The position numbers and the translations under genes are program-made. Below, one piece after another: positions 1 to 64,000 of a stretch of 64,000 nucleotides of DNA (positions within the stretch are counted from its first letter, which is position 1; every line of letters begins with the position of its first letter). Below the pieces are notes generated by a model. It was not told the DNA's origin. It saw only the letters and a list, made by a program, of their open reading frames with translations, and did not search any database. The DNA comes from Parcubacteria group bacterium (GTDB lineage Bacteria; Patescibacteriota; Minisyncoccia; UBA6257; Colwellbacteraceae), in assembly GCA_041649615.1 (NCBI GenBank), contig JBAZMT010000002.1, positions 10,017 to 74,016 on the forward strand. The letters are read 5' to 3'.

Positions 1-1272
1 TTGCGTTCAACGGTTATCGGAGAGGCTATTGCAAATTTATTAAAATTTCAGGGATACAAAGTCATAAGCGACAATCATTTGGGAGACTGGGGGACACAAT
101 TCGGCGCGCTTATTTACGCTTACAAAAATTGGGCGCAGAAAGAAGAATTCAAGAAAAATCCGATAGAGCATTTAGTGTCGCTTTACGTTAGATTCCACAA
201 AGAAGCAGAGGAAAATAAGACTCTCTTGGACGAAGCGAGAAAAGAAACGGCTAAACTGCAAAAGAAAGACGCGGAAAATACCAAACTTTGGAAAAGTTTC
301 GTGAGAGAAAGTCTTAGAGAGTTCGGGAAAATATATAAGAGGCTTGGAGTGAAGTTTGACGTTACGCTCGGAGAAAGTTTTTACGAGCCTGACCTAAAGC
401 AAATCGTGGATGATGCTTTAAGACTTGGCATTGCGCGGAAAGACGAAGGAGCGGTAAAAATATTTTTCGGGGACGACAAATTACCGCCTTACGTGATAGA
501 AAAAGCGGACGGAAGCCATCTTTACACGACGACCGACCTTGCGACCGTAAAGTACAGAGTCAACAAATGGCATCCCAAAAAGATTCTTTACGTAGTCGCA
601 AACGAGCAAGCGTTGCATTTCGCGCAACTCTTTGAAGCAGTTAGATTGCTCGGACTTGCGCCCGAAACCGAATTACAGCACATAAAATTCGGAATGATGC
701 TCGGCGCTTCGGGGAAGAAATTTTCAACAAGAAAAGGGGAATTCATAAAACTCACGGAACTGCTTGATAAAGCGAAAGAATCGGCAGCGGAAATAAACCC
801 GTCATCAGCCGAGGAAGTGGGGGTAGGCGCCGTGAAATATTACGATCTTTCGCATTATCGGCTATCGGACATTGTTTTTGATTGGGACGCGATGCTTAGT
901 TTAAAGGGCAATTCGGCGCCTTATATCCAATATACTTACGCGAGGCTTAGAAATATCGTGAAAAAAGCAGGCAGATTAAAACCGAAGATGGACGCGAAAA
1001 TTCTTTTGGGAGAAGCGGAAAAGAAAGTTTTGGAATCGCTCATCCGTTTTTCGGACATAGCCGCCTATGCCGCGGAGAAATGCGAACCGAATCATTTGGC
1101 GGAATATTTATTTAAGATGGCAAACGCTTTGAACGCTTTCTACGAAGCTTCACCTGTCATAAAAGCGGAAAAGAAAACAGCGGAAGCGAGACTCGCGCTC
1201 GTAGTGGCCGGAACGATAGTACTGAAAAGTGGGTTAACGCTTTTAGGAATAGAACTTCCAAAACGAATGTAA
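1..1272 (+). CDS. argS: arginyl-tRNA synthetase, C-terminal part (5' truncated by the window edge)
   Basis: ORF open from position 1. Conserved ArgS catalytic-core and anticodon-binding (DALR) segments: 'DGSHLYTTTDLATVKYR', 'ILYVVANEQALHF'. Stop at 1270-1272 is immediately followed by the next ATG. Confidence 0.9.
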   Translation: MRSTVIGEAIANLLKFQGYKVISDNHLGDWGTQFGALIYAYKNWAQKEEFKKNPIEHLVSLYVRFHKEAEENKTLLDEARKETAKLQKKDAENTKLWKSFVRESLREFGKIYKRLGVKFDVTLGESFYEPDLKQIVDDALRLGIARKDEGAVKIFFGDDKLPPYVIEKADGSHLYTTTDLATVKYRVNKWHPKKILYVVANEQALHFAQLFEAVRLLGLAPETELQHIKFGMMLGASGKKFSTRKGEFIKLTELLDKAKESAAEINPSSAEEVGVGAVKYYDLSHYRLSDIVFDWDAMLSLKGNSAPYIQYTYARLRNIVKKAGRLKPKMDAKILLGEAEKKVLESLIRFSDIAAYAAEKCEPNHLAEYLFKMANALNAFYEASPVIKAEKKTAEARLALVVAGTIVLKSGLTLLGIELPKRM

Positions 1273-2034
1273 ATGAATTTTTGGAAAGAATTGAATAAGC
1301 CCATCTCGGCTTCAGCGCCGATGGCAGGGGTGACGGATGCAAATTTTAGACGCGCGCTCGCGGAAGCGGGCGGACCCGATGTTATTTGGACGGAGATGAT
1401 TCCTTTGCCGGGAATTGTGGCTAAAGGAAAAGAAGCGTTTGAAAAACATATGCGATTTTCGGAGATTGAAAGGCCGGTAGTGTTTCAATTTTTCGGAGCG
1501 AAACCGGAACAGTTCGCTCTTTGCGGAAAAATTGCCAAGAAATACGGAGCGGATGGAATAGACATTAATATGGGATGTCCCGACCGAAACATTCTAAAAC
1601 AAGGAGCGGGGGCGTGCATTATAAAATCACCTAGCTTGGCAAAGGAAATTATCGGGATAACGAAGGAAAATTCTTTAGGGTTGCCGGTTTCCGTAAAAAC
1701 CCGAATCGGATATTCAGAGGCTAAGGAAACGGAAAACTGGATTACGGCACTCGCGGAGGAAAAACTAGCGGCGATAATCGTTCACGGACGGACTAAAGAA
1801 GAGGGAAGGAAAGGAAAAGCCGATTGGAAACAAATTAAGAGAGCGGGAAAAATCATCAAAACGATAAGTCCCGAAACAATTGTTCTCGGGAACGGAGACA
1901 TTAAATCGCGGGAAGAGGGAGAGATGCGCGCGAAAGAAGCGGGAATAGACGGATATATGGTCGGAAGAGCGCTTGTAAAGAACATGCGGTTTTTTGCGGG
2001 GCTACAAGGAATTTCACAACTCCGCTCGCTCTAG
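1273..2034 (+). CDS. dus: tRNA-dihydrouridine synthase
   Basis: 'MAGVTDANFR' Dus N-terminal signature and a TIM-barrel FMN-binding pattern ('GIDINMGCP'). 253 aa. Confidence 0.8.
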   Translation: MNFWKELNKPISASAPMAGVTDANFRRALAEAGGPDVIWTEMIPLPGIVAKGKEAFEKHMRFSEIERPVVFQFFGAKPEQFALCGKIAKKYGADGIDINMGCPDRNILKQGAGACIIKSPSLAKEIIGITKENSLGLPVSVKTRIGYSEAKETENWITALAEEKLAAIIVHGRTKEEGRKGKADWKQIKRAGKIIKTISPETIVLGNGDIKSREEGEMRAKEAGIDGYMVGRALVKNMRFFAGLQGISQLRSL

Positions 2035-2046
2035 GCTCACTCCATC

Positions 2047-2106
2047 TTAGAAACCAACGGTTTCTAATATCTTCCTACACGGGGAAAAATTTAGAATTTT
2101 TCCCCG
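2047..2106. terminator. two tandem perfect hairpins between dus (+) and tRNA-Trp (-)
   Basis: TTAGAAACC-AAC-GGTTTCTAA (2047-2067) and CGGGGAAAAAT-TTAGA-ATTTTTCCCCG (2080-2106), read directly from the sequence. Confidence 0.5.
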
Positions 2107-2118
2107 ACCTCCTTTAAC

Positions 2119-2174
2119 GTTCAAGTCCTTGTAGATAACACAAGCATCTCTTGCGGGGCTACAAGGACTTGAAC
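2119..2174. repeat. 16-bp perfect inverted repeat made of the tRNA-Trp 3' end (T-arm/acceptor) and an inverted copy just downstream of the gene
   Basis: gttcaagtccttgtag (2119-2134) and ctacaaggacttgaac (2159-2174), with a 24-nt spacer. Confidence 0.7.
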
Positions 2175-2224
2175 CTTGATTAACGGTTTTGGAGACCGCC
2201 GTTCTGCCATTGAACTATAGCCCC
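2154..2224 (-). tRNA. trnW: tRNA-Trp (anticodon CCA); CCA tail not encoded
   Basis: Reverse complement folds as a cloverleaf: acceptor GGGGCTA/TAGCCCC, D GTTC..GAAC, anticodon stem GCGGT/ACCGT with loop CTCCAAA, T-arm CAAGG-TTCAAGT-CCTTG. Confidence 0.85.
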
Positions 2225-2300
2225 ATACTTGACGATTTTAACTGTAAAATTATTATTTTGCCAACTACAGGAGGAAGCTAAAATATGTTTTAATTCATAA

Positions 2301-2711
2301 ATGACCGATATGAAACATAAGGGTAGAAAATGGGCGTTTGTCGCCGTTGCTGTAGCAATAGTTGTGTTTCTCGGGCTAACGCTTGGTGATACTTTCCTTA
2401 CCGGTTTATCAATTAAAAAACCCGCTCAAGGTTCTCAAGACGGAGAGAAAGTGCTTTATCACACTTTCACTTGTCCGCATTGTGAAAACGTAAGAGATTA
2501 CATCGAGGAAAACGGGATAACGGGAATAACCGAAAAGGAAATATCCATAAGCCAAGTAGCGGCGAACGAACTTTATGACAGAATGGTAGAGTGCGGGAAA
2601 GACGCCTCTAAAGGACTTACTGTTCCGGTGTTGTGGGATAATGGAGAGTGTTTCTTCGGAGACACCGACATAATTAATCATCTTCAAGGGCCAACTTCAG
2701 AAAATGAATAA
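2301..2711 (+). CDS. membrane-anchored thioredoxin/glutaredoxin-fold protein (CPHC active-site motif)
   Basis: N-terminal TM helix, then 'TFTCPHCENV...VPVLWDNGECFFG', a Trx-fold pattern. ATGA overlap with the next gene. Confidence 0.6.
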   Translation: MTDMKHKGRKWAFVAVAVAIVVFLGLTLGDTFLTGLSIKKPAQGSQDGEKVLYHTFTCPHCENVRDYIEENGITGITEKEISISQVAANELYDRMVECGKDASKGLTVPVLWDNGECFFGDTDIINHLQGPTSENE

Positions 2712-3207
2712 ATTAACCAAAGTCAGTCTTGCGGTCGTAGCGGGCCTTCTTTTAAGCGGAAAAGCGTTAGCGGTGTGCCCCGTGTGCACGGTTGCGATTG
2801 GAGCAGGACTTGGAATTTCACGATTGCTTGGAATAAGCGATCTCATCTCGGCAACCTGGATAGGAGCGCTCCTTGCATCGGCTTCTCTCTGGACGATCAA
2901 TTGGGCGGCGAAAAAAGGAGTGCAATTTAAAGGTTTCCGGGAAATAGTTTTCGCGGTTTTTTACGTCCTGACGATCGTTTCTTTGTGGATCTCGAAAATT
3001 ATCGGCATGCCGGGCAATAGCGTGCTTGGCGCGGATAAGATCATGGCGGGAATTGCTTTGGGAACGGTTATTTTTATCGGAACGGAAATAATCTATGAAA
3101 TAACGAGAAAAAAGAGAGGAAAGGCTTTGTTTCCTTTCCAAAAAGTCGTTATGCCTTTCGCGGCTCTTGCTTTAGCGAGCGCGATATTCTATTTAATAGG
3201 AATATGA
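2704..3207 (+). CDS. polytopic membrane protein with an N-terminal CPVC motif
   Basis: Four or five hydrophobic helices; 'AVCPVCTVAIGAGLG' in TM1. Translationally coupled to the upstream Trx-like gene. Confidence 0.5.
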   Translation: MNKLTKVSLAVVAGLLLSGKALAVCPVCTVAIGAGLGISRLLGISDLISATWIGALLASASLWTINWAAKKGVQFKGFREIVFAVFYVLTIVSLWISKIIGMPGNSVLGADKIMAGIALGTVIFIGTEIIYEITRKKRGKALFPFQKVVMPFAALALASAIFYLIGI

Positions 3208-3275
3208 ATGTAATTTTCAATTTACAATTTCTAATTTCTAAATAATTTTCAATTTATAAAATATTTATAATTTTT

Positions 3276-3809
3276 ATGGAAAACGATCAGGAAAAGAAAA
3301 TAGAGGAACTTATAGAGAAAGCTTCTCGCGGTAAGAAAGGACAACTTGATTTATCTTCCGATGAGGATCTTTCCGTTGCCGTAATGAATCTTCTCTCAAT
3401 TGAAGAGCATTTCTTTTTCACGGCTGAAAAAACCGAGAATTCGGATTATCTGGATTTGCTCGCAGAAGTGAGAGAAATGAGAAAGGAACTTTTGAAGAAA
3501 CTCATTAAAGACTATGAAGGAGAAGTTTGGTGCATATCAAAACATTTGCTTGCGGCTTCAATGAGATTAATGGAAGTAGGCACAAAGCAATTAGGGCAGG
3601 GGAATAAAAAAGAAGCGGAGGATATGTTCAAGAAAGCGTATGAACTTTATTCTCTTTTCTGGGGAATAAATTTGAAGATCGTGAAATTGGACGGCGTTAA
3701 AAAAATCGCCGATGACGAGTTAAATGTGAAAGATGCGGGAAAAGGAAACAAGGGATTTGGTAGATTAGGGGAGATTGTAAAGCGGTTAGTTGATTGTTGC
3801 AGAGAGTAG
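3276..3809 (+). CDS. hypothetical protein (177 aa, charged/helical)
   Basis: Clean ORF with coding-like composition; no recognisable family. Confidence 0.45.
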   Translation: MENDQEKKIEELIEKASRGKKGQLDLSSDEDLSVAVMNLLSIEEHFFFTAEKTENSDYLDLLAEVREMRKELLKKLIKDYEGEVWCISKHLLAASMRLMEVGTKQLGQGNKKEAEDMFKKAYELYSLFWGINLKIVKLDGVKKIADDELNVKDAGKGNKGFGRLGEIVKRLVDCCRE

Positions 3810-3812
3810 GAA

Positions 3813-4187
3813 CTAGAGAACAAATTTTCTGCCTTTGTATTTTTTAGCTTCAATGATAAAGGCGTTATCGTTTTTTGAACTGTGTCTTATAGAGTGACAA
3901 TTAGCACAGAGGAGAATGCATTTATCTAGTTCCTTTTTAATAACTTCCCATTTTTTATTAGCAACATTTCCAATGACAAAATCTTTTTTATTATGATTAA
4001 CGTGATGGAATTGAAATGCTGCTTGATTTCCTTGCCATCCACAATCGACACATCTTCCTCCTAGTAGTTTGATGGCGGCAAGCTTGGTTCTGTATCTTCT
4101 TATTTTTGTATTGCATGATCCACATCGGGTTCGCATTTTGTTTTGGTAATCCTTAAATTTATTACCACACAGCTTACATATGCGCAT
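3813..4187 (-). CDS. HNH endonuclease (free-standing, homing-endonuclease-like)
   Basis: '...HHVNHNKKD...N...LLCANCHSIRH' HNH motif with a Cys-rich zinc-finger N-terminus. Paralogous to the ORF at 41296-41769. Confidence 0.75.
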   Translation of the reverse strand: MRICKLCGNKFKDYQNKMRTRCGSCNTKIRRYRTKLAAIKLLGGRCVDCGWQGNQAAFQFHHVNHNKKDFVIGNVANKKWEVIKKELDKCILLCANCHSIRHSSKNDNAFIIEAKKYKGRKFVL

Positions 4188-4286
4188 GTCAATAGTATAA
4201 CATATTATGTTCTACCGTATTGGATTGGTAATCTTGAAATTAATTAATTATCTGTTAATATACGCAAGTATTCTTCAAGAATATAA

Positions 4287-4575
4287 GCCGCGATAGCTCA
4301 GTGGTAGAGCGCATCCCTCAAGTTCAACTTCGGGGCCTTCTGCAGTAATGCGGATTGAATAACTGGGTGAATTCGGAAAAGGTTCTTAGCTAGCGCTAAA
4401 AATAATTCCGAGCCAAGCTCAAAAGGACACAGGTTTTTGAGAAGGTGTAGAGACTAGCAAGTGAGCTCCAACAATAACCTTGCATAAGCGCCCGGCTCCC
4501 TTTAAAGGGAGATGATATAGTCCGGATATCCTCTGGAAGAGGATGGCGTCGGGGGTCCGATTCCCTCTCGCGGCA
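4287..4575 (+). tRNA. trnF: intron-containing tRNA, most likely tRNA-Phe (GAA); exons about 4287-4318 and 4536-4575; CCA not encoded
   Basis: Exons join into a 72-nt cloverleaf: GCCGCGA-TA-GCTCAGTGGTAGAGC-G-CATCC-CU|GAAGA-GGATG-GCGTC-GGGGG-TCCGATT-CCCTC-TCGCGGC-A. Body is Phe-like (discriminator A, GCGUC variable loop). The anticodon call rests on the inferred splice junction, which could be off by 1 nt. Confidence 0.7.
4319..4535 (+). ncRNA. group I self-splicing intron (subgroup IC3-like) inserted in the tRNA anticodon loop
   Basis: 5' exon ends in U and the intron ends in G. Internal 'CGAGCCAAGC' and 'GAAGGTGTAGAGACTAG...GATATAGTCC' match the conserved core (P7 and neighbouring elements) of the Azoarcus tRNA-Ile and cyanobacterial tRNA-Leu group I introns as I recall them. 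GGGG near the intron 5' end can pair with exon CCCU as P1 with a G.U pair. No ORF inside. Confidence 0.8.
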
Positions 4576-4581
4576 CAAAAT

Positions 4582-4621
4582 GTAACAAAGAACTCCGATT
4601 GCAATCGGAGTTCTTTGTTAC
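4582..4621. repeat. 40-nt perfect palindrome (18-bp stem, 4-nt loop) between tRNA genes
   Basis: GTAACAAAGAACTCCGAT-TGCA-ATCGGAGTTCTTTGTTAC; no T-tract follows. Confidence 0.7.
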
Positions 4622-4643
4622 TAATATTTAAAAGTTTTCGCTT

Positions 4644-4718
4644 GCCCTCGTAGTTCAATGGATAGAGCAGCACACTCCTAACGTGCTGATGGAGGTTCGA
4701 TTCCCCCCGAGGGCACCA
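4644..4718 (+). tRNA. tRNA-Arg (CCU), CCA encoded
   Basis: Acceptor GCCCTCG/CGAGGGC, anticodon loop CUCCUAA, T-loop TTCGATT; ends ACCA. One mismatch in the T stem. Confidence 0.7.
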
Positions 4719-4731
4719 AATTTTTGTTTTG

Positions 4732-4802
4732 TCGGGCTGCCGGGAGTTGAACCCAGACCTCATGCTCCCAAAGCATGTATACTACCGCTATACTACAGCC
4801 CG
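4732..4802 (-). tRNA. tRNA-Pro (UGG); D-arm/position-26 region irregular
   Basis: Reverse complement has a clean anticodon arm CATGC-TTTGGGA-GCATG (U33, G37), T-arm CTGGG-TTCAACT-CCCGG and acceptor CGGGCTG/CAGCCCG. The D region is 1-2 nt short of canonical. Confidence 0.6.
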
Positions 4803-4831
4803 GTGTGGTTTGTAGCGGCATTATAACCGCG

Positions 4832-4903
4832 TACCCCGAGAAGGAATTGAACCCTCATTTACTCCTTAGAAGGGAGTCGTTCTATCCGTTGAACTATCGG
4901 GGC
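4832..4903 (-). tRNA. tRNA-Arg (UCU)
   Basis: Reverse complement GCCCCGA-TA-GTTC-AACGGATA-GAAC-G-ACTCC-CTTCTAA-GGAGT-AAATG-GAGGG-TTCAATT-CCTTC-TCGGGGT-A. Confidence 0.8.
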
Positions 4904-5013
4904 AAATAAACTCCTATAGACAATAGAAGTTTTTGGTTAAAAATTCAATTTTATAGACTCAACGCAGAACGTTTGCTAAAATTGTTTGGTATCTAACTTC
5001 TGCTCGGGTTGTC

Positions 5014-5943
5014 ATGATTCTCCAAATCTTAATTTTTGCCGCCTCACTTTTTTTGGTTGTTCAAGGAGCAACGCTTGCCACAAAATACTCCGCTAAAGTC
5101 GCGGAGCGTTTTAATCTTTCCCAATATATTGTCGGATTTATTATTGTCGCCTTTATTTCCATTCTTCCCGAGACGGTCATTTCCATAAGTTCGGCCATAA
5201 GGGGAATGCCTGAATTCGGTTTGGGGACGATATTCGGTTCAAATATCGCCGATCTGACGCTTATTTTCGCCATAATGACGATAGTGGCAGGTAGAGGACT
5301 TAAGATAGAGAGCAAAGTACTTAAGGATGTTCGCTTTTATCCTTTTCTAATAATGTTGCCGGTTATATTCGGACTTAACGGCCATTATTCTCGGCTTGAA
5401 GGGATAGCGCTTATAGTAGCCGGAGTATTCTTCTATTACTTGTTATTTAAAAGAGAAGAAAAAATGGATGCATATCACAGCGGCGTAGGCAGTGTGAAAA
5501 ATTTCTTGTTTCTGGTTTTCGCCATGGTCATATTGCTTTTAGGATCGCAATTTACGGTGAATTCCGCGACTGAAATCGCAGAAGTGCTAAATGTAACGCC
5601 AGTGCTTATCGCCATGCTTGTCGTGAGTATTGGAACGACAATGCCGGAACTTTTTTACTCATTGAAAGCCGTAAGGAAAAAAGAGGACGGTCTTGCCGTT
5701 GGTGATATTTTGGGAACGGTAATGGCGGACGCGACAATCGTAGTGGGCGTAATTGCCTGCATAAGTCCGTTTTATTTTCCGGCAAAGATAGTGTATGTGA
5801 CCGGGACGTTCATGGTTATCGCTTCATTCTTCTTAATGAAACTAATACGTTCCGAACGCGTTCTTACGCGGCTTGAGGGATTTTTGCTTCTTGCTTTTTG
5901 GATAGTTTACGCCGTTATAGAGTTTCTGGTGGGCAGGAATTGA
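5014..5943 (+). CDS. Ca2+/cation antiporter (CaCA family, YrbG-like Na+/Ca2+ exchanger)
   Basis: About 10 TM helices with duplicated alpha-repeat motifs ('ILPETVISISS', 'GTTMPELFYSL'). Confidence 0.75.
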   Translation: MILQILIFAASLFLVVQGATLATKYSAKVAERFNLSQYIVGFIIVAFISILPETVISISSAIRGMPEFGLGTIFGSNIADLTLIFAIMTIVAGRGLKIESKVLKDVRFYPFLIMLPVIFGLNGHYSRLEGIALIVAGVFFYYLLFKREEKMDAYHSGVGSVKNFLFLVFAMVILLLGSQFTVNSATEIAEVLNVTPVLIAMLVVSIGTTMPELFYSLKAVRKKEDGLAVGDILGTVMADATIVVGVIACISPFYFPAKIVYVTGTFMVIASFFLMKLIRSERVLTRLEGFLLLAFWIVYAVIEFLVGRN

Positions 5944-5982
5944 TTTGGCGAGAATTTATCCATACAATAAATCCGCTAATAT

Positions 5983-6058
5983 GGTGTCTATAGTGTAACG
6001 GTTAGCACTAGAGTTTGTGGAACTCTCGGTACGGGTTCGAATCCCGTTAGACACCCCA
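5983..6058 (+). tRNA. tRNA-His (GUG) with G-1 and encoded CCA
   Basis: G-1 + GTGTCTA...TAGACAC-C-CCA; anticodon arm AGAGT-TTGTGGA-ACTCT. Confidence 0.9.
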
Positions 6059-6060
6059 TG

Positions 6061-6096
6061 ACAATCCCCGTGTAAACACGGGGATTGTAATTTTCA
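6061..6096 (+). terminator. rho-independent terminator after tRNA-His
   Basis: ACAATCCCCGTG-TAAA-CACGGGGATTGT followed by a T-rich run. Confidence 0.65.
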
Positions 6097-6199
6097 ATTA
6101 CTAATTTTCAATTTTAAAATCCCAATTTCCAATGGCATTATAATGCGGGAGATATGTCCTTTTCGGCGTTTTAGTGCCTTATTATAATTGGTAAATACT

Positions 6200-6934
6200 A
6201 TGGACTTAATTCGCGAGTGCAAAAAGCTGATTGAGGCTTGCAAAAACGGGGAACTCGGTCCGACAGAGATGCCAGAAGATTCCAATCCGGGATTTATAAA
6301 GAAAGATAAAGAGCTTAGAATCGCGTATTTCACTCTGCCGATGGCTCTCAATTACCAGCGTGACAGTTTTGCCATGTGGCGAGCCGCTCTCGAGACTTAT
6401 AAAGACCCAGAAACGCGGAATGTTTTTAATGTTAACGCAACGACAAAAATGTCGGAAGCAAAATTGAGAGATAATCTTTTAAAACATAAATTGGCGCTTC
6501 AACCGAACAAACATACGGATACTTGGAAGAGAATATCTGAATCGGTTTATGGAGGCTGGAAAAGTTTCGAAGGAATGATATCGGCCTCGGATAATGATTT
6601 TTTGAAACTCAAGGAAGTGATTCAAGGATCAAACAAGAAAGGATTTCCTTATTTATCCGGTCCAAAAATATTCAACTATTGGTCTTCTATTTTAGGCAGG
6701 TACGCCGGAGTGGTTTTGAAAAACACGGAATACATAGAAATAGCCGTGGATACGCACATACTGAAATGTTCGGTCAAACTTGGAGTCATAACGCCGAAAG
6801 AAGCGGAAAAACTCGGGCGATTGGAAATCTCGGAGAGGTGGCGCGAAGCCTTAAAAGGGTCAGGAATATCTCCGGCCGATATGCATTTTGTCTTGTGGTT
6901 TTGGAGCAGAAACGGATTCATTTATAAACCATAA
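6200..6934 (+). CDS. putative helix-hairpin-helix DNA glycosylase-like protein (HhH-GPD superfamily, archaeal 8-oxoG glycosylase-like)
   Basis: 'FPYLSGPKIFNYW' resembles the HhH Gly/Pro-rich loop; 245 aa. Family call by motif only. Start taken at ATG 6200; the TTG at 6188 is the alternative. Confidence 0.4.
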   Translation: MDLIRECKKLIEACKNGELGPTEMPEDSNPGFIKKDKELRIAYFTLPMALNYQRDSFAMWRAALETYKDPETRNVFNVNATTKMSEAKLRDNLLKHKLALQPNKHTDTWKRISESVYGGWKSFEGMISASDNDFLKLKEVIQGSNKKGFPYLSGPKIFNYWSSILGRYAGVVLKNTEYIEIAVDTHILKCSVKLGVITPKEAEKLGRLEISERWREALKGSGISPADMHFVLWFWSRNGFIYKP

Positions 6935-6962
6935 TTAAAAACTGCCCAACGGAGCGGTTTGT

Positions 6963-7604
6963 CTATTTCAGTTTTCCGTCAAACTCTCCCATCAAGGTCT
7001 GATATTTGCGGTTGAGTTCGTTAATGGCGATGACATTATCGTTCATTTCTTTCGTAATTTTTTCCGTTTCCGCGTTGAAGTTTTCAGGGGTGTAACTCGT
7101 GAATTTTTTTCTCAAAACGTCTAAAAGCGCACGGGTATTCTCGTTGTAGTTCAAGAGTTTATCAACTAAAGAGATCTCCGTTGTTATGGCCTGCATGCCA
7201 AGCGCTTGAGCGTCGTTGTTCGGGACGGATGGCAGGGAAGAAGCCATTCTTTCCAACTCTCCCAGAAGCTCAATAGTTTTTGCGCGCGCAACTTCTACCC
7301 GTTCCAATTCTTGAATGGTGAGATTCAAGGCTTCATCGTATTTTCCCGCTTTATCTTTCTTTTCGATTTCGCTTATTGTATTAACGGAACTGCTTGAAAA
7401 TTCGTTTAGAAAGTCGGCGATAACGGCTCCGTTCATGCGGGCTTCGGCGAAACTTTCTGGAATGACAAATTTTTCTCTTGGAATGAAGGAAAAGCCGATA
7501 ATGGCGGCGAAAGTAATCGCGACCACTCCGAGTGACGGCAATATCCATTTACGGAACATGAGGCTCATATTATGAAAATTCTTTACAACAATCAAATCTT
7601 GCAC
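6963..7604 (-). CDS. hypothetical membrane-anchored protein
   Basis: Single N-terminal TM segment, then a coiled-coil-like region; no family recognised. Confidence 0.45.
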   Translation of the reverse strand: MQDLIVVKNFHNMSLMFRKWILPSLGVVAITFAAIIGFSFIPREKFVIPESFAEARMNGAVIADFLNEFSSSSVNTISEIEKKDKAGKYDEALNLTIQELERVEVARAKTIELLGELERMASSLPSVPNNDAQALGMQAITTEISLVDKLLNYNENTRALLDVLRKKFTSYTPENFNAETEKITKEMNDNVIAINELNRKYQTLMGEFDGKLK

Positions 7605-7624
7605 TAAATTTAAGCCTGTTTTAA

Positions 7625-7695
7625 GCGGGATTAGTATAGTGGCAGTACGCTACCTTGCCAAGGTAATGGCGCCGGTTCGATTCCGGTATCCCGCT
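7625..7695 (+). tRNA. tRNA-Gly (GCC), discriminator U, CCA not encoded
   Basis: GCGGGAT-TA-GTAT..., anticodon loop TTGCCAA, T-arm GCCGG-TTCGATT-CCGGT, acceptor ATCCCGC-T. Confidence 0.85.
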
Positions 7696-7866
7696 CATAT
7701 TTCAAAGCCCTCTTTAAAGAGGGCTTTGAAATATGAATCCCTAAATTCCTACTGCGACAGACAAATACTCGCTCGGGGTACCCGCTTTGCTATAACGTAC
7801 ACCTTCACTCGTATTTGTCTCGTCTCGCTATGGAATTTAGGGATTAGGGATACCGGAATCGAACGG
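7695..7866. repeat. nested palindromic region downstream of tRNA-Gly: a 42-nt perfect palindrome, a 13-bp inverted-repeat pair, and an inverted copy of the tRNA T-arm/3' end
   Basis: 7695-7736 TCATATTTCAAAGCCCTCT-TTAA-AGAGGGCTTTGAAATATGA; 7737-7749 ATCCCTAAATTCC paired with 7832-7844 GGAATTTAGGGAT; 7847-7866 gggataccggaatcgaacgg is the reverse complement of the tRNA 3' segment ccgGttcgattccggtatccc. Confidence 0.7.
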
Positions 7867-7896
7867 AACATAGAGCGAGGTGTTAAAATTAGGGCA

Positions 7897-9444
7897 ATGC
7901 TTATGAGCCTAATCGCTCTTCTACCGATAGTGATACTCGTCTTTTTGGTTCTTTTTTCTCACCGAAGTTTTTTGGTATCGGTTATCTTGGCGCTTACGGT
8001 TCTCTTAACGATCGGTTTTTTTGTCTGGAAAATATCACCCATTGTTCTTTCCGCGGCGGCGATTAAAGGAGTTTTCGTGGCTCTCGAAATCATATTAATA
8101 ATTTTCGGCGCTTTGCTTGTTTTCGGAATATTCAGAAGACTCGGAGGAGAACGTTCCGCGGAACAAATTTTTGATAGAATATCGCCCGACTACCGAGTGA
8201 AAGCCGTTCTAATCGCATGGGCGTTTATCTGTTTTTTGGAAGGAATATCGGGATTTGGCACCCCTCCGATGATAACGGTTCCGATACTCATCTCTATCGG
8301 ATTAACGCCTTTGTCTTCCGTCGTGGTTTCTCTAATCGGGGACACTCTTCCCGTAACGTTCGGCGCGGTCGGATTACCGGTGACTTACGGATTTGCCTCT
8401 ACGGTCGGATCGGGATTGGCGAACGAGGCAGCACTTTTCATCTCAATCTTAAACATTATTATTTCTCCTTTTGTCGTGGCGGCCATTTTCTTTATGTCTT
8501 CAAAAGAAAAGAAAGGGAGGCTCAAGGACGTCGTACGGAATTTGCCCTTTATTTTATTTTCGGCTTTCGCGGTTTCAATCCCGTCTTTTGTGGTAATGAA
8601 GTTTTTCGGACCAGAGGTGCCTTCCATAATAGGAGGACTTTGCGGGATGATTTTAATATCTTTATACGCGATCATTCACCGGGAAAAAGAAAAAGAAGAG
8701 AACAAGCCTGAAAAAGGCAATATCATTCCGTTTGTTCCGTATATAATCGTGGCAGGAACACTTGCAATAACGAGAATTCCTTATATCAAGAATCTGCTCG
8801 GAAATTTATTTGAAATCAGCCTTTCTTCCATTTTAAAGACGAACATAAGTTATTCCATTCATCCTCTTGCATCTCCCGCGGCGATTTTCTTTGCTACGGC
8901 AGCGGGATTTCTCGTTTATTTCTTTTTGCGCAGAAATAAAAAATACTCGGCAGAGATACTTCGTGAGGCCGCGAAAAGAGTTGTTCAACCGGCCGCGGCG
9001 CTTATATGCATCATTATTTTCGTTCAAATAATGCTTAATTCGGGACTAAATGATGCGGGATTACCCAATATGATCACTTCAATCGCGAATATTTTTCGGA
9101 GCGCGGGGAAAGTGACAACCCTCTTTATTTCTCCCGCGATAGGGGCAATTGGCGCATTTATTGCCGGAAGTTCAACTGTTTCCAATCTTTTGTTTTCGTC
9201 CATCCAACAATCGGCTGCCGTTCTTTCGGGAAATGCGGAAAAACTGATTATTGCCATGCAGGGCATGGGTTCGGCGGCGGGAAATGTCGTTGCGATACAC
9301 AATATTCTTGCGGCGCTCGCAGTTGCGGGAGCGGGAGCGGCGATGGAAAAAAGAGTTTTAAGAACGAACTTGCCTTATCTTGCCATTTATTTGATTCTTG
9401 CGGGAATTCTTGGTTTTGCGATAACGGCCTTGGCTCTTGTTTGA
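7897..9444 (+). CDS. L-lactate permease family transporter (LctP/LldP)
   Basis: 'FLEGISGFGTPPMITVPILISIGL' LctP signature; polytopic. The ORF-track start at 7639 is rejected because it would overlap tRNA-Gly and the palindromes. Confidence 0.75.
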   Translation: MLMSLIALLPIVILVFLVLFSHRSFLVSVILALTVLLTIGFFVWKISPIVLSAAAIKGVFVALEIILIIFGALLVFGIFRRLGGERSAEQIFDRISPDYRVKAVLIAWAFICFLEGISGFGTPPMITVPILISIGLTPLSSVVVSLIGDTLPVTFGAVGLPVTYGFASTVGSGLANEAALFISILNIIISPFVVAAIFFMSSKEKKGRLKDVVRNLPFILFSAFAVSIPSFVVMKFFGPEVPSIIGGLCGMILISLYAIIHREKEKEENKPEKGNIIPFVPYIIVAGTLAITRIPYIKNLLGNLFEISLSSILKTNISYSIHPLASPAAIFFATAAGFLVYFFLRRNKKYSAEILREAAKRVVQPAAALICIIIFVQIMLNSGLNDAGLPNMITSIANIFRSAGKVTTLFISPAIGAIGAFIAGSSTVSNLLFSSIQQSAAVLSGNAEKLIIAMQGMGSAAGNVVAIHNILAALAVAGAGAAMEKRVLRTNLPYLAIYLILAGILGFAITALALV

Positions 9445-9508
9445 CCCGAAGCGAAAAAGTTGGTTCAATCCTCATAGAACCTGAAAAAAAGAAAGGAGGG
9501 GACGATTC

Positions 9509-9718
9509 GTGAAAAGACCGAGTGAAATGCCTTGTCCGAACAATTGTAAAAGGGAAGACGATCCAAAAAAACCGGTAATGGTCAAAATAGGCGGCGTTTG
9601 CCCGAATTGTTTAATGGGGATACCACACGGATCGGAATCAACTCTTTCACATATGAGAATACACGCCCTGAATATTTCGGGAAAAACCAGGAAACATATT
9701 CCGGGAGAATGGGATTAA
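9509..9718 (+). CDS. small zinc-ribbon-like protein (two CxxC pairs), GTG start
   Basis: AGGAGG Shine-Dalgarno 6 nt upstream of GTG 9509; 'CPNNC...CPNC'. Followed by a terminator. Confidence 0.4.
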   Translation: MKRPSEMPCPNNCKREDDPKKPVMVKIGGVCPNCLMGIPHGSESTLSHMRIHALNISGKTRKHIPGEWD

Positions 9719-9728
9719 CTAAAGAAAC

Positions 9729-9768
9729 AAAGCCTATCTTCTCGCGAAAAGATAGGCTTTTGATTTTT
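9729..9768 (+). terminator. rho-independent terminator
   Basis: AAGCCTATCTT-ctcgcgaa-AAGATAGGCTT followed by TTTGATTTTT. Confidence 0.65.
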
Positions 9769-9801
9769 CGGTGAATAGGAGCTAACTTGAATCGGTAGCT
9801 G

Positions 9802-11049
9802 ATGGATAAAAAAATTCAAAAATTAATTGAACGGGAAGTTTCGCGTCAAAATAAAACGATAGATCTTATTCCATCGGAGAATTTAATGTCTCCGGACATT
9901 CTTTCCATTCTCGGATCACCTTTGGCAAATAAATATTCGGAAGGGTACCCAGGCAAGAGATATTATCCGGGAAACGCCGTTTGCGACGAGATAGAGCTTC
10001 GGGCGCAGGAGGTGGCGCTCAAGGCATTCGGATTAAGTCCGGACGGATGGGCGGTAAACGTTCAACCTTATTCCGGATCGCCGGCGAATTTGGCGGTTTA
10101 TCTGGGACTTATGAATCCGGGAGACACGTTGATGGGCATGGAACTTGCCTCTGGTGGACACCTTACGCACGGGCACAAAGTTTCGGCGACCGGAAAATTG
10201 TTCAATTCGGTTCAATACGGACTTGGGAAAAGCGGAAGGATCGATTACAACACCATTCTTGCGCTTGCAAAAAAAAACAGACCGAAGGTCATCGTATCCG
10301 GAACAACCGCGTATCCTAGAAAACTGGATTTCAAAAAATTCGGCGAGATAGCCTCGTCCGTGAAGGCGTATCACGTGGCCGATATTTCACATATCGCGGG
10401 GTTAGTGCTTACGGGAAATCATCCGTCTCCTTTCAAATATGCTCACGTCGTGACCACTACGACTCATAAAACTTTGCGCGGTCCGAGAGGAGCGGTGATT
10501 TTTGCGAGGAAGGAACCGCTGAAATTGGGAGAAGGAACCATTAACGGAGCGATAGACAAAGCGATTTTTCCGGGAATCCAAGGCGGTCCGCACAATAATC
10601 AAACGGCGGCAATCGCAGAGTGCTTTTATGAGAGTTTAAACCCTGAATTTAAAAAGTACGGAACTCAAATCGTGAAAAATGCAAAAGCACTCGCGGCGGC
10701 ACTCATGAAAAAAGGATTCAAGCTGGTAACCGGAGGAACGGATAATCATTTGATTCTTGCCAATTTAAAGATTTTTGAGATCAGCGGAAGAGACGCTCAA
10801 AACTTACTTGAAGAAAACGGGATAGTAGCGAACAGAAATTCCGTTCCGGGAGATATCTCTCCCTTTAATCCTTCCGGGTTAAGAATCGGCACTCCTTCCG
10901 TTACAACGAGAGGAATGAAAGAAAAAGATATGGAGAAAATAGCGGACTTGATGCATAGAGCGATAGTGCTTAAAGGAAACGTAAAAGAAGAAACCGAACG
11001 TTTGGCTCTGAAATATCCGGCAGATAAATTCACTAAATGGAGAAAATAG
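9802..11049 (+). CDS. glyA: serine hydroxymethyltransferase
   Basis: Full-length SHMT pattern ('VTTTTHKTLRGPRGA' PLP-lysine region); 415 aa. Confidence 0.95.
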   Translation: MDKKIQKLIEREVSRQNKTIDLIPSENLMSPDILSILGSPLANKYSEGYPGKRYYPGNAVCDEIELRAQEVALKAFGLSPDGWAVNVQPYSGSPANLAVYLGLMNPGDTLMGMELASGGHLTHGHKVSATGKLFNSVQYGLGKSGRIDYNTILALAKKNRPKVIVSGTTAYPRKLDFKKFGEIASSVKAYHVADISHIAGLVLTGNHPSPFKYAHVVTTTTHKTLRGPRGAVIFARKEPLKLGEGTINGAIDKAIFPGIQGGPHNNQTAAIAECFYESLNPEFKKYGTQIVKNAKALAAALMKKGFKLVTGGTDNHLILANLKIFEISGRDAQNLLEENGIVANRNSVPGDISPFNPSGLRIGTPSVTTRGMKEKDMEKIADLMHRAIVLKGNVKEETERLALKYPADKFTKWRK

Positions 11050-11831
11050 ACGGAAAAGCCATTGCCGAGGAAGTGTATACCCGAATAGGGGACAGAACCG
11101 GAGACGGATTAAAACTCGTTGTCGTCATGGCGGGAGACGATCCGGCAACCGAGTCTTTCGTGGCACAGAAGAAAAAAGCGGCTTTGAGGACGGGGATTAA
11201 TTTTGAAGTAGTTAAATTTTCGGAGGAGGCGGAAACGGAAAAACTGGTGGAATCCGTAAAACGAGCATCCGAGAATCATGAAATAACGGCTGTAATAGTT
11301 CAGCTTCCTTTACCTCAAAAAATAGACAAAGCTCGCGTGCTTAAGGCGATAGAACCAACAAAAGACGTGGATTCGTTAAATGGGGGAAAAATACCGGCAC
11401 CGGCGGCTCAAGTAGTTAAAGAGATACTTAGATATTTGAATAAAGATATAAGCTTGTTTGATTTTGCAGTTGTCGGGTATGGGATTCTGGTGGGAAAACC
11501 GGTTTATGAATTTTTATTGCCTCGCGCGAAATCGGTCCGTATTTTTGAGCGTAGTGACGATTTAGCGGATGTTGCAAAAGCGGACGTGATAATTTCTGGT
11601 ACCGGCGTTCCGGGACTAATTTCGCCTCATATGGTGCGTGACGGGGCGATTGTTATTGATTTCGGTTATGGGATGAAGGACGGAAAAGTCGGGGGAGATT
11701 TTGACCCGCAGATTTCGGATAAAAATATTTTCTATACGCCGACTCCGGGAGGAACGGGGCCGATACTTGTCGCCGAACTTTTTCTAAATATAGTCTTACT
11801 TGGCCGAAGCGGCGATTCGCTCAATCTCTAG
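11037..11831 (+). CDS. folD: bifunctional methylene-THF dehydrogenase/cyclohydrolase
   Basis: FolD pattern ('[11 protein letters not shown]' and others); start overlaps the glyA stop. Confidence 0.9.
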
Positions 11832-12824
11832 GCTCAAGTCTTTCTCAATCTCTCTAAGGAGCGGTTTGTTTTCTCTTAATTTTTCTTTGGAGGCTTCAAT
11901 ACCCACGCCTAGTTTCTCTTCCTTAAACGAATAAGTGTTGCCGCTTTTTTTGACGATACCGTACTTCAAACCGGTGTTAATCAAATCTCCTTCATAAGAG
12001 ATTCCCTCGTTAAACATGATGTCAAACTCGGTAGATCTAAAAGGAGGGGCCACTTTATTTTTGACTACTTTGGCGCGAACTCTGTTTCCGACAACTTCTT
12101 CTCCTTTTTTGATTTGCGCGATGCGTCTTAAATCGACGCGAACGGACGAATAAAATTTGAGCGCTCTTCCTCCGGGAGTGGTAGTCGTTTCTCCATAGCC
12201 CATCATTCCGATTTTTTCTCTTATCTGATTGATGAATACAAGAAGAGTTTTGGACTTGGCGGCAATAGCCGTAATTTTTCTCATAGCCTGGGAAATCATT
12301 CGAGCTTGAAGTCCGACATACTGCGCTCCCATTTCACCCTCAATTTCGGCTCTGGGCGTAAGCGCCGCCACCGAATCAATGATTATGACGTCAATAAGTC
12401 CCGATTTAACGAGGCTTTCCATTATGTTTAAAGCTTCTTCGCCGTTGTCGGGTTGAGAAATTATAAGTTCCTTAATATCAACGCCAATCTTTTTCGCTCT
12501 TTCCGGATCAAGAGAATGCTCGGCGTCAATGAAAGCCGCTTTACCTCCTTTTTTCTGGGCTTCGGCGATTATCTGGAGACCAAGCGTGCTTTTGCCGGAC
12601 ATCTCCGGTCCGAATACTTCAACTATTCTGCCTTTGGGAAAGCCGCCTACGCCAAGCGCAAGATCAAGACTGAACGATCCGGAAGGGATGGACTCAATGT
12701 TTGAGTGCTTAATCTCGCCCAGTTTCATAACCGATTCCTCTCCGAACTTTTCACGGATGGATGCTATGAGCGAGTCCAAATCACTCCCTTCGTCAGGTCT
12801 GTTTTTAGATGTTTTCTTCTCCAT
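11796..12824 (-). CDS. recA: recombinase RecA
   Basis: Walker A 'GPEMSGKST'; near-invariant RecA core across the whole length. Confidence 0.95.
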
Positions 12825-13518
12825 AATTAACAGTTTCGGGATCCACGTTTAAATTTTCCGTTATGTAAAAGACTTTTCTTATGACGGTCGTTTCTCGTCC
12901 CAGAAATCTTCTAACTCTGATTTCAAACGTATTTAGACCGGCATCAAGCGAGACTTCTTTTAGGAAATAACCGTCCGAGCTCACCGGAACGGGCTCTCGG
13001 TTAATTATAATGGAATCTTTGGGATTTATCTTGCCTTCAATCGTAAGTACTTGGCTTCTTGTTTCCAAAAAATCCCTATCTTCCACCTTGGCTGGAAGAT
13101 TTACTTCAATGGACGGAATGCCGACGAAACCGACAAGGAAATACCTGGCACTCGGGATAAGGCCAAGCAGGGTGGCGAGCATGGCAATGGCAACGATAAG
13201 AGCGACAATGACCCAACTCTTTTTTCTGCGAACGACCGCAAAACGGTTTTTCGGGAGGATATCGTCTTTACCCGAAGTCTTAAGTTCGGTTTTGTTGTAA
13301 GCCTCAATTATAGGCTCCTGGTCAATGTCTAAGGTGGTGCAGATTTTTGCGATATAGCCCTTAATGTACGGAGCGGCGGGCATATTGCTCAAGTCGTTCT
13401 CTGCCATGGCAGAGAGGTATCTCTTTGGAATATTTGTCAGTTCGGATAATTTACCGATCGTAAGTCCGTGTTCAGTCGTTATTTCGGATAAAACTTCTCC
13501 TAGACTTTTATCGTTCAT
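12805..13518 (-). CDS. rodZ: RodZ-like cytoskeleton protein (HTH + TM + C-terminal domain)
   Basis: N-terminal XRE-type HTH ('[24 protein letters not shown]'), one TM, C-terminal beta-rich domain. Confidence 0.55.
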
Positions 13519-15592
13519 CGTTTAATTCGTTTTCTTCTCTTTCTGAGTTTAAATAAACCTCTCTCGGTTTCGCTCCATCGCCGGGACCGATGATGCCTTT
13601 GGATTCCATGATATCCAAGAGTCTTGCAGCCCGAGCATAACCGATTTTAAGACGTCTTTGCAATAATGAAGCGCTGGCTTTGCCTGCGTTCGAAACGACT
13701 TCTAAGGCGTCTGGAAACATATCGTCTTCCTCGTCATCGCTTGTGGCGGAACTCAATATTCCCTCAAGCTCGTGCGGGTCCGTGACGGAAAGATCGTTTA
13801 TTTCACCCTCGTTGTTATCAATAATAAATTGAGAAACGGCTTTGATTTCTTCATCGGTAAGATACGATCCTTGGATTCTTCTCGGCTTTGAGAGATCGGA
13901 AGAAACCAAAAGCATGTCTCCGCCTCCCAAAAGTTTTTCCGCTCCGGACGTATCAAGGATAGTGCGCGAGTCCACTTGGCTTGCTACCTGTAAGGCAATT
14001 CTTGTCGTGATATTCGCTTTGATGAGTCCAGTGATTACTTCAACGGACGGGCGCTGCGTGGAGACGATAAGGTGGATTCCGGTCGCGCGCGCCATTTGAG
14101 CGAGTCGCACGATGGAACTTTCAACTTCGCGTCCGTAAGCGGTCATCAAGTCGGCAAGCTCGTCTATTATGATGACGAGATACGGCATCGGGTCATTCTT
14201 GTGTTTGTCGTTAAAGCCTTTAATGTCTCTTACCCCTTCTCGCAGAAGAACTTCATAGCGCCTGTCCATTTCGGATATCGCATAACGAAGAGCCGAAATA
14301 GCTTTTTTACCTTCGGTGATTACGGGGGTGATAAGATGGGGAAGACCGCTATAGACGGAAAGTTCAACGCGTTTCGGATCTATAAAGATGAAGCGGAGAG
14401 TTTCGGGGGAATTCTTGTAAAGAAGAGAAACGATTATGGAGTGAATGGTAACGCTTTTTCCGCTGCCAGTCGCGCCCGCGACAAGCAGGTGAGGCATTTT
14501 CGCGATATTCGGGAAAACCGGCTCTCCCGAAAGTCCTTTACCGAGAGCGAAACCGAGCGTTCCGGCAGAATTGAATTCGGGATAATTTAAGAGGCTTCCA
14601 AGGCGAACGAGCGCCGCGGTTTTGTTGGGAACCTCAATTCCAACTAACGACTTTCCGGGAATCGGAGCTTCAATGCGCAAAGGATGAGCTGCAAGCGCAA
14701 GTGATAGATCTTGATTCAAAGCGGTGATACGTGAAAGTTTTATGCCTTCAGCGGGCTTCAGGGTGTATCTCGTCACTTTCGGACCGATCGTGATTTCTCC
14801 CATTTCCACCGGGATACCGAAGCTATCAAGAGTTCTTTTTATGATATTCGCGTTTGCCCTAAGGTCGCCTACGGTCGGTTTTTCCACGGAAGAATTGAGG
14901 ATATCAAGCGGAGGAGGAACGTAATTTTTGAAGGATAACTTTTTTTCCGTTTTTTGGTTTCCTTTGGCAATGAATTCGGACGCATCACCTGAAGAGGGGG
15001 TATTGTCTGCCGTTTCTGATTTTGGTTTGGACGAACCATTATTTTTTTCCGTTACGGTAACTTCATTTTCACCTTCGCCATTTACGACAAGTTTTTCATT
15101 TTCCGTTTTTCTGATCTTTAGTTTTCCCAGATCAATTTTTATCGGAATATCAATAATGAAAATAAGCCCTATTAAAACGATGGAGGAAGTAAGAACGATA
15201 CCTGCCGGGTGGCCAAACGGCATTTCAACGGCGCCGGCGGCGACACCGAGCCAGCCGCTTTTTCCCGGATAAATAATATCAATCAATCCGAGACTTCCGA
15301 GAACGAAAAGCGAACTTCCGATGATCGTTCGCTTCATTACCCCTCTTCTTCTTCCGAAAAGAAGCAAGACTCCGGCTCCAAGAAGAGTTACGGGAATGAG
15401 ATAGTAACCGATACCGAGCAGAGTCGTACCTGCTTTAAATATGGCTTCACCAACGGGACCGGCCTTGTGAAAGCCGGCGAGCAGTAAAATCAAACCGAGG
15501 CATAAGAAAATTATTGCCCAGATTCCCATAAGGACCTCCGGGCGTATTTTTTCCTTTTCCGGAACGTTCCTTGTTCCAGTTTTTCTTGCCAT
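13508..15592 (-). CDS. ftsK: DNA translocase FtsK/SpoIIIE
   Basis: N-terminal TM helices, Walker A 'GATGSGKS', FtsK motor and gamma-like C-terminus. Confidence 0.9.
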   Translation of the reverse strand: MARKTGTRNVPEKEKIRPEVLMGIWAIIFLCLGLILLLAGFHKAGPVGEAIFKAGTTLLGIGYYLIPVTLLGAGVLLLFGRRRGVMKRTIIGSSLFVLGSLGLIDIIYPGKSGWLGVAAGAVEMPFGHPAGIVLTSSIVLIGLIFIIDIPIKIDLGKLKIRKTENEKLVVNGEGENEVTVTEKNNGSSKPKSETADNTPSSGDASEFIAKGNQKTEKKLSFKNYVPPPLDILNSSVEKPTVGDLRANANIIKRTLDSFGIPVEMGEITIGPKVTRYTLKPAEGIKLSRITALNQDLSLALAAHPLRIEAPIPGKSLVGIEVPNKTAALVRLGSLLNYPEFNSAGTLGFALGKGLSGEPVFPNIAKMPHLLVAGATGSGKSVTIHSIIVSLLYKNSPETLRFIFIDPKRVELSVYSGLPHLITPVITEGKKAISALRYAISEMDRRYEVLLREGVRDIKGFNDKHKNDPMPYLVIIIDELADLMTAYGREVESSIVRLAQMARATGIHLIVSTQRPSVEVITGLIKANITTRIALQVASQVDSRTILDTSGAEKLLGGGDMLLVSSDLSKPRRIQGSYLTDEEIKAVSQFIIDNNEGEINDLSVTDPHELEGILSSATSDDEEDDMFPDALEVVSNAGKASASLLQRRLKIGYARAARLLDIMESKGIIGPGDGAKPREVYLNSEREENELNDER

Positions 15593-15662
15593 AATCCAAC
15601 TAATTATAGGTAGCTTACGGACAAAACTAAAGGGTTCCCGCTCGTGTTATTATTAAAAGTCA

Positions 15663-16956
15663 ATGGATAAAATAACGCCTTCGGTTTTTCGGGCTTACGA
15701 CATTCGGGGCATATATCCTAAAGAGATAAACGAAGAGACTGTCCGTGTTGTGGTTCAGTTTCTTTCGCAATCGGTGTTTTCCGAAGGAAAAATAGTTGTC
15801 GCGATGGATGCTAGGCAAAGCTCTAAAAAATTGTTCCGAGCGGTAAAAAATGCCTTGAAAGGAAGAGAACTAATAGAGGTCGGTTATGCCACAACTCCCA
15901 TGTTTTATTATCTTTCAAACAGGTTTTCTGCGGCCGGAGGGGTAATGGTTACGGCTTCTCATAACGATCAAGAGTGGAACGGATTAAAGGTTGTAGGACC
16001 GAGGGCTGAAGCGATAAGCGGAGACGAGATAGAAGAAAGAATGAAGAAAAATGAAAATTAAGGAAAAATTTTTGAAAGTATACGCCGAATTTCTTTCGGG
16101 GGAGTTAAAAATACTCCGGAAAATAAAAATCGTTTTTGACGCCTCAAACGGATTTGCCGGCCAGATAATAAAAGAGGCGATAGGAGGAAACCAGCTTATT
16201 CAACCGATATTTATAAATTGCCGGCCGGACGGGAAATTTCCCGCTCACGGGCCGAATTCTTCCGCTCCCGGAGCAGCGGATGAGCTTATAAAAGAAGTCG
16301 TTCAGAAGAAGGCAGACGCCGGGTTTATTTTTGACGGAGACGGAGACAGGGTGATTATCGCCGATGAAAAGGGTAACTTGATTCATCCGGATCTTGTGAT
16401 CAGACTTTATACCAAGCACTATCACCCAGAAAAAATAATTATTGACCGGCGAATAGGGTGGTTCGTAAAGGAAGATCTTCGCACCGAAGAAAAGGTATCA
16501 ATAATAAAATCAAAAATAGGACATCTTAATGTTAAAAGAACCATGAAGGAAAACGGCGCCGATTTTGGGGCAGAAGGGTCGGGACACTATTATTTTCCGG
16601 TAGAAGGCACTTACATAGATTCCGGCGCGATAATGACTATGAGAATGATGACGATAATATCTGAAGACGGATCTCTTTCCGAATGGGTTTCGCGTCAAAA
16701 GCCGTATTTTAGATCGGGAGAAATATCTTTTTCAGTCGCCTCCGCGGAAAGGAACATTAAGTCGGTAGCGGATTATGCTAGAAAGAACGGATTTGAATTG
16801 GATTTTGAAGACGGACTGTATGCCGAGAAAGAAGATTTTCGCTTTTTACTGAGACCGGCGGCGAATGAACCGCTTATAAGGATGAATGCGGAAGCGAAAG
16901 AAGAAAACGTCTTGAAAAAAGGGGTTAACCTGATACAATCGCTTATCAGCGAATAA
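15663..16956 (+). pseudogene. phosphomannomutase/phosphoglucomutase (alpha-D-phosphohexomutase family) interrupted by a frameshift in an A5 run at about 16046-16050
   Basis: ORF1 (15663-16061) carries the active-site 'TASHND'. ORF2 (16051-16956) in another frame carries 'FDGDGDR' and 'IVFDASNG' (domains 2-4). The frames overlap in 'gaatgaagaaaaatgaaaattaa'. Confidence 0.7.
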
Positions 16957-16991
16957 AGACTAAACGAGGGAGAGCATTCTCCCAACGAATT

Positions 16992-17570
16992 ATGAAAGAC
17001 GTCATTGTAATAGACATTGAGACAAAGAATACTTTTTACGACGTGGGCGGAGAACAAAATATCGCTCGTCTTGAAATGTCTTTGGCGTGCGCATACTCGT
17101 ACAACAAAAACGAATACTTAAGCTTTTGGGAGAACGACGTGAAAGATTTGGGACAGATGTTAAAAGACGCGGCCTTTGTCGTCGGATTTAGCATAAACAG
17201 ATTTGATTTGCCGGTGCTTGATAAATATTTTGATTTCAGCACGAAAGCGTTGAGGAGAGTTGACCTGCTTGAGGAAATAGAGGTAAGCGTCGGAAAAAGA
17301 ATCGGATTAGATCTTCTTGCGCGAGCCAATTTGGGGACGGGCAAAACGCACAACGGGCTTGAAGCCATTAAATTTTGGAACGAAGGGAATTTAAAGGAAT
17401 TGGAAGAATACTGCCTGAATGACGTAAAAGTAACGAAAGAGCTTTTTGATCTTGCAAAGGGACAGAAATACCTTATGATGCCCGAAAAAGGAACGGAAGC
17501 GTTGAGAAAAGTCAGTCTGGATTTTGATGAAAAAATCAGGGAAGCGACAACCGAAAATACTTTATTTTGA
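16992..17570 (+). CDS. predicted 3'-5' exonuclease (RNase H-like/DEDD fold)
   Basis: 'VIVIDIETKN' Exo-I-like motif; 192 aa. Confidence 0.5.
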   Translation: MKDVIVIDIETKNTFYDVGGEQNIARLEMSLACAYSYNKNEYLSFWENDVKDLGQMLKDAAFVVGFSINRFDLPVLDKYFDFSTKALRRVDLLEEIEVSVGKRIGLDLLARANLGTGKTHNGLEAIKFWNEGNLKELEEYCLNDVKVTKELFDLAKGQKYLMMPEKGTEALRKVSLDFDEKIREATTENTLF

Positions 17571-18732
17571 TTACGCGGCAACCGCGCCGATAACGGCAAG
17601 CGCGGAAAAAGCGATGAAGCTGGCCTACGGTTCTTCTTTTGGGAATCCGGGATCAATTCATCGAGCCGGAATGAATGCGAGCGCTTTGCTTGATAAGGCA
17701 AGAGAAACAGTCGCTTTATCTTTGGGCGGAGATTTCAGCGGAATCGTTTTTACTTCTTCGGCGACCGAAGCCAATAATTTAGTTATTCGGGGAGTAGCAA
17801 AAAAATATATGGTCCGGAGAAGAACCGAAAGTTTCGGTTTGCCCGCGAGAGTCATTATTTCCGCGGCAGAACACGAATCGGTAGATCGGATGGCGGAAAA
17901 ATTGTCGGAAGAAGGAACGGAAGTCATTCGCGTGCCGGTTTATAAGAACGGAAAGGTAAATATAAAAGCGCTGAAAGAAGCCTTAAACGAAAGAACGGTA
18001 GTGGTTTCTCTCATATTCGTAAACAACGAAACGGGGGCGGTGAACGATGTGCTAAAAGTATCGGAAATAATTAAGGAGAAGAAAAAAGGAGAATATCCTA
18101 TATTTCACGTTGATGCTTCCCAGGCTTTTCAATACGAAGACTGTTCTTTTAATAGTACGGGAGCGGACGTAATAACGCTCTCATCTCACAAAATAGGCGG
18201 TCCGAAGGGAGCCGGCGCCGCGTGTTTTAGAAACAACGCCATTACTAGGCTTGTTGAGCCCATAACGTATGGTGGAGGACAAGAATTCGGAATGCGATCG
18301 GGCACGGAAAACGTACCGGCGATTTCCGGTTTCGCTGTGGCGATCAAAGAAGCCGATAGCTTAAGAAACAAAGAAATCAAGCGAGTAAGCGCGCTTAAAA
18401 AAATATTAATCCGGGAAATAGAGCGCTTGGTTCCCAAAGCCGAAGTTAACGGACCGGAACTGGAAGAGAGTTCGCCTCACATATTAAATGTCTGGCTACC
18501 GGGCATTTCAGCCGAGGAAATAATCGTGGCGATGGATATGGAAGGCAGCGCCATATCGTACGGTTCGGCCTGTTCCGCGAGGGCGTTTAGACAATCAAGG
18601 ATTTTGAGGGCAATGGGACATAAAGAAAACCGGGCGAGGGAGTCTGTGAGGATTAGCCTTGGCCGAGAGACTAAAATGGAGGATATCCGGAAATTTGTAA
18701 TAATTTTCAAGAAAGTAATCGCCAAATTTTAG
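17524..18732 (+). CDS. cysteine desulfurase (NifS/IscS-like class V aminotransferase)
   Basis: 'LYFDYAATAP', 'SSHKIGGPKG' PLP-lysine motif, 'GTENVP'. Start uncertain because it overlaps the upstream ORF. Confidence 0.8.
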   Translation: MMKKSGKRQPKILYFDYAATAPITASAEKAMKLAYGSSFGNPGSIHRAGMNASALLDKARETVALSLGGDFSGIVFTSSATEANNLVIRGVAKKYMVRRRTESFGLPARVIISAAEHESVDRMAEKLSEEGTEVIRVPVYKNGKVNIKALKEALNERTVVVSLIFVNNETGAVNDVLKVSEIIKEKKKGEYPIFHVDASQAFQYEDCSFNSTGADVITLSSHKIGGPKGAGAACFRNNAITRLVEPITYGGGQEFGMRSGTENVPAISGFAVAIKEADSLRNKEIKRVSALKKILIREIERLVPKAEVNGPELEESSPHILNVWLPGISAEEIIVAMDMEGSAISYGSACSARAFRQSRILRAMGHKENRARESVRISLGRETKMEDIRKFVIIFKKVIAKF

Positions 18733-18767
18733 TTTTTAAAGCCATCTTTCATGTGGCATAATTCAGC

Positions 18768-21700
18768 ATGATGCTTAAAGAGAAATCAAACATTCCTGAG
18801 ATAGAAAACGAAGTCCTAAAATTTTGGGAAGACGCCCGTATTTTTGAAAAAACGATAGAACAAAGAAAGGAAAAGAAAGCTTTTTCTTTTTATGACGGGC
18901 CTCCGTTTGCAACGGGACTTCCTCATTATGGACACATACTCGCGACTACCATTAAAGACACCGTTACGAGATTTTGGACGATGAAGGGCCATAGGGTTGA
19001 AAGACGTGTAGGATGGGATTGCCACGGACTGCCGGTGGAAAATCTCATAGAAAAAGAACTGGGATTAAAGGACAAAAAAGCGATAGAGGAGTACGGCATA
19101 GAAAATTTCAACAACGCTTGCCGAGCGGCGGTTTTTCGTTCGGTTGGCGATTTTCAAGAGACGTTAAAACGGGTCGGGCGATGGGCTGATTATGCCAACT
19201 CGTACGCTACGCTTGATAACACTTATATGGAATCCGTCTGGTGGGTGTTTAAGGAACTTTGGAAAAGAAATTTGATCTATTCCGATTATCGGGTCACGCC
19301 TTACTGTCCCCGATGCGGTACCCCTCTTTCCAATTTTGAAGTAAATCAGGGATATAAAAACGCGACCGATCCGGCAATATTCGTAAAATTTAAGCTTAAA
19401 GAGCAACAGGATAACATACCTACTTATTTTGTGGCTTGGACCACGACGCCGTGGACACTTACGGCGAATGCGGCGCTTGCGGTTAAAGAAGACATTGAAT
19501 ACGCCTATGTCATAAAGGAAACGGAGAGGGGAAAAGAAAGGCTTATTCTTGCGAAAGATCGGTTACTGGCCGCGGGAATCACCGATCTGCCGGAAAAAGT
19601 GGTACATGGAAAAGAGCTTCGGGGAATGGAATATATTCCGCTGTTTTCTTTCGTGGAACCGAAAAAGAAAGCTTATTTTGTCGTAGCTACCGATTTTGTA
19701 TCGGTAGAAGAAGGAAGCGGAATAGTGCACATTGCGCCGGCTTTCGGCGCGGATGATATGGAAGCGGCTCGGAAAAACGGAATCCCAGTAATACTTACCG
19801 TAAACAAGGAAGGGAGATTCATAGACGAAGTTAAACCCTGGAACGGACAATTGGTCAAAAAAACCGATACGGAAATAATCAGACATCTTAAGTCGGAAGA
19901 AGCGTTACTCAAAGAAGAAACCGTGGATCACGAATATCCTTTCTGCTGGAGATGCGACACGCCTCTTCTTTATTACCCCATAGACAGTTGGTACGTAGCG
20001 GTAACGAAGATCAGGGATAAACTCGTAAAGAACAACGAAAAAATAAGATGGGTTCCGGCGCATATAAAGACGGGGAGATTCGGCAAGTGGCTCAAGGATA
20101 CGAGAGATTGGGCGATTTCCAGAAACAGATTCTGGGGGGCGCCGATGCCGGTTTGGAAATGCGCCGATTGCAACGCTTACATTCCGGTCGGCTCGCTTGA
20201 AGAACTTGAAAAATTAACGCCCACGAATAATGAATATTTTTTGATGCGCCACGGAGAGGCGGATTCAAACGTTTTGGATATCGTTTCTTCTTATCCGGAA
20301 AAAGCCGAAATCGGTCTCACGAAAAAAGGAATAAAGCAGGTTCAAGATGCGGCAAAACTTCTAAAAAGAGAAAAGATAGATTTAATAATTTCCTCGCCGT
20401 TAAAAAGAACGACCGAGACGGCGAAGATAATCGCAGAGGCTTTAGCTAAAAAATATTCGGTTGACGAAAGGCTCACCGAATATAATTTCGGTTCGCTAAA
20501 TGGACGGGGAACGGAGGAATTTGAAGCGCTTGTCGGCGGGCACGCGGGAAAATTCAGCAAAGCGCCGGAAGGAGGAGAGACGATAGTAGAAGTGAGGAAA
20601 AGGATGATTGATTTCTTGAACGACCTAGAAGAAAGCCATAAAGGCAAAAAGATATTGCTTATCGGTCACGGAGACCCTCTTTGGGTGCTTGAGGGCACGA
20701 TGAAAGGAATGGACAGGGAAAAACTGGTAGGCGAGAGGAAAAAAATAATGCCAAAACCCGGAGAGGTAAAGAATATGAAATTCGGGAAAATGCCTCTTGA
20801 TGAAAGCGGAGAACTAAACATGCATCGCCCCTACATTGATGAAGTGAAAATAAAATGTCCCAAGTGCGGAGGGGAAGCGAAGAGAGAATCCCAAGTGTTT
20901 GATTGCTGGTTTGAATCGGGTTCAATGCCTTACGCGTCTTGGCATTATCCGTTTGAAAACAAAAAGAAAGTGGAACGTATTTTCCCGGCCGATTTCATAG
21001 CGGAAGGATTAGACCAAACGAGAGGATGGTTTTACACGCTTCATGTTCTCGCAACGGCTCTAACGTCTAAAAATTCCCAGTTCGGCAAAGATAAACCCGC
21101 GTTCAAGAACGTTATCGTAAACGGGCTCATATTGGACGAATTCGGGCGAAAACTTTCCAAAAAACTTCGAAATTACACCGAACCGGAAATACTGATAGAT
21201 AAAACCGGAGCGGACGCTCTTCGGTATTTCTTATTAAGCTCCACTTCGATCGGGGAAGATTATCGTTTTTCGGATAAGGGGGTGATTGAGACAAAAACGA
21301 GAGTAACGGAGAGACTTTTGAATTCCTATAATTTTTTCTCAATGTATGCACGCGACGCGGACAGGGCGGAAGAATACAATCTTCCGGCGAAAGAAAACAT
21401 TTTAGACGTTTGGATAAAAGCCAGGTTCAAACAAGCGGTACGGCAAATAAATATAAATATGGAGAAGTACGAACTGACTCAAGCAACGAGACCGATAGCA
21501 GAACTGTTAGACGACTTTTCAAACTGGTACATAAGGCGTTCCAGGACGAGGCTTCAGCGCTCGGAATCGGAAGATGATTTTTATGCCGCTTCAAAAACTC
21601 TTTACGATTGCCTTGTTCTGGCGGCGAAATTAATGGCGCCTTTTACCCCCTTTATTGCGGAAGCGGTGTATAAATCGCTTACAGCTCGCAAGGAATCGGT

Positions 21701-22247
21701 TCATCTTGAAGAATGGCCTAATTTAGGAGAGATAACCAAAGAAGAAGAGCGGCTTATAGAGACAATGGCTTTCGCGCGAATAGCGGCGAGCCAAATTCTG
21801 GCAAAAAGATCGGAGGCAAACATAAAAGTTCGGCAGCCGCTCAAGTCTTATAAAACTTCTCTAAAAGAATTGGACGGACAAACGGAGATTCTCGCGCTCA
21901 TCGCCGATGAAGCGAACGTAGGTCAGGTGATTTACGATGAATCTGCCGGAGAATCGGGAGTGCTTGATACGGAAATGACCGAAGATTTGAGAAAGGCAGG
22001 AATATTAAGAGAACTCATGAGACTTACGCAGGACATGAGACAAAAAGCGGGGTTTAAACCGAAAGAAAAAGCCGCATTCTACATTTACTCGGAGGACGAG
22101 GAAATCAATAAAGTGATTTTAGAAAATGAGGAAAAATTAAAGAAAGACCTGTCGCTTAAAGAATTAAGAACGCAAAAAGACGACGATATGAAGATCACAA
22201 ACGAGACTAAAATTGCAGATAGCGAAATTTGGGCAGGAATAAGATAG
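18768..22247 (+). CDS. ileS: isoleucyl-tRNA synthetase with an inserted histidine-phosphatase (PGAM-like) domain
   Basis: 'PFATGLPHYGHIL' (HIGH), 'KLSKKL' (KMSKS), CP1 editing region. An extra ~180 aa ('EYFLMRHGEADSN...ILLIGHGDPLW') lies between 'ISRNRFWGAPMPVW' and 'VFDCWFESG'. Confidence 0.95.
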   Translation: MMLKEKSNIPEIENEVLKFWEDARIFEKTIEQRKEKKAFSFYDGPPFATGLPHYGHILATTIKDTVTRFWTMKGHRVERRVGWDCHGLPVENLIEKELGLKDKKAIEEYGIENFNNACRAAVFRSVGDFQETLKRVGRWADYANSYATLDNTYMESVWWVFKELWKRNLIYSDYRVTPYCPRCGTPLSNFEVNQGYKNATDPAIFVKFKLKEQQDNIPTYFVAWTTTPWTLTANAALAVKEDIEYAYVIKETERGKERLILAKDRLLAAGITDLPEKVVHGKELRGMEYIPLFSFVEPKKKAYFVVATDFVSVEEGSGIVHIAPAFGADDMEAARKNGIPVILTVNKEGRFIDEVKPWNGQLVKKTDTEIIRHLKSEEALLKEETVDHEYPFCWRCDTPLLYYPIDSWYVAVTKIRDKLVKNNEKIRWVPAHIKTGRFGKWLKDTRDWAISRNRFWGAPMPVWKCADCNAYIPVGSLEELEKLTPTNNEYFLMRHGEADSNVLDIVSSYPEKAEIGLTKKGIKQVQDAAKLLKREKIDLIISSPLKRTTETAKIIAEALAKKYSVDERLTEYNFGSLNGRGTEEFEALVGGHAGKFSKAPEGGETIVEVRKRMIDFLNDLEESHKGKKILLIGHGDPLWVLEGTMKGMDREKLVGERKKIMPKPGEVKNMKFGKMPLDESGELNMHRPYIDEVKIKCPKCGGEAKRESQVFDCWFESGSMPYASWHYPFENKKKVERIFPADFIAEGLDQTRGWFYTLHVLATALTSKNSQFGKDKPAFKNVIVNGLILDEFGRKLSKKLRNYTEPEILIDKTGADALRYFLLSSTSIGEDYRFSDKGVIETKTRVTERLLNSYNFFSMYARDADRAEEYNLPAKENILDVWIKARFKQAVRQININMEKYELTQATRPIAELLDDFSNWYIRRSRTRLQRSESEDDFYAASKTLYDCLVLAAKLMAPFTPFIAEAVYKSLTARKESVHLEEWPNLGEITKEEERLIETMAFARIAASQILAKRSEANIKVRQPLKSYKTSLKELDGQTEILALIADEANVGQVIYDESAGESGVLDTEMTEDLRKAGILRELMRLTQDMRQKAGFKPKEKAAFYIYSEDEEINKVILENEEKLKKDLSLKELRTQKDDDMKITNETKIADSEIWAGIR

Positions 22248-22257
22248 GAATTTAATT

Positions 22258-22289
22258 CTGTAAATAGTGACGATCGTCACTATTTACAG
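22258..22289. terminator. 32-nt perfect palindrome between convergent ileS and trpS (probable bidirectional terminator); near-identical copy at 51251-51286
   Basis: CTGTAAATAGTGAC-GATC-GTCACTATTTACAG. Confidence 0.55.
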
Positions 22290-22297
22290 AAATAGGG

Positions 22298-23278
22298 CTA
22301 GATTAATCCCATTTTTGATTTCACTTCGCGGAGAGTTTCAGAAGCCAAGACTCTGGCTTTTTCGGCTCCTTCAGAGAGAATATTCCTCAATCGCTTCGGG
22401 TCGGAAGCGATTTCCTTTTGTTTTTCTCTAAATGAAGAAAGAGAATCGGATACGGCTTCGGCCATATTTTCTTTAAATTCTTTATAACCGACTCCTTTAT
22501 GATCGTTAACGATTTTCTTTATCGGAATGCCGGACAGTTCGGAATATATCAATATGAGATTCGCGAGAGCGGGCTTTTTATCGGGATCGTAAATTATCTC
22601 TTTCCCGGAATCAGTGACGGCGGAACGAATTTTTTGTTTGATGTTTTCAGGCGAATCGGAGAGATATAAACAGCCTTTCGGAAAAGATTTGGACATTTTC
22701 TTTTCCGGATTATCAAGACTCTTAATTCTTAATCCTTCAACGAAAATTCCTTTCGGTTCGGGAAAAGTCTTGCCGAATCTCTTATTAAAAGTTCTTGCCG
22801 TGTCGCGGGCAAGCTCCAAATGCTGTCGCTGGTCTTCACCAACGGGAACGAAAGCTGCCTTATAGGAAAGAATATCAGCGGCCATAAGGACGGGATAGTT
22901 CAAAAGTCCAGCGCTTGCCGGCTGGCCTTCTTCCACCTTTTCTCGGAATTCAATCATATTTTGAAGCTGTCCTGCGGGCGTAACGCAACTTAAAAGCCAG
23001 GCAAGATTCGTATGTTCCGAAACATCGGATTGCATGAAAAAAACGGATTTTTCCGGGTCTATTCCCAAAGCGATCAGATCGACGGCTACCCCGAATATAT
23101 CAGCTGATTTTTCGCTAACCGAGTATTTTTGGGTCAAGGCGTGATAATCAGCGATGAAATAATAACAGTCGTATTTACCCAAAGACTGGAGCGCGAGTGA
23201 TTGCTTTATCATTCCCAAATAATTGCCGACTTGGAGCTTTCCACTCGGTTTTATGCCGCTAACGACAATCTGTTTCAT
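22298..23278 (-). CDS. trpS: tryptophanyl-tRNA synthetase
   Basis: TrpS HIGH-region pattern at the N-terminus and 'KMSKS'; 326 aa. Confidence 0.9.
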   Translation of the reverse strand: MKQIVVSGIKPSGKLQVGNYLGMIKQSLALQSLGKYDCYYFIADYHALTQKYSVSEKSADIFGVAVDLIALGIDPEKSVFFMQSDVSEHTNLAWLLSCVTPAGQLQNMIEFREKVEEGQPASAGLLNYPVLMAADILSYKAAFVPVGEDQRQHLELARDTARTFNKRFGKTFPEPKGIFVEGLRIKSLDNPEKKMSKSFPKGCLYLSDSPENIKQKIRSAVTDSGKEIIYDPDKKPALANLILIYSELSGIPIKKIVNDHKGVGYKEFKENMAEAVSDSLSSFREKQKEIASDPKRLRNILSEGAEKARVLASETLREVKSKMGLI

Positions 23279-23305
23279 TGTTCCGAATTATAAGCCACTT
23301 GCGGC

Positions 23306-25105
23306 CTAAACCTCAATTATGACGGGTAAGATCATCGGCCTTCGGTAAGTCTTGTTATAGACAAACTGGCCGATCTGGTCCCGGAAAAGAGTTTTCAGAT
23401 AATCGGAGTCCAACTGTTCTTTTCTCGGTATTCGAGAGAGGACGGCTTTTACTTTGGCCCTGATGTCCTCAAGAATTTTTTGGTTTTCTTTGAGATAAAT
23501 GAATCCTCTTGAAATGATGTCAGGGTTTTTAACCAGCCGACCGTCTTTGCGGTTAATGGTCGCGATTATCACAATCATTCCTTCTTGAGCGAGAAGCCGG
23601 CGATCGCGAAGAACCACTTCGCCGACGTCTCCCACTCCCAGCCCGTCAACCATAACGTAGGAAGTGGGAAGGGACTCATCCGTCATTTTGATGGAATCGG
23701 GCTTCATGTTTACAACTTGGCCATTATCGGGAAGAAAAATATTCGTTTTGGAGATGCCGCACTGGACGCCGTTTTGGGCGTTCATGGTTCTCATAAAGAG
23801 GTATCCGTGAATGGGAATAAAGAACCGAGGTTTCACAATTGAAAGAATGGTTTTAATTTCCTCTTGAGACGCATGTCCGGTGGAGTGGATATCAATCATT
23901 TTAGTGTGGTAAACGAAGGCTCCCTGACGAACCAGGTTGTCCTTTAGCGCTTGAACGCTTCTTTCGTTTCCCGGAATAACAGAAGAAGAAAAAACGATTG
24001 AATCGCCGGCTTTTATGCGGAGAGTCTTATGCTCGCCCGTGACGATCTTCATAAGGCTTGCGTTTGATTCTCCTTGCGCGCCGGTTGATAAGATAAGGAG
24101 CTTCTTATCGTCATACTTTTGGGTTTCCTCAAGAGATATGACGGTACCTTTTTTTATTTTGATGTAGCCGAGCTCTCGGGCTATTTCTATATTTTCTTTA
24201 ATGGAACGTCCGGAGAAGGCCACTTTTTTGTTCAACTTCTCCGCTATTTTGATGATCTCGCCGATGCGGTTCAAAAGCGTGGAGAAAATGCCGACAATTA
24301 TCCGACCTTCAGCCTTGAGGAATAATTCTTCCAGATTCTTTTCTACCGTTTTCTCGGGTACCGTCCATCCGGGAGTTTCGGCGTTCGTGCTGTCTAAAAA
24401 TATCGTATGGATGTTTTTCTTAGAAATAAGCACGAGCTCGTCAATGTTTTTCGGTTTCCCTGATTCGTCCGCTTCCACTTTAAAGTCGGCGAAAGTGGCC
24501 ATGTTACCGACGGGAGTTTTTAAGACAAATCCGGTCGTATCCGGAACGCTGTGAGAAACTCCGAAAAATTCCGCTTCAAAATGCTTTCCCAAACGAACGA
24601 TTTCTTTGTCTTTAATTATTCTCACCTCAAGCTTCGGGGCGTTAACGAACTCGCTTTGTCGCTTAACGATCATTTCTTTTGCCAGCGCAGTTGTATAAAT
24701 CGGGGGATTACCCAACTTACCTATGATGTAGGGTATCGCTCCTATGTGGTCGAAGTGGGCGTGAGTAACTATCATCGCGCGAATATTCTTCCGCTTCGGT
24801 TCAAGAGAAGAAACATTCGGGATAATATAATCAATGCCCGGCGTTTCTTCTTCGGGGAATTGAATGCCGGCGTCAACGATTACAATTTCGTCTTCGTATT
24901 CAAAGAACGACATGTTCCGGCCGATTTCCTCAAGACCTCCCAAAGCGGCAAACCGCAAGACGCCCCCTTCAGGAGATTTTGCGACAAACGTCCCCGAGGA
25001 GACTTGTCTTATACTTCCCGGTCGGTGAAAACGCCTTTCCGCGCCGGAATTAGTTTTTTTATATGTTTTTTCCATGTTTTTTTCTAAAAATATCTCAAAA
25101 CTCAA
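23306..25105 (-). CDS. rnj: ribonuclease J (beta-CASP metallo-beta-lactamase)
   Basis: 'VTHAHFDHIG' MBL motif, beta-CASP and C-terminal domain. The N-terminal ~50 aa extension may reflect a later true start. Confidence 0.9.
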   Translation of the reverse strand: MSFEIFLEKNMEKTYKKTNSGAERRFHRPGSIRQVSSGTFVAKSPEGGVLRFAALGGLEEIGRNMSFFEYEDEIVIVDAGIQFPEEETPGIDYIIPNVSSLEPKRKNIRAMIVTHAHFDHIGAIPYIIGKLGNPPIYTTALAKEMIVKRQSEFVNAPKLEVRIIKDKEIVRLGKHFEAEFFGVSHSVPDTTGFVLKTPVGNMATFADFKVEADESGKPKNIDELVLISKKNIHTIFLDSTNAETPGWTVPEKTVEKNLEELFLKAEGRIIVGIFSTLLNRIGEIIKIAEKLNKKVAFSGRSIKENIEIARELGYIKIKKGTVISLEETQKYDDKKLLILSTGAQGESNASLMKIVTGEHKTLRIKAGDSIVFSSSVIPGNERSVQALKDNLVRQGAFVYHTKMIDIHSTGHASQEEIKTILSIVKPRFFIPIHGYLFMRTMNAQNGVQCGISKTNIFLPDNGQVVNMKPDSIKMTDESLPTSYVMVDGLGVGDVGEVVLRDRRLLAQEGMIVIIATINRKDGRLVKNPDIISRGFIYLKENQKILEDIRAKVKAVLSRIPRKEQLDSDYLKTLFRDQIGQFVYNKTYRRPMILPVIIEV

Positions 25106-25201
25106 ATGTTAAATGTCAAAACCACAACCAATTAACTCAAATCTTTAAAGATAGAAGGCTTAAGTTTTGAAATTTGAGTTTTGACATTTGAGATATCTCT
25201 G

Positions 25202-25283
25202 TGCCGAGAGGGAGAGTCGAACTCCCATGCCTTGCGGCGCTAGCACCTGAAGCTAGTGCGTCTACCAGTTTCGCCATCTCGGC
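25202..25283 (-). tRNA. tRNA-Leu (CAG), type II with a long variable arm
   Basis: Reverse complement GCCGAGA...anticodon arm CTAGC-TTCAGGT-GCTAG, variable arm CGCCGCAAGGCAT, T-loop TTCGACT, discriminator A. Confidence 0.85.
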
Positions 25284-25298
25284 TTAATTAAAGAGCGT

Positions 25299-25637
25299 TT
25301 ATTTTAAGCCTCGTCCTTCGTATTTTTCAAATATGGACCAGAATTTGAGCGGTTGCCATCCTTTATTATGAACTCTGTGAAAGTCGCCTTTGGGTATTAA
25401 GAAAACATTGCCTTTCGTAACTTTTTCTCTCGTCTCACCGATCTCCATTTCTCCTTTTCCGGAGATAAAAACGTAAACTTCTTCGGCATTTTCATGAGAA
25501 TGTCCGGTAGTTGATTTGTGAGGATTCAGTTCCGTGAGAGACAGGGTCAGATTACCTAACGTCTTTAAGTCATACACGCGATAAACGTCGTTATCTCTTA
25601 TTAAATCAGCCTTTTTCTTATAGACTCCGAGATCCAT
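25299..25637 (-). CDS. cupin-domain protein
   Basis: Conserved cupin two-His/Glu beta-barrel pattern ('LIPKGDFHRVHN'). Confidence 0.6.
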   Translation of the reverse strand: MDLGVYKKKADLIRDNDVYRVYDLKTLGNLTLSLTELNPHKSTTGHSHENAEEVYVFISGKGEMEIGETREKVTKGNVFLIPKGDFHRVHNKGWQPLKFWSIFEKYEGRGLK

Positions 25638-27187
25638 TATTTAAATTTTCGGTTTGTGTTTACGTACCACTCTTCTGCGTTGTCTAACCTGTCGGAAGAA
25701 GTAACGGCAACGTCTGCGGCAAAACCTTTTAGGCGAGGAGAAGAGACATAAAGATAGTCAGGGAAGACCGTAAAAACGGCTCCAACGTTATCTGTTATAA
25801 CGGAAGACAGGTCTTGAAGCAAGACGCTTCTCGTTTCGGGATCAGCCTCGGAACGAATATCTTCCATAATCAAATCGGCTTCGCGATTATTGAAAAGGGC
25901 GAGATTAAGACCTGGGTAGAATCGTTTTGAGGAATGCCAAAAGGAATAAAGATCGTCTTTGACGTTTAAGATATTTCCGAAAAGGAGAGCTTCGTAATCC
26001 CTGTTTCTGATGGATTCCTGAATGTCAGCCGACCGGAGAGCGGAAATGTTTACAACCGCTCCTTTGGCTTCCCAGGCTTCTTTGAGACGCAAAGCCATGG
26101 CGGAAAGAGGAGCGATGTCGGGAACGGTAAGTCTGAATTCAAGTCCCGAAAGCGAGGTATCGGTAACTCCTGGTTCAGGGCTTCCTTGAACAGGGCCGAA
26201 AGAAGGTTCGGCGTATCCCGAAAAGACGTCGTTAATTATCTCATCGCGTGGAACGGAAGAGGATAACGCTTTGCGGAGACTCAAATTGCGGAATTGAGTT
26301 ATTAGGCCGGAGTTTAGAAACACGGCGTAATACCTCGAGGAAGGAATGGGATGAACGTTCTTAATAACGGAAATTTGCGAAAGAAGGCCGGGGTCGGAAG
26401 TGGGCAAGCCGTCAATATCTCCGTTGTTGAAAGCTTTAATGAGCTCGCCCTCGTCCGTATAAAACTTGAATGTAAATTCCTTAATATAAGGAGCTTTTCC
26501 GTGATAATTTTTGTTGGCGACAAGAACGTACTCGCTGATGAATCCGTCTTTTTCTTTTTTGTAGGACTTGTATTTGTAGGGGCCCGAGCCAACGGGTTCG
26601 CGGGCGTAAGACGAAAGACTGAAATTCGCCGGAGGAATGCTTCCGAATATGTGTTTCGGGATAACGACCATGCCTTTTAAGGTTTCCTCAAAGAAGACGT
26701 AAGATGAGGGAAGGGTGAATTTAACTTCCAATTCGCTTATCCTTTGGACGCTTGCTCCGTCAAAACTGACGGAAATGGGCGAACGGGATTCCGGATCGGT
26801 GATGGTATCAAAAGTGAATATCACATCATCGCTCGTTATTTTTTCGCCATCGCTCCATTTGAGGCCTTCTTTCAAGCGAATAGTCCATTCTTTAAGAAAC
26901 GGATCGGGCTTAATGCTTTCGGAAAGTCCCTCCAAATCGTCAAAGACCAATTTTGAAATATCGTGATCCGCTTCATTACTTGAGATTATTGGGTTAATAA
27001 AAACCGGCTGACCCACTATTCCTTCACGCCAAACTCCGCCATAAGCGGCGACCTGAACGGTTTTGGTGTTTATGAGATAACCGACATAAAGAATGATGGC
27101 TATCAAAAGAACCGCCGAAACGGCAATGATTGCCACGGCTTCTTTCCTTTTCAGGGATTTGAAGAGTTTTAAGAACCTATAGAACAA
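25637..27187 (-). CDS. ABC transporter substrate-binding protein, family 5 (peptide/nickel type); no permease gene adjacent
   Basis: Size (516 aa), an N-terminal anchor and SBP_bac_5-like conserved blocks. Confidence 0.7.
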   Translation of the reverse strand: MFYRFLKLFKSLKRKEAVAIIAVSAVLLIAIILYVGYLINTKTVQVAAYGGVWREGIVGQPVFINPIISSNEADHDISKLVFDDLEGLSESIKPDPFLKEWTIRLKEGLKWSDGEKITSDDVIFTFDTITDPESRSPISVSFDGASVQRISELEVKFTLPSSYVFFEETLKGMVVIPKHIFGSIPPANFSLSSYAREPVGSGPYKYKSYKKEKDGFISEYVLVANKNYHGKAPYIKEFTFKFYTDEGELIKAFNNGDIDGLPTSDPGLLSQISVIKNVHPIPSSRYYAVFLNSGLITQFRNLSLRKALSSSVPRDEIINDVFSGYAEPSFGPVQGSPEPGVTDTSLSGLEFRLTVPDIAPLSAMALRLKEAWEAKGAVVNISALRSADIQESIRNRDYEALLFGNILNVKDDLYSFWHSSKRFYPGLNLALFNNREADLIMEDIRSEADPETRSVLLQDLSSVITDNVGAVFTVFPDYLYVSSPRLKGFAADVAVTSSDRLDNAEEWYVNTNRKFK

Positions 27188-27395
27188 GTTTCAGAATAGA
27201 AAGGATTACGAATAGGACGATAAAGGCGGCGGTGATCCAGAGAACGATGTTCTCCATACCTCGCCTTTTTTGGTAAAAAGATTCGCCTCCGCCAAAAAGA
27301 CCGCCGACTCCCGAAGATCGGTCCTGAATGAGAACTAAAGCGGTAACGATGATCGGTATTATTATTTGGGCAACAACAATCGCTTGCATGTTCAA
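27177..27395 (-). CDS. secG: preprotein translocase subunit SecG
   Basis: Two TM helices with a Gly-rich loop ('GVGGLFGGGESF'). Confidence 0.7.
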   Translation of the reverse strand: MNMQAIVVAQIIIPIIVTALVLIQDRSSGVGGLFGGGESFYQKRRGMENIVLWITAAFIVLFVILSILKLVL

Positions 27396-27452
27396 AGGAG
27401 AAATCAGTCCGTTAATAATAGCGTTTTTCCTTAAATAATCAAGGGTGTTAGC

Positions 27453-29006
27453 CTATCCCAAGTAGGAAGTCAGATCTTGTCCAGTCATTTCGGGGGGTTT
27501 AGGGATGCCCATTAACTTAAGTATCGTGGGCGCTATATCGCATAATGAGCCGACCGACAAGCTCTCTTGTCCTTTTATTTCTTCCGGTGACCGATCTCTC
27601 ATGAATCGGTTATCCATAACGATGAAAGGGACGGGACTTGCGTTATGTTTCGTGTCTTTCTGACCCGTTTGCGGATCAACCAATTTTTCGGCATTGCCGT
27701 GATCGGACGTTATGACGAGAGTCGTATTTGTTTTTAAACAGGCGTTTGCGATAAGACCGATTCCTCGGTCTATTATTTCAACTGCCTTTACGACCGCGTC
27801 AAAATTTCCCGTATGGGCGATGATGTCCGGATTGGCGTAATTCGCGAGGATGAATCCGTATGATCCTTCTTCCACCGCGGTCGTGACGCGATCCGTAATT
27901 TCCGCAGCCATCATTTCGGGAAACTGATCGTGGGAAGCGACTTTGTTTGAAGGAATGATGATCCGGAATTCGTTTTGGAAAGGATCTTCATCTTCGCCGT
28001 TCCAAAAATAAGTCACGTGAGCTTTTTTTTCGCTTTCCGCCACGCGGAGTTGCATTATTCCTTCGCTCGCGATGATTTTAGGCAAAGGATTCGGGATGGT
28101 ATCCAGGGAAAAAGCGGCCGGAATGCCGATACCCGGCTCATATTCGGTAAACGAAACGATTTCGGTTTTGGGGAAAGACGTGCGAAACATTTTGGAGATT
28201 TGTTTCATTCGGTCTTTTCTGAAATTGAAGAAAATAACCGAATCGGACGGCTTAACCGACAAATTTTTGCCGAAAGAAGCCGGACGGAGAAATTCATCCG
28301 TAATGCCCGAGGCGTAACTTTCTCGCACGTAATCGGACGGCGTTATCGTTTTGTCGCTTTCAGCGGTCATGGCTTTAAAAGTGAACTCGGTTCTGTCCAA
28401 GTGATTGTCTCTATCCATGGCGTAATATCGCCCCGAAAGGCTGCCGATTTTTTCTTCCGGCAGACGGCTCAAAAGTTCCAAACTTTCTTTTGGCGGACCA
28501 TCGCGTCCGTCCGTAAAAAGATGAAGTTTGTAATCAACGCCGAGTTTTTCTGCCATGCTTATAAGCGCAGACAAATGTTTGAAGGAAGAATGCGTGATTC
28601 CGGAGCCCAGAAGTCCCACAAGGCATACCGAAGCATTGCGTTGTTTGGCTCCGCCAAAGGCTTCAAGAAATACTTTATTTTCAAAAAAGGAACCGTTTAC
28701 GATGGAAGAATCGATCTGAGCGACGCTTTGGTAAATTATCCGTCCGGAACTGATGGTTAAGTGACCGATCTCGCTGTTTCCTTCTTCGTTCCAAGGGAGA
28801 CCGACCGCGAGACCGCTTGATTGAAGGCTAAGACAAGGGAAAGAAGCCTTAATTTGGTCTAAATTGGGGAGTTTTGCCACATAAAGAGGGTTTGTGTTGT
28901 CTTTGGGTCCGATTCCCCAGCCGTCAAGAATAATGAGAACTAATTTACGGATATTTGTGTGAGGCATATAACGTGTATTAGTATTTACGAAGTGAAGGTC
29001 ATACAA
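27453..29006 (-). CDS. gpmI: 2,3-bisphosphoglycerate-independent phosphoglycerate mutase
   Basis: 'KLVLIILDGWG' iPGM hallmark and metal-binding His/Asp blocks. The true start may be M14 at about 28967. Confidence 0.9.
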   Translation of the reverse strand: MYDLHFVNTNTRYMPHTNIRKLVLIILDGWGIGPKDNTNPLYVAKLPNLDQIKASFPCLSLQSSGLAVGLPWNEEGNSEIGHLTISSGRIIYQSVAQIDSSIVNGSFFENKVFLEAFGGAKQRNASVCLVGLLGSGITHSSFKHLSALISMAEKLGVDYKLHLFTDGRDGPPKESLELLSRLPEEKIGSLSGRYYAMDRDNHLDRTEFTFKAMTAESDKTITPSDYVRESYASGITDEFLRPASFGKNLSVKPSDSVIFFNFRKDRMKQISKMFRTSFPKTEIVSFTEYEPGIGIPAAFSLDTIPNPLPKIIASEGIMQLRVAESEKKAHVTYFWNGEDEDPFQNEFRIIIPSNKVASHDQFPEMMAAEITDRVTTAVEEGSYGFILANYANPDIIAHTGNFDAVVKAVEIIDRGIGLIANACLKTNTTLVITSDHGNAEKLVDPQTGQKDTKHNASPVPFIVMDNRFMRDRSPEEIKGQESLSVGSLCDIAPTILKLMGIPKPPEMTGQDLTSYLG

Positions 29007-29028
29007 ACTAACATTTCAATTTTATCTT

Positions 29029-30552
29029 ATGATTTATCAAATTGCACTCGCCGCAGGAGGGCTTCTAGTAGGCGGCTTATTGGGTTATTTATTAAGGCAA
29101 AGGACGGCTGTTAAATCGGCCAATTCCATAGAGCAGCAAATAAAGCGCAAGTTTGAAGAGGCGGAGACGCAAGTAAAAACGGAGATCGGCAAGGCGGAAA
29201 AAAGGGCCGAGTCCATATTAGAGGAAGCGAAACAGGAAGAAAAAGAAAGAAAGGCGGCTGTTGAACGGACGGAAGAAAGACTTCTCAAGAAGGGGGAGCT
29301 CTTGGACAAAGATGAAGCGGACTTAAGACAAAAATCGGAGGAACTTAAGGCGCTTTCGGAAAACTTGGACAAGGAATCGGAGGAACTTCAGAAGATGAAA
29401 GAATCCGTTTCTTTGGAACTTTCCAAAGTAAGCAAGCTTTCGCCAGAAGAAGCCAAAAAAAAGTTATTGGCGGAGGTAAAAGAAAACAATAAGGAGGAAT
29501 TACTGGATATATTAACCAAGCTTGAACGGGAGAAAAAAGACGAAATAGAGAAGAAGAGTTTGGACATTATTACGACCGCTCTTCAACGTTATTCCAGATC
29601 GCACATATCGGACATCACGACTACGGTATTTACTCTGCCCTCCGAGGACTTGAAGGGCAAAATAATAGGAAGAGAAGGAAGAAATATAAGGGCGCTTGAA
29701 AGAATAACTGGCGTGGAGTTCGTAATCGACGAAACGCCGGACACGATTCTCATATCTTCCTTTGATCCGGTTCGGAGAGAAATAGCGAGACTTACGCTTG
29801 AAAAGCTCATTCAGGACGGAAGAATCCAGCCGGCAAAGATAGAAGAAAAAGCCGAAGAGTCCAGAGCGGAAATAGACAAGAGAACTCAAGAAATCGGAGA
29901 AGAGGCCGTTTATGAAGTGGGAATATTGAATCTTCCGAAGGAAATAGTTCATCTCTTGGGAAGACTTCATTTCCGGACGAGCTACGGACAAAACGTTTTG
30001 ACTCATTCAATGGAAGTGGCGTTTATCGCCGGAATGATGGCCGAGGAATTGGGCATCAACGCCGAAGTAGCAAAGAAAGGAGCGTTGCTCCACGACATAG
30101 GAAAAGCCATTGATTACGAGGTGGCCGGAAATCACGTTGATTTGGGAATAAAAATTTTGAAGAAATACGACGTTCCCGAAGCCGTGATTGAAGCAATGCA
30201 GTCCCATCATGACGACTATCCGTTCGCGAGTCCCGAGGCGTTCATAGTCGCAACGGCCGACATTATTTCGGCCGCAAGACCCGGGGCAAGGAGGGGAACG
30301 CTTGAGCAGTACGTCAAAAGGCTTGAAGACCTGGAAAAGGTGGCTTCTTCCTTTGAAGGAGTCAAAAGCTCCTATGCCGTTTCTGCTGGCAGGGAGCTTA
30401 GAGTGTTCGTAATTCCAGAGAAAATTGACGATTTCGGCGCATTACAGCTCGCGAAAAACATTGCGGGAAAAATTGAATCGGAAATGAAGTATCCGGGAGA
30501 CATCAAGGTGACTATTATTAGAGAAGTCAGGGCCGTTGAATATGCCAGATAG
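29029..30552 (+). CDS. rny: ribonuclease Y
   Basis: N-terminal TM, coiled coil, KH domain ('GREGRNIRALERITGVEFVID') and HD domain ('LLHDIGKA'). Confidence 0.9.
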   Translation: MIYQIALAAGGLLVGGLLGYLLRQRTAVKSANSIEQQIKRKFEEAETQVKTEIGKAEKRAESILEEAKQEEKERKAAVERTEERLLKKGELLDKDEADLRQKSEELKALSENLDKESEELQKMKESVSLELSKVSKLSPEEAKKKLLAEVKENNKEELLDILTKLEREKKDEIEKKSLDIITTALQRYSRSHISDITTTVFTLPSEDLKGKIIGREGRNIRALERITGVEFVIDETPDTILISSFDPVRREIARLTLEKLIQDGRIQPAKIEEKAEESRAEIDKRTQEIGEEAVYEVGILNLPKEIVHLLGRLHFRTSYGQNVLTHSMEVAFIAGMMAEELGINAEVAKKGALLHDIGKAIDYEVAGNHVDLGIKILKKYDVPEAVIEAMQSHHDDYPFASPEAFIVATADIISAARPGARRGTLEQYVKRLEDLEKVASSFEGVKSSYAVSAGRELRVFVIPEKIDDFGALQLAKNIAGKIESEMKYPGDIKVTIIREVRAVEYAR

Positions 30553-30638
30553 CCAGATAGACCGAAGATTGTGGAAAATCAGCCTATTTGGTATCATTTC
30601 CTAAGGTTTAAAGGTCGACCAAGCTAATCAAGAATATA

Positions 30639-30914
30639 ATGAAGAAACAGGATTTAGTTGAGGCCGTAATGAACGCCGCCCAGATTGAGACAAAAAAGCA
30701 GGCCGATCAGGCTGTTCAAGCAGTTTTTGACAGCATAGTTAAGGCTATGAGTCGCGGTGAGGATGTTGCTATAACCGGTTTTGGAACATTCAGAGTCGCA
30801 AGAAGAGCGGCAAGAATGGGAATTAATCCGAAGACTGGAGAAAAAATCCAGATAGCCGCTTCCGTTAAACCCAAATTCAGAGCGGGAAAGCTTCTCAAAG
30901 AAGCTGTTCAATAA
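30639..30914 (+). CDS. hup: DNA-binding protein HU
   Basis: 'ITGFGTFRV...GINPKTGEKIQIAASVKPKFRAGK' HU/IHF fold signature. Confidence 0.9.
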   Translation: MKKQDLVEAVMNAAQIETKKQADQAVQAVFDSIVKAMSRGEDVAITGFGTFRVARRAARMGINPKTGEKIQIAASVKPKFRAGKLLKEAVQ

Positions 30915-30932
30915 AACTTTTGGATATAATTA

Positions 30933-30961
30933 AAAACCGCCCGTTTTGTGGGGCGGTTTTT
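30933..30961. terminator. bidirectional rho-independent terminator
   Basis: AAAACCGCCC-gttttgt-GGGGCGGTTTT. Confidence 0.75.
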
Positions 30962-30971
30962 AATTAACGGT

Positions 30972-31832
30972 TTAAGGCAGCTTCAATAGCTTTTTAACGG
31001 CGGTGCTTATTTTGATGAACTCGGCATATCCCGATTTGAGATTGACTATGGCCGCGGAACAAAGATCTTTAACGGAAGGAATCTTTTCTTCAGCGATTAC
31101 GGACTCATCTTCAATCGGGGCAGACATTTCAGCTTCTTCTTTGGGAGCGGGGAGGTATATTTCCCGGATAATCGTGAAAGATCTCTCTACTAAGGCTCTG
31201 GCTCCGTCTATCATTTTTCTCGCCTCGGCCATTTCGGAGACGAACAAATCTTTTTTAATAAGTCCCGCTTTTTCTATTTTTTGAAGATCATCGTTGATTC
31301 TCACCCATCTTTCATTTGCGGTATCGGTGAGTTTTGACGTTTCAAGCACGAAGATGAAATTCAGCGCATCCGTCAGATTATCATTGTAGCTTTCATCCCG
31401 GTGAGCTTTTACGTCCTTGGCCAAACTCTTAACTTCTTCAAGATTCAAATCGTCCGAAGTTAATTCATCTTCGGCTTCTTTGAAATATTTTTCCTCCAAA
31501 TCAAGCCATTCCAAGATGGAGCTTCTAATGGTCGCAAGATCGCTTTCTTCCTCAATATTCGCTGAATTTAATTTTGTGCGGGCTGCTTCAACTTCTTTGA
31601 GAGAAAGGGAAAGCGCGTCCGCAACCACTTTTTTGCGAGAAGCCAATTCTTCTTCGGGAGACAAGACATTAGCGGCGGCGCTGTCCTTGGCCTCAATAAG
31701 TTCGGTAGTGCTTGAGCTTAGATTCTCCGTGGCAGAAGACAGTTCAGAGGCGTGTGAAACACAAGGGAAAGCAAGCACCGGAAAAACGGCGAGAAGAGAG
31801 ATTATTACAGGTTTTTTTATGGAAAATTTCAT
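30972..31832 (-). CDS. secreted hypothetical protein (signal peptide, coiled-coil)
   Basis: N-terminal 'MKFSIKKPVIISLLAVFPVLAFPCVSHA'-type signal peptide; no family recognised. Confidence 0.5.
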   Translation of the reverse strand: MKFSIKKPVIISLLAVFPVLAFPCVSHASELSSATENLSSSTTELIEAKDSAAANVLSPEEELASRKKVVADALSLSLKEVEAARTKLNSANIEEESDLATIRSSILEWLDLEEKYFKEAEDELTSDDLNLEEVKSLAKDVKAHRDESYNDNLTDALNFIFVLETSKLTDTANERWVRINDDLQKIEKAGLIKKDLFVSEMAEARKMIDGARALVERSFTIIREIYLPAPKEEAEMSAPIEDESVIAEEKIPSVKDLCSAAIVNLKSGYAEFIKISTAVKKLLKLP

Positions 31833-31838
31833 TAGAGA

Positions 31839-32303
31839 TTAAAATAAGGCTTGTTCAAGAAGCCTGTTGGCTTCATCGGGGTCGGGAAGGGTGACGTTTA
31901 GCGTATCAAATTCTTTTTTGATAAGGGAAGAGTTCATGTGAGTCGGGCCGTTTGAAGAAGCTTCGTAAAGAGCAACCGAAGTTTTCTCGGCTGATTCTCC
32001 ATAGGAACGAATTTCTTTAAGCGTGATATCAATGTCGGCCTCAAAAGAAGCGGCGACCGAGTCAATGGAAGCGATTTCCGAAACCGATTTCGTGACGCTC
32101 GGGGGCTTGATATCGCCGATCAATAAAATGACGAGAATCGTAGCCGCCATAACTACGGAACCGATCCAGAATTTGGGGAAGGCGAGTCTCGCGGAAGGAG
32201 ACGGTTTTTCGGAGGCTAGAATGGAAAATTTCGCGGAAAGCGCAAAATCATCGTCCGGGACGATATTTTGCAACAATCTTAATTTTTCCGTTAAACGATC
32301 CAT
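31839..32303 (-). CDS. putative anti-sigma factor (single-pass membrane protein downstream of the ECF sigma)
   Basis: Genomic context plus a central TM helix; weak. Confidence 0.4.
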   Translation of the reverse strand: MDRLTEKLRLLQNIVPDDDFALSAKFSILASEKPSPSARLAFPKFWIGSVVMAATILVILLIGDIKPPSVTKSVSEIASIDSVAASFEADIDITLKEIRSYGESAEKTSVALYEASSNGPTHMNSSLIKKEFDTLNVTLPDPDEANRLLEQALF

Positions 32304-32304
32304 T

Positions 32305-32886
32305 TTATTTTTCGTTCAATATGGTTCTTATTTTTTGAAGAGCCCGGTGTTGAATCAATTTTACCGCTCCTTCGGATTTGTTTATGGTCTCCGACACTTC
32401 TTTCACGGACAAATCTTCAATGAAGCGCATGATGATCACGTCGCGTTCAATGTCTTTTAATTCGTGCAAAGAAGCCATTATGCGAGCGATGTCCTTTCGG
32501 TCATCAATGTCCGAAATGTCGGGGCGAAAGATAAGTTTTTCCGAGACGAACTCCTCGTCAATGCTTATAACCGGTTTGGTTCTTCTATAGCGGTCAATGA
32601 TTAAATTTCTCGCTATCCGGTACAGCCAACTTGAAAAGGGAAGTCCTTTTTCGGAAAACCCCGAAATGTTCTGCCAGGCTTTTAAAAAAACTTGGTGGGC
32701 AAGGTCTTCAGCCTCCTCACGTTGGCCGACTTTAAGAAGGATGAAACGGTAAATGGCTGGAAGATAAAAATCGTAAAGTCGTCCAAAGGCTTCAGCCTCC
32801 CCACCCTTAGCTTCCAATATTAATTTGCGTTCATCCTCTAACATGGTAAACGAAAATAGGCCTCTATAGGTTACAAATAGCGGCAT
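32305..32886 (-). CDS. ECF-type RNA polymerase sigma-70 factor
   Basis: Region-2 'FLKAWQNISGF...FSSWLYRIARNLIIDRYRR' and region-4 HTH. True start probably M15 at about 32844. Confidence 0.8.
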   Translation of the reverse strand: MPLFVTYRGLFSFTMLEDERKLILEAKGGEAEAFGRLYDFYLPAIYRFILLKVGQREEAEDLAHQVFLKAWQNISGFSEKGLPFSSWLYRIARNLIIDRYRRTKPVISIDEEFVSEKLIFRPDISDIDDRKDIARIMASLHELKDIERDVIIMRFIEDLSVKEVSETINKSEGAVKLIQHRALQKIRTILNEK

Positions 32887-32973
32887 TTTTCCCGCTTTTC
32901 ATTGATTTTTCAGGATAGACGACCATAGGTTAATTTTACCAAAACAAAGACAGCCTGTTATATAATTATGTAG

Positions 32974-33183
32974 ATGGATATGGCAAGGACGGGAATAAAG
33001 AGGAAAATTTTGCCCCTTTTGGTGATTATCTCATGTTTTTTATTGGGAGGCCTTACGGCATATCTGATTTTTGGTGATAAAGACGAGGGACTTTTTATAA
33101 GCTCTATGTTTAAAAATCCGACAGGACAACCGCATATTAAAGGACCGGACGAACCGCCGCCGTTGCCGATTTCTGGACAATAA
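32974..33183 (+). CDS. small membrane-anchored protein
   Basis: One TM helix, Pro-rich tail; weak. Confidence 0.3.
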   Translation: MDMARTGIKRKILPLLVIISCFLLGGLTAYLIFGDKDEGLFISSMFKNPTGQPHIKGPDEPPPLPISGQ

Positions 33184-33212
33184 AAGAGGCCTCAATTAGA
33201 TTTAATTCCGAA

Positions 33213-33284
33213 GCGAGAGTAGCACAGTGGCCAGTGCGCCTGCCTTCCAAGCAGGATACGCGGGTTCGATTCCCGTCTCTCGCT
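33213..33284 (+). tRNA. tRNA-Gly (UCC), discriminator U
   Basis: GCGAGAG-TA-GCAC..., anticodon arm CCTGC-CTTCCAA-GCAGG, T-loop TTCGATT, acceptor CTCTCGC-T. Confidence 0.85.
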
Positions 33285-33353
33285 CATAAGTGTCCCTGGA
33301 AGAGATATCAGAAAAAATAAAAGAGCATGTTTTAAAACATGCTCTTTTTGGTT

Positions 33354-33734
33354 TCACATATTCCCTCTTGCTTCAAAGAGAGAGTCGCAGTACCTCTTTA
33401 AAACGAGATAAGCACTCCGTCCTCCGTCGTTAGAGAATGGAACGAAGGCCCCCCTTCGGAGACATAGGTCAGAAAAGACATTTCTATCCATAAGTCTCTC
33501 CTTGACGTTTTTGTCGAGATCCTGAGCGCGAATCGCCCAAGGCCTCCCGAACTCATCATAGATCGCTATGACGCCATTATTGAGATCCCATGTCCAAGGG
33601 GATCCCATACCAATGGGTTTGCCATTTTCAAGGTGACCATACAAGAGAAGAAAATCGTGATTGAGTAAGTTAAAGGACAACATATAATTCGTACCCATCT
33701 TTGCGTTCCTCCTATCAGAACATCTTGCGGGCAA
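33354..33734 (-). CDS. hypothetical protein
   Basis: ORF with coding-like composition; no family recognised. The start may be an internal Met. Confidence 0.4.
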   Translation of the reverse strand: MPARCSDRRNAKMGTNYMLSFNLLNHDFLLLYGHLENGKPIGMGSPWTWDLNNGVIAIYDEFGRPWAIRAQDLDKNVKERLMDRNVFSDLCLRRGAFVPFSNDGGRSAYLVLKRYCDSLFEARGNM

Positions 33735-33938
33735 GAGCTAGTTAAAGATTTCTAACTCTCCCTTCATTATAGCATATTTTATCTATATTGTCAAGTTATC
33801 ATTGATTTTACCAGTTATTTAAGACTAGACTCAATGTGAAGCTAGCCCTTGTATTCCATATTTTCTATTGGAAATAGGGATACCCGGGCATCGCTCGGCG
33901 AGAATATGAAAATAGATTTTCCTATTCTCGCTTCGCTC

Positions 33939-34010
33939 GCCCTTGTCGTTCAATGGATAGGACGCAAGATTGCGGATCTTGAAATAGGGGTTCGATTCCC
34001 TTCAGGGGCA
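33939..34010 (+). tRNA. tRNA-Arg with apparent anticodon GCG (unusual)
   Basis: GCCCTTG-TC-GTTC-AATGGAT-AGGAC-G-CAAGA-TTGCGGA-TCTTG-AAATA-AGGGG-TTCGATT-CCCTT-CAGGGGC-A; followed by a terminator. Confidence 0.6.
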
Positions 34011-34017
34011 CAAAAAA

Positions 34018-34048
34018 ACATCCCGCTTTGCGGGATGTTCGTGTTTTT
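34018..34048. terminator. rho-independent terminator, likely bidirectional
   Basis: ACATCCCGC-TTTG-CGGGATGT followed by TCGTGTTTTT. Confidence 0.65.
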
Positions 34049-34051
34049 AAA

Positions 34052-34552
34052 TCATCCGGATTCTTTTTCTTGCTTGTACAGATGTTCGTTCAACCTTCTG
34101 AAAAACGTCTGAATGTTTCTTCTGGAGAGGTCGCGACCGTCCTCAAAGAAAAAGATGTTTGTTTTAAGGTCGGAAAGACCGATGAATTTTCCGGGAAAGA
34201 TTTCTTCCTGCGGATCAAACCATCTGCATCTCCGCCGAAAATCGGCTCTGCTGTGTATTCGCGCGACTATGGAAAAAATGTCCGGAATAGTCTCGCCAAG
34301 TTTGTCGTATCCCCCTTTAAGAATGTGGGGAAACTTATTGGCATCCTTCAAGGTAACGGAGAGAAAGTCAATCGTGTAAGGTTTGTTTTTCCAGTGGAAA
34401 GTAAGCCTATTGAAGGGTCCCTCCGATTTTATCGGTTTCAAGACCAGGCCTTTAACCTTTGCGAGCGCGCTTATCAACACCGAAGACCTGCATCCCGGAA
34501 AAAGAACGATGGTGGTTCTGTATTTCAACTGTTGCTCTTTCAAAGAACTCAC
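34052..34552 (-). CDS. hypothetical protein (166 aa)
   Basis: ORF ends at the bidirectional terminator. An equally long ORF lies on the + strand (34028-34564), so the strand call is uncertain. Confidence 0.4.
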   Translation of the reverse strand: MSSLKEQQLKYRTTIVLFPGCRSSVLISALAKVKGLVLKPIKSEGPFNRLTFHWKNKPYTIDFLSVTLKDANKFPHILKGGYDKLGETIPDIFSIVARIHSRADFRRRCRWFDPQEEIFPGKFIGLSDLKTNIFFFEDGRDLSRRNIQTFFRRLNEHLYKQEKESG

Positions 34553-34631
34553 TCCTTTCGGTAAAACTAATGCGATAATAACAACCGAGCGTGAGAACGG
34601 TCAAGAAACGAGCGCCTGTTATAATTAATTC

Positions 34632-35180
34632 ATGAATATTCCGATAATATTGGGAACCGGAAGAGAGGGGAGAATTTCGGAAAGAGCGGCGGAGTACGTT
34701 AAATCCGTCATAGTGGAATCAGGACATAATACGGAAATAATTGATCCGCGCGATTACAAGTTTTTATTTACCGATAACGAGACTTCCAGAGGAGACGGTT
34801 ATCGCGAAAAAATAAAGAACGTAGATGCGCTCGTAATAGTTACGCCGGAGTATAATCACAGTTTTCCCGGAGAATTAAAAATACTTTTAGATACCGCCTA
34901 CGAGGAATATTTTTATAAGCCCGTAGGCATTTGCGGGGTTTCGGCGAGTCCATTCGGGGGAGCGAGAGCAGTGGAACAGTTAAAGCCGACACTTTCAGAA
35001 TTAAGAATGTTTATCGGAAGAGAATCCGTATTCTTCAGTTCGGCAAGAGAATTATTCGGTGAGGCCGAAATAAAAGACAAATCGTTTAAAGGACGGGTGA
35101 AGGCAATGTTAGACGAGATTGTTTTAATCGCGGGTAAAGTTAAACCCCTCTCCAGTTTTAAAACTGGAGAGGGGTTTTAA
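34632..35180 (+). CDS. NAD(P)H-dependent FMN reductase (flavodoxin-like fold)
   Basis: 'IPIILGTGREGR...ALVIVTPEYNHSFPGELK' NADPH-dependent FMN-reductase signature. Confidence 0.75.
   Translation: MNIPIILGTGREGRISERAAEYVKSVIVESGHNTEIIDPRDYKFLFTDNETSRGDGYREKIKNVDALVIVTPEYNHSFPGELKILLDTAYEEYFYKPVGICGVSASPFGGARAVEQLKPTLSELRMFIGRESVFFSSARELFGEAEIKDKSFKGRVKAMLDEIVLIAGKVKPLSSFKTGEGF
35142..35178. terminator. perfect hairpin overlapping the 3' end of the FMN-reductase gene
   Basis: AAACCCCTCTCCAGTTTT-A-AAACTGGAGAGGGGTTT. Confidence 0.6.
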
Positions 35181-35184
35181 TTAA

Positions 35185-35526
35185 TCATTCGTTTTTAGCT
35201 GAATGCTTTTTTCTTAAGTTAAAGATTCCCTTAAGTAACATTAGACCGCCCGTTCCTACGCCGATTTTGGCAGCAATGAGTTCGCCGGTTAAAAGCTCCG
35301 AAGAAACCGTTAAATAAGAGGCTTCAGCGAACTTTATGAGCGCGACGAAGAGCCAGTGTCCCAGCAGAGACATCACAACTACGCTTATACCTAGCGTAAG
35401 AAGGCTAATTCTTGAGTTCGAGAGCGAACGAAACCAATTCGCGGTGAACTCATCTTTTTCTTCGGGAAGCATTTCTCTTGTAGTTACAGCTTCTTTCGAA
35501 AAAAGAGCCTTTTTTGGGTTGGTCAT
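35185..35526 (-). CDS. hypothetical membrane protein
   Basis: Two or three hydrophobic helices; no family recognised. Confidence 0.4.
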   Translation of the reverse strand: MTNPKKALFSKEAVTTREMLPEEKDEFTANWFRSLSNSRISLLTLGISVVVMSLLGHWLFVALIKFAEASYLTVSSELLTGELIAAKIGVGTGGLMLLKGIFNLRKKHSAKNE

Positions 35527-35593
35527 TTAAATAACCTCCTTTCTAAAGATCTAGTTTTGGATTACATCTAATTCGAGGTCTTGTCAAACAAAG

Positions 35594-35995
35594 CTATTCA
35601 GTTGTCTTACCGTCGAAATGTTCTTCGTTCGCCAAAGCTTCCGCTTTAGTCTTATGAATCGTGCCGTTTTTATGCTCGGCGGGAGAATAAATGGTATAGA
35701 CTTTCAATTTTTCGGTCTCTGACGCGTTTATAATGTTATGAAGCGTTCCCGCGGGAATGACGATGGCCGAACCGTCTTCAATCTCGTGCGAAATGCCGTT
35801 TAAAACGGCGAGGCCTTTGCCCGCTTCAACGCGAAAGAATTGATCGCGGTCATCGTGAGTTTCTTCACCGATTTCTTCTTTGGGTAAGAGAGACATCAAT
35901 ACAAGCTGGCTGTGAGGAGCGGTATATAAGATTTTCCTGAAATTATCGTTCTTAAGGGTATCTTGCTCAATATTTTTTACAATGTATCCGTTCAT
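35594..35995 (-). CDS. cupin-domain protein
   Basis: 'VIPAGTLHNIINA' cupin motif. Confidence 0.6.
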   Translation of the reverse strand: MNGYIVKNIEQDTLKNDNFRKILYTAPHSQLVLMSLLPKEEIGEETHDDRDQFFRVEAGKGLAVLNGISHEIEDGSAIVIPAGTLHNIINASETEKLKVYTIYSPAEHKNGTIHKTKAEALANEEHFDGKTTE

Positions 35996-36072
35996 TTCAT
36001 TTTTTTATTTGATTAAGCGACAATTCATTCTAACAAAAAACTCTCAATTACTTGAGAGCTGTCGTAAAGGTT

Positions 36073-36492
36073 CTAGTCGCGATTCGCTTTTGTCTCGGAC
36101 TTTCCATATTTTGTGATCCATTCCGGATAGTAGATTAGGAGCGCGCGATCGTAGAGCTCAAACGCTTTTTTTACCAGAGCGAGATTGAATTCTTCCACTT
36201 CGGAGTATACGATGACGCTTATCTTGCCGTGGTGTTCTACGCCATCAGGGGCTTTCGCGGAGTATTGCACCAGTTTTCTCGCGTATCTACCGTTGAGGAA
36301 ATGAACGGTTTCAAATCTTCCTTTCATTGCGTAGTGGGATACTTCCTCGTCTTCGTACTTTTCATTGATCGTCAGAGTAAATGGCTTATTCATTCCAAGA
36401 GAATGGGCAAAGTTCAAAAGATCCAGAAATATTTCCCAGCTGAACTTGATGTCTCGCATCTCTGGTCCCTCAACCTCAAGACAACAATACAT
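36073..36492 (-). CDS. hypothetical protein (139 aa)
   Basis: AT-rich ORF; no family recognised. Confidence 0.4.
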   Translation of the reverse strand: MYCCLEVEGPEMRDIKFSWEIFLDLLNFAHSLGMNKPFTLTINEKYEDEEVSHYAMKGRFETVHFLNGRYARKLVQYSAKAPDGVEHHGKISVIVYSEVEEFNLALVKKAFELYDRALLIYYPEWITKYGKSETKANRD

Positions 36493-36555
36493 TTCAAAAC
36501 CTCCTTATTTTGTTGTTAAGAACTAACTTCTACAATTGATTTGTTGATTTGTCAA

Positions 36556-37167
36556 TTATTGTTTGAGATTTTTAATCAATTTTACAATTTCCGGAAATTT
36601 TGCGACGAGAAAATGACCCTTTTTACTCTTATAGATGGTTATATGAGCTTGCTTTAAATTTTTTCTGTATTTTTCTGCGTGAACGACAGGAACAACGTTA
36701 TCGTCTGCCGAAAAGAACAAATAAAGATTTTTCGTATTTTCTTCAAGCAAAGATAGGCCAGATTTCAACCGAAATCCGCCGGGAATGATTCTACTTTCCG
36801 GAAAACCATCATATGGCGGAGCAATAAGAAAAACGCCTAAAATTTTCTTCGGAAATTTATTTTCAGACAAATATTTGGAAAGAAACATTCCTCCGAGAGA
36901 AGAACCAATAAAGATAGCGTTGTTTTTTATTAACGGAAGAAATCGTTCAAAATAAATTTTCCACTCTTCATATTTTGCATTTTCCCGGCAGGGCATGCGA
37001 AGACGAATTAATTCATATTTTTTTCCAAGCTTTCTATCTAAAAAGGCGTCTTTCCATCCCTCTCTTTTCTTTACGGAAACTTTTTGGTTTTTGAGATACG
37101 ATAAATAATCTTTTTTATTTTTAAACACATCTCCTCCGCGAACTATAAAAATTTGGGTTTTAGTCAT
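36556..37167 (-). CDS. alpha/beta-fold serine hydrolase (YdeN/RBBP9-like)
   Basis: 'IFIGSSLGGMF' GxSxG nucleophile elbow; about 200 aa; very AT-rich. Confidence 0.55.
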   Translation of the reverse strand: MTKTQIFIVRGGDVFKNKKDYLSYLKNQKVSVKKREGWKDAFLDRKLGKKYELIRLRMPCRENAKYEEWKIYFERFLPLIKNNAIFIGSSLGGMFLSKYLSENKFPKKILGVFLIAPPYDGFPESRIIPGGFRLKSGLSLLEENTKNLYLFFSADDNVVPVVHAEKYRKNLKQAHITIYKSKKGHFLVAKFPEIVKLIKNLKQ

Positions 37168-37178
37168 TTTATAGAAAA

Positions 37179-37412
37179 TTATAGGATATGTTTTTTCGTA
37201 AATGCTCTTCCGGAACCGGACTTAAGATATTTCTCGAAAGAAAACGCCTTATATTTATCTGTGAAAGCGACATAGAACTCTAATTCTACTGGCAATCTAT
37301 TTGTTGTTGCGGGAACATATCCATTTTTATGTCTGCTCAATCGTTCTTCAATATTATCGGTACAGCCTATATAGAATCCGTTTTTACACTTGATGCTGTA
37401 AACATAATACAT
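37179..37412 (-). CDS. GIY-YIG nuclease-domain protein (stand-alone, 77 aa)
   Basis: 'YYVYSIKCKNGFYIGCTDNIEERLSRHKNG' GIY-YIG motif. Confidence 0.75.
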   Translation of the reverse strand: MYYVYSIKCKNGFYIGCTDNIEERLSRHKNGYVPATTNRLPVELEFYVAFTDKYKAFSFEKYLKSGSGRAFTKKHIL

Positions 37413-37621
37413 TTTTACTAATTGTAACCCGCTTTCGCTTAACTACTGCGGACTGTGTCACGCCGTAGCCAAGCTTCAGCGTGGCGAAGGCGATGGCGAT
37501 TTCCGGAAGTTTGAACCGGCGTTTGCGGCGAAGACCATAAGTTACAGTCGCCTTGATAGAATTGTGGGCGATTTACGCCGTATCTACAAAGAGAATCCTG
37601 CTTATTTCGATGTTCCGTCAT
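37413..37621 (+). pseudogene. start-less C-terminal gene fragment in a higher-GC segment (possible gene remnant)
   Basis: + frame reads '...CGLCHAVAKLQRGEGDGDFRKFEPAFAAKTISYSRLDRIVGDLRRIYKENPAYFDVPSFAQRIY*' with no start codon after the upstream in-frame stop. GC about 52% against a genome background of about 40%. Confidence 0.3.
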
Positions 37622-37683
37622 TTGCGCAAAGAATCTATTAGATACATTGGACTTACTATACAGATTTGATAAGTAACTCTAAT

Positions 37684-38292
37684 CTATAGCTCCACAGTGC
37701 GAAGACGAGGAAACAGCTCGATCAACAATTCTTCTCCCTTCTCGGTCTTGATGGGGCCGAGTATGACCCGCACGAATGGCACCTTGTTCTTGGCGCGGAA
37801 GTCGGCGAGTGCTTGCCAGTCGGGAGCATGCATTTGCGGCGCAAGATTGAGCGCAAGGTAGAGACTAAGATAAGGGGAGGGTGAATATCCTTTCGAGAAT
37901 ATCTTTTGTAGCTCGCTGGTAACTGAAGCCGTGAAGTCGCCGCTGAACTGATGATCGGTGAGCCGCTTCATTTGGAAGACATCGCCACTGAAGCCGTCTC
38001 TTGGCGTGGCGTTGGAGTCGGCCGCGTCGAGGATGAGAATATCGACGTCGGTATCATCTTTACGGAATCTCTTTATTGCCTCGTTCTTGGTGAGCGCCCC
38101 AGCTTTCATCTGCCGCAAGCCCTCCTCGATAACCGGAATGCCGACTAAGAACGGCTTTTTGAATTCCTTTTCATACAAACGCTTGAGGCGTACTGCCTCC
38201 GACAATTCAGTGTCGCGACTATCGCGTCCTTCACCGAATTGGCGCAAGTATTCGATGATTTCTTGCTCTGTGCAGTAGATAAAATGCTCCAT
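37684..38292 (-). CDS. hypothetical protein (202 aa) in the higher-GC islet
   Basis: Clean ORF; GC about 52-54% in a 100-nt sample; no family recognised. Confidence 0.5.
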   Translation of the reverse strand: MEHFIYCTEQEIIEYLRQFGEGRDSRDTELSEAVRLKRLYEKEFKKPFLVGIPVIEEGLRQMKAGALTKNEAIKRFRKDDTDVDILILDAADSNATPRDGFSGDVFQMKRLTDHQFSGDFTASVTSELQKIFSKGYSPSPYLSLYLALNLAPQMHAPDWQALADFRAKNKVPFVRVILGPIKTEKGEELLIELFPRLRTVEL

Positions 38293-38353
38293 AATTCGAA
38301 TCCCTTTAACTCTCCACTTTCAAAACCCTTTATCTAAGCCCTAAAAACGCTGG

Positions 38354-38440
38354 CGGAGAGGCAGGGATTCGAACCCTGGAAGCCCTTGCGAGCTTAACAC
38401 GTTAGCACCGTGTCCCATTCGACCACTCTGGCACCTCTCC
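38354..38440 (-). tRNA. tRNA-Ser (GCU), type II
   Basis: Reverse complement GGAGAGG...anticodon arm ACACG-GTGCTAA-CGTGT, long variable arm, T-arm CAGGG-TTCGAAT-CCCTG, acceptor CCTCTCC-G. Confidence 0.8.
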
Positions 38441-38555
38441 AAGACTCATAAAATTTACTATCAAAACGGTTCATTTACAACTCGTTCGGGACGCTGCGAT
38501 ATTGGCAAATATGTTATTATTCCAGGATAAGATTCGGGAAAGATCAAATAAATCA

Positions 38556-39341
38556 ATGAATAAAAAAATTATCGCAATATTGGCTGTCGTGATAGTCGCC
38601 GTGTTGGCCGGGGCTGTCATTTGGTCCCGGTATCAAAAAAGCGGTCAGTCCATCACGGAAAAGGCCGTGGAAGAAAAGACGGACTTTTACGAAATAACGG
38701 CCAAATACCCGATCGATCCGTGGGATAAGGACGGCGCCATCAAGGAATTCGTGAATTACCAAGTCGATCAAAGAAAAGAGGATTGGAAAGTCGGGGGCGA
38801 TATATATAACACGGAAAAAGACGTGGAGGCGCGGTTTCCGGACAGGCCGAAAATGGTGTATACGATGGACATTACCTATACGAAATACGATTCTCCGAAA
38901 TTCGGGACGAGATCTTACGTCTTTATCATCGGCGAATATACCGGGGGAGCGAATGCTAACGCGAGAGTGCAATCTTTTAGCTTCAATAAGGACGGACGAA
39001 TTCAAATAGGGGACATCTTGAACCTGGCGGACGATCATAACGATATCGAACTCACGAAGATATTATTCGACAAGGCCATGACCGACCCCGAACGGTTTCC
39101 CAGCGCCGACATAACAAGGGAAGGAACGGGTCTCGCTTATCTCAAGGACGATGGTATAACTTTCGATCAGAGCAAATGTCATTGCGACGGATTTCTTTTT
39201 TCGTCCAACTTTCAGAATTTCGTCATCAAGGACGAAGGAATTGATTTCTTCTTCGGTAAATATCAGGCGACCATAGGCGCGTCGGGAGTGGTCGATGTCA
39301 TGTTGGACTGGGACGCTCTGGCGCCGTATTTAGAAATATAA
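38556..39341 (+). CDS. secreted/membrane-anchored protein, DUF4163/DUF3298-like (RsiV C-terminal-domain-like)
   Basis: N-terminal anchor 'MNKKIIAILAVVIV'; 'YEITAKYP' block typical of this domain family. Recall-based. Confidence 0.4.
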   Translation: MNKKIIAILAVVIVAVLAGAVIWSRYQKSGQSITEKAVEEKTDFYEITAKYPIDPWDKDGAIKEFVNYQVDQRKEDWKVGGDIYNTEKDVEARFPDRPKMVYTMDITYTKYDSPKFGTRSYVFIIGEYTGGANANARVQSFSFNKDGRIQIGDILNLADDHNDIELTKILFDKAMTDPERFPSADITREGTGLAYLKDDGITFDQSKCHCDGFLFSSNFQNFVIKDEGIDFFFGKYQATIGASGVVDVMLDWDALAPYLEI

Positions 39342-39398
39342 TTTTACGAACGGATTTTCTTGTTATTTATCCGCTTTTTTGGTACTTTGACAAAGCTA

Positions 39399-40820
39399 AT
39401 GGCGGAAGAAGAAGCAAAAAAGGAGAAAAGACCACCGATAGTGGTGGTTATGGGACACGTTGATCACGGAAAGACGAGTCTTTTGGACTACATTAGAAAA
39501 ACCCGCGTTGCCGGAAAAGAAGCGGGCGGAATCACGCAATCTATCGGAGCTTACGAGATTGAACACGAAAGCAATAAAATAACATTCATAGATACGCCGG
39601 GACATGAAGCTTTCAAGGCGATGAGAACGCGCGGAGCGACCGTGGCGGATATCGCCGTTTTAGTTGTCGCGGCGGATGAAGGACCAAAACCACAGACGGA
39701 AGAATCAATAAAAATTTTAACGGAATCGCAAACACCTTATGTCGTGGCTATCACGAAAATAGATTCGCCGCGGGCAGACACGGAAAAAGTTAAAAACGAG
39801 CTTGCGAGCAAAGGCGTCTATTTGGAAGGGTACGGCGGAAACGTAAGCTGGCAGGGAGTTTCGTCCAAAACAGGGGAGGGAGTATCGGAGCTTTTGGATC
39901 TGATTCTTCTTCTTGCGGACGTGTCGGAACTCGCATATGACCCCGAAGCGCGCGCTTCGGGATTTGTGATTGAATCCAAAAAAGACAGCCGGAGAGGAAT
40001 CGTGGCTTCGCTTATATTAAAAGACGGGACTTTGAGGCTGGGACAGAATATTGTGACTTCCACGACGCTCGGGAAAATAAAAATTTTAGAGGATTTTACG
40101 GGGAAGGGAGTAAAAGAATTGCATCCTTCCGCTCCGGCGCTTGTCGTCGGATTTGAAGACATTCCTTTGGCGGGTGAAGAATTTGAGGCGGGAGAAGTAA
40201 CGCTTACTCTTTTGGAAGCAAAACAACGAGAAAAAAAGACAGAAGAAAAAGAAGGCACTATCGCCGCAGTGCTCAAAGCGGACGTCAGCGGATCGCTTGA
40301 AGTCTTAAAAGACGTGATGGCGGGAAAAATAAAGATAGTGGGTTCTTCGGCCGGAGACATAACGGATGGAGACGTTAAATCAGCCGTTGCCGCAAACGCC
40401 TTGATTATCGCGTTTCGCACAAAATTCAACAGTAAGTCGGTAGAAATGTTTGCGAGAAACAATAACGTAAAAGTATTTTCATCGGACATAATTTATGAAC
40501 TTGTTAAATCGGTTGACGAGTACATTGAGGAAACGTCCGAACCGGAAATTGCGGGAAGAATGGAAGTACTCGCCATATTCGGTAAAAAAGACGACAACCA
40601 AATAATAGGGGGAAAAGTCGTTGAGGGAGCGATCAGAACAGGGAGAAAGGTGGAAATAAAAAGAAGGGGAATGCTCGTAGGTGACGGAAAAATCGTCAAT
40701 CTTCAATCGGGGAAGAAAGACGCAAAGGAAGTGGAAGCGCCGAACGAATGCGGAATCTTGATTGATACGGTCGCTTCCATAAAAGTAGGAGATGAGCTTT
40801 CGCAAGCAGCAATTAAATAG
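39399..40820 (+). CDS. infB: translation initiation factor IF-2 (short form: G domain + C-terminal domains)
   Basis: '[12 protein letters not shown]', 'DTPGHEAF', 'TKID' GTPase motifs. Confidence 0.9.
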
Positions 40821-41124
40821 TCTCATAAGAAACGAAGTCGCGAAGGCAATTCAGAGAGAAGTGGAATTCCCCGCGGGCGCGCTTGTCTCCGTTACGGAAG
40901 TAAGAGTTTCGGACGATCTGGCTCACGCGGACGTAATGATTTCCGTTCTTCCTTCAGCGAAAAAAGACGCGGCCTTAAAGGCGCTAAACGCCAAACAATC
41001 GGAAATTCAAACGATTCTTTTCAAAAAAATAAAAATAATGTCCTTGCCGAAAGTCCGTTTTAATTACGATCCGGGACCGGAAAAAGCGGCGGATATTGAA
41101 AGAATTTCACTTGGTGGAAAATAG
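40792..41124 (+). CDS. rbfA: ribosome-binding factor A
   Basis: 'RNEVAKAIQREV...VSVTEVRVSDDLAHADV' RbfA signature; canonical infB-rbfA order. Confidence 0.85.
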   Translation: MSFRKQQLNSLIRNEVAKAIQREVEFPAGALVSVTEVRVSDDLAHADVMISVLPSAKKDAALKALNAKQSEIQTILFKKIKIMSLPKVRFNYDPGPEKAADIERISLGGK

Positions 41125-41157
41125 GCGTAACGGTTGCTAGAATCAGAGACGTTGCTT

Positions 41158-41229
41158 GGCCTGGTAGTCAAGTGGTAAGACGGAGCTCTGCAAAAGCTCT
41201 ATACGCGAGTTCGATTCTCGCCCAGGCCT
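41158..41229 (+). tRNA. tRNA-Cys (GCA), discriminator U
   Basis: GGCCTGG-TA-GTCA..., anticodon arm GAGCT-CTGCAAA-AGCTC, T-loop TTCGATT, acceptor CCAGGCC-T. Confidence 0.85.
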
Positions 41230-41295
41230 CTGAAATAACGGAATAGGCTGAATATATATTTCTTATTAGTGTTCCCTATTTGATATACTTATTAG

Positions 41296-41769
41296 GTGAG
41301 AACGAGATCTTGGACGGAAGAAAATTTGTTAGCAGCTATCCAGACTTCTTATAGTTTGAGACAAGTTATTAAAAAGTTAGGACTAAAAGCTGCAGGAGGT
41401 AATTATTGTCAGATAAAAGATTTTATAAGTAATAGAGGTTTTGATATAAGCCATTTTCGTGGAAAAGGGTGGAGTGCTGGGTTACGAGGAATAGGTAGGC
41501 CTCGCATCTCGTTAGAGGATATCCTGATCAAGGATAGTAGTTTTCAAAGTTTCAAACTTAAAAAAAGATTATTTGCCTCTGGTTTAAAACCAGAATACTG
41601 TGAAGAGTGTGGCTGGAATAAAAGGACAAAAGAAGGTTATTTACCGCTTGAACTAGACCATATTAACGGGGATCATAGGGATAATAGAATAGAAAATCTC
41701 CGTGTGTTATGTCCGAATTGTCATAGTTTAAAACCTACCCACAGAGGTAGAAAATTAAAAGGAATATAA
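41296..41769 (+). CDS. HNH endonuclease (free-standing), GTG start
   Basis: 'LELDHINGDHRDNRIENLRVLCPNCH' HNH motif and 'CEECGW' zinc-finger; paralogue of 3813-4187. Confidence 0.8.
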   Translation: MRTRSWTEENLLAAIQTSYSLRQVIKKLGLKAAGGNYCQIKDFISNRGFDISHFRGKGWSAGLRGIGRPRISLEDILIKDSSFQSFKLKKRLFASGLKPEYCEECGWNKRTKEGYLPLELDHINGDHRDNRIENLRVLCPNCHSLKPTHRGRKLKGI

Positions 41770-41775
41770 AGGTAT

Positions 41776-41858
41776 GCCCGGGTGTTGGAATGGTAGACAA
41801 GCGACACTTAAAATGTCGTGGAGGCAACTCCGTGTGGGTTCGATCCCCACTCCGGGCA
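41776..41858 (+). tRNA. tRNA-Leu (UAA), type II
   Basis: GCCCGGG..., anticodon arm CGACA-CTTAAAA-TGTCG, variable arm TGGAGGCAACTCCG, T-arm GTGGG-TTCGATC-CCCAC, discriminator A. Confidence 0.85.
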
Positions 41859-41863
41859 CTAAA

Positions 41864-42610
41864 ATGAAAGAAGAACATATTATCGTAGACGATCTGGACG
41901 TTTCTTACCTTGACCGCGGAGAGGGCGAAATCTTCTTGTTTCTTCACGGATGGGGAATGAACGCTTTTTCGTTCAACGATTTAATGGAACGATTCGGTGA
42001 TAAGAGATGCGTGGCGCTATCTCTTCCCGGATTTGGAGGAAGCGAGAAGCCGAAAACGGCGTGGAGCGTTGCCGATTACGCTAAATTCGTTCGCAAATTT
42101 CTTGAGAGACTTGAAATAAACGGAATTAAAGCGATAATCGCGCATTCGTTCGGAGGAAGAGTGGCTATAAAAGGAGTAGCCTCGGGAATTTTAGACCCGA
42201 AAAAATTGATTCTTATCGCTTCGGCGGGGGCGGCGAAAAAGTCGCTTAAGATGCGAATACTCGGGATGATCGCGAAAATCGCTAAAATATTTTTTGCCAT
42301 TTGGCCCTTGTCGCTTTTGAAAAATCGTTTGAAGCAGGTCGTGGGAAGCAGAGATTATTTAAGCGCGGGAGAAATGAGGGGTACGTTTATAAAAGCGATC
42401 AATGAAAGTTTGCTCCCGGATGCCAAAAAAATATCCATTCCAACGCTTTTAATGTGGGGAGATAGAGATACGGAGACTCCTCTTAACGAAGCTTATAGGT
42501 TTACGAGCGTGATTAAAAACGCGAAACTTGAAATTTTTTCGGGAGCGGGACATTTTGTTTTTAAAGAAAGATTAAACGAAGTCGCGGAGGCGATAAACAA
42601 ATTTCTATGA
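41864..42610 (+). CDS. alpha/beta hydrolase
   Basis: 'FLFLHGWGMN' (HGxG oxyanion motif) and 'AHSFGG' nucleophile elbow. Start placed at ATG 41864, just after the tRNA. Confidence 0.7.
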   Translation: MKEEHIIVDDLDVSYLDRGEGEIFLFLHGWGMNAFSFNDLMERFGDKRCVALSLPGFGGSEKPKTAWSVADYAKFVRKFLERLEINGIKAIIAHSFGGRVAIKGVASGILDPKKLILIASAGAAKKSLKMRILGMIAKIAKIFFAIWPLSLLKNRLKQVVGSRDYLSAGEMRGTFIKAINESLLPDAKKISIPTLLMWGDRDTETPLNEAYRFTSVIKNAKLEIFSGAGHFVFKERLNEVAEAINKFL

Positions 42611-44028
42611 TCAAGCGTTTTTTATCGCGATTCAATTTGCGTTACGTTCATTCGCTCGTTTATATGCTTCAGGCGACCGAGTATAAAGTCGGCGATTATT
42701 TCTCGTGGCTCAAAAGAGTTGATGATTTTCGGTTTGTTGAAAAAAGAAAAAAGCTCGTAAAGACGTTGAAAGCGAAAACACTCCTTGTAATGGGGTGGTT
42801 AATTTGGATTGTGGCTATTTTATTCAGCGTTTTTTATTCGTCAATTTTCGGATACGTTTCCACGATATTTTTAATCATTCTATCTCCGTACGTTCTCGCT
42901 TACGCACTCGGGATAATCGTTCTCTTGGGGCAATTCGTTCAAATCCCGGTTGAAAACGTGATTATTAGCCAAGCGCGGAAAGTATTAATTCGCCATAAAG
43001 CGACTCGGATCGCCATTGCGGGAAGTTTTGGCAAAACCACAATGCGCGAAATTATGAATATTGTTTTGTCGGAGGGTAAAAAAGTAGCCGCTCCGCCTCA
43101 CAGTTACAACACGCCTTTAAGCATCGCTAAGTTTGTAAAAGAGCTAAAGGGAGACGAGGAGATATTAATTTTTGAGTTTGGCGAATACTATCCTGGGGAT
43201 ATACGGAGATTGTGCGAATTCGTGAAACCCGATATGGGTGTCATCACGGGAATTAACGAGGCCCATCTTGCGAAATTTGAAACATTGGATAAAACGGCAA
43301 AGACGATCTTTGAACTTGCCGATTTTTTGGGGGATAAACCCGTGTATGTAAACGGCGAGAGTGAAAATGCGCGAGCGCACGCACGAAAGAATCATATAAT
43401 TTACGATCGCAACGGCGTTTCCGATATGCAAGTCAAAAAAGCCGAAACCGACTTGTCAGGAACGTCTTTTACGCTTGCGATTAATGAAAAAGAATGGAAC
43501 TTCAAATCATCTCTTCTCGGCCTTCATCAAATCGGACCGCTTACGGCCGCGATCGCCATTGCCAGGGGAAATGGACTGTCACTCGGGCAAATTCAATCGG
43601 GAATCGCAAAAACCAAACCGTTTGAACATCGCTTGGAACCGATTTATGGCGAAGACGGCGTTACGATTCTTGATGACAGCTATAACGGAAATCCGGACGG
43701 AGTAAAAGCGGTTATTGAATTTCTATCGTCTTTAAAAACCGGAGGCAGACGAATTTATGTGACTCCGGGACTTGTGGAAATGGGCGCTCGAACGAAAGAA
43801 GTTCACCGCGAGATCGGACGAGAACTCGCCAAGGCCCGCATTGAAAAAGTCGTGCTTATCAAAAATTCCGTAACGTCCTATATTGAAGAAGGATTAAAGG
43901 AAAGCCAGTATGAAGGAGAAGTAATTTGGTTTTCCGACGCTTTAAGCGCTTTTGCGGCTTTACCTCAAATGACCGCGAAGGGGGATATAGTTTTGCTTCA
44001 AAACGATTGGCCCGACCAATATGCCTAA
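42607..44028 (+). CDS. murF: UDP-MurNAc-tripeptide--D-Ala-D-Ala ligase with an unusual N-terminal membrane segment
   Basis: 'IAIAGSFGKTT' Mur ligase P-loop and 'DDSYNGNP'. The first ~110 aa contain 2-3 hydrophobic helices instead of the usual MurF domain 1. Confidence 0.8.
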   Translation: MIKRFLSRFNLRYVHSLVYMLQATEYKVGDYFSWLKRVDDFRFVEKRKKLVKTLKAKTLLVMGWLIWIVAILFSVFYSSIFGYVSTIFLIILSPYVLAYALGIIVLLGQFVQIPVENVIISQARKVLIRHKATRIAIAGSFGKTTMREIMNIVLSEGKKVAAPPHSYNTPLSIAKFVKELKGDEEILIFEFGEYYPGDIRRLCEFVKPDMGVITGINEAHLAKFETLDKTAKTIFELADFLGDKPVYVNGESENARAHARKNHIIYDRNGVSDMQVKKAETDLSGTSFTLAINEKEWNFKSSLLGLHQIGPLTAAIAIARGNGLSLGQIQSGIAKTKPFEHRLEPIYGEDGVTILDDSYNGNPDGVKAVIEFLSSLKTGGRRIYVTPGLVEMGARTKEVHREIGRELAKARIEKVVLIKNSVTSYIEEGLKESQYEGEVIWFSDALSAFAALPQMTAKGDIVLLQNDWPDQYA

Positions 44029-45190
44029 TAAAAAAACAATTGCCGTAATATTCGGGGGAAAAAGCGCCGAGCATGACGTTTCTATCATCACGGCGCATAT
44101 TCCGATAATCAACGCACTCAAGGTAGCGGATAAATACAATGTCTTGCCGGTTTATATCGCAAAGGACGGAAGGTGGTATTCGGAATCTTCAATGAACGAT
44201 TTGGATTATTTCAAGAGAGCGGATTACGAGGATAGACTGACCGGAGATAAACTGGTGGATATATCTCTTAACGGCGGATTCAAAATAATTCATCGGGGAT
44301 TGTTTTCTAAATCGATACCAATCGATATAGTGTTTACCGCCATGCATGGCACTTTCGGCGAAGACGGAAGTCTAATGGGAATGCTTCGGATGGCAAACGT
44401 TCCGTTTGTGGGATGCGATATGTCCGCTTCGGCAGTGGCTATGGATAAAATATTTACAAAACAGATTATTGCCGCGGAAGGCATCCCTGTAGTTCCCTTT
44501 GTCTGGTTTACAAGATATGACTGGGAGAAAATGCCGGATGAATGTTTAAGTGAAGCGAAAAAGTTGAACTGGCCGTTATTCGTGAAGCCTCCCCATCTTG
44601 GGTCATCGATTGGTATGGCAAAAGTGAGAGACGAGAAAGGGCTAAGAGACGCTATTGAGGTAGCGCTCCATTATGACAGTAAAGTTTTAATTGAGGAGAG
44701 CGTAGAGAACTTAATAGAGGTAACTCTGCCGATTATCGGGGATGACGAGCCACAATTAGGAGCTATCGAGCGGCCGCTCAATAAGTCGGATTTTTTTGAT
44801 TTTGAAGAAAAGTATCTGTCTCAAGGAAAAAAGACGGGACTGTCGCAAGGTTCTTACAGCGAAATTCCCGCCAAAATTGCGCCAGACCTTGCACGTGAAG
44901 TGGAAACATTGGGTAAGAAAACTTATCGAGCGCTCGGATGCTCCGGCATGGCGCGTATAGATTTCTTAATCAATGAAAAAAGTAACAACGTTTTCGTAAA
45001 TGAGGTTAATCCTCTGCCAGGAAGTCTTTATCATCACAACTTTAAAACCATAGGAATATCGGATATTGATTTGGTAAATAGACTTATCGCTTTTGCCGAA
45101 GAAAGGTTCACGGAAGAGCGAAAACTGACCCGAACGTTCAAGTCCGAGATCCTGAATAAAATAAGGGGAGGCAAGAAAGGAGAGAACTAA
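44021..45190 (+). CDS. ddl: D-alanine--D-alanine ligase
   Basis: 'IAVIFGGKSAEHDVS' and ATP-grasp motifs. Confidence 0.9.
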   Translation: MPNKKTIAVIFGGKSAEHDVSIITAHIPIINALKVADKYNVLPVYIAKDGRWYSESSMNDLDYFKRADYEDRLTGDKLVDISLNGGFKIIHRGLFSKSIPIDIVFTAMHGTFGEDGSLMGMLRMANVPFVGCDMSASAVAMDKIFTKQIIAAEGIPVVPFVWFTRYDWEKMPDECLSEAKKLNWPLFVKPPHLGSSIGMAKVRDEKGLRDAIEVALHYDSKVLIEESVENLIEVTLPIIGDDEPQLGAIERPLNKSDFFDFEEKYLSQGKKTGLSQGSYSEIPAKIAPDLAREVETLGKKTYRALGCSGMARIDFLINEKSNNVFVNEVNPLPGSLYHHNFKTIGISDIDLVNRLIAFAEERFTEERKLTRTFKSEILNKIRGGKKGEN

Positions 45191-45567
45191 TCTCCGCGGA
45201 CTTTTAATTTTCTTGCTCTGTCTTTTATGATTTTCGGAAGACGGACGCGCAGAATGCCGTTTTTGAATTCCGCTTTCGCTTTATCAGGATCAACTTCCTG
45301 CGGAAGGATGACGGAACGGGAAAACTTTCCCCAATAACATTCCTGGTACAGATAATTTTCATCCGATATTTCGTTACTGCGTCTTCTTTCGCCGCGGATA
45401 GTAACCGACTCGCTCGTGATGTCAATGTCCAAGTCATCCGGTTCAACACCGGCGATGGTGGATTCAATCACTATGTCGTCTTCCGTTTGGTAAACGTCTA
45501 TGGTGAGCTGACCTTCTCCTTCGTCTCCTAAATAAGCGAGACTATTTTCCGCGATTTTTTCTCTCAT
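45187..45567 (-). CDS. Hsp20/alpha-crystallin small heat-shock protein
   Basis: 'GILRVRLPK' C-terminal ACD signature. Confidence 0.85.
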   Translation of the reverse strand: MREKIAENSLAYLGDEGEGQLTIDVYQTEDDIVIESTIAGVEPDDLDIDITSESVTIRGERRRSNEISDENYLYQECYWGKFSRSVILPQEVDPDKAKAEFKNGILRVRLPKIIKDRARKLKVRGD

Positions 45568-46222
45568 GGTAGTACGCTTTTATTTTATCAAATTGATAGA
45601 ACAATATGAAGGCAATAAATACAAGGAAGATAGTTGGATAAAATTCCGGACCGAAACCGAGAACAAGAAGGTTGAAAATCATATGCACGACGACCGCGGC
45701 GATGATTCCGAAGAAAAGTTTTCCTTTGGCCCAGAGATAACCCAAGAGTCCCGAAGAAAGAGCGTGCATAAGAGTGGCGCCGATAAAACGAAGAACGGAG
45801 AGTCCAATGAATTCCTCGGTGGATCTTGCGTTCATCAGGAAAAAGAAATTTTCCGCCACGGCAAAACCCAAAGCAGCGGTAATCATATAAACCATTCGGT
45901 CTATCGGCTCGTCAAAGAACCGGCTGTGGCTTATGAATATGAAAACGGTGATAAATTTAACGAGCTCTTCTATCAAGGCATTTGCTCCGATTGATAAAAC
46001 CGAATATTCGGTGATGCCCAGGACGGGAGCGTAAATAGAGAATAGTTTTTCAAATCCCGCGGCGGCGAGAGCCGAGATAATGCCGAAAATAAAAGTTTTA
46101 GTGATAATGCTTTTCGGTTCGGGTTGTTCTCTGTCTTCAAGTAAAAAGAAAATAAGCCAGGCGGAACTCAAGAGAAATCCTAGGAAAATAGAGGCGGGGA
46201 TAATATAGTCGGTTATTGCCAA
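45542..46222 (-). CDS. PrsW-family intramembrane metalloprotease
   Basis: 'EELVKF' (EExxK), 'AENFFF', 'HMIFN' motifs within about 7 TM helices. Recall-based. Confidence 0.55.
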   Translation of the reverse strand: MAITDYIIPASIFLGFLLSSAWLIFFLLEDREQPEPKSIITKTFIFGIISALAAAGFEKLFSIYAPVLGITEYSVLSIGANALIEELVKFITVFIFISHSRFFDEPIDRMVYMITAALGFAVAENFFFLMNARSTEEFIGLSVLRFIGATLMHALSSGLLGYLWAKGKLFFGIIAAVVVHMIFNLLVLGFGPEFYPTIFLVFIAFILFYQFDKIKAYYHERKNRGK

Positions 46223-48351
46223 TGTTCAACCATAAGAAACTTTTCTCGGCGAACCTTTTTTGGGAGTTCTTGATAAACGGTTTCGGTAACGAAAGGCATA
46301 AACGGATGAAGCATTTTAAGCGAGCCCAAGAGTATCGTAACGAGCGTTTCCCTTGCCGCCGCGGCATCGCGTTCGTTATCCGATTTGAGGCGGGGCTTTG
46401 ATTCTTCAATCACAACGTCCGCGAAAGTATGCCAGAAATAATGATAAGCGGTTTCGGCCGCGTGATTAAAATCAAATTTTTCAATAAATCGGGATACTTT
46501 GTTCTTGGCTGCTTCCATATCGCGGATATTTTTGCGATCGCGAGCGGATAATTTGGGTTTTTTCTCGGGCTCCGTATAATCCATAAGAACAAAACGGGAA
46601 GCGTTCCAAATTTTGGTCGTAAAGTTTCGGTAGCCGCGGATTTTATCCTCGGAGATTATCGGATCCATTCCCGCGGTATTGCCGATAATCAAAGACATAC
46701 GAAGAGCGTCCATTCCGTAAGTCTCGGCAACTTCCAGAGGATTTATGACGTTTCCCTTTGATTTGGACATTTTCTGCCTGTCTTTGTCGCGAACGAGGCC
46801 GTGGAGATAAACGGTCTTGAAAGGAACTTTGCCGGTTCGGTAAATTCCGAACATTATCATTCGCATAACCCAAAAAGGAAGAATATCCCAACCGGTTTCC
46901 ATAACGTCTGTCGGATAGAATTTTTGGAAGTCTCCTCTCTTCGTCATAAGCGTGGCAAAAGGCCACTGTCCTGACGAAAACCAGGTATCAAAAACGTCTT
47001 CTTCGGCTTTAAAATTATTACTGTTGCATTCCGGACATTTTTCGGGAACAGGCTCGCTTATGATGACGTGGTCATTTTCGCAATACCAAACGGGGATTCT
47101 TATCCCCCAGACTATCTGGCGGGAAATATTCCAGTCGCGAAGATTCATTAGCCAGTGCATAAGCACTTTTCCGAAACGCGCGGGAATGATTTTTATTTTT
47201 CCGCTTTTAACGGCGTTAACGGCGAGATCGCGGAGAGATTTTCCTTTCGCGGGCGCATCCGTCATACGAACGAACCATTGCATCATAACGCGCGGTTCAA
47301 TAACCGAACCGCATTTATAGCAAACGGCGACTTCATGGGAATATTCTTCTTCTTTGATCAGCTTATTTCCCAGAAGTTCAAGCGATTTGTCTCTAGCTTC
47401 TTTAATTTTTAAGTCTCTAAGTTCTTTGCCCGCTTCATCGGTCAATTTACCGTAGCGATCGATAACGGAAACGGGCAAGTCGGGAATTTCTTTTTTGTGA
47501 GCGACCCAAATGTTAAAGTCGGCGGAATCGTGATAAGGCGTTATCTTCAAAGCACCCGTTCCGAAATCGGGATCAACCGATGCGTCGGAAATGACGGGAA
47601 TCGGTTTGCCAGTGATAGGGTTCAACACGTTTTTACCGACAAATTCTTTAAATCGGGATTTGGGATGAACGGCAACGGCCACGTCCGCCGGAATGGTTTC
47701 GGGACGAACGGTCGCTATTTCAACGAATCCATTACCGTCTTCCAAAGAGTATTTTACGTAGTAAAGTTTGTCGGCGCGTTCTTCGTGCTTGATTTCCAAG
47801 TCGGATAAAGTCGTCTGGTGTTTAACGCACCAATTGACCGGACGTTCGGCGCGATAAACGAGACCGTCTTTATAAAGGCTCTCAAACGTTTCATAAACGA
47901 TATCCTTAATATCCTCGTCAAGAGTGAATTTTTCTCTTGACCAATCGCAGCTGCTCCCTAGCTTCCGAAGCTGGCTCTCCATATATTGCTTGTTTTCCAG
48001 CGTGAATTTTTTGATCTCGTCGTACAGATCTTTCTTGGGAACATCCCAGAAAGAACGTCCTTCGCGCTCCAATTTTTTGTTGTAAACCACTTGAGTTTCA
48101 AAACCGGCATGGTCCGCTCCCGGGAGCCAAAGAGCTTTTCGGCCGCGCATCCGGTAATAGCGGATCATAATGTCTTCAAGCGTTACGAATAAGGCGTGCC
48201 CGATATGCAGGGATCCGTTCGCGTTCGGAGGGGGCATAATAATCGTAAAGGGCTTGCCTGACAGATTATCCGGATTGAAAAAGCCGGAATTTTCCCAGCT
48301 TTCGTAAATTTCCGCCTCGGAGCGATTATGATCGTAGCGCGTATCCATCAA
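46213..48351 (-). CDS. valS: valyl-tRNA synthetase (short form lacking the C-terminal coiled coil)
   Basis: 'PPPNANGSLHIGHA' (HIGH), 'KMSKSKGNVI'; 712 aa. Confidence 0.9.
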   Translation of the reverse strand: MMDTRYDHNRSEAEIYESWENSGFFNPDNLSGKPFTIIMPPPNANGSLHIGHALFVTLEDIMIRYYRMRGRKALWLPGADHAGFETQVVYNKKLEREGRSFWDVPKKDLYDEIKKFTLENKQYMESQLRKLGSSCDWSREKFTLDEDIKDIVYETFESLYKDGLVYRAERPVNWCVKHQTTLSDLEIKHEERADKLYYVKYSLEDGNGFVEIATVRPETIPADVAVAVHPKSRFKEFVGKNVLNPITGKPIPVISDASVDPDFGTGALKITPYHDSADFNIWVAHKKEIPDLPVSVIDRYGKLTDEAGKELRDLKIKEARDKSLELLGNKLIKEEEYSHEVAVCYKCGSVIEPRVMMQWFVRMTDAPAKGKSLRDLAVNAVKSGKIKIIPARFGKVLMHWLMNLRDWNISRQIVWGIRIPVWYCENDHVIISEPVPEKCPECNSNNFKAEEDVFDTWFSSGQWPFATLMTKRGDFQKFYPTDVMETGWDILPFWVMRMIMFGIYRTGKVPFKTVYLHGLVRDKDRQKMSKSKGNVINPLEVAETYGMDALRMSLIIGNTAGMDPIISEDKIRGYRNFTTKIWNASRFVLMDYTEPEKKPKLSARDRKNIRDMEAAKNKVSRFIEKFDFNHAAETAYHYFWHTFADVVIEESKPRLKSDNERDAAAARETLVTILLGSLKMLHPFMPFVTETVYQELPKKVRREKFLMVEHWQ

Positions 48352-48374
48352 CTCTGATTTTGCTTTATTTGGCC

Positions 48375-49445
48375 TTATGTCGCAAGGTTTCCGTCCGCCG
48401 CGAGTTTTCGTTTAACGCCTTTCAAATCTTCGATGTAACTTGAAACGGCGATCATTGCGGCATTGTCGGTACTTAAGCTTTTTCCCGGCGCGAGAAAAGG
48501 AATTTTTCTTTTTTTGGCCTCGCGCGCGAATTCGCTACGCAACAATTTATTTGCGGAAACGCCTCCCGAAATGGCTATTGAACGACAAGTATGATTATCC
48601 ACCGCGCGAAAGGATTTTATAACCAGACAATCAATAATCGCTTTCTCATAACTTGCGGCGATGTCGGCCTGAAATCCGGACGCGAGATTTTTGTTTTTGC
48701 CGATAATGGAATCTTTATTTATTTCTTTCCAATTCGCTTTATTACTGCCTTTTAATTTGTAGAGAAGAGAAGTTTTAAGTCCGGCGAAACTGAAATCGTA
48801 ATTTTTCTGGCCGACCATGGGACGGGGAAAATCAAAGGCATTTGCGTTTCCCTTAAGGGCCAGACGTTCCAATTCGGGACCTCCGGGATAAGGAAGACCC
48901 AAGAGGCGCGCTCCCTTATCAAGCGCTTCGCCCGCGGCATCGTCTCTCGTTTCACCAATTTTTTTAACGGCTCCTAGATTATCAAGTTTAAAAAGAATGG
49001 TATGTCCTCCCGAAACGACGAGCGCAATCATCGGAAAGAGTTTTTTATATTTTTTGGGATTAGACAGAAGAAAACTGTATAAATGTCCCTTAATGTGATT
49101 TGCGGCAAAAACATGCCTGCCGGTTTCTTTTCCGAGCGCTCGAGCGAATTCAATGCCCGTCCAAAGAGCCGGTTCAAGACCCGGACCGGCGGTTACGGCT
49201 ATAAAATCGCTATTTTTAAATTCGGGGATGGGCGTGAAGCGTTTTATCATAAGGGGCAGCGCCCGACCGTGTTCCCGCTTTGCGATATTAGGCACTACGC
49301 CTCCGAATTGTTTGTGAATGGCAATCTGCGATAAAACGGCGCTTTTAATGATTTTAAAGCGGGGGTTTGCAAGTTTACCCTTTGCTTCTACAAGCGCCAT
49401 AGCCGTTTCATCGCAGCTCGTTTCTACTGAGAAAATAAGAGACAT
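48375..49445 (-). CDS. tsaD: tRNA N6-threonylcarbamoyladenosine synthase TsaD/Kae1
   Basis: 'SVETSCDETA' N-terminal signature and ASKHA fold. The ORF-track N-terminal extension is rejected; start placed at Met 'MSLIFSVE'. Confidence 0.85.
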   Translation of the reverse strand: MSLIFSVETSCDETAMALVEAKGKLANPRFKIIKSAVLSQIAIHKQFGGVVPNIAKREHGRALPLMIKRFTPIPEFKNSDFIAVTAGPGLEPALWTGIEFARALGKETGRHVFAANHIKGHLYSFLLSNPKKYKKLFPMIALVVSGGHTILFKLDNLGAVKKIGETRDDAAGEALDKGARLLGLPYPGGPELERLALKGNANAFDFPRPMVGQKNYDFSFAGLKTSLLYKLKGSNKANWKEINKDSIIGKNKNLASGFQADIAASYEKAIIDCLVIKSFRAVDNHTCRSIAISGGVSANKLLRSEFAREAKKRKIPFLAPGKSLSTDNAAMIAVSSYIEDLKGVKRKLAADGNLAT

Positions 49446-49526
49446 ATATAGGGAAATAATTATCCCAAACGTCCCTAAAATCAATTTCTTGACGATAGGG
49501 CGGAAACGCAAGAATATATAAGTAAA

Positions 49527-50849
49527 ATGGAAGAGAAAAGGATATATATGGACTATGCGGCAACCGCGCCGGTAGACAGTCAAGTATTATCGGAGATGAT
49601 GCCGTATTTTTCCGAGAATTTCGGGAATCCTTCGTCGGTTCACGAATTTGGCGAAGAGGCACAAAAGGGGGTCGTAAAAGCGAGACAACAAATAGCCGAA
49701 TTCTTGGGATGTGATACTTCGGAAATTCTTTTTACAAGTGGAGCGACCGAAGGGAACAATACGGTCGTAAAAGGAATTGCGATGTCCCGGAAAATATGGG
49801 ACGAGCGAGAAGGAAAGCCGCACATAATAGTGACGGATATTGAACATGATTGCGTGCTTGAGTCGGCGAAAAGAGTTGCGAGAGACGGTCTTGCCGAAGT
49901 TTCGTTCGTGCCGGTTCAAAATGACGGTCGAGTAAACATAGAGACAATAAAAAGTCTTATTCGACCCGAAACGGCGCTTGTTTCCGTAATGTATGCCAAT
50001 AACGAAACCGGCGCGATACAGCCGATCAGGGAAATCGGAAAAATGATAGCGGAGTTGAATGCCACGGGAAGAAAAAGAATTTATTTTCATTCGGATTCCG
50101 CTCAGGCGGCGAATTATCTGGACTGCAACGTAAATAACTTACAGGTGGATTTACTTACCATTTCAGCGCACAAGATATACGGGCCGAAAGGAATAGGAGT
50201 GCTTTATGTAAGGAAGGGAACGCCGCTTGCGAAATTCATGGACGGCGGAGAACAGGAATACAAATTAAGGGCGGGAACGCATAACACGCCGGGAATAGTC
50301 GGTTTCGGAAGCGCCGTCTCAAGAATTAAGGATTACGCGGCAAAAAACGAAGAAATAAGGGTCTTAAGAGATAAGCTGATAGACGGAATACTTTCTTCGG
50401 TATCTCGTTCGGCATTGAACGGTCCGAAAGAAAACAGGTTGCCTAATAATGCGAATATCAGGTTTGAAGGAGCCGAGGGAGAAGCAATACTTGTGATGTT
50501 AAGCCAGGCCGGAATATCAGTTTCAACCGGTTCGGCTTGCGCGGCAAAATCTTTATCTCCTTCGCACGTTTTGAAAGCGATGGGAATGAGCGATCTTGAC
50601 GCGCACAGTTCAATCAGATTTTCTTTGGGAAGAGGAACGACAGCGGAAGACGTAAATTACGTGATATCCGTGTTACCGGGAATAATAGAAAAACTTCGCA
50701 GTGTTAGCGGAAGTTTCGGCGAACCGGCAAAGCAACCCTCTTCCGAAACAAACATGTTTTATAGCGATGACGTGCTTGATCGCGGAGGACTGCCCGCGGA
50801 TTTGGGATGTGAGAAGAACAGGAAAACGGGAGAGATAAAAGAAGAATAA
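49527..50849 (+). CDS. iscS: cysteine desulfurase IscS/NifS
   Basis: 'IYMDYAATAP', 'SAHKIYGPKG'. Confidence 0.85.
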   Translation: MEEKRIYMDYAATAPVDSQVLSEMMPYFSENFGNPSSVHEFGEEAQKGVVKARQQIAEFLGCDTSEILFTSGATEGNNTVVKGIAMSRKIWDEREGKPHIIVTDIEHDCVLESAKRVARDGLAEVSFVPVQNDGRVNIETIKSLIRPETALVSVMYANNETGAIQPIREIGKMIAELNATGRKRIYFHSDSAQAANYLDCNVNNLQVDLLTISAHKIYGPKGIGVLYVRKGTPLAKFMDGGEQEYKLRAGTHNTPGIVGFGSAVSRIKDYAAKNEEIRVLRDKLIDGILSSVSRSALNGPKENRLPNNANIRFEGAEGEAILVMLSQAGISVSTGSACAAKSLSPSHVLKAMGMSDLDAHSSIRFSLGRGTTAEDVNYVISVLPGIIEKLRSVSGSFGEPAKQPSSETNMFYSDDVLDRGGLPADLGCEKNRKTGEIKEE

Positions 50850-50853
50850 AGAT

Positions 50854-51216
50854 ATGTATTCAAAAGAAGTAATGGAGCATTTTCAGAACCCGAGAAATAT
50901 GGGGGCTTTGGAAAATCCGGAAGCGGTTGGAAACGTGGGAAACCCCGTTTGCGGGGACATGATGAAGATTTATTTGAAGATTAAAGACGGAGTGATAAAA
51001 GATATCGGGTTTGAAACTTTAGGATGTGTCGCGGCGATTGCCACCTCGTCAATGATAACCGAACTTGCGAAGGGGAAAACTTTGGAAGAGGCGGAAAAAA
51101 TTGAATTTAAAGACGTTGAGCACGCGCTTGGTTCTTTACCGCCTATTAAAATGCACTGCGCCGATTTATCAGTTCAGGCATTAAGGAAGGCAATAAAGGA
51201 GTATAGGGAAAATTAG
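50854..51216 (+). CDS. iscU: Fe-S cluster assembly scaffold (NifU/IscU N-terminal domain)
   Basis: 'NPVCGDMMK...GCVAAIATS...HCADL' three conserved Cys. Confidence 0.85.
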   Translation: MYSKEVMEHFQNPRNMGALENPEAVGNVGNPVCGDMMKIYLKIKDGVIKDIGFETLGCVAAIATSSMITELAKGKTLEEAEKIEFKDVEHALGSLPPIKMHCADLSVQALRKAIKEYREN

Positions 51217-51250
51217 AATCTGCGAAAAAAGAGTTTTATTTTTTTATGTA

Positions 51251-51286
51251 ATCTGTAATTAGTGACGATCGTCACTAATTACAGAT
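51251..51286. terminator. 36-nt palindrome after iscU (near-identical to the one at 22258-22289), followed by a T-rich run
   Basis: ATCTGTAATTAGTGAC-GATC-GTCACTAATTACAGAT. Confidence 0.55.
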
Positions 51287-51370
51287 TTTCAAAATTTCCA
51301 TCATTTGGCGAATTTATCAATAAGTTGCGAAAACAGGTGGTTTTTGGCAATATTCTTGACGTATATATGG

Positions 51371-51442
51371 GGCCCTATCGTCTAGTGGTTAGGACATCAG
51401 GTTTTCATCCTGGTAACAGGGGTTCGATTCCCCTTAGGGCTG
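51371..51442 (+). tRNA. tRNA-Glu (UUC)
   Basis: GGCCCTA-TC-GTCTAGTGGTTAGGAC-A-TCAGG-TTTTCAT-CCTGG-TAAC-AGGGG-TTCGATT-CCCCT-TAGGGCT-G; closely resembles E. coli tRNA-Glu as recalled. Confidence 0.85.
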
Positions 51443-51500
51443 CGTGCAAAGATTTTTTGAAATTCTGCCGGGGGCGCTTGCTTGGACGACCATAATCGCA

Positions 51501-52949
51501 ATGTTTTTCGTTTCGTGGCTTTTTCCCGTTGAAACGGCGATATTCATCATTCTTTTTGACATCTACTTCTTGCTTCGGACGATTCACTTTGCGATACACC
51601 TGGGTTTCGGGTATCGGGAAATGAAGAGGACGCAAAAAATAAACTGGCTGGAACGAACGAAAGAGTTGCCAGAAAGAAACGGGAAAAAGTGGAGCGATAT
51701 GTATCACCTTGTGATTTTCCCCATGTATAAGGAATCTTTGTCCGTCGTGAGAGAGAGTTTTAATTCGCTTTTGAAAACGAATTATCCGCTAGACCGGTTT
51801 ATCGTGGTTCTTTCCGGCGAAGAAAGAGCGGGAGAAGAGACGAGAGAACTAATAGATAAAATAAAAGAAGAATATGACGGGAAATTTTTCAGACTTTTTA
51901 CGACTATACATCCGAGCGATTTGCCGAACGAGATTCCGGGAAAAGGATCAAACGAAACTTGGGCGGCGAGAAGCGTAAAAGAGAAGGTAATAGATAAAGA
52001 AAATATTCCTTACGAGAATATTTTGGTTTCCACTTTTGACATAGATACGCAAGTTTTTCCCGATTATTTCGGCCGTCTGACTTGCGCTTACTTCACGGCG
52101 GAATATCCAGATAGAAGCAGCTACCAGCCGGTTGTGTTTTTTATAAACAATATTTACGAAGCTCCGATATTTGCGCGGATCGTGGCTTTTTCAACGACTT
52201 TTTGGAACATAATGAGCCAGGTCAGGCCGGAGAAGCTTATAACTTTTTCATCGCACTCAATGCCTTTCAAAGCGCTCGTGGAAATCGGATTTTGGATGAC
52301 AAATCACGTTTCGGAAGATTCCCTTATTTTTTGGCAGTGTTTTTTGCATTACAACGGCGACTGGAGAACGATTCCTTTGAATTATCCCGTATCAATGGAT
52401 GCGAACGTGGCGCCGACTTTTTGGCGAACGATGAAAAACATCTACAAGCAACAAAGAAGATGGGCGTGGGGATGCGAAAACATTCCATACGTTTTCGGAG
52501 GATTCATCAAAAACAAAAAGATAGCCATCCGACAGAAAATATATTGGGTGTATCAACACATAGATATTTATTGGGGATGGGCGACTAACGCCTTGATAAT
52601 TCTTTTGCTCGGCAGGTTGCCTCTTATTCTCGGAGGCGAAAGTTTTAACAAGACGATTCTTTCGTATCAGTTGCCGCAACTTACAAGCACTTTCATGAAC
52701 TTGGCGGTCGTGGGTATCATCACTTCGGCAATAATTTCGGTTGCGATTCTGCCGCCGAAGCCGGAAGGTTTCCGGTGGTATCACTACTTTTTATTTGTCG
52801 TGCAGTGGCTGTTGTTACCGATAAACTTGATAGTATTTAGCGCCATACCGGGACTTGATTCGCAAACGAGAATGATGCTTGGCGGCAAATTCCGGCTTGG
52901 ATTTTGGGTAACACCGAAGGCAAGAAAAGGAGAAAATTTACGAGAGTAA
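51501..52949 (+). CDS. membrane-embedded family-2 glycosyltransferase (processive, cellulose/chitin-synthase-like)
   Basis: N- and C-terminal TM helices; cytosolic domain with 'FDIDTQ' (DxD), 'SEDSLIFW' (ED) and 'KQQRRWAWG' (QxxRW). Start placed after the tRNA at ATG 51501; the GTG at 51444 would abut the tRNA. Confidence 0.65.
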   Translation: MFFVSWLFPVETAIFIILFDIYFLLRTIHFAIHLGFGYREMKRTQKINWLERTKELPERNGKKWSDMYHLVIFPMYKESLSVVRESFNSLLKTNYPLDRFIVVLSGEERAGEETRELIDKIKEEYDGKFFRLFTTIHPSDLPNEIPGKGSNETWAARSVKEKVIDKENIPYENILVSTFDIDTQVFPDYFGRLTCAYFTAEYPDRSSYQPVVFFINNIYEAPIFARIVAFSTTFWNIMSQVRPEKLITFSSHSMPFKALVEIGFWMTNHVSEDSLIFWQCFLHYNGDWRTIPLNYPVSMDANVAPTFWRTMKNIYKQQRRWAWGCENIPYVFGGFIKNKKIAIRQKIYWVYQHIDIYWGWATNALIILLLGRLPLILGGESFNKTILSYQLPQLTSTFMNLAVVGIITSAIISVAILPPKPEGFRWYHYFLFVVQWLLLPINLIVFSAIPGLDSQTRMMLGGKFRLGFWVTPKARKGENLRE

Positions 52950-52975
52950 AACCGGTTTTGTATAATTACTAGGTA

Positions 52976-53503
52976 ATGAGCAATAAGAGGATTTTTATTA
53001 TCGGCGGGATAGTTATTTTCGCTTTTCTCGTTGTGGTCGGGATTCTTTATTATTTTGGCAATAACTCCAGGGGAAAATTGGGCGGAGAATCAACGGGAGA
53101 CGCTTTTCTTGAAGAACTTGAAAACATTCCGGTGCCGGAGATGGGAGAAACGCCCTCAAATGAATCGGTTGCCGTTCCAGTCTCCGTAAGAGAAGCGGTA
53201 GAAGGGGCGAGCGAACAAATCAGATCTTTTCTTGTCAGCGTAGAGAAAGAGAAATTTACGCCGTCCATAGTTTCGGTAAATAAGAACGACACGGTACACA
53301 TTAATTTCACGGCGGTAGACGATGATTATGACGTGGTCGTTCCGGATTACGGGTTAAGTCAGAGGATGAGGAGAGGAGAAACAAAGACAATTGAATTTAG
53401 GGCGGAAACGGAAGGAACACACGTTTATTATTGCGAATCGTGCGGAGGATTGGACTCTCAAGCAAAAGGGTACATCGTGGTTAAATCATCCACACCCAAC
53501 TAG
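52976..53503 (+). CDS. membrane-anchored hypothetical protein with a beta-rich, possibly cupredoxin-like, C-terminal domain
   Basis: N-terminal TM; 'HVYYCESCGG' Cys-containing block. Cu ligands not canonical. Confidence 0.35.
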   Translation: MSNKRIFIIGGIVIFAFLVVVGILYYFGNNSRGKLGGESTGDAFLEELENIPVPEMGETPSNESVAVPVSVREAVEGASEQIRSFLVSVEKEKFTPSIVSVNKNDTVHINFTAVDDDYDVVVPDYGLSQRMRRGETKTIEFRAETEGTHVYYCESCGGLDSQAKGYIVVKSSTPN

Positions 53504-53530
53504 TAAATGAGAATGATATAATTAAATCGG

Positions 53531-54259
53531 ATGAGGAAGATCGCGTTTTTGATTTTCGCCGTTATGGGGATCGCTGTATTTTCTGCGGCGCCGGTTTTGG
53601 CTTGGACCAATCCAGCAGCTAATCCGGCAACGGGAGGAGGAGCGGTAACGGCGGAACAGAATGCTCCAGCAAGTTCCATTCTTATAAAGAACACAGGCGG
53701 AGTTTGGATTAATACGACGACGGATACGAGGCCTCTTGTGATTTCGCGCAATGGAACCGATAGCGAGCGGATAAATATCGGGATAACGGACGGCACAACA
53801 AATTTCTATTACAAAAATGACGAGGCGGTAGGTTCGATCTCCTTTAGAATTCAAAATACGGACACCGAGACGGGAGGAGGGGCGGCGGCGAATGATAATG
53901 TGATAATGACCATCTTGGGCGGCGGAGCAAGTTACGATAACGGTCGCGTCGGTATAGGTACTGCCAGTCCTTCATATAAATTGTCCGTAGCGGGTTGGAT
54001 CCAATCAACTACCGGCGGGTTTAGGTTTCCTGATGGAACAACCCAGACAACGGCTGCCAGCAGTTCTACCGTAAACGCGGCGAATGTTTCTGCGGGAACG
54101 TTCGGGGACAACACGGGAGGAGGTATTTATCTTTTCCCCTCAAATATCGGATTTAAGAGCGGTGTAAGCTCGTTTACGATACGGCCCATAAGCACTACGT
54201 CTATGGGAATTTATGATAGCGCGGGAGCGCAAGTGCTTGTTCTAGACGAAGGAACATAG
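53531..54259 (+). CDS. secreted Gly/Thr/Ser-rich repeat protein (tail-fibre/beta-helix-like motif)
   Basis: Signal peptide; 'GRVGIGTASPSYKLSVAGWI' resembles a motif common in phage tail-fibre-like and adhesin proteins. Recall-based. Confidence 0.45.
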   Translation: MRKIAFLIFAVMGIAVFSAAPVLAWTNPAANPATGGGAVTAEQNAPASSILIKNTGGVWINTTTDTRPLVISRNGTDSERINIGITDGTTNFYYKNDEAVGSISFRIQNTDTETGGGAAANDNVIMTILGGGASYDNGRVGIGTASPSYKLSVAGWIQSTTGGFRFPDGTTQTTAASSSTVNAANVSAGTFGDNTGGGIYLFPSNIGFKSGVSSFTIRPISTTSMGIYDSAGAQVLVLDEGT

Positions 54260-54335
54260 TTTTGTCTGTTGCCGTTTTTCAGAACCGACGTTCTCTGTCT
54301 CCAGCGAGAAGAGCCGTCTACCTCTCGGGCTTTTG

Positions 54336-54358
54336 CCCGATTTTTTAAAAAAATCGGG
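54336..54358. terminator. perfect AT-loop palindrome (probable terminator)
   Basis: CCCGATTTTTT-A-AAAAAATCGGG. Confidence 0.4.
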
Positions 54359-54446
54359 ACCGCACCAAAAGCCCTCCGACAGTTTCCTCAAAACAACAAC
54401 AGTACAAAACGTAAAGGGGGTTGGAAAAAAATAGTGTAAAATTGAA

Positions 54447-55193
54447 TTGATGGCTTTTGTTTGGGACGAGTTGAAGGAACTAAAAAGAATTTTTATTCCG
54501 TGGGTTTATATATTCGGGGTTTTGGGAATAGGATTTTTTTCGGTACCTGTTTTAGAAGGTAAAACGATCGCGGCGGAGGCATTCTTGCAAATGAAAAGCA
54601 TGCTCGTGCCGAAGGAAGTGGAATTTATCGTTACCGAGCCGGTTTCGGCGTTCGTGGTGCAAGTGGGCATCGCGCTTATGATCTCTTTTATTCTCACTTC
54701 GCCTTTTTTCTTTTACAGGCTAGCCAAATACATTTCGGGGGCGCTTTACGACAAAGAAAGAAGAACGTTACGAAAATTGTTTTTACCGGCGGCATTTCTT
54801 TTCGCGGCGGGGGCGGTATTCGGCTATTTCATAATCTTGCCGCCCACTTTTAAAATCCTTTACGAATATGCGGGGAATATCGGAGCAAAACCCTTCTTTT
54901 CCGTATCCGATTTTGCCGTTTTTACGCTTGGATTCACCTTCGCCTGCGGGATAATGTTTCTTCTGCCCGTGGCGATGGGAATCCTGAATTTCGTAGGGGT
55001 TACTAATAGAGCCATGTGGAAGAAAAACTGGCGTTACGCTTTCTTAATTTTTCTAATCGTGTCTGCTATAATTACGCCAGATGGAAGCGGGGTTACGATG
55101 ATAATGCTTTCATTGCCCTTGACCGGACTTTATTTTGTAGGCTCGGTCGCGGGTGGTAACGGTCGAAAACAAACTAAAAAGGATAAAAAATAA
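54447..55193 (+). CDS. tatC: twin-arginine translocase subunit TatC
   Basis: Six TM helices; 'ITPDGSG' TatC motif. Confidence 0.85.
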   Translation: MMAFVWDELKELKRIFIPWVYIFGVLGIGFFSVPVLEGKTIAAEAFLQMKSMLVPKEVEFIVTEPVSAFVVQVGIALMISFILTSPFFFYRLAKYISGALYDKERRTLRKLFLPAAFLFAAGAVFGYFIILPPTFKILYEYAGNIGAKPFFSVSDFAVFTLGFTFACGIMFLLPVAMGILNFVGVTNRAMWKKNWRYAFLIFLIVSAIITPDGSGVTMIMLSLPLTGLYFVGSVAGGNGRKQTKKDKK

Positions 55194-55194
55194 A

Positions 55195-55374
55195 ATGGGT
55201 TTCACAGAACTAGCGATAATAGTTGTTCTTGCAATAATTGTTTTCTTTGGCGGCAAAAAAATAGCCGAGCTTGCGAGGTCGGCCGGTCGCGCTTCGGCTG
55301 AATTCAAGAAAGGAAAGCTAGAGGCGGAGAAGGAAGTCAAAGACTTGATGAAAGACAATGAAGGCAAAAAATAA
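55195..55374 (+). CDS. tatA: twin-arginine translocase subunit TatA/E
   Basis: 'MGFTELAIIVVLAIIVFFGGKKIAELARSAGRASAEFKKG' TatA TM helix plus amphipathic helix. Confidence 0.8.
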   Translation: MGFTELAIIVVLAIIVFFGGKKIAELARSAGRASAEFKKGKLEAEKEVKDLMKDNEGKK

Positions 55375-55615
55375 GACAAACGAAAAAAGAAGAAAATTTC
55401 TGAAGCTCTTGGCTTTTGGCGGAATTGCGCTCGTAGCGGCAAAACTTTTCGGGAATAAACTAACGGCTTTAGCGGCTCCCGTTTCCGCTTTGCCGAAGAA
55501 AAAAGAAAGCCAAAAAACGTTCGGGGACAAAGTAAATATGATTGAGGACGACAAGCAAGTGGCTTTCATTGATAAGAGAACGGGAGAAGAAATATTTATT
55601 TTAGAAAAAGACTAA
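55358..55615 (+). CDS. small protein with a twin-arginine (Tat) signal peptide
   Basis: 'EKRRKFLKLLAFGGIALVAAKLFG' matches the Tat RRxFLK consensus followed by a hydrophobic core. Overlaps the tatA 3' end and is translationally coupled to the next gene. Confidence 0.5.
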   Translation: MKAKNKTNEKRRKFLKLLAFGGIALVAAKLFGNKLTALAAPVSALPKKKESQKTFGDKVNMIEDDKQVAFIDKRTGEEIFILEKD

Positions 55616-55616
55616 A

Positions 55617-55904
55617 ATGGCAATTAAAATATCCAAAAACAGGCTGGATATGGACAGCAAACCGATCAAGAATTCGGGACGCATAGACGCGACCGAAATT
55701 CACGGGATAGTTTATTACACGGACGTTCATTTTGAGGAAAAAGAATGCGCCGTTTGCGGAGCGCGTTTTAAGCCCGGAGACGGAATTGCGCTTTATGTCA
55801 GGAGAGTAACCGCGAAAGGAACCGATCTGATCCCGGCCCACATAGATTGTTTTTGCTGCGAGACAAAGAAAGGTCAATCAAAAAAGAAAATAAAAAAAAG
55901 ATAA
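55617..55904 (+). CDS. small Cys-containing hypothetical protein (zinc-ribbon-like)
   Basis: 'CAVCG...CFCC'; its stop overlaps the next start (TAATG). Confidence 0.4.
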   Translation: MAIKISKNRLDMDSKPIKNSGRIDATEIHGIVYYTDVHFEEKECAVCGARFKPGDGIALYVRRVTAKGTDLIPAHIDCFCCETKKGQSKKKIKKR

Positions 55905-56179
55905 TGGCGTTTGAATGGAAATTAATAGGGGACGATACGGGCGACGCAAAAACGGAAACTTCACAACCAGCGCAATCAACGCCTGTTCCACAGCCGGTGA
56001 CTTCGCAATCGGAGAATCCAAAGCCTGCGCAGTCAGAAGCGGAAACGCCTGCTAACGGACCGGCTTGTCCGAACCATAACGCATCGGAGAATACGGGTTA
56101 TCACAACGTTCATGACTCGGGAGTTTATAACTCGTATGATACGGGAGCGAACGTAGATGAGAATTCGGTAGTTGGTTAA
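55904..56179 (+). CDS. MAFxW-family protein A (91 aa): candidate precursor/substrate of the radical-SAM enzymes
   Basis: Starts 'MAFEWKLIGDDTGDAKTE'; Pro/Gln/Ser/Asn-rich; shares its N-terminal motif with the next two genes. Confidence 0.5.
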   Translation: MAFEWKLIGDDTGDAKTETSQPAQSTPVPQPVTSQSENPKPAQSEAETPANGPACPNHNASENTGYHNVHDSGVYNSYDTGANVDENSVVG

Positions 56180-56203
56180 TTTTTTTAAAAAAAAGAAAGA
56201 TAA

Positions 56204-57124
56204 ATGGCGTTTACTTGGAGCTCGCTTAGCGCGGGAAGCCCAATTGAAGACGAAGACTATAACGAGGTTAAAACAAACCTCGATTCGGTGTATTCGGCTT
56301 TAGGAATTTCCAGGCCAAGCTGCTCGGGGCCAGGATGGACGGTTTTGCCCGTATCAAGCGGTTCGGCGATAACTTCGGCTCAATCACAGCAGTTAAGGGA
56401 CGTAACGGACTATGCCGATACGAATTGGTGTAAGACGCACAACACGGCGCATTGTAGCGGAGTTAATTCTACTGAAAATGTAACTCATAATAGCGGTAAT
56501 AATGCAACAGTTAATGCGACGGCCAATACAACCGTTAGATCAACCCACAATTCTGGTCATTATACCTCTTACAACGCAACGGTGGATGCGTCGGATTATG
56601 TGAATGATTTCATGACTAACTGTTACCATTACATTGCTGCTGATTCTGCGGCAAAGGTAAATGATTATGTGACTGTTCAGACTATGCACTTCTCCGCTTT
56701 TCAATCTGGCCTATGTGGACAGGAGAACACTACACATAATACCACTGTTCGAGCAGCGCATTGGGGTCCTTTTAATGGAACGGTTAATTTAACAGTAAGA
56801 GCAGCGCACAATGCCGATTACGACAGTCCCGACAACATAGGAGCGCAGGCGACAAATAATACCACCCATTACGGTTCAAACTGGAGTCCTTATAACAACG
56901 GCGTTAATACGTCTGTAAGGAGCGCTTATTACGTTGATAACGACGCGCCCGATTACATAAGCGTAAGAACAACGCATAATACCACTCATTTAAGCGCGCA
57001 TAATGGTACTGTTCGAGCCGCCTATTGGGGGCCGTATAACGGAACGGTATATACGACGCACAAGGGAACACATCACTCAAATTATGACGGGACGGATAAC
57101 AGTACGGTGAGAAGCGTTTATTAA
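56204..57124 (+). CDS. MAFxW-family repeat protein B (306 aa): Asn/Thr/His/Tyr-rich, candidate radical-SAM substrate
   Basis: Leader-like N-terminus 'MAFTWSSLSAGSPIEDEDYNEVKTNLDSVYSALGI'. Repeated modules 'NTTH', 'TVRAAHWGPFNGTV', 'NNTTHYGSNWSPYNNGVNTSVRSAYYVDNDAPDYIS'. No signal peptide. Confidence 0.55.
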   Translation: MAFTWSSLSAGSPIEDEDYNEVKTNLDSVYSALGISRPSCSGPGWTVLPVSSGSAITSAQSQQLRDVTDYADTNWCKTHNTAHCSGVNSTENVTHNSGNNATVNATANTTVRSTHNSGHYTSYNATVDASDYVNDFMTNCYHYIAADSAAKVNDYVTVQTMHFSAFQSGLCGQENTTHNTTVRAAHWGPFNGTVNLTVRAAHNADYDSPDNIGAQATNNTTHYGSNWSPYNNGVNTSVRSAYYVDNDAPDYISVRTTHNTTHLSAHNGTVRAAYWGPYNGTVYTTHKGTHHSNYDGTDNSTVRSVY

Positions 57125-57136
57125 TATAGAAAACAA

Positions 57137-57937
57137 ATGGCTTTTACTTGGCAACAAAATATAGGAGTGGGTTCTTCCATTGATGCGGCGGATATTTTAG
57201 AAATTCGCACGAACGTTAATACGGTAGATTCTAAAAAATGTGTAACTCACAACGCGGGTGTTAATACAACTTATAATTCTGGGGTAGACAGCACTGATAG
57301 AGCGAGTCATTACTCAGGGCAGAACACAACGGTACGGTCGACTTATAATAGCAGTCAAAACAGTGCAAATAATGTAACTGTTTATACAGGACAAGACTCT
57401 GGTTATCATGGCACTGCCGATGCTGAATTTTGGGGACAGCACCACACAAGTGAAGAAGTGGGAGCGAAAACTTATGTTTATTCAGGCTTTAATACAGGTG
57501 TTTATACAAACCAAGATGCAGGGGTATTCACGGGCAATAATAGTGCTGTTCGAGCTACTCATAATACTACACACGACGGGAGCGATTATGATACGCAATA
57601 TTCTTCGCAGAATACTACCCATAACGGCGCACACTGGAGTCCGTATAACGGATACGTATATACGACAGTAAGGGCAAATTATTATGTGGATAATGATACG
57701 CCCGACTATATATCACACAACACAAACAACAATACCACTCACTACGGTTCAAACTGGAGCCCATATAATTCAAGCGTTAATACGACGGTTAGAGCAACTC
57801 ATAATGCGGGCGTATTGAGCATTCATAATAGCAATCACGACGGAGGAGACTATACGAGCCAGTATTCTACTCATAATCCGAACTATAAAACCGCTCATTG
57901 GGGACCGTATAATGCAACGCACAATCGCAATTATTAG
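57137..57937 (+). CDS. MAFxW-family repeat protein C (266 aa): paralogue of B
   Basis: 'MAFTWQQNIGVGSSIDAADILEIRTNVNTVDSKK' plus the same modules ('NTTHYGSNWSPYNSSVNTTVRATH', 'YYVDNDTPDYIS', 'HWGPYNAT'). Confidence 0.55.
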   Translation: MAFTWQQNIGVGSSIDAADILEIRTNVNTVDSKKCVTHNAGVNTTYNSGVDSTDRASHYSGQNTTVRSTYNSSQNSANNVTVYTGQDSGYHGTADAEFWGQHHTSEEVGAKTYVYSGFNTGVYTNQDAGVFTGNNSAVRATHNTTHDGSDYDTQYSSQNTTHNGAHWSPYNGYVYTTVRANYYVDNDTPDYISHNTNNNTTHYGSNWSPYNSSVNTTVRATHNAGVLSIHNSNHDGGDYTSQYSTHNPNYKTAHWGPYNATHNRNY

Positions 57938-58113
57938 CCTAGAAACTAGAAACCAGTATTTATACGGTAAACTAGAAAACGAATTTGGGTTCTGATTTTT
58001 ACGGGCCTATCTTGATTAGGATTATGGCGGAGACGGACCCTCCTACGCTAAAACTACGGAAGGGTGGCGACTGTCAAGTTGATATAGAGGAACCCCTTAA
58101 CTAAAATAGGAGG

Positions 58114-59403
58114 ATGAGATTTGAGGCGGCCGAACTTTTAACGACCGGACAATGCCCGTTGAGCTGCAAGTACTGTTACATTCCAAAGGTACCGGCGATG
58201 CAGGCGGTGCATGCCGATATCGTTAAAGGATTAGAAGACGGAACGTTTTTAGAAAATTTAAAAAAAATAGTGGGTGATAATCTGACCCACCTTAGTTTTT
58301 GGGGAACGGAACCGGCGCTCACTCTGCCTATTTTAAAAAACAAACTGGACGATATAGAAAGACTTTTTCCAAAGGCGAAAGAGATAGGTTTTTCGACTTC
58401 AATGGTGATGCCCGAGCCGATCATTGACTTTGCAAAGGAGCTTGAAAAAAGAGGACTGAAATTGAATTTGCAGGTTTCGCTCGACGGGCCGGAATTTATC
58501 GTGGACGAGAACCGGTTTCCCGGGGCGGCCAAGAAAATCCCCGAGGCGATACTTCACTTCGTGAAAGAAATGCAAGGGACGAACGTTTATATTGATTTGC
58601 ATTGGAAACCGACGCTCACGATTGAAAATATCCAAGCGATGACCGAAAAACCGGAGAAAATTGACGAATATATTAATTTTTTCCGTGATTTGGAGGCGGA
58701 AATAAAAAAAATAAATACGTCTTCAAACGTCATAATGAGGGAGGGAGGATATATTCCCACGCTTGCCGTACCGGGGAAATTTACATCGGCGGACGGAAAA
58801 TTATTTGCTAAATATTTAAGAACCCTACACAGCAAGGGTTACGAGAGCGCTTATTCGCATCGACTAACAAGAATAATAAACTATTCGGACGAATTAGGAC
58901 CAAAGAGAAGAATGTTTACCTGTTCGGGGGGAGATTCAAACGTGGGAGTAGGCGACAGTTTGCATATTTGCCACCGAACTTTTTACTTAAACGATCCGCG
59001 TTATGTGGGGGCGGTATTGGAAAAGGAAGGAATAGAGAATTGGGATGTTTCCATCTTTAACCAAGGACTCGTAGACCATTTGAGAGAGTGGTATATGCCT
59101 TCGGTTGACGATGAACTGAAACTCCAGAACTTTGATTATATTTTAAGAGGGTATCATGACTTCTGGGCGATTAAACTTTCTTCAATCGAGGTGATGACAA
59201 AGGAGCTTGCTCTCGCGGGGCAAGCCGACCCATTGTTTTTGGAAAACAAAGATTATATGAGTTTATTTACGCTTTTTATGGCAACCGCGCATTCGTGCCC
59301 GATGGAGGCGGTTTTAAACACGGGGACGCTTCAACTTACGCCCGTGTCGCTCATAAGAATGTTCGGGAACGGAGCCTTCAGGGAAATAATAAAAATCGTA
59401 TGA
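58114..59403 (+). CDS. radical SAM enzyme (CxxxCxxC), paralogue 1
   Basis: AGGAGG SD; 'GQCPLSCKYCY' rSAM cluster motif; C-terminal Cys-containing 'FTCSGGD...SLHICHRT'. Confidence 0.8.
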   Translation: MRFEAAELLTTGQCPLSCKYCYIPKVPAMQAVHADIVKGLEDGTFLENLKKIVGDNLTHLSFWGTEPALTLPILKNKLDDIERLFPKAKEIGFSTSMVMPEPIIDFAKELEKRGLKLNLQVSLDGPEFIVDENRFPGAAKKIPEAILHFVKEMQGTNVYIDLHWKPTLTIENIQAMTEKPEKIDEYINFFRDLEAEIKKINTSSNVIMREGGYIPTLAVPGKFTSADGKLFAKYLRTLHSKGYESAYSHRLTRIINYSDELGPKRRMFTCSGGDSNVGVGDSLHICHRTFYLNDPRYVGAVLEKEGIENWDVSIFNQGLVDHLREWYMPSVDDELKLQNFDYILRGYHDFWAIKLSSIEVMTKELALAGQADPLFLENKDYMSLFTLFMATAHSCPMEAVLNTGTLQLTPVSLIRMFGNGAFREIIKIV

Positions 59404-60722
59404 CATACCAGGAAGAAAACAATCAGTTAGTAGAATCGTTCTTGAATCACAGCTTCTTCAAGGGATTTAAACATCCCGAGCTTAAAGAAAGCGAGAATTT
59501 TAAATCGTTAGAGCTTTTCTTTAACGACAAATGCAACTTAAAGTGTAAATACTGTTATCTGCAACGGTTTGGAGAAAAACTGTATCCGCACGAACATCAA
59601 GACGGGGAAACACTTCTTAAAAATTTAAAAATGCTTTTGGATTGGTTGAACGAGAAAGAATACGTGCCGGAACACATAGAAATATTCTCGGGAGAAGTAT
59701 TTATCCAAGACGCAGGTTGGAAGGCGATAAATATGATCCTTGACAACTATAAGGACAAAGAAAAAAAGCCGGAATACATAGTGGTGCCAACAAACTTTAC
59801 TTTTATACTCTCGTCTGACCTCACAAAAAAGGTAGAGGATTTACTTACTAAGGCCAAAGAAGTTGGTCTACCTATAGGACTTTCCTCATCATTTGACGGG
59901 AAATACTGCGAAGTAAACAGACCTTTTAAGAGCGGGAAAGAGATAAGGGACGACGCTTATTACGACAAAGTTTTTGAATTTTCCAAAAAATGGGGAACGG
60001 GGTTTCATCCGATGGTCTACTCGGAGCATATTGAAGACTGGCAGAAGAATTGGTTGTGGTTCCAAGAAAATTTTTCAAAGCATCGGCTGCCGTGGAAAAA
60101 TATCTATCTTTTAGAAGTTCGGAACGTGGAATGGACCGAAAGGCAGATGGCGGATTTGGGGAAGTTTGTGGAATTTTTGATCCATTGGACTTTTGACAAT
60201 CCTTGCCATGGAGACGTAGGCACGTATTTAGATTTTCTCTTTGATGGAGGATACAACATTTTAAGGAACCCTTTGACGACCATCGGGAGAGGAATCGGAT
60301 GTTCCATTCAATCAAATTTGGTTTTGAGACTCGGGGATCTGTCTCTTGTGCCGTGCCATAGAACGTCTTATTCGCCCTTTAACTTCGGCAAATTTAAGGT
60401 AGAAAACGGCAAAATAACGAGTTTTGAATCAAAGAACGTAGATATGATGGTCGCCATATATTCTTTTGACGCGAGTACCCAGCCTTATTGCGAACAGTGC
60501 CTTCTGAAGACTTTGTGTTCGTTCGGGTGTTTGGGAAGCCAATTAGAAGTTACCGGGGACCCGTTTACGCCTATTCCTTCCGTTTGCCAGATGGAGCACA
60601 TAAAAGTGGCTTCAATGATTAAGGCCTATAAAGAACTCGGCATGTTAGAGCCCGTACTTGCGAGAGTGGGTCAAGGGAAAGCAGACGTACTCCAAGAACT
60701 AGCGAAAATGCTCGGATACTGA
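59400..60722 (+). CDS. radical SAM enzyme with a SPASM-like C-terminal Cys cluster, paralogue 2
   Basis: 'KCNLKCKYCY' rSAM motif; 'SLVPCHRT' shared with paralogue 1; C-terminal 'YCEQCLLKTLCSFGCLG...SVCQMEH' auxiliary-cluster pattern. Its ATG overlaps the upstream stop (ATGA). Confidence 0.85.
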   Translation: MTYQEENNQLVESFLNHSFFKGFKHPELKESENFKSLELFFNDKCNLKCKYCYLQRFGEKLYPHEHQDGETLLKNLKMLLDWLNEKEYVPEHIEIFSGEVFIQDAGWKAINMILDNYKDKEKKPEYIVVPTNFTFILSSDLTKKVEDLLTKAKEVGLPIGLSSSFDGKYCEVNRPFKSGKEIRDDAYYDKVFEFSKKWGTGFHPMVYSEHIEDWQKNWLWFQENFSKHRLPWKNIYLLEVRNVEWTERQMADLGKFVEFLIHWTFDNPCHGDVGTYLDFLFDGGYNILRNPLTTIGRGIGCSIQSNLVLRLGDLSLVPCHRTSYSPFNFGKFKVENGKITSFESKNVDMMVAIYSFDASTQPYCEQCLLKTLCSFGCLGSQLEVTGDPFTPIPSVCQMEHIKVASMIKAYKELGMLEPVLARVGQGKADVLQELAKMLGY

Positions 60723-60783
60723 TTTTGACACGAATAAACCCGAGCCGTATCATTTAGCCATATAACACTCTGAAAAAAACAAA

Positions 60784-61353
60784 ATGGAAAACCAAATAAC
60801 TAACACTCTGCAAGCCAGCAAATCTCAAGTTGAGCGTATTTTAAATTACGAGGATGATCTAAAGCGCATATTCGCTTCCCAGCATGTCAGCAATATAAAA
60901 AGAACCCTCAATTTTATGACGGAACAACTTACAACCGTTATAAACGGGGGAAACGTTGTGCCGACTTCCGAAGAGATGAATATGGCAGCGGAAATGGCGC
61001 GCGTTTTTGCGAACATTGCGCTTGAGAAACCGATTGAGCCGATATTTCGAGACCTTTCGGCGAGTTATCTTTTGATCATTCACAACTGGAACGAGGCTAC
61101 GATCAAAAATCATAATATTTCCACAAACGTCAAAATGACGAACGGAATCGTGAAGGCGCAACTAACGCTTATGGATACGATAGACGTACTCCAAAAAACG
61201 CTTGAAAAAATAAGAAAAACTCACCTATATGAACCGCCGGCGTTTAATTTAAGTAGATCGTATCTGGATAACTTGAAGAAAGCCATTGAAGAAAAAGGCC
61301 CGGACGCCTTAGTCCCAAAAAAGCCGGATAATGTCTCAAACCAAGAAAGCTAA
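60784..61353 (+). CDS. hypothetical protein (189 aa)
   Basis: Clean ORF downstream of the radical-SAM pair; no family recognised. Confidence 0.4.
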   Translation: MENQITNTLQASKSQVERILNYEDDLKRIFASQHVSNIKRTLNFMTEQLTTVINGGNVVPTSEEMNMAAEMARVFANIALEKPIEPIFRDLSASYLLIIHNWNEATIKNHNISTNVKMTNGIVKAQLTLMDTIDVLQKTLEKIRKTHLYEPPAFNLSRSYLDNLKKAIEEKGPDALVPKKPDNVSNQES

Positions 61354-61690
61354 AAAAGACCCGAGAATAGATTCGTTCTCCAGAGCTCTTAATTTATCCA
61401 TTTTTGAAAATTTTTCGGCGCAGGTGAGAGGAAAAGTGGATACGATAAGTAAAAACGCGATTACCGTAAAGGAAGGGAAGGACAAAGTAAAACTTTTGTT
61501 TGACAAGGATTTTCCGCCCGCCGTTATAAAAATAACAATTGGCGGCAAGACCGGGAAAAAAGCCGAGGATATTACTCTTGCGGCCGTTAAGACGGGAAAG
61601 AAGGTGTCGGCCAACGTCGCGTTGCTTCCATCCGGAGAATGGAAGGCCTTTGGAATTGCCATGAGAGAGGAGGTAAAATCCTCAAAGTGA
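61331..61690 (+). CDS. hypothetical Lys-rich protein (119 aa)
   Basis: ORF overlapping its neighbours; weak. Confidence 0.35.
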   Translation: MSQTKKAKKDPRIDSFSRALNLSIFENFSAQVRGKVDTISKNAITVKEGKDKVKLLFDKDFPPAVIKITIGGKTGKKAEDITLAAVKTGKKVSANVALLPSGEWKAFGIAMREEVKSSK

Positions 61691-63264
61691 GAAGAACGGT
61701 TATTTTTGCGGGCGAGGCCGGACAAGGCATTGACCGGACGGCGGTTATTTTTGGGAAAATCGTCGCTTTATTAGGCTATTCGTGCTTCATATATCGCGAT
61801 TACTCATCGCTTATTCGCGGAGGGCATAATTTCAGCATTGTTACTTTTTCGCGAGATGTAGTTAGAAGTCACGATGAAAAGGCGGACGTACTCGTGGCGT
61901 TAGACGAAAAGTCCGTTTTGGGCCATGAGAAAGTGATTCGGAAAGAGGGAATGATTTTTGCGGCAAAGGACATAGATTTGAAAGAAGGTGATAAACACTT
62001 CGTGAATAATGTTCTGCTCGGGATGCTCTTAAAATATTTTTCAATTCCGAAAAGTTCAGGAGTCGGGATTTTAAGAAAGGAAATCGGCGAAAGCGCCATC
62101 AGGGCGTTTGAATATGGTTATTCTAAAGATGTTAAGGGGGTCAATTTGGAGGTTTTGAAAACCGGTGTTTCATTAGAACTTTCTGACGGAAACCATGCCG
62201 TTGCCAAAGCGGCTTTGGATTCGGGGCTGAAAATGGCTTTTTACTATCCGATGACTCCGGCGACAGGAGTATTTGCCGAACTGGAAAGGCAGAAGAGAGA
62301 AAAGAAAATATTAGTGGAGCAAATGGAAGATGAAATCGCAGCCGCGAACGCGATACTCGGGGCAAACTATGCGGGCGTACCAGCCATGACGGGGAGTTCG
62401 GGAGGAGGGATCGCGCTTATGAGCGAAGCGGTAAGCTTTGCCGGAATGGCCGAATTGCCGGCGGTATTTTACGCGGCCCAGAGAATGGGGCCTTCAACCG
62501 GCGTGCCGACTTATACGGCGCAAGGAGATTTGAAATTTGTATTGAATATGGCTCCCGGAGAATTTCCGCGTTTGGTTTTAATCCCGGGAGACGAGGAAGA
62601 CGCGTATAAAGCGACAAGAGAAGCGTTCTATTTCGCTAATAAGTACAGAATACCAGCGTTTGTAATTTCCGATAAACACATTGCCGAGAGCTATTCCACG
62701 CATAAAACGCTAAAAAGCACGCTTCCAAGGGCTGCGGTTTTATCCGAAAAAGCGAGCGATGGTTATCAAAGCTACGCTTTTACCAAAGACGGTATTTCAC
62801 CGGCCATAATACCCGGAGGAGGGCAAATTTTCCGCGCGGCAAGCTACGAGCATGACGAATTCGGCCACACGACAGAAGACCCGGTGATTATAAAAAAGAT
62901 GAACGATAAGAGGCTCCGCAAACTAGAAACTCTTAAAAAAGAACTCACAAAATTCTCTGGAATCTCGGTCTATGGAAAGGGAGAAAAAATAATCGTGTTT
63001 GCGGGTTCGCCAAAGGGAGCGATCCTTGACGCTTTGCCGATGCTTAAAGGATTCAAAGCGATTCAGATCAATAGGCTTGCGCCTTTTCCCGAAAATGAAT
63101 TGGCGAAAGCCTTAAAGGGCGAATTTTACACGGTTGAAAATAACGCGACTGGACAACTGAAAGACATAATAAGAGAAAATTGCGGAGTCAGCGCGAAAAA
63201 AAGTTTTTTGCGTTATGACGGCAGACCATTTACGCCGGACGACATAATCAAATTTTTTAAATGA
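61687..63264 (+). CDS. korA: 2-oxoacid:ferredoxin oxidoreductase alpha subunit with a fused gamma-like N-terminal domain
   Basis: 'VIFAGEAGQG' gamma-domain Gly motif, then the alpha domain ('YYPMTPATG'). Start ambiguous: GTG 61687 or ATG 61639. Confidence 0.75.
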   Translation: MRRTVIFAGEAGQGIDRTAVIFGKIVALLGYSCFIYRDYSSLIRGGHNFSIVTFSRDVVRSHDEKADVLVALDEKSVLGHEKVIRKEGMIFAAKDIDLKEGDKHFVNNVLLGMLLKYFSIPKSSGVGILRKEIGESAIRAFEYGYSKDVKGVNLEVLKTGVSLELSDGNHAVAKAALDSGLKMAFYYPMTPATGVFAELERQKREKKILVEQMEDEIAAANAILGANYAGVPAMTGSSGGGIALMSEAVSFAGMAELPAVFYAAQRMGPSTGVPTYTAQGDLKFVLNMAPGEFPRLVLIPGDEEDAYKATREAFYFANKYRIPAFVISDKHIAESYSTHKTLKSTLPRAAVLSEKASDGYQSYAFTKDGISPAIIPGGGQIFRAASYEHDEFGHTTEDPVIIKKMNDKRLRKLETLKKELTKFSGISVYGKGEKIIVFAGSPKGAILDALPMLKGFKAIQINRLAPFPENELAKALKGEFYTVENNATGQLKDIIRENCGVSAKKSFLRYDGRPFTPDDIIKFFK

Positions 63265-63977
63265 AAAAAGAACCGCAAAACATAAATACAACAGAGAAAA
63301 ATACATGGTGCCCGGGGTGCCTTAATTTCGTAACGCTTGCGACGTTAAAGAAAACGTTAAGAAAACTCCACGACGAGAATAAAATAGATCTGAATAAAAC
63401 GGTTCTTGTTACGGATATCGGGTGCGGAGCGAAGATCTACGATTACATAAACGTCTCTGCCGTTTACGCTTTGCACGGACGAGTGTTGCCGGTGGCGACG
63501 GGAATAAAAGCGGCAAGACCGGAGCTTACGGTAATCGGATTCGGAGGAGACGGAGGAACGTACAACGAGGGAATGAATCACTTGATACATTCGGCAAGAA
63601 GAAACGTGGGAGTAACGATGATCGTTGCGAACAACAGGGTATTTGCCCTTACCAAGGGGCAACCGACGGCGACAAACGAAACGAGTTTCGGGATACCGAT
63701 CGATGCCATAAGACTTTCGCAGGATGCGGGAGCGACGTTTACGATTCGCGCTTCGGCGCTTGCGCCTGATTTTTTAGAAAAAGCTCTGGAAAAGGCAATA
63801 ACGCACAAAGGTTTTTCGCTTTTAGAAATAATCCAGCCATGCCTAATATTTAAAAATGACGTGGATGAGATCCGTAAAGAAACGGAAAAGCTAAAAAAAG
63901 CGGGGATACCGGAGGGAAAGAAGAGGATAACATGGGAGGAGGCAATAAGAGGACATATTGCATCAAAGAGAGACTGA
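63261..63977 (+). CDS. korB: 2-oxoacid:ferredoxin oxidoreductase beta subunit (TPP-binding)
   Basis: 'WCPGCLNF' and 'GFGGDGGTYNEGMNHL' TPP-binding motif. Confidence 0.85.
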   Translation: MKKEPQNINTTEKNTWCPGCLNFVTLATLKKTLRKLHDENKIDLNKTVLVTDIGCGAKIYDYINVSAVYALHGRVLPVATGIKAARPELTVIGFGGDGGTYNEGMNHLIHSARRNVGVTMIVANNRVFALTKGQPTATNETSFGIPIDAIRLSQDAGATFTIRASALAPDFLEKALEKAITHKGFSLLEIIQPCLIFKNDVDEIRKETEKLKKAGIPEGKKRITWEEAIRGHIASKRD

Positions 63978-64000
63978 ACTAAAATTAATTAATAAATGGC

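Follow-up and report, generated by a model that had tools for sequence, protein, structure and literature searches.

A free-standing HNH endonuclease gene linked to tRNA-Phe in Patescibacteria and its possible role in the mobility of an adjacent ORF-less group I intron

Introduction

Can a group I intron that has no endonuclease gene of its own be mobilized by a nuclease gene standing beside its host gene? The question is raised by a contig from a Parcubacteria group bacterium (GCA_041649615.1, JBAZMT010000002.1), in which a 64,000-nt stretch (the window) holds an intron-split tRNA-Phe(GAA) gene next to a gene for a small HNH protein, here designated HNH-124. The tRNA genes of Patescibacteria carry group I introns unusually often, and a recent survey judged these introns largely immobile, with endonuclease genes rarely located inside them (PMC13011429); that survey scanned the interior of introns >500 bp only, and the term "free-standing" is absent from its text.

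Mobilization of introns by separately encoded nucleases has been documented to date chiefly in phage protein-coding genes. MobE trans-homes the T4 nrdB intron (PMC2790892), and the cases of collaborative homing, reviewed in PMC3984707, include the F-CphI/psbA intron of cyanophages and the DNA polymerase introns of T3/T7-like phages (Zeng et al. 2009 and Bonocora & Shub 2009, as cited in PMC2790892 and PMC3984707). The initial annotation of the window proposed that HNH-124 and the tRNA-Phe intron form a collaborative homing pair of this kind.

Results and Discussion

The HNH-124 protein

HNH-124 matched the Pfam HNH profile (PF01844) at 24.1 bits, above the cut-off of 21.4, and PHROG 2255 ("HNH endonuclease") with an E value of 5e-26. 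The protein combines an N-terminal CxxC...CxxC zinc ribbon with an HNH beta-beta-alpha-metal core, and C46, C49, C94, C97, H61, H62, N77, H98, and H102 are invariant in an alignment of 29 ortholog sequences. An AF2 model (pLDDT 85) places a strand-strand-helix arrangement at residues 58-62, 90-94, and 95-103; Foldseek searches of the PDB with this model gave weak matches, the best of which were HNH nucleases. A sequence search of the PDB returned insignificant zinc-ribbon and McrA matches only, NCBIfam gave no match, and an exact-sequence look-up of the protein found no record. Profile and residues together place HNH-124 among the HNH (His-Me finger) endonucleases, with a predicted endonuclease activity, in agreement with its initial description as a 124-aa free-standing HNH gene (Table 1).

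Table 1. Coordinates of the features at the HNH-124/tRNA-Phe locus (positions in the window)
Feature	Position	Strand	Remarks
HNH cassette (indel)	3810..4286		477 nt, from the stop codon of a 177-aa gene (3807-3809) to the tRNA 5' end
HNH-124, free-standing HNH endonuclease gene	3813..4187	minus	124 aa; stop 3813-3815, ATG 4185-4187
Putative promoter/operator-like element of the HNH gene	4194..4216	minus	GGTAGAAC-N6-TGTTATACT on the HNH strand
Sigma-70-like promoter of tRNA-Phe	4234..4261	plus	TTGAAA-16-TAATAT with TG; within the cassette
tRNA-Phe(GAA) gene, whole	4287-4575	plus	intron-split
tRNA-Phe(GAA) 5' exon	4287..4318	plus	last base U33
ORF-less group I intron	4319..4535	plus	217 nt; anticodon-loop site 33/34; omegaG at 4535
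tRNA-Phe(GAA) 3' exon	4536..4575	plus	with discriminator A; CCA not encoded
Terminator-like perfect hairpin	4582..4621	not assigned	18 bp, directly after tRNA-Phe

The tRNA-Phe gene and its intron

The joined exons fold as a canonical class I tRNA-Phe(GAA) cloverleaf. Aragorn, with introns allowed, called the gene tRNA-Leu(CAA); this was rejected as a miscall, since the intronless homologous alleles and the U-1/omegaG rule give Phe(GAA) and a splice at 33/34. The intronless orthologous alleles read CUGAAGA. The region is rich in tRNA, with six tRNA genes in 2 kb.

The window intron scored 48.5 bits (E value of 2e-11) against the Rfam model Intron_gpI (RF00028), slightly below the gathering score of 50, and the homologous tRNA-Phe introns of two other loci (L005 and L009) scored 79 and 66 bits. 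Its P1 pairs the exon sequence CCCU with GGGG. Another 22 homologous introns, 52-80% identical, occupy the identical tRNA-Phe site; a U precedes and a G ends all 23 introns compared, and in their consensus fold of 36 pairs, with 97% canonical pairing, 22 pairs show compensatory changes. By the covariance-model match, U-1, omegaG, and the covarying core, the element is classed as a group I intron, predicted to be self-splicing. It has no ORF on its own strand, as the initial annotation had stated.

A self-contained cassette upstream of tRNA-Phe

A spacer of 99 nt separates the HNH-124 start codon from the 5' end of the tRNA, and the two genes are divergent; the spacing of about 100 nt noted initially is thus correct, but the HNH gene faces the tRNA with its start and not with its end. 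The intron site is 131 nt from that start codon and 32 nt into the tRNA, which is also its distance from the right-hand edge of the cassette. In a syntenic relative (L213), a 34-nt spacer stands in place of the cassette.

The putative promoter element of the HNH gene includes an extended -10 box (TGnTATACT) that ends 6 nt before the ATG, so that the mRNA is probably leaderless or nearly so. Together with an upstream half-site, the box forms an imperfect inverted repeat (GTAnAGCA-N6-TGCTnTAC), and a fixed-register alignment of 37 loci gave the consensus AGTATAgCA-N6-GcTCTACc, conserved in all 37. The tRNA promoter within the cassette has counterparts in the ortholog spacers, which hold similar TTGAAA/TTGCAA...TAnnAT boxes. 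These features suggest a self-contained cassette, inserted directly upstream of tRNA-Phe, that would bring its own leaderless promoter as well as a promoter for the tRNA. The spacer motif GGTAGAGC, identical to a motif in the tRNA-Phe D arm, showed no convincing covariation with it across the ortholog loci.

Cassette and intron assort independently

Across 40 orthologous loci in Patescibacteria (class Paceibacteria), HNH-124 always adjoins tRNA-Phe(GAA) while the outer flanks differ; the tRNA is divergent from the HNH gene in 39 of them, 75-117 nt from the ATG. The tRNA-Phe gene carries an intron at 16 of the 40 loci and is uninterrupted at the other 24, a group that includes a locus syntenic with the window (L001) and one entire intron-free clade. 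The co-absence of HNH gene and intron that the initial annotation had proposed as a check is thereby contradicted. HNH-124 is independent of the intron, because these 24 loci, among them a clade under purifying selection, keep the gene without it; the intron is in turn independent of HNH-124, because most intron-bearing loci carry a different nuclease gene instead (see below).

All four combinations of HNH gene and intron occur among syntenic relatives: both are present in the window and in L012, both are absent from L213, L001 has the HNH gene only, and L192 has the intron only. The flanks of L213 are about 80% identical to those of the window at the amino acid level; the global nucleotide alignment of the two is unreliable in the rearranged tRNA cluster and served solely to place the left boundary and to measure identity in the flanks. 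A cassette indel of the same kind distinguishes L012 from L192 and L037 from L172. Searches with tblastn and the promoter motif found no HNH remnants upstream of tRNA-Phe in the loci that lack the gene. HNH cassette and intron thus assort independently, and HNH-124 is free-standing by context: it lies outside the intron, is a discrete insertion present or absent between syntenic genomes, and is tightly linked to tRNA-Phe.

The anticodon stem of the window tRNA (CATCC/GGATG) is unlike that of the syntenic relatives (CAGCT, CAACT) and is shared with other intron-bearing alleles, as would be expected if exon sequence had been coconverted with the intron, which we regard as possible.

Relatives of HNH-124 are tied to particular tRNAs

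Relatives of HNH-124 with 35-54% identity were located at 48 GTDB loci, where the HNH gene lay inside a tRNA group I intron (16 loci), beside an intron-bearing tRNA (8 loci), or beside a plain tRNA (17 loci). Rfam confirmed the intron at the gathering score in 17 of the 20 wider-family loci checked, and introns of other tRNAs in this family scored 52-100 bits. The wider family thus displays every stage of the collaborative homing model: a free-standing gene at an uninterrupted target, a free-standing gene beside an ORF-less intron, and an intron-encoded gene. In viral contigs, an HNH relative was found <=400 nt from a tRNA in 42 of 80 cases; in Cronobacter phage CR3, for example, the relative gp262 sits between tRNA-Asn and tRNA-Glu.

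Outside the orthogroup, each of the five nearest relatives (49-60% identity) adjoins tRNA-Phe, as do the closest viral relatives. The tRNA-Phe genes beside these closest relatives are very different, and the sole feature common to them is the anticodon stem-loop YTGAAGA. The wider family therefore holds tRNA-isotype-specific lineages. Over residues 30-98, HNH-124 is 47-51% identical to the intron-encoded HNH proteins of three loci (L072, L082, and L087). The HNH proteins encoded in the tRNA-Asn(GUU) 35/36 introns of Patescibacteria (PMC13011429) share with HNH-124 the phylum, an association with an anticodon-loop group I intron, and the HNH core, whereas their ORFs are intron-internal and HNH-124 is external and divergent. 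HNH-124 belongs, as a free-standing gene, to a family in which true homing endonucleases encoded within tRNA introns also occur.

Nuclease genes beside tRNA-Phe introns

An unbiased metagenome scan centered on tRNA-Phe yielded 120 loci, of which 61 were assessable (18 with and 43 without an intron). An adjacent free-standing nuclease gene of any family was found at 15 of the 18 intron-bearing loci and at 1 of the 43 intronless ones (p = 1.7e-10, with loci that, as in the other samples, are not phylogenetically independent). At intron-bearing loci this gene was either of the HNH-124 type or encoded an unrelated putative HTH-LAGLIDADG-fold protein of 231 aa, a neighbor family present in related loci and absent from the window. 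HNH-124 itself occurred in only 4 of the 61 loci and showed a weak association with the intron (3/18 versus 1/43, p = 0.07). In a comparison of loci matched for tRNA type, an intron was present in 10 of 12 loci with the HNH gene versus 7 of 33 without it (p = 2.7e-4). The putative LAGLIDADG-fold gene was accompanied by an intron in 15 of 15 cases, and the majority of intron-bearing tRNA-Phe loci had this gene and lacked HNH-124. That the ORF-less intron nearly always has a nuclease gene as its neighbor suggests that these bacterial tRNA introns are still mobile.

A candidate homing endonuclease dedicated to tRNA-Phe

With moderate confidence, we regard HNH-124 as a free-standing homing endonuclease gene that is dedicated to tRNA-Phe(GAA) and is able to carry the intron along by trans or collaborative homing. 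In relatives that lack the cassette, the enzyme would nick or cut the DNA within the tRNA-Phe gene or next to it, and recombinational repair would then copy the cassette into the cut locus by gene conversion. Where the donor tRNA-Phe contains an intron, this would be cotransferred with the cassette, because its insertion site is so near. The scheme assumes that DNA is exchanged between these bacteria. It would amount to trans homing as described for T4 MobE and the nrdB intron, or to collaborative homing if the cut fell at the intron site. A cut there would strike the host's own gene, because the 24 intronless HNH loci keep an intact tRNA-Phe with the same CUGAAGA loop; nicking only, tight repression, or another recognition target might allow escape from such self-cutting.

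The geometry and distribution of HNH-124 are compatible with MobE-type trans homing, which suits this gene better than strict collaborative homing does. In T4, as at the HNH-124 locus, a free-standing HNH gene adjoins a gene with a group I intron; that intron is immobile alone and is moved by coconversion within recombination distance, and a cut at the insertion site is not required. The systems differ in that the host gene of the HNH-124 intron is a bacterial chromosomal tRNA gene and not a phage protein-coding gene, that HNH-124 persists long beside intronless alleles, and that its activity is predicted. Free-standing homing endonuclease genes between tRNA genes are known from T4 (SegB) and T5 (F-TflI/II/IV) (PMC2330249), and relatives of HNH-124 likewise occur in phage tRNA clusters. 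SegB, which recognizes a tRNA T-arm motif and drives the inheritance of the T4 tRNA region (PMC2330249), is a GIY-YIG enzyme, and these phage genes act in genomes that meet by coinfection, whereas HNH-124 is bound to a cellular chromosome, one tRNA isotype, and a divergent arrangement.

Alternative explanations

A different account is that the HNH protein has been domesticated or benefits its host, acting in cis at tRNA-Phe as a regulator of the divergent promoters, by way of the inverted repeat, or as a guardian against foreign or phage tRNA-Phe DNA, with the intron a bystander. The gene is under strong purifying selection (dN/dS 0.02-0.09, synonymous sites saturated), also in the intron-free Nomurabacteria/Zambryskibacteria clade; its tree follows taxonomy, none of the 40 copies is degenerate, and the palindrome-like element over its promoter has been kept throughout. 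The lack of degenerate copies, the tree, and the saturated synonymous sites look more like long vertical inheritance than like frequent horizontal spread, and count against the homing reading. However, HNH-124 is dispensable, being cleanly absent from syntenic relatives and from most assessable metagenome loci, PADLOC and known defence systems yielded nothing meaningful for it, and its relatives occupy classic selfish contexts, being encoded within introns or placed in phage tRNA clusters. We consider this account unlikely as a whole; that HNH-124 is no longer, or not solely, selfish and serves as a domesticated cis-acting tRNA-Phe factor, for example, a guardian that also wards off introns or a divergent-promoter regulator, seems a little less likely again.

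Similarly doubtful is collaborative homing in the strict sense, in which HNH-124 would cut intronless tRNA-Phe at 33/34, the intron would protect the site, and both would spread as an obligate pair. The neighboring intron without an ORF, the tRNA-type-matched association, and the YTGAAGA stem-loop as the one feature common to the tRNA-Phe genes beside the closest relatives all speak for it, and potential targets exist, as intronless L229 and L230 have exons identical to those of intron-bearing L012 and L192. Under this model, however, the endonuclease gene should not persist beside an uninterrupted site, and HNH-124 does so at 24 of 40 loci with the same anticodon loop, including L001 and a clade under purifying selection. 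Intronless alleles with and without the HNH gene show no consistent exon difference, and the obligate pattern belongs to the putative LAGLIDADG family and not to HNH-124. Insertion-site cleavage with intron immunity, unsupported for HNH-124, fits the LAGLIDADG-fold family better. What survives of the collaborative pair first proposed is the linkage to tRNA-Phe and the general pairing of intron and adjacent nuclease gene; the uninterrupted tRNA-Phe at most HNH-124 loci counts against the pair itself.

A role for HNH-124 as a splicing helper (maturase) of the ORF-less intron, for which adjacency alone speaks, is very improbable and was rejected as contradicted by the distribution of the two across loci: the HNH gene is kept at the 24 intronless loci, and HNH-124 is missing from 15 of the 18 assessable loci that have the intron. 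The intron family moreover retains the complete, conserved core of a ribozyme, supported by covariation, and in vitro self-splicing is on record for related tRNA introns of Patescibacteria (PMC13011429). A chance neighborhood, in which an ordinary HNH gene came by accident to stand close to a tRNA cluster in a tRNA-rich region, was dismissed as scarcely credible, because all 40 orthologs adjoin tRNA-Phe specifically amid varied outer flanks, and 41 of the 48 distant genomic relatives lie <=400 nt from a tRNA.

Implications for tRNA introns

Our results suggest that the endonuclease genes of Patescibacteria tRNA introns simply lie outside the intron, as at 15 of the 18 assessable intron-bearing tRNA-Phe loci and with two unrelated families involved. 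If the enzymes are active, homing of the trans or collaborative type would maintain the tRNA introns of these reduced genomes. All stages in the assembly of a mobile intron can be followed as a natural series within the wider HNH family, and isotype-specific nuclease lineages common to bacteria and phages are a possible source of new sequence-specific nickases. A second, much larger HNH family (HNH-157) adjoins tRNA-Leu(UAA) across the CPR; should HNH-124 be domesticated, this family may be a similar case.

Results and Discussion

Comparison of the window, part of a Parcubacteria (Patescibacteria) metagenome-assembled genome, with related loci showed that the HNH-124 gene goes with tRNA-Phe rather than with the intron. 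In the best-supported reading, which is on balance a probable one, HNH-124 forms a cassette dedicated to the tRNA-Phe locus and encodes a free-standing homing endonuclease. The initial annotation had described an HNH gene next to an intron-bearing tRNA whose intron lacks an ORF, and this was confirmed by the ORF, Pfam, Rfam, and the exon fold. HNH-124 scored above the Pfam HNH threshold (24.1 bits against a cut-off of 21.4) and matched PHROG 2255, a phage HNH family (E 5e-26); the tRNA insert scored 48.5 bits (E 2e-11) against the Rfam group I intron model, just missing the gathering score of 50, and no ORF was found within it. The 5' exon ends in U33, the last base of the insert is G, and the exons, once joined, adopt a tRNA-Phe(GAA) fold. 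The end of the HNH gene had been placed toward the tRNA; it is instead its start codon that faces the tRNA, 99 nt from the tRNA 5' end, and the two genes are divergent. A sigma-70-like promoter lies 5' of tRNA-Phe and an 18-bp hairpin 3' of it. Neither default aragorn nor the Rfam gathering run called this gene (4287-4576), and standard annotation would leave the genome seemingly without tRNA-Phe. With introns allowed, aragorn called tRNA-Leu(CAA) at 4287-4576, placing the intron 3 nt further along; this call is wrong.

Features of the HNH/tRNA-Phe locus and of a second HNH gene in the window
Feature	Position	Strand	Description
Cassette	3810-4286		477 nt in place of 34 nt in the syntenic locus L213; HNH gene, HNH promoter, and tRNA promoter
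HNH-124 ORF	3813-4187	minus	124 aa; N-terminal CxxC...CxxC zinc ribbon and HNH nuclease core
Conserved element	4194-4216	HNH strand	Same register in 36 other loci
tRNA-Phe(GAA) exons	4287-4318 and 4536-4575	plus (opposite to HNH-124)	217-nt insert between exons
Second HNH gene	41296-41769	plus	Free-standing; 157 aa; between tRNA-Cys (41158-41230) and tRNA-Leu(TAA) (41776-41859)

HNH-124 homologs number in the hundreds, are about 124 aa long and 65-85% identical, and occur exclusively in Patescibacteria. A GTDB scan with one genome per species returned 32 full-length orthologs (61-75% identity) from Paceibacteria lineages, including Nomura-, Zambryski-, Vogel-, and Yanofskybacteria, below which identity fell sharply to generic relatives. 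Together with three metagenome families and four loci from a tRNA-centered scan, these gave 40 distinct loci, and the immediate neighbor of HNH-124 was tRNA-Phe(GAA) in all 40. The tRNA is divergent and 75-117 nt from the HNH ATG in 39 of them, and the outer flanks vary from lineage to lineage. The exception, in a Paceibacterota genome (L025, 1-305), has an intron-bearing tRNA-Phe that is turned around with respect to HNH. Between the two lie 22 nt that partially duplicate the tRNA 3' end and may be a recombination scar. Homologous introns, all at position 33/34, interrupt the tRNA at 16 of the 40 loci; the other 24 have HNH beside an uninterrupted tRNA-Phe, contrary to the co-absence that had been suggested as a check.

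Syntenic comparisons revealed all four combinations of HNH and intron among relatives, and the HNH gene is a removable cassette that assorts independently of the intron. The syntenic locus L213 (flanks with ~80% amino acid identity) shares with the window the order Dus, tRNA-Trp, glutaredoxin-like, 167-aa, 177-aa, tRNA-Phe, and tRNA-Arg onwards; it lacks HNH, and 34 nt separate the stop codon of the 177-aa gene from an intronless tRNA-Phe. Another syntenic locus, L001, has HNH (83% identity) and no intron; L012 (both elements) is syntenic with L192 (intron, no HNH), and their introns are sisters; and L037 and others (HNH, no intron) are syntenic with L172 (neither). A search of the empty sites found no HNH remnants. 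The tRNA-Phe exons of the window and L213 are identical outside the anticodon stem, which in the window is CATCC/GGATG, as in other alleles that bear an intron. This pattern fits exon co-conversion upon intron arrival, although selection for P1 pairing could also account for it.

A tRNA-Phe 33/34 intron has already been reported in Patescibacteria (PMC13011429). The 23 tRNA-Phe introns that we compared, from loci with and without HNH, are homologous (52-80% identical to that of the window), all follow a U and end in G, and form a tree in which HNH-bearing and HNH-less loci are intermixed. Their consensus fold comprises 36 pairs, 22 with compensatory changes, at 97% canonical pairing, indicating that the intron is a ribozyme kept by selection.

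As an unbiased sample, metagenome contigs were scanned with the 5' half of this tRNA type (GCCGCGRTAGCTCAGTGGTAGAGCG), yielding 120 loci, 67 of them tRNA-Phe.

Genes adjoining tRNA-Phe in the tRNA-centered sample
tRNA-Phe loci	Total	Assessable	HNH-124 adjacent	231-aa family adjacent	Neither
Intron-bearing	21	18	3	12	3
Intronless	46	43	1	0	42

A gene of either family adjoined 15/18 intron-bearing and 1/43 intronless loci (Fisher p = 1.7e-10), with p = 1e-8 for the 231-aa family alone (12/18 versus 0/43) and p = 0.07 for HNH-124 alone (3/18 versus 1/43); these values overstate the evidence because the loci are phylogenetically non-independent, but the effect is large all the same. The three intron-bearing loci with neither gene adjoining are L192, L193, and L255; at L193, a homolog of the second, 157-aa HNH protein of the window is encoded 396 nt upstream. 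Such loci may stem from co-conversion that left the endonuclease gene behind or from loss of that gene. The 231-aa protein, first met in locus L183, has 500 homologs and was found in three more lineages, again adjoining intron-bearing tRNA-Phe (15/15 loci overall). It combines an N-terminal helix-turn-helix with the motif LLxIGxALYWAEGYK, in which E106 and G107 are invariant; sequence libraries did not recognize it, and Foldseek was uninformative. The protein is probably a free-standing LAGLIDADG-type endonuclease, although this fold can be non-catalytic, as in WhiA. Its invariable pairing with the intron would be expected under strict collaborative homing; HNH-124 is not so strictly paired.

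A fixed-register spacer element, GGTAGAGCA-N6-TGCTATACT, occurs on the HNH strand in 37/37 loci examined and ends 5-8 nt before the HNH ATG. It includes an extended -10 box (TGnTATACT) and leaves no space for a Shine-Dalgarno sequence, a layout from which the HNH mRNA is probably leaderless. The halves of the element form an imperfect inverted repeat overlapping this box, as in an operator, and possibly constitute an autoregulatory one. Endonuclease autorepression is known for I-TevI, and a similar autorepression by HNH-124 via the inverted repeat is a reasonable hypothesis. In sequence, the left half matches the tRNA-Phe D-arm motif GGTAGAGC exactly; no convincing covariation between the two was seen. 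A similar palindrome, CTGGTAGAA...TTCTACCAG, lies upstream of the HNH homolog on viral contig L093.

The tight linkage to tRNA-Phe outlasts genome rearrangements; a homing endonuclease requires such linkage, whereas a trans-acting host factor does not. On the favored reading, the intron occupies this locus as an element in its own right. It would profit from its position ~130 nt from the cassette by being co-converted each time the cassette homes, which would amount to trans homing of the MobE type (PMC2790892). The main rival, a domesticated cis-acting role, seems unlikely to us, yet it accords with a gene that is old and intact: HNH-124 sequences cluster by taxonomy in a neighbor-joining tree that contains a wholly intron-free 17-taxon clade, no truncated or frameshifted copies were seen, and dN/dS is 0.02-0.09 where dS is measurable (0.8-2.6; saturated elsewhere), including pairs within that clade. 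Strict collaborative homing, with a cut at 33/34 and the intron as immunity, is more doubtful still, given the 24 HNH loci that lack the intron; of the collaborative homing first proposed, the linkage and the association of adjacent genes with the intron (15/18 versus 1/43) are supported. A maturase is rejected because 24 of the 40 HNH loci have no intron, and chance adjacency because tRNA-Phe lies beside 40/40 orthologs.

Collaborative and trans homing are known for phage protein-coding genes (PMC2790892, PMC3984707), and phage tRNA clusters contain free-standing endonuclease genes, SegB and the T5 F-Tfl enzymes (PMC2330249). HNH-124 resembles the latter in being free-standing beside a tRNA, but it resides on a bacterial chromosome. 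Known HNH genes of Patescibacteria tRNA-Asn introns lie inside the intron (PMC13011429), whereas HNH-124 lies outside. In the literature searched, we found no free-standing endonuclease genes systematically placed next to a tRNA gene on bacterial chromosomes, no strong association of such genes with ORF-less tRNA introns, and no tRNA locus at which two unrelated endonuclease families alternate.

A profile built from HNH-124 orthologs retrieved 33,061 cluster representatives (E <= 1e-3), of which 8,263 reached E <= 1e-10. We surveyed 48 genomic loci with 35-54% identical relatives; they come from many phyla, with a few archaeal bins among them. The HNH ORF lay within a 510-690-nt tRNA intron in 16 (Asn-GUU, Gln-CUG, Thr-UGU, Met-CAU, and Pro-CGG), next to a tRNA whose intron lacks an ORF in 8, beside an uninterrupted tRNA in 17 (Arg-UCU and Arg-CCU in particular, frequently with the divergent orientation seen for HNH-124), and without a tRNA nearby in 7; in 17 of the 20 loci tested, Rfam confirmed a group I intron at the gathering score. 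A tRNA lay within 400 nt of the HNH relative in 42/80 viral contigs, and gp262, the homolog in the cultured Cronobacter phage CR3, lies between tRNA-Asn and tRNA-Glu. Outside the orthogroup, the five best-scoring relatives (L092-L096; 49-60% identity) come from IMG/VR contigs whose tRNA genes form dense arrays. All five adjoin tRNA-Phe, one of them on both sides, and lower-scoring relatives adjoin other isotypes; on this distribution, the wider family appears to be made up of tRNA-isotype-specific lineages. The tRNA-Phe genes of these five contigs are very unlike the Paceibacteria gene, with little in common beyond the anticodon stem-loop. On a Peregrinibacteria contig (L088, 262-998), the HNH ORF is antisense within a tRNA-Met(CAU) group I intron.

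The 157-aa HNH protein of the window (Pfam HNH_3, 30.3 bits; HNH, 28.7 bits; PHROG 10822, E 7e-41), whose stop codon lies 6 nt upstream of tRNA-Leu(UAA), has 3471 homologs with 61-76% identity in many CPR lineages, and in Azam-, Magasanik-, and Gracilibacteria it again lies 0-7 nt from tRNA-Leu(UAA). In five independent Patescibacteria loci, HNH is absent and the tRNA-Cys/tRNA-Leu(UAA) gap is 8-90 nt; this gene is therefore also a presence/absence cassette.

Follow-up and report, generated by a model that had tools for sequence, protein, structure and literature searches.

A group I intron interrupts a tRNA-Phe(GAA) gene between U33 and G34, next to an HNH endonuclease gene

Introduction

Two halves of a tRNA gene lie at 4287-4575 of the 64-kb stretch of DNA analyzed here (the window). 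Which tRNA do they make, what separates them, and does the endonuclease gene beside them have any part in the interruption? The original prediction had placed an IC3-like group I intron in a tRNA anticodon loop, most likely that of tRNA-Phe(GAA). We conclude, with a confidence of about 90%, that the locus is a tRNA-Phe(GAA) gene interrupted at U33|G34 by an ORF-less 217-nt group I intron that presumably follows the standard splicing pathway. A Phe(GAA) 33/34 intron from a Doudnabacteria genome already appears in Table 1 of Nakagawa et al. (2026, mSystems, PMC13011429); the window intron is a new example of a type and position published in 2026 and common in the phylum.

Results

Detection of the intron and identity of the tRNA

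Default ARAGORN missed the split tRNA gene, and an Rfam scan at gathering thresholds missed the intron. The Rfam model RF00028 (Intron_gpI) nevertheless aligned end to end (model positions 1-253 with 4309-4544), with E values of 1.6e-11 in a local search and 2.8e-9 over the whole window, a match far beyond chance. Its score of 48.5 bits is 1.5 bits short of the curated gathering score of 50 bits, so that the Rfam check suggested at the outset succeeded in alignment and significance and failed at the cut-off. According to Williams (2020), which tabulates 21 intron classes, the RF00028 seed holds no bacterial introns. Other low-E Rfam matches in the region, to mir-43_2, the rimP leader and plastid UTR families, fall on the terminator-like hairpin or on neighbouring tRNAs and were discarded as chance.

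The features of the locus are collected in Table 1. The tRNA halves, described earlier as about 217 nt apart, are separated by exactly 217 nt; the 5' exon does end in U and the intron in G; and the three strings that had been quoted from the intron each occur once, CGAGCCAAGC at 4409, GAAGGTGTAGAGACTAG at 4441 and GATATAGTCC at 4514. Only the U33|G34 boundary provides both a U at -1 and a G at omega, and it yields the anticodon GAA. As predicted, joining the exons produces a cloverleaf, which ARAGORN calls tRNA-Phe(GAA), with a class I variable loop and A73. CCA is absent from the gene. U is near-universal at tRNA position 55, and the C found there in the T loop (UCCGAUU) is atypical. The spliced product is identical at 66 of 72 positions to the intronless tRNA-Phe of a syntenic relative (L130), in which the exons are contiguous and CU|GAAGA is uninterrupted; two compensated pairs in the anticodon stem account for four of the six differences. 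A promoter-like site, predicted by consensus alone, ends 26 nt before the tRNA begins, and a terminator-like hairpin separates the gene from tRNA-Arg(CCU).

Table 1. Coordinates of the tRNA-Phe locus in the window
Feature	Position	Strand	Description
HNH endonuclease gene	3813..4187	-	124 aa; N-terminal Cys4 zinc-ribbon-like motif and HNH
Promoter-like site	4234..4261	+	TTGAAA-16-TAATAT, TG before second hexamer; consensus scan only
5' exon, tRNA-Phe(GAA)	4287..4318	+	32 nt; acceptor 5' strand, D arm, anticodon-stem 5' strand, C32, U33 (U4318, the final exon base, is the -1 U)
P1	4315..4335	+	exon CCCU 4315-4318 with GGGG 4332-4335; U4318-G4332 wobble at 5' splice site
Group I intron	4319..4535	+	217 nt, no ORF; begins CAAG, ends CCUCUG; omega-G 4535
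P2 hairpin	4339..4354	+	4339-4344 with 4349-4354; GNRA tetraloop GUAA 4345-4348
P3 5' strand	4363..4369	+	CUGGGUG; pairs with 4489-4495
P4 and enclosed P5	4373..4411	+	P4 4373-4378 with 4406-4411; P5 4382-4390 with 4395-4403
P6 hairpin	4418..4441	+	4418-4424 with 4435-4441; 7/7 pairs compensated, 97% paired
P7 5' strand	4450..4456	+	G4450, bulged A4451, GACUA 4452-4456; pairs with UAGUCC 4518-4523
P7.1-like extra hairpin between P7 and P3'	4457..4483	+	GCAAG 4457-4461 with CUUGC 4479-4483
P3 3' strand	4489..4495	+	CGCCCGG; from covariation alignment
P8 hairpin	4496..4511	+	4496-4501 with 4506-4511; 6/6 pairs compensated, 80.5% paired
J8/7 and P7 3' strand	4512..4523	+	AUGAUA and UAGUCC; invariant block GAUAUAGUCC
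Hairpin across 3' splice site, in place of P9	4528..4544	+	intron AUCCUCU 4528-4534 with exon AGAGGAU 4538-4544
3' exon	4536..4575	+	40 nt; GAA anticodon 4536-4538, G37, A38, anticodon-stem 3' strand, variable loop (5 nt), T arm, acceptor 3' strand, discriminator A 4575
Terminator-like hairpin	4582..4621		perfect 18-bp palindrome; T-rich sequence after, on both strands; consensus scan

Secondary structure and covariation

The structure was derived from an alignment of 38 sequences: the window intron and its 37 homologues at the Phe(GAA) 33/34 site in Patescibacteria, found among the first 120 species-level genomes from one core-motif scan. Across 52 intron pairs, 95.6% of cells are paired, and 29 pairs show compensatory changes. 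Sliding the 3' partners by 1-3 columns lowered pairing to 34%-53%, and none of 500 shuffled controls equalled any pairing measure. The helices form a group I core, with P3-P8 and P4-P6 domains and a P3/P7 pseudoknot. P1 to P4, P6, P8 and P10 covary. P7 is 100% paired yet invariant in 38/38 sequences, so that covariation is uninformative for it. Its G4452-C4522 pair, beside bulged A4451, is presumably the guanosine-binding site, as general knowledge of group I introns suggests. The cloverleaf covaries across the intron as well: its pairs are 99.7% paired in the 38 homologues, 13 of them compensated, and all variable tRNA arms covary.

The internal guide sequence, CUUCGGGG at 4328-4335, covaries with both exons. 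On the 5' side, P1 is 95.8% paired and keeps its U.G pair in 38/38 sequences; three of its pairs change in step with the anticodon stem (CCCU/GGGG, GACU/GGUC, GAUU/GAUC). P1 in the window is short, consisting of the four exon pairs and a three-pair extension (AAG 4320-4322 with CUU 4328-4330) with a C-C mismatch. On the 3' side, omega-G 4535 precedes a P10 (GAAG 4536-4539 with CUUC 4328-4331) that is 100% paired, and its pair at exon position 37 changes from G-C to A-U where the exon reads GAAAAU, not GAAGAG.

Within the intron, P2 has all six pairs compensated (96.1% paired) and a GNRA loop throughout the family; P3 is 100% paired, with two pairs compensated and five invariant; and P4 is 99.6% paired. 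P5 is recovered by single-sequence MFE folding and is 63% paired in a gappy MAFFT region where this length-variable hairpin is misaligned. The P7.1-like hairpin is 91.6% paired, with three of five pairs compensated, and carries a conserved 17-nt loop, UGAGCUCCAACAAUAAC. MFE folding of the single sequence also recovers P1, P2, P3, P4, P6, P8, the hairpin across the 3' splice site and three tRNA arms. All family-invariant positions are retained in the window, and where its helices depart from the family consensus the pairs are kept: two departures are compensated on both sides (among them A4377-U4407 in P4, for G-C), and the third, at A4378, turns G.U into A-U through a one-sided change.

A 3' tail pairing in place of P9

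Only 12 nt follow P7 in the window, and P9 is absent. This P9-less form, with 8-15 nt after P7, is shared by 19 of the 38 family members, the window included. In its place the intron tail pairs with tRNA positions 36-42, the loop consisting of omega-G, G34 and A35. In the 22-member subfamily with GAAGAG exons, to which these 19 introns belong, the tail changes along with the anticodon stem of its lineage, with a mean of 6.5 contiguous pairs versus 3.96 +/- 0.20 for shuffled tails. The partner of the tail is the anticodon-stem 3' strand, the 5' strand being engaged meanwhile in P1. This pairing appears to be new.

These elements suggest how splicing would proceed. P1 would form with exon CCCU on guide GGGG, placing U33 in the U.G wobble, and free guanosine bound at G4452-C4522 would attack the phosphate after U4318. 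Omega-G would next occupy the guanosine site while P10 holds the 3' exon, and the U33 3'-OH would join G34 to give a 72-nt tRNA-Phe(GAA) with the predicted ligated junction CAUCCCU|GAAGAGGAUG, to which CCA would be added post-transcriptionally. The Patescibacteria introns assayed in vitro in PMC13011429, those of Asn and Asp, self-spliced, and the Phe 33/34 intron presumably does so too.

Subgroup and relatives

The prediction had called the intron IC3-like. Classical IC3 introns are found in Azoarcus tRNA-Ile, in cyanobacterial and plastid tRNA-Leu(UAA) and in cyanobacterial tRNA-fMet, the last at 33/34 as here. They share with the window intron an anticodon-loop location, a small size and a GNRA-capped P2. 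In IC3 introns, however, P3' directly follows P7, no P7.1-like hairpin is present and P9 exists, whereas here a 27-nt hairpin (4457-4483) parts P7 from P3' and P9 is missing. The distance from P7 to J8/7 is 57 nt, versus 35 nt in the one measurable IC3-labelled intron. The family profile matched IA1/IA2-labelled tRNA introns over their full length at 65-89 bits; with IC3-labelled introns the match was confined to P3-P6, at 26-31 bits, so that the closest relatives are not IC3. A P7.1-like element also occurs in the IA1/IA2-labelled tRNA introns, including Asn 35/36 introns of other phyla, and is absent from the IC3-labelled ones examined. The extra pairing between P7 and P3' that characterizes IA introns is thus present, seen as one hairpin, not two. 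This hairpin and the profile comparison with labelled introns group the intron with the IA1/IA2-labelled bacterial tRNA introns, and the IC3 label is not supported. The core strings (P4'-P6-J6/7-P7) cited in its favor are indeed common to IC3-labelled introns, where the sequence is near-identical (CCGAGCCAAG...GAAGGUGUAGAGACU), but they occur equally in IA1/IA2-labelled introns. The published survey places none of the Patescibacteria tRNA introns in IC (PMC13011429).

The closest published precedent is the intron of Doudnabacteria GCA_016699995.1 (PMC13011429, Tables 1 and S3), which interrupts the identical tRNA at the identical point with the same U-1 and omega-G. It scores 160 bits on the family profile, is 211 nt long versus 217 nt here, is 69% identical over the intron, and likewise has a P7.1-like hairpin and no P9. 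It differs in organism and in anticodon stem and guide (GCCU/GGGC versus CCCU/GGGG in the window). PMC13011429 mentions neither an adjacent HNH gene nor pairing of the tail with the 3' exon. ARAGORN and tFind call its intron-bearing Phe gene (PMC13011429, Table 1). The number of tRNA-Phe genes detected in this complete genome is one with each of tRNAscan-SE, ARAGORN and tFind, and the intron-bearing gene therefore appears to be the sole tRNA-Phe. With a published precedent, the 37 genomes and a further 38 metagenomic loci, Phe(GAA) 33/34 is not the uncommon host or position that had been supposed. The host does look like the reduced-genome bacterium that had been expected: Patescibacteria MAGs supply nearly all relatives of the intron and of the neighbouring HNH gene.

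Patescibacteria tRNA-Asn introns share the core motifs GUAGAGACUAG ... GAUAUAGUCC with the window intron, and were therefore retrieved by the motif scan. They differ in host tRNA, in a position two nucleotides further 3' and in having P9. Some encode HNH endonucleases with 35%-49% identity to the window HNH protein; there the gene lies inside the intron, whereas at the window tRNA-Phe it lies outside.

The neighbouring HNH endonuclease gene

The HNH gene is divergent from the tRNA gene, and 99 nt separate its ATG from the 5' end of the tRNA. In the source annotation it is called at 107 aa, with a shorter start, and an exact-sequence search with the 124-aa protein therefore had no match. The protein has an HNH domain by PF01844 (24.1 bits; cut-off 21.4) and matches the phage family phrog_2255 'HNH endonuclease' at 92 bits; searches of PDB and NCBIfam returned nothing informative. 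The gene adjoins tRNA-Phe in 63 of 63 metagenomic loci and in 6 of 6 protein clusters sampled, and it behaves as a clean presence/absence cassette, an indel between syntenic loci L002 and L071. Viral contigs contained only distant HNH relatives (33%-54% identity) and gave no sign of a phage-borne locus. The gene is probably of the homing-endonuclease type, free-standing and linked to tRNA-Phe, and the linkage appears to be new.

We considered that the intron might shield the gene from the endonuclease. This idea is weakened by the 25 of 63 HNH-linked tRNA-Phe genes without an intron: they carry the same anticodon loop, CUGAAGA, as the intron-bearing ones, and not a different loop that might point to immunity against the endonuclease, so the intron is not needed as a shield.

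Alternative readings

Could the splice boundaries be misplaced? ARAGORN run with introns (-i) names the gene tRNA-Leu(CAA), i(34,217). As the first bases are CAAG in the intron and GAAG in the 3' exon, boundaries 1-4 nt further 3' would give the anticodon CAA and also close a 7-nt loop. With such boundaries, however, the base at -1 would be C, A or G, and in two of the four cases omega would be A. Bacterial tRNA-Leu is moreover class II, with a long variable arm, against 5 nt here; the intronless L130 gene reads GAA, 37/37 homologues resolve to GAA at 33/34, and the covariation of P1 and P10 is compatible only with U33|G34. A leucine tRNA is thus scarcely credible. Also very improbable is a tRNA-Phe pseudogene in decay, its intron having lost the ability to splice and a second, intact tRNA-Phe gene elsewhere doing the work, although the visible genome is 64 kb, C55 is unusual and the intronless L130 indicates that the intron is dispensable in the lineage. 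Against decay, all family-invariant positions are kept and departures in helices leave their pairs intact, promoter-like and terminator-like elements flank the gene, ARAGORN and Rfam scans found no second tRNA-Phe within the 64-kb window, and the complete Doudnabacteria genome appears to have no tRNA-Phe gene besides the intron-bearing one.

A third reading accepts the intron but holds that it is not autonomously self-splicing in the cell, the loss of P9 creating a need for a protein cofactor or RNA chaperone. Certain group I introns do depend on proteins such as CYT-18 or maturases, the window P1 is short, its Rfam score is just below the cut-off, and 19 of 38 members, the window among them, lack P9, with 8-15 nt from P7 to omega-G. 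Yet this form is kept in many species with a covarying substitute pairing, and no maturase-type gene is evident; HNH proteins are not known to act as maturases. Architecturally similar Asn and Asp introns, furthermore, self-spliced in vitro (PMC13011429). We consider dependence on a cofactor unlikely, and prefer a group I intron in tRNA-Phe(GAA) that splices by the standard pathway.

Discussion

Our analysis suggests a tentative model, one we think has less than an even chance of being right, in which the HNH protein is a free-standing homing endonuclease whose home is the tRNA-Phe genes of Patescibacteria and which, with the ORF-less intron, makes up a two-part mobile unit that spreads by collaborative or trans homing. 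Collaborative (trans) homing and intronless homing by free-standing endonucleases, the subject of a review (PMC3984707), have been described for phage T4 mobE with the nrdB intron (PMC2790892) and for cyanophage F-CphI with the psbA intron (PMC6083498). As in those systems, the endonuclease family also occurs within related introns, here those of tRNA-Asn, and the gene is a discrete cassette; unlike them, the window HNH gene is chromosomal in a bacterium, the host gene is a tRNA, and the role is putative, drawn from sequence. If the model is true, a pathway recorded until now in phages would have its first example on a chromosome and in a tRNA gene. The relatives within tRNA-Asn introns and those beside other intron-bearing tRNA genes would represent the states after and before endonuclease capture, respectively. 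It would also contradict the published inference that the tRNA introns of the phylum are largely immobile for lack of internal endonuclease genes. The linkage of HNH genes to tRNA-Phe across many lineages in any case reopens the question of intron mobility.

The 3' tail pairing points to a natural P9-less group I variant that would use the anticodon-stem strand freed by P1 formation to clamp its 3' splice site. For annotation, the gene escapes default ARAGORN and the Rfam gathering thresholds, and is misnamed when ARAGORN allows introns; because default annotation misses it, genomes like the source would appear to lack tRNA-Phe. Overall, the locus adds to the picture that the tiny genomes of Patescibacteria keep ribozyme introns in their tRNA genes.

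A Group I Intron in tRNA-Phe(GAA)

The original prediction described a tRNA split by a group I intron of about 217 nt, a length that our measurement reproduced exactly, and the three strings it quoted are each unique in the window (4409, 4441 and 4514). Default ARAGORN found 13 tRNAs in the window, the split tRNA-Phe not among them, and an Rfam scan at gathering thresholds gave no match over 4287-4575. At permissive thresholds, RF00028 (Intron_gpI) matched 4309-4544 along the full model length, scoring 48.5 bits (gathering score, 50) with an E-value of 1.6e-11 in the local search (2.8e-9 for the whole window), in agreement with the predicted group I intron. The split tRNA with its group I match is not due to chance.

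Because the intron starts with CAAG and the 3′ exon with GAAG, several boundaries close a 7-nt anticodon loop. A cut after U33 yields CU-GAA-GA (Phe); a cut 1-4 nt later yields CU-CAA-GA, and ARAGORN with introns allowed reports "tRNA-Leu(CAA) i(34,217)". We rejected the leucine reading: only the Phe boundary gives both a U at -1 and an omega-G, the variable loop of 5 nt is unlike that of bacterial tRNA-Leu, and the intronless orthologue in the syntenic relative L130/L131 has the anticodon GAA. This uninterrupted gene, whose junction reads ...CU/GAAGA..., decides the U33/G34 junction and the Phe(GAA) identity, the latter as originally proposed; the spliced product is identical to it at 66 of 72 positions, and two compensated anticodon-stem pairs account for four of the six mismatches. 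The window (4287-6058) and L130 (1291-1887) share a tRNA cluster made up of Phe, Arg(CCU), Pro(UGG), Arg(UCU), His(GUG). The intron is missing from the tRNA-Phe of this close relative, so its presence is polymorphic among closely related genomes.

The window's anticodon stem, CAUCC/GGAUG, is that of intron-bearing locus L040 and not that of L130, a match for which co-conversion or co-evolution with the guide sequence is a possible cause. In the T loop, UCCGAUU, position 55 is C instead of the nearly universal U (pseudouridine 55); among the 38 homologues one other (L062) has this C. The window also has a tRNA-Leu(UAA) gene, the tRNA in which group I introns of bacteria and plastids are classically found, and this gene carries no interruption. 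Between tRNA-Phe and tRNA-Arg(CCU) lies a perfect 18-bp palindromic hairpin, T-rich on both sides, which from its sequence looks like a bidirectional terminator; weak Rfam matches to mir-43_2 and the rimP leader are spurious products of it.

Features of the interrupted tRNA-Phe gene and its surroundings
Feature	Position	Strand	Detail
HNH endonuclease ORF	3813-4187	-	124 aa; start 99 nt from tRNA 5′ end
Motif region before HNH gene	4188-4232	-	45 nt before HNH ATG
5′ tRNA exon	4287-4318	+	GCCGCGAUAGCUCAGUGGUAGAGCGCAUCCCU
Intron	4319-4535	+	217 nt
P7.1-like hairpin	4457-4483	+	stem GCAAG/CUUGC
P7.1-like loop	4461-4479	+	17 nt, UGAGYCCCAACAAUAAY
Intron tail/exon pairing	4528-4544	+	
3′ tRNA exon	4536-4575	+	GAAGAGGAUGGCGUCGGGGGUCCGAUUCCCUCUCGCGGCA
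T loop	4556-4562	+	
Palindromic hairpin	4582-4621		
tRNA-Leu(UAA)	41776-41859		

Covariation across the Phe Intron Family

We scanned species-representative genomes for the core motif GTAGAGACTAG-N40-70-GATATAGTCC and obtained at least 120 loci; intron-enabled ARAGORN together with the U-1/omega-G rule gave host tRNA and insertion site. Among the matches listed, nearly all were Patescibacteria MAGs; 37 had the intron at 33/34 of tRNA-Phe(GAA), the rest mostly at 35/36 of Asn(GUU) or Asp(GUC), and a few in Tyr (35/36), Met (33/34) or Leu(UAA) (34/35).

Helices drawn from the window sequence were counted over an alignment (A1) of the window and the 37 Phe genes, counting P10 on its own and allowing for the P3/P7 pseudoknot. 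Over 52 pairs, 95.6% of cells were paired, compared with 34-53% when the 3′ partners were slid by 1-3 columns; 29 pairs had changed on both sides, and 0/500 shuffles reached any measure. All pairs of P2, P6 and P8 covary; P7 is invariant and so uninformative. The guide sequence follows the exons: P1 varies with the anticodon stem (CCCU/GGGG, GACU/GGUC or GAUU/GAUC), and P10 tracks the 3′ exon (GAAG or GAAAA). The exons do rejoin into a cloverleaf, 99.7% paired across the intron with 13 compensated pairs. Every in-helix departure of the window from the family consensus preserves pairing: A7-U66 and A4377-U4407 are two-sided compensated changes, and A4378 is a one-sided change from G.U to A-U. 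Its unpaired departures are G4525 in J7/9 and C55 in the T loop. The single-sequence MFE fold (z = -2.1) gave, independently, P1, P2, P3, P4, P5, P6, P8 and three tRNA arms; of the helices P1-P9 suggested for checking, P9 is absent from the window. The group I intron at 33/34 of tRNA-Phe(GAA) is real and well supported.

Its host and position, thought at first to be uncommon, have a published precedent. A survey of 95 complete Patescibacteria genomes (Nakagawa et al. 2026, PMC13011429; preprint 10.1101/2025.07.03.662931) lists "GCA_016699995.1 Phe (GAA) 33/34" with its sequence, and the window intron (69% identical) is therefore a further example of a published type. In GCA_016699995.1 a single tRNA-Phe gene is detected by each of three tools, so the intron-bearing gene appears to be its sole tRNA-Phe. 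The arrangement is also common, with at least 75 further loci in our genome and metagenome scans. Williams 2020 had already taken the number of settings known for tRNA introns from 4 to 21. In vitro assays in PMC13011429 covered Asn and Asp introns only; catalysis by the window intron we infer.

An IA1/IA2-like Intron

The intron's likeness to Azoarcus and cyanobacterial introns, pointed out in the original prediction, is real but not diagnostic of subgroup IC3: IC3-labelled and IA1/IA2-labelled tRNA introns alike carry CCGAGCCAAG...GAAGGUGYAGAGACU (PMC13011429 supplement). In IC3-labelled introns P3′ directly follows P7, whereas the window intron, like IA-labelled ones, has a hairpin between them. 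This P7.1-like hairpin has three covarying pairs and a loop that is almost invariant in 38 species and recurs in IA1/IA2-labelled Asn introns. Such conservation suggests a tertiary contact; we found no partner for this putative contact. A profile HMM of the Phe family scored 160 bits against the published Doudnabacteria Phe intron and 65-89 bits against IA1/IA2-labelled introns, both over the full length, versus 26-31 bits over P3-P6 only against IC3-labelled introns; an IA3-labelled Phe 31/32 intron (Elusimicrobiota) gave a short match of 12 bits. No Patescibacteria tRNA intron is placed in IC in PMC13011429. The hairpin, these scores and that statement led us to abandon the IC3-like label, and, judged by hairpin and family HMM, the window intron is best placed with the IA1/IA2-like bacterial tRNA introns.

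Tail Pairing in P9-less Introns

P9 is absent in 19 of the 38 Phe family members, window included, with a P7-to-omega-G distance of 8-15 nt; the other half have a P9 with a GNRA cap. All 19 fall among the 22 members whose 3′ exon starts with GAAGAG. In the P9-less members (the window and 18 A1 loci) the last 5-9 intron bases pair with the anticodon-stem 3′ strand, and across all 22 the tail complements exon positions 36/37-44 of that strand. The pairing covaries between lineages, following the anticodon stem: AUCCUCU/AGAGGAU in the window, and UCAGCUUC/GAGGCUGG, UUCGCC/GGCGAG and GACGC/GCGUC in others. Contiguous pairing averages 6.5 in the 22 members, and shuffled tails give 3.96 +/- 0.20. 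No excess is seen in the 16 members with GAAAAU exons, every one of which has P9. These data suggest that tail pairing may substitute for P9/P9.0. P1 would borrow the anticodon-stem 5′ strand and the tail would hold the freed 3′ strand, its hairpin presenting omega-G and G34 in a 3-nt loop beside P10.

An HNH Gene Linked to tRNA-Phe

The divergent ORF upstream of tRNA-Phe matches PF01844 at 24.1 bits and the phage family phrog_2255 at 92 bits. Its family comprises at least 394 clusters of proteins of about 124 aa; the best 120 of these are 65-85% identical to the window protein, and the named ones are Patescibacteria. Exact look-up of six clusters placed the gene, in each case, divergently and 80-115 nt from tRNA-Phe(GAA), which has an intron in four and none in two. 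The metagenome scan gave the same divergent arrangement in 63/63 loci with enough upstream sequence, 38 with an intron and 25 without. Over all loci examined (window; L002, L011, L036, L040, L123-L215) the distance is 75-153 nt and about 60% of the tRNA genes have the intron, and beyond the pair the neighbouring genes vary (FtsH, L19, RecG and MazG among them). Beside the L130/L131 tRNA-Phe, the HNH protein is 83% identical to that of the window. Among the matches listed in the genome scan, 4 of the 37 Phe-intron loci have the gene and most are without it. Syntenic L002 and L071 (DNA 76-83% identical) differ by a clean indel of the HNH cassette, flanked on one side by a 230-aa gene common to both and on the other by the 5′ end of the tRNA. 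At 64 loci 4-8 nt separate the HNH start codon from the end of a conserved GGTAGARC-N5-7-TATGYTATACT, a motif that contains the palindrome AACATA-T-TATGTT in the window and looks like an extended -10 promoter for a nearly leaderless mRNA.

Relatives of the HNH domain, 35-49% identical, are intron-encoded at 13 loci, nearly all tRNA-Asn(GUU)-type (L112, L017, L070, L068, L044, L043, L018, L033, L052, L084, L024, L109, L073; introns of 510-596 nt), and in other genomes stand free just upstream of five other intron-bearing tRNA-Asn(GUU)-type genes with short, ORF-less introns (L091, L117, L088, L063, L048). "Captured" and "free-standing" states therefore occur in one intron family. PMC13011429 counts endonuclease genes inside introns, HNH included; free-standing ones are not reported there. 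Free-standing homing endonucleases and the collaborative homing of phages (PMC3984707, PMC2790892, PMC6083498) offer a parallel to the HNH/tRNA-Phe pattern, and by this analogy homing is a possible reading. Intron-free and intron-bearing HNH-linked tRNA-Phe genes show no difference in the anticodon loop, which counts against a simple model in which the intron shields the target. The HNH gene could equally have a domesticated function, consistent with the conservation of the protein and of its extended -10-like promoter. Overall, the window intron is a further member of a published type; its P9-less tail pairing and the linkage between HNH gene and tRNA-Phe add slightly to a modest interest.

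Follow-up and report, generated by a model that had tools for sequence, protein, structure and literature searches.

The isoleucyl-tRNA synthetase gene and its product

The window, by which we mean the whole 64-kb stretch of DNA analysed, carries an ileS gene (table 1) whose product is deposited as MFA5052682.1 and annotated in GenBank just as 'class I tRNA ligase family protein'. The original prediction described the gene as one uninterrupted ORF of 1159 codons with intact HIGH and KMSKS motifs; the reading frame is free of internal stops and both signatures are intact, but they read HYGH and KLSKK, not literally KMSKS. The protein scores 873.5 bits against the TIGR00392 (ileS) profile, above the curated equivalog cutoff of 621.4, and Pfam finds in it two tRNA-synt_1 stretches (E = 8e-132) that flank a His_Phos_1 domain and are followed by Anticodon_1 and DUF5915. 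The presence of DUF5915 at aa 1065-1153 corresponds to the type-2 C-terminal organisation, which is devoid of the type-1 C-terminal zinc-binding domain, and the best structural relatives of this isoleucyl-tRNA synthetase (IleRS) are IleRS2, Thermus and eukaryotic enzymes. Its whole body can be aligned with bacterial enzymes of type 2, a eukaryote-like class insensitive to mupirocin, such as Priestia megaterium IleRS2 (8C8U, E = 1e-228) and Thermus thermophilus IleRS (1ILE, E = 2e-224), with which it has in common the HIGH and KMSKS-type loops, the CP1 editing domain, the zinc-knuckle CP3, the helical anticodon domain and the DUF5915-type C-terminus. The CP1 editing domain matches the isolated structures 1wk8/1wny/1ue0 (E = 3e-36), and its residues T225-T227, H321 and D330 do not vary among 51 homologues, nor do K795, S797 and K798 of the KLSKK loop. 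In the anticodon-reading part, N852 aligns with N647 of P. megaterium IleRS2, a residue that reads A35/U36. The parts of an IleRS are all intact, the predicted activities being the isoleucylation of tRNA-Ile and the editing of valine.

Table 1. Features of the ileS gene, with positions in the window.
Feature	Position	Strand	Basis and remarks
ileS	18768..22247	+	ORF list and profile searches; type-2 IleRS of 1159 aa with a nested phosphatase domain
HIGH signature HYGH, aa 53-56	18924..18935	+	Motif scan; H53, G55 and H56 invariant in 51 homologues
CP1 editing domain, aa ~195-391	19350..19940	+	Contains TTTPWT and the GSGIVHIAPAFGADD motif; matches editing-domain structures
CP2-CP3 linker 'RDWAISRNRFWG', aa 446-457	20103..20138	+	Sequence; domain name after PMC7955072
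CP3, N-terminal half	20151..20225	+	Alignments and AlphaFold; beta-hairpin, first Cys pair (C465/C468), helix 'SLEELEKL'
Nested His_Phos_1 domain, aa ~487-672	20226..20783	+	Pfam, AlphaFold, fold matches
Arg494-His495 (RHG motif; His presumed phospho-acceptor)	20247..20252	+	R in 273/273 and H in 272/273 aligned copies
Arg547 ('SPLKR'), second phosphate-binding Arg	20406..20408	+	280/281 copies
Glu571 ('RLTEYNFG'), presumed proton donor	20478..20480	+	E or D in 280/281 copies
His634, second catalytic His, in 'GHGDPLWVLEG'	20667..20669	+	278/279 copies
Return linker 'MPLDESGELNMHRPYID', CP3 C-terminal half and 'DCWFESG' Rossmann strand	20784..20921	+	Junction alignments; includes second Cys pair (C697, C700)
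KMSKS-type loop KLSKK, aa 795-799	21150..21164	+	Motif scan and homologue alignment
Loop after anticodon-reading helix, aa ~861-878 ('site 2')	21348..21401	+	Insert-free in the window IleRS
Anticodon_1 (aa 880-1026) and type-2 C-terminal DUF5915 (aa 1065-1153)	21405..22226	+	Pfam

A histidine phosphatase domain nested in CP3

In the alignment to 8C8U, residues 10-482 and 682-1078 of the window IleRS correspond to residues 11-476 and 485-869, and ~191 extra residues, amounting to a second enzyme, stand where 8C8U has a CP3 loop of ~9 residues. The insertion point falls in the variable CP3 subdomain (as defined in PMC7191050, which also gives the zinc motif of Thermus IleRS), where it splits the zinc knuckle in two, right after the CP2-CP3 linker, a segment that in yeast IleRS is part of the tRNA 3'-end and reveromycin pocket (PMC7955072). 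The original prediction had placed about 180 extra residues between the 'ISRNRFWGAPMP' block (starting at aa 450) and the 'DCWFESG' block (starting at aa 712); its estimate comes close to our figure, the solved IleRS structures confirm the insertion point, and the coordinates it gave (20230-20780) match the folded domain. Its assignment of the insert to the histidine phosphatase superfamily, based on the motifs 'FLMRHGEADSN' (aa 491, nt 20238) and 'ILLIGHGDPLW' (aa 629, nt 20652), is likewise upheld by the domain search, in which PF00300 (His_Phos_1) matches aa 491-652 with 122.8 bits against a gathering threshold of 21.7 (E = 1.9e-35). Structure prediction, suggested earlier as a check, renders the insert as a well-ordered domain of alternating strands and helices, with block-mean pLDDT values of 87-96 over aa 491-670 in an AlphaFold model of the complete protein (pLDDT 88.9, pTM 0.82).

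Each residue of the catalytic set R/H/R/E(D)/H is retained in at least 99% of the 281 domain copies compared, tandem copies included, and the phosphatase domain is complete and, judging by its residues, catalytically competent. A role devoid of turnover, in which the domain would bind a phosphometabolite and regulate IleRS allosterically, or would just stabilise CP3, could be argued from the high pLDDT through both linkers and the pTM value, which suggest rigid packing on CP3, and from some orthologues that keep the insert though the zinc cysteines have been lost. However, the nucleophile, the proton donor and both arginines are near-perfectly conserved, in stand-alone copies too, as is expected of a working enzyme; we therefore take the domain for such an enzyme and consider a mere sensor or scaffold highly improbable.

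Foldseek matched the fold of the domain to PspA, GpgP, CobC and PhoE at probability 1.0, family members showing TM values of 0.65-0.70. PspA (4IJ5), PhoE (1H2E/1EBB), CobC (6E4B), GpgP Rv2419c (4PZA) and the riboflavin-pathway HFP (9MMH) are small branch-1 histidine phosphatases, and the insert shares with them the fold, the size of ~170-200 aa and the RHG...R...E...H set; it differs from them in sequence (identity of just 23-29%), in having its own signature HGDPLW.LEG, and in being nested in, fused to or encoded beside aminoacyl-tRNA synthetases. All NCBIfam equivalog cutoffs exceed the scores of the insert, including those for PspA (70.1 versus 350), CobC (85.7 versus 162.9), SixA (40.6 versus 74.5) and GpmB, and the fold search yields just the generic small-phosphatase group. 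The designation 'PGAM-like' used in the original prediction should not be taken to mean a phosphoglycerate mutase: the best dPGM match (dPGM_arch) scores 98.6 bits where 225 would be required, the remaining dPGM models score far lower, and the window also encodes a cofactor-independent mutase (iPGM, 27453-29006), which makes a glycolytic mutase role unlikely. The second-best NCBIfam match, NF005567 (92.4 bits, far under the cutoff of 326), represents the actinobacterial RNase H / acid phosphatase of the Rv2228c/RnhC type, in which a His_Phos_1 domain is also joined to a nucleic-acid enzyme; there, however, the fusion is terminal and the partner enzyme is a different one, whereas the domain of the window IleRS is nested.

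The insert is a genuine part of the protein

PF00300 occurs in 109 of the 120 best full-length matches (90%-identity clusters), that is in the window protein and 108 others with identity down to 46%, and the same insert is found at the same junctions in 14 GTDB species of Patescibacteria. The survey of CPR IleS sequences proposed with the original prediction has thus turned up the same insert repeatedly, and alignments indicate that the junctions are homologous in all insert-bearing orthologues. Since the same fusion with the same junctions recurs in more than 100 clusters and in 14 species genomes, a mis-assembly joining ileS to a separate gene, one of two outcomes that would have spoken against the prediction, does not apply; the other, the failure of the insert to score as any fold, is at odds with the strong His_Phos_1 match. 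Base composition is flat across the junctions. The expectation of an intein-free domain acquisition also proved correct, as Pfam detects no Hint or endonuclease domain, the insert stays in frame, and the junctions 'LTPTNNEYF' and 'GELNMHRPY' are conserved as linkers and contain no splice residues. The unusual architecture is the one point in favour of a chimeric assembly, an intein or a mobile insertion removed from the mature protein; set against the number of clusters and species, the uniform composition and the lack of intein hallmarks, such an artefact or selfish element can for practical purposes be dismissed.

Stand-alone relatives and other fusions of the phosphatase

Those stand-alone proteins that are most closely related to the insert are encoded in a conserved argS-phosphatase-ileS gene cluster. 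Among 80 metagenome loci, the phosphatase is embedded in 32 and free in 48; where the flanks of the free genes are sufficient, ileS adjoins the phosphatase gene in 36 of 43 cases and argS lies upstream in 30 of 38. All five stand-alone relatives checked singly adjoin ileS and/or argS, the gene order holds among relatives of 32-55% identity, and the signatures 'N.Y..RHG' and 'SHGDPLWLLEG' are common to the insert and the stand-alone proteins. The nested phosphatase is descended from a stand-alone gene of ~190 codons that in Patescibacteria relatives has argS on one side and normally lies directly upstream of ileS; neither this descent nor the recurrence at other positions and in ArgRS was noticed in the original prediction. 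In trees inferred by neighbour joining, one for the IleRS body and one for the phosphatase domain, embedded and free forms are interleaved; as the trees have no support values and conflict with the clearly homologous junctions, we refrain from counting the insertion events at site 1.

The position in the window IleRS is not the only one at which a phosphatase domain has been accommodated. Other IleRSs of Patescibacteria have a second phosphatase domain at site 2, in the anticodon-binding domain (pairwise identities in the site-2 domain comparison are all 25-35%), or at a third position inside CP3, and some possess 2-4 copies with the catalytic residues kept. The subfamily to which the insert belongs is further joined to the C-terminus of ArgRS and, more rarely, to TsaC (4 clusters) and ATP sulfurylase (1); the last case is a single sequence, with Gln in place of the proton-donor Glu. 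In CPR bacteria TsaC is fused to MGMT, TruB, 2H, NUDIX and GNAT domains as well, and because it joins so many unrelated domains, fusion partners provide weak functional evidence in this group.

The genes of the neighbourhood are housekeeping genes of translation, with no defence or toxin genes found when these were looked for among the neighbours, and the suggestion in the original prediction of a link to mupirocin or other antibiotic-related phosphate chemistry gained no support. This setting also bears on the idea that the domain protects its host by dephosphorylating the synthetase or a partner after an attack by a HipA/HipT-like or another regulatory kinase. Protein phosphatases of the PGAM family do exist (PGAM5, Sts-1, SixA), GltX/TrpS are phosphorylated by HipA/HipT toxins at sites close to the KMSKS loop, and Ser797 of KLSKK is invariant. 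Nevertheless, kinase and toxin genes are absent from the neighbourhood, a phosphatase acting in cis has no need of two to four active domains in tandem, and the fusions with TsaC and ATP sulfurylase do not fit, so that we judge self-protection to be very unlikely.

Possible role of the phosphatase

A more serious possibility, although one we would rather bet against, is that an ordinary housekeeping phosphatase of metabolism, acting for instance on phosphoserine, a sugar phosphate or a cofactor, was by chance located between argS and ileS and became absorbed by these neighbours as the genome was compacted, with no mechanistic link between the two activities. Such an origin would agree with the nearest sequence and fold matches being the metabolic phosphatases PspA, CobC, GpgP, PhoE and the riboflavin HFP, with gene adjacency raising the likelihood of fusion, with the promiscuous fusion of CPR genes (e.g. 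TsaC-MGMT), and with the permissive, length-variable nature of CP3 and the site-2 loop. It is less readily reconciled with an in-frame internal insertion, which requires two precise junctions, or with the recurrence at three IleRS positions, in ArgRS and as tandem repeats of as many as four domains that keep their catalytic residues. The conservation of the argS-phosphatase-ileS order at 32-55% identity and the failure of the insert to reach any equivalog cutoff likewise speak against it.

The architecture, the descent of the domain and the conservation of its residues show the window protein to be a real two-enzyme protein, a type-2 IleRS plus a branch-1 histidine phosphatase. On this basis we tentatively favour the interpretation, to which we assign somewhat less than an even chance, that the phosphatase is kept coupled to adenylate-forming enzymes. 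It stays physically or genetically attached to IleRS, ArgRS and, rarely, TsaC or ATP sulfurylase, and we infer that this attachment has been kept because the phosphatase activity serves these enzymes. The domain would most likely constitute an independent hydrolytic site for a diffusible phosphorylated product. The preferred candidate is pyrophosphate (PPi), which all four partners release and whose hydrolysis would drive the reversible adenylation towards its products. A small-molecule substrate such as PPi would be compatible with the variable mode of attachment (internal loops, N- or C-terminus) and with the variable number of copies, every one catalytically intact; as for PPi specifically, TsaC and ATP sulfurylase have in common just the cleavage between the alpha and beta phosphates of ATP with PPi release. 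That no canonical pyrophosphatase was found in the 64-kb window, a part of the genome only, carries no weight either way, and the CPR literature consulted offers no usable statement on such enzymes. On the other hand, we know of no branch-1 histidine phosphatase that acts as a pyrophosphatase, and the acidic residue directly following the catalytic His (HGD/HE) in most domain copies is odd for a polyanionic substrate and counts against PPi. A further point against PPi, and against coupling in general, is that the association concerns just two synthetases out of about twenty. PPi as the actual substrate is conceivable but, on balance, unlikely. A precedent for its logic is known from some eukaryotes, where a pyrophosphatase is fused to ATP sulfurylase/APS kinase: there, too, a PPi-removing hydrolase is tethered to a PPi-releasing adenylyl-transferase, although the eukaryotic hydrolase is a canonical family-I pyrophosphatase of established activity, whereas for the window IleRS such activity is hypothesised.

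The phosphatase might instead act on the tRNA held by the synthetase, stripping a phosphate from its 2'/3' terminus or from a nick in the anticodon loop and so enabling repair and charging. IleRS and ArgRS both bind tRNA, and TsaC acts in the t6A modification of tRNA. The sites of attachment are suggestive as well: CP3 begins right after the linker lining the pocket for the tRNA 3'-end, site 2 comes after the helix whose Asn reads A35/U36, and the C-terminus of ArgRS is also near the anticodon. In CPR bacteria, 2H cyclic phosphodiesterases occur as an alternative fusion partner of TsaC, the HD domain of the E. coli CCA-adding enzyme is a 2',3'-cyclic phosphodiesterase and phosphatase, and 11 of the 13 tRNA genes in the window have no encoded CCA. 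Yet we are aware of no routine source of 3'-phosphorylated tRNA and of no histidine phosphatase acting on RNA ends; there is no clear reason why such a device should serve Ile and Arg only, the fusion with ATP sulfurylase is left unexplained, and the neighbourhood includes no ligase, kinase or nuclease partners, general RNases excepted. We therefore consider the healing of tRNA ends improbable.

A broader reading is that the phosphatase reaction is an integral and selected part of tRNA charging in much of Patescibacteria, performed by a dedicated subfamily that occurs free in the argS-phosphatase-ileS operon, as an insert at three IleRS positions or as an ArgRS fusion, and that it removes PPi or another phosphorylated by-product, or a tRNA phosphate. 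This may well be the case, though we would stop short of calling it probable.

Significance of the nested architecture

Few enzymes known are as conserved as the aminoacyl-tRNA synthetases, and it is rare for a foreign enzyme to be accommodated in their catalytic cores. In the window IleRS, the core of an essential synthetase houses a second enzyme that is apparently active. Several independent arrangements (operon neighbour, three positions, ArgRS fusion, tandem copies) maintain the pairing, which recurs in hundreds of related bacteria of a major radiation that is uncultivated. A functional coupling would point to a demand that ultra-small cells with limited energy place on translation, one that has been unseen in model organisms and that could be local pyrophosphate control or tRNA-end repair; aminoacyl-tRNA synthetases would then have a new auxiliary activity and the histidine phosphatase fold a new physiological role. 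Our literature search, which included work on CPR/Patescibacteria, found no publication describing an IleRS or any other aminoacyl-tRNA synthetase with a nested histidine phosphatase, and a 2026 preprint on IleRS domain evolution makes no mention of a phosphatase insert. Another IleRS hosting an additional catalytic domain is represented by NCBIfam NF040702, but the extra domain is an N-acetyltransferase (GNAT), not a phosphatase, and the window IleRS, with a score of 294 against a cutoff of 1999, is not a member of that family. As for annotation, genes of the kind described here appear in databases under the name 'class I tRNA ligase family protein' or, in UGA-recoded lineages, split into fragments.

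A histidine phosphatase domain nested in isoleucyl-tRNA synthetase

The window encodes an IleRS whose GenBank entry (MFA5052682.1) carries the sole annotation 'class I tRNA ligase family protein'. It exceeds the NCBIfam ileS equivalog cutoff (873.5 vs 621.4) and consists of a complete IleRS and a complete phosphatase, the host being an ordinary type-2 enzyme and the guest an ordinary-looking small histidine phosphatase with its own subfamily. The original prediction of such a domain inserted in a single uninterrupted reading frame is borne out by the Pfam match (see table) and by alignment to a solved IleRS2, and the motifs it quoted lie at the positions it gave. Both class I signatures that it described as intact are present; they read HYGH and KLSKK, so the wording KMSKS does not hold.

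Features of the window and of the phosphatase-bearing IleRS (residue conservation among near-complete domain copies)
Feature	Location	Details
ileS	18768-22247 (+)	1159 codons, uninterrupted
tRNA-synt_1, two stretches	window IleRS	Pfam E=8e-132
His_Phos_1	residues 491-652 of window IleRS	Pfam E=1.9e-35, 122.8 bits vs threshold 21.7
Anticodon_1	window IleRS	Pfam
DUF5915	window IleRS	Pfam
First Arg	R494	kept 273/273
Nucleophile His	H495	kept 272/273
Second Arg	R547	kept 280/281
Acidic proton donor, E or D	E571	kept 280/281
Second His	H634	kept 278/279
Cofactor-independent phosphoglycerate mutase	27453-29006 (-)	516 aa, Metalloenzyme + iPGM_N
Short class Ia synthetase	46213-48351 (-)	711 aa, partial Anticodon_1 match at extreme end
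TsaD	48375-49583 (-)	
tRNA-Cys	41158-41230	
HNH endonuclease ORF	41296-41769 (+)	157 aa
tRNA-Leu	41776-41859	
Next ORF after HNH	41774-42610	overlaps tRNA-Leu gene
Phosphoglucomutase/phosphomannomutase ORF	16051-16956 (+)	301 aa, domains II and III matched only
RNase H-fold exonuclease-like ORF	16992-17570 (+)	47-nt overlap with next ORF
Cysteine desulfurase ORF	17524-18732 (+)	TTG start as called
Two adjacent ORFs	58114-59403 (+), 59295-60722 (+)	about 110-nt overlap; weak sub-threshold Pfam radical-SAM matches
Nearby ORFs (several such)	53531-54259, 56204-57124, 57137-57937	no Pfam match

Residues 10-482 and 682-1078 of the window protein align with 11-476 and 485-869 of the solved Priestia megaterium IleRS2, which fixes the insertion point between residues 482 and 682, where about 191 residues stand in for a loop of about nine. 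The insert is bounded by 'VWKCADC...GSLEELEKL' on its N side and 'LNMHRPYIDEVKIKCPKCGG...DCWFESG' on its C side, which puts one Cys-x-x-Cys half of a zinc knuckle on each side of it. Published IleRS structures name this region the CP3 subdomain. The CP2-3 linker before it, 'ARDWxxSRNRxWG', helps in yeast IleRS to form the pocket that takes the tRNA 3' end and reveromycin A (PMC7955072). CP3 of the Thermus enzyme has a zinc motif, and CP3 topology varies among the Candida, Thermus and Staphylococcus enzymes (PMC7191050), marking CP3 as a structurally variable, insertion-tolerant element. Extra low-complexity insertions of 15-35 residues (e.g. 'GKNQKPSLAIAGRGGRRGQSPLRSS') in the first CP3 zinc hairpin of the orthologues at loci L092, L099, L139, L116 and L143 are a further sign of this tolerance.

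An AlphaFold2 model of the window IleRS based on a 51-sequence alignment (mean pLDDT 88.9, pTM 0.82) predicts an ordered insert with ordered linkers on either side; ten-residue block means of pLDDT are 87-96 across residues 491-670, with strands and helices alternating as in the histidine phosphatase fold. The isolated domain model matched PspA, GpgP, CobC, PhoE and riboflavin HFP with a Foldseek probability of 1.0.

Distribution of the insert

Scanning a single genome for each GTDB species revealed the insert at the same position in 14 species, labelled Parcubacteria, Colwellbacteria, Paceibacterota and similar (36%-74% identity over the region); other IleRSs, from CPR and non-CPR bacteria alike, are without it. 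Among the 120 best full-length matches in a collection of 5.8 billion proteins, 109 (the window protein and 108 other clusters) bear PF00300, down to 46% identity; where the source names organisms, these include Colwell-, Jorgensen-, Wolfe-, Nealson-, Portnoy- and Pacebacteria. The junctions are homologous across all orthologues, with the return linker ahead of 'DLHRPYID' also conserved; in the window, GC content and skew showed no break at the junctions. Mis-assembly, which the original prediction had allowed for, is ruled out by these homologous junctions in orthologues and in the 108 other clusters; an intein and a mobile element are likewise excluded. The insert is a lineage trait, not an artefact.

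Catalytic residues and family assignment

An alignment of 281 near-complete domain copies, covering embedded, tandem, fused and free-standing forms, shows almost complete conservation of the catalytic residues, which fits a working enzyme rather than a relic. The phosphatase domain is under purifying selection and, judging from its residues, the insert looks active; a role as a non-catalytic sensor or scaffold is highly improbable. The insert scores under all curated NCBIfam equivalog cutoffs (archaeal dPGM, 98.6 vs 225; CobC, 85.7 vs 162.9; PspA, 70.1 vs 350; SixA, 40.6 vs 74.5), so homology gives no substrate. The cofactor-independent phosphoglycerate mutase encoded 5 kb from ileS speaks against a role of the insert as glycolytic mutase of the cell.

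Stand-alone relatives and their gene neighbourhood

The nearest free relatives (about 190 aa, 32-40% identity to the insert) have a private signature in common with it ('N.Y..LRHG', 'SHGDPLWLLEG' and a C-terminal 'PGE.R'), and all five that were examined individually adjoin an insert-less type-2 ileS and/or directly follow argS. When metagenomes were scanned with a profile built from the free forms, 80 loci were recovered; the domain is embedded in IleRS in 32 of them and free in 48. Forty-three free loci have a downstream flank of 600 nt or more; among these, ileS lies immediately downstream on the same strand in 30, farther off in one and convergently in five, with none in seven. The argS gene ends immediately upstream in 25 of the 38 free loci with upstream flank (farther away in five), and is often directly upstream of embedded loci too; in the window, it lies 17.5 kb from ileS, without a phosphatase. 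Other recurrent neighbours are smpB, infC, rplT, recO, trpS, RNase J and proS, and no toxin, kinase or ligase genes occur among the neighbours of the phosphatase loci; the neighbourhood is a housekeeping translation cluster. That the phosphatase restores a synthetase phosphorylated in a kinase attack is highly improbable. Neighbour-joining trees, which carry no support values, intermix free and embedded forms, at odds with the homologous junctions.

Other architectures of the subfamily

Searching 1.84 billion representatives with a profile yielded 223 members of the subfamily (E<=1e-30). The 147 new top representatives comprise 78 IleRS-borne forms (one domain in 69, two in eight, four in tandem in one), 65 free forms, one ArgRS with a C-terminal phosphatase and three other architectures. 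The ArgRS fusion (protein P0250, locus L152:6001-8070), confirmed by Pfam and by its locus, stands in the order smpB / argS-phosphatase / recO / proS, with ileS absent from the cluster. In two-domain IleRSs the second copy sits within CP3 following 'DLHKENVDRI' or at a second site, a loop of the anticodon-binding domain immediately ahead of the 'LDxW' helix and after the helix bearing the Asn that reads A35/U36 (N852 in the window protein, aligned with N647 of P. megaterium). The IleRSs P0251, P0291, P0341, P0364 and P0373 have between two and four His_Phos_1 domains in tandem; P0251 (1161 aa), which may be truncated, has four consecutive domains following the N-terminal half of IleRS.

Some IleRS genes with the phosphatase at the second site are interrupted by in-frame UGA when read with code 11 and continuous when read with code 25. 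Several called genes at L067:2799-6584 thereby form one IleRS of 1261 aa with the phosphatase at the second site, and those at L068:1-3903 one of at least 1300 aa with it at both the second site and CP3. One in-frame UGA in such genes falls where the phosphatase motif 'LT.KG' has its invariant Gly, and the pattern points to putative recoding of the Gracilibacteria/Absconditabacteria type.

Of the three other architectures, P0316 represents a fusion with Sua5/YrdC (TsaC), of which four clusters were found in total; P0333 is the sole fusion with ATP sulfurylase found, with Gln as proton donor; and P0387 has a tandem pair of His_Phos_1 domains that stands alone and is without the subfamily signature. 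Striking in itself is the promiscuous fusion of Patescibacteria TsaC (proteins P0391-P0503), whose partners include MGMT-type DNA_binding_1 (the commonest), TruB, 2H phosphoesterase, NUDIX, GNAT, methylpurine glycosylase and histidine phosphatase. Since CPR TsaC is fused to so many unrelated domains, fusion partners are poor evidence in CPR.

Possible function

Many independent arrangements tie the phosphatase, genetically or physically, to IleRS and ArgRS, and we infer that this coupling was selected rather than accidental. The main rival, that a housekeeping phosphatase was taken up by neighbouring genes as the genome compacted, is possible though rather unlikely; it is countered by internal insertions that recur in frame, by the tandem arrays and by a gene order conserved over a long time. 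The attachment point varies (three internal loops, N- or C-termini), the copies number one to four, each intact, and the neighbourhood is presumably constitutive, which together suit a small substrate that diffuses more than a macromolecule held in an exact position. The sole chemistry common to IleRS, ArgRS, TsaC and ATP sulfurylase is alpha-beta cleavage of ATP with release of pyrophosphate, favouring PPi or another phosphorylated by-product as the putative substrate; by removing it locally, the phosphatase may pull adenylation forward. Against this reading count the acidic residue after the catalytic His in most of the 281 copies, the involvement of two synthetases only, the singleton status of the ATP sulfurylase fusion and the poor value of fusion partners as evidence in CPR; moreover, we know of no branch-1 histidine phosphatase that is a PPase. 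Healing of tRNA ends is a doubtful alternative: two partners are tRNA-binding enzymes and a third is a tRNA modifier, CP3 adjoins the CCA pocket and the second site adjoins the anticodon, but there is no known source of phosphorylated tRNA and the sulfurylase fusion would be left unexplained.

Curated precedents exist in NCBIfam both for an additional enzyme domain on IleRS (the 'ileS_w_GNAT' model) and for His_Phos_1 joined to a nucleic-acid enzyme (the RNase H/acid phosphatase model). In the literature we found neither a phosphatase inside the core of a synthetase nor the argS-phosphatase-ileS cluster described; the sequences are public yet unremarked. The unusually strong, multi-form association of a synthetase with this accessory domain suggests an undescribed auxiliary activity.

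Other features of the window

The short class Ia synthetase, probably a short ValRS, is encoded on the minus strand and comes right after TsaD. Domain I, with the catalytic serine, is absent from the called phosphoglucomutase/phosphomannomutase ORF. The HNH endonuclease ORF lies between the tRNA-Cys and tRNA-Leu genes. None of the 13 tRNA genes of the window is for tRNA-Ile, three are for tRNA-Arg, and 11 are without an encoded 3' CCA, those encoding it appearing to be only tRNA-Arg(CCU) and tRNA-Ser(GCU). The cysteine desulfurase ORF, immediately 5' of ileS, probably has its real start further downstream.
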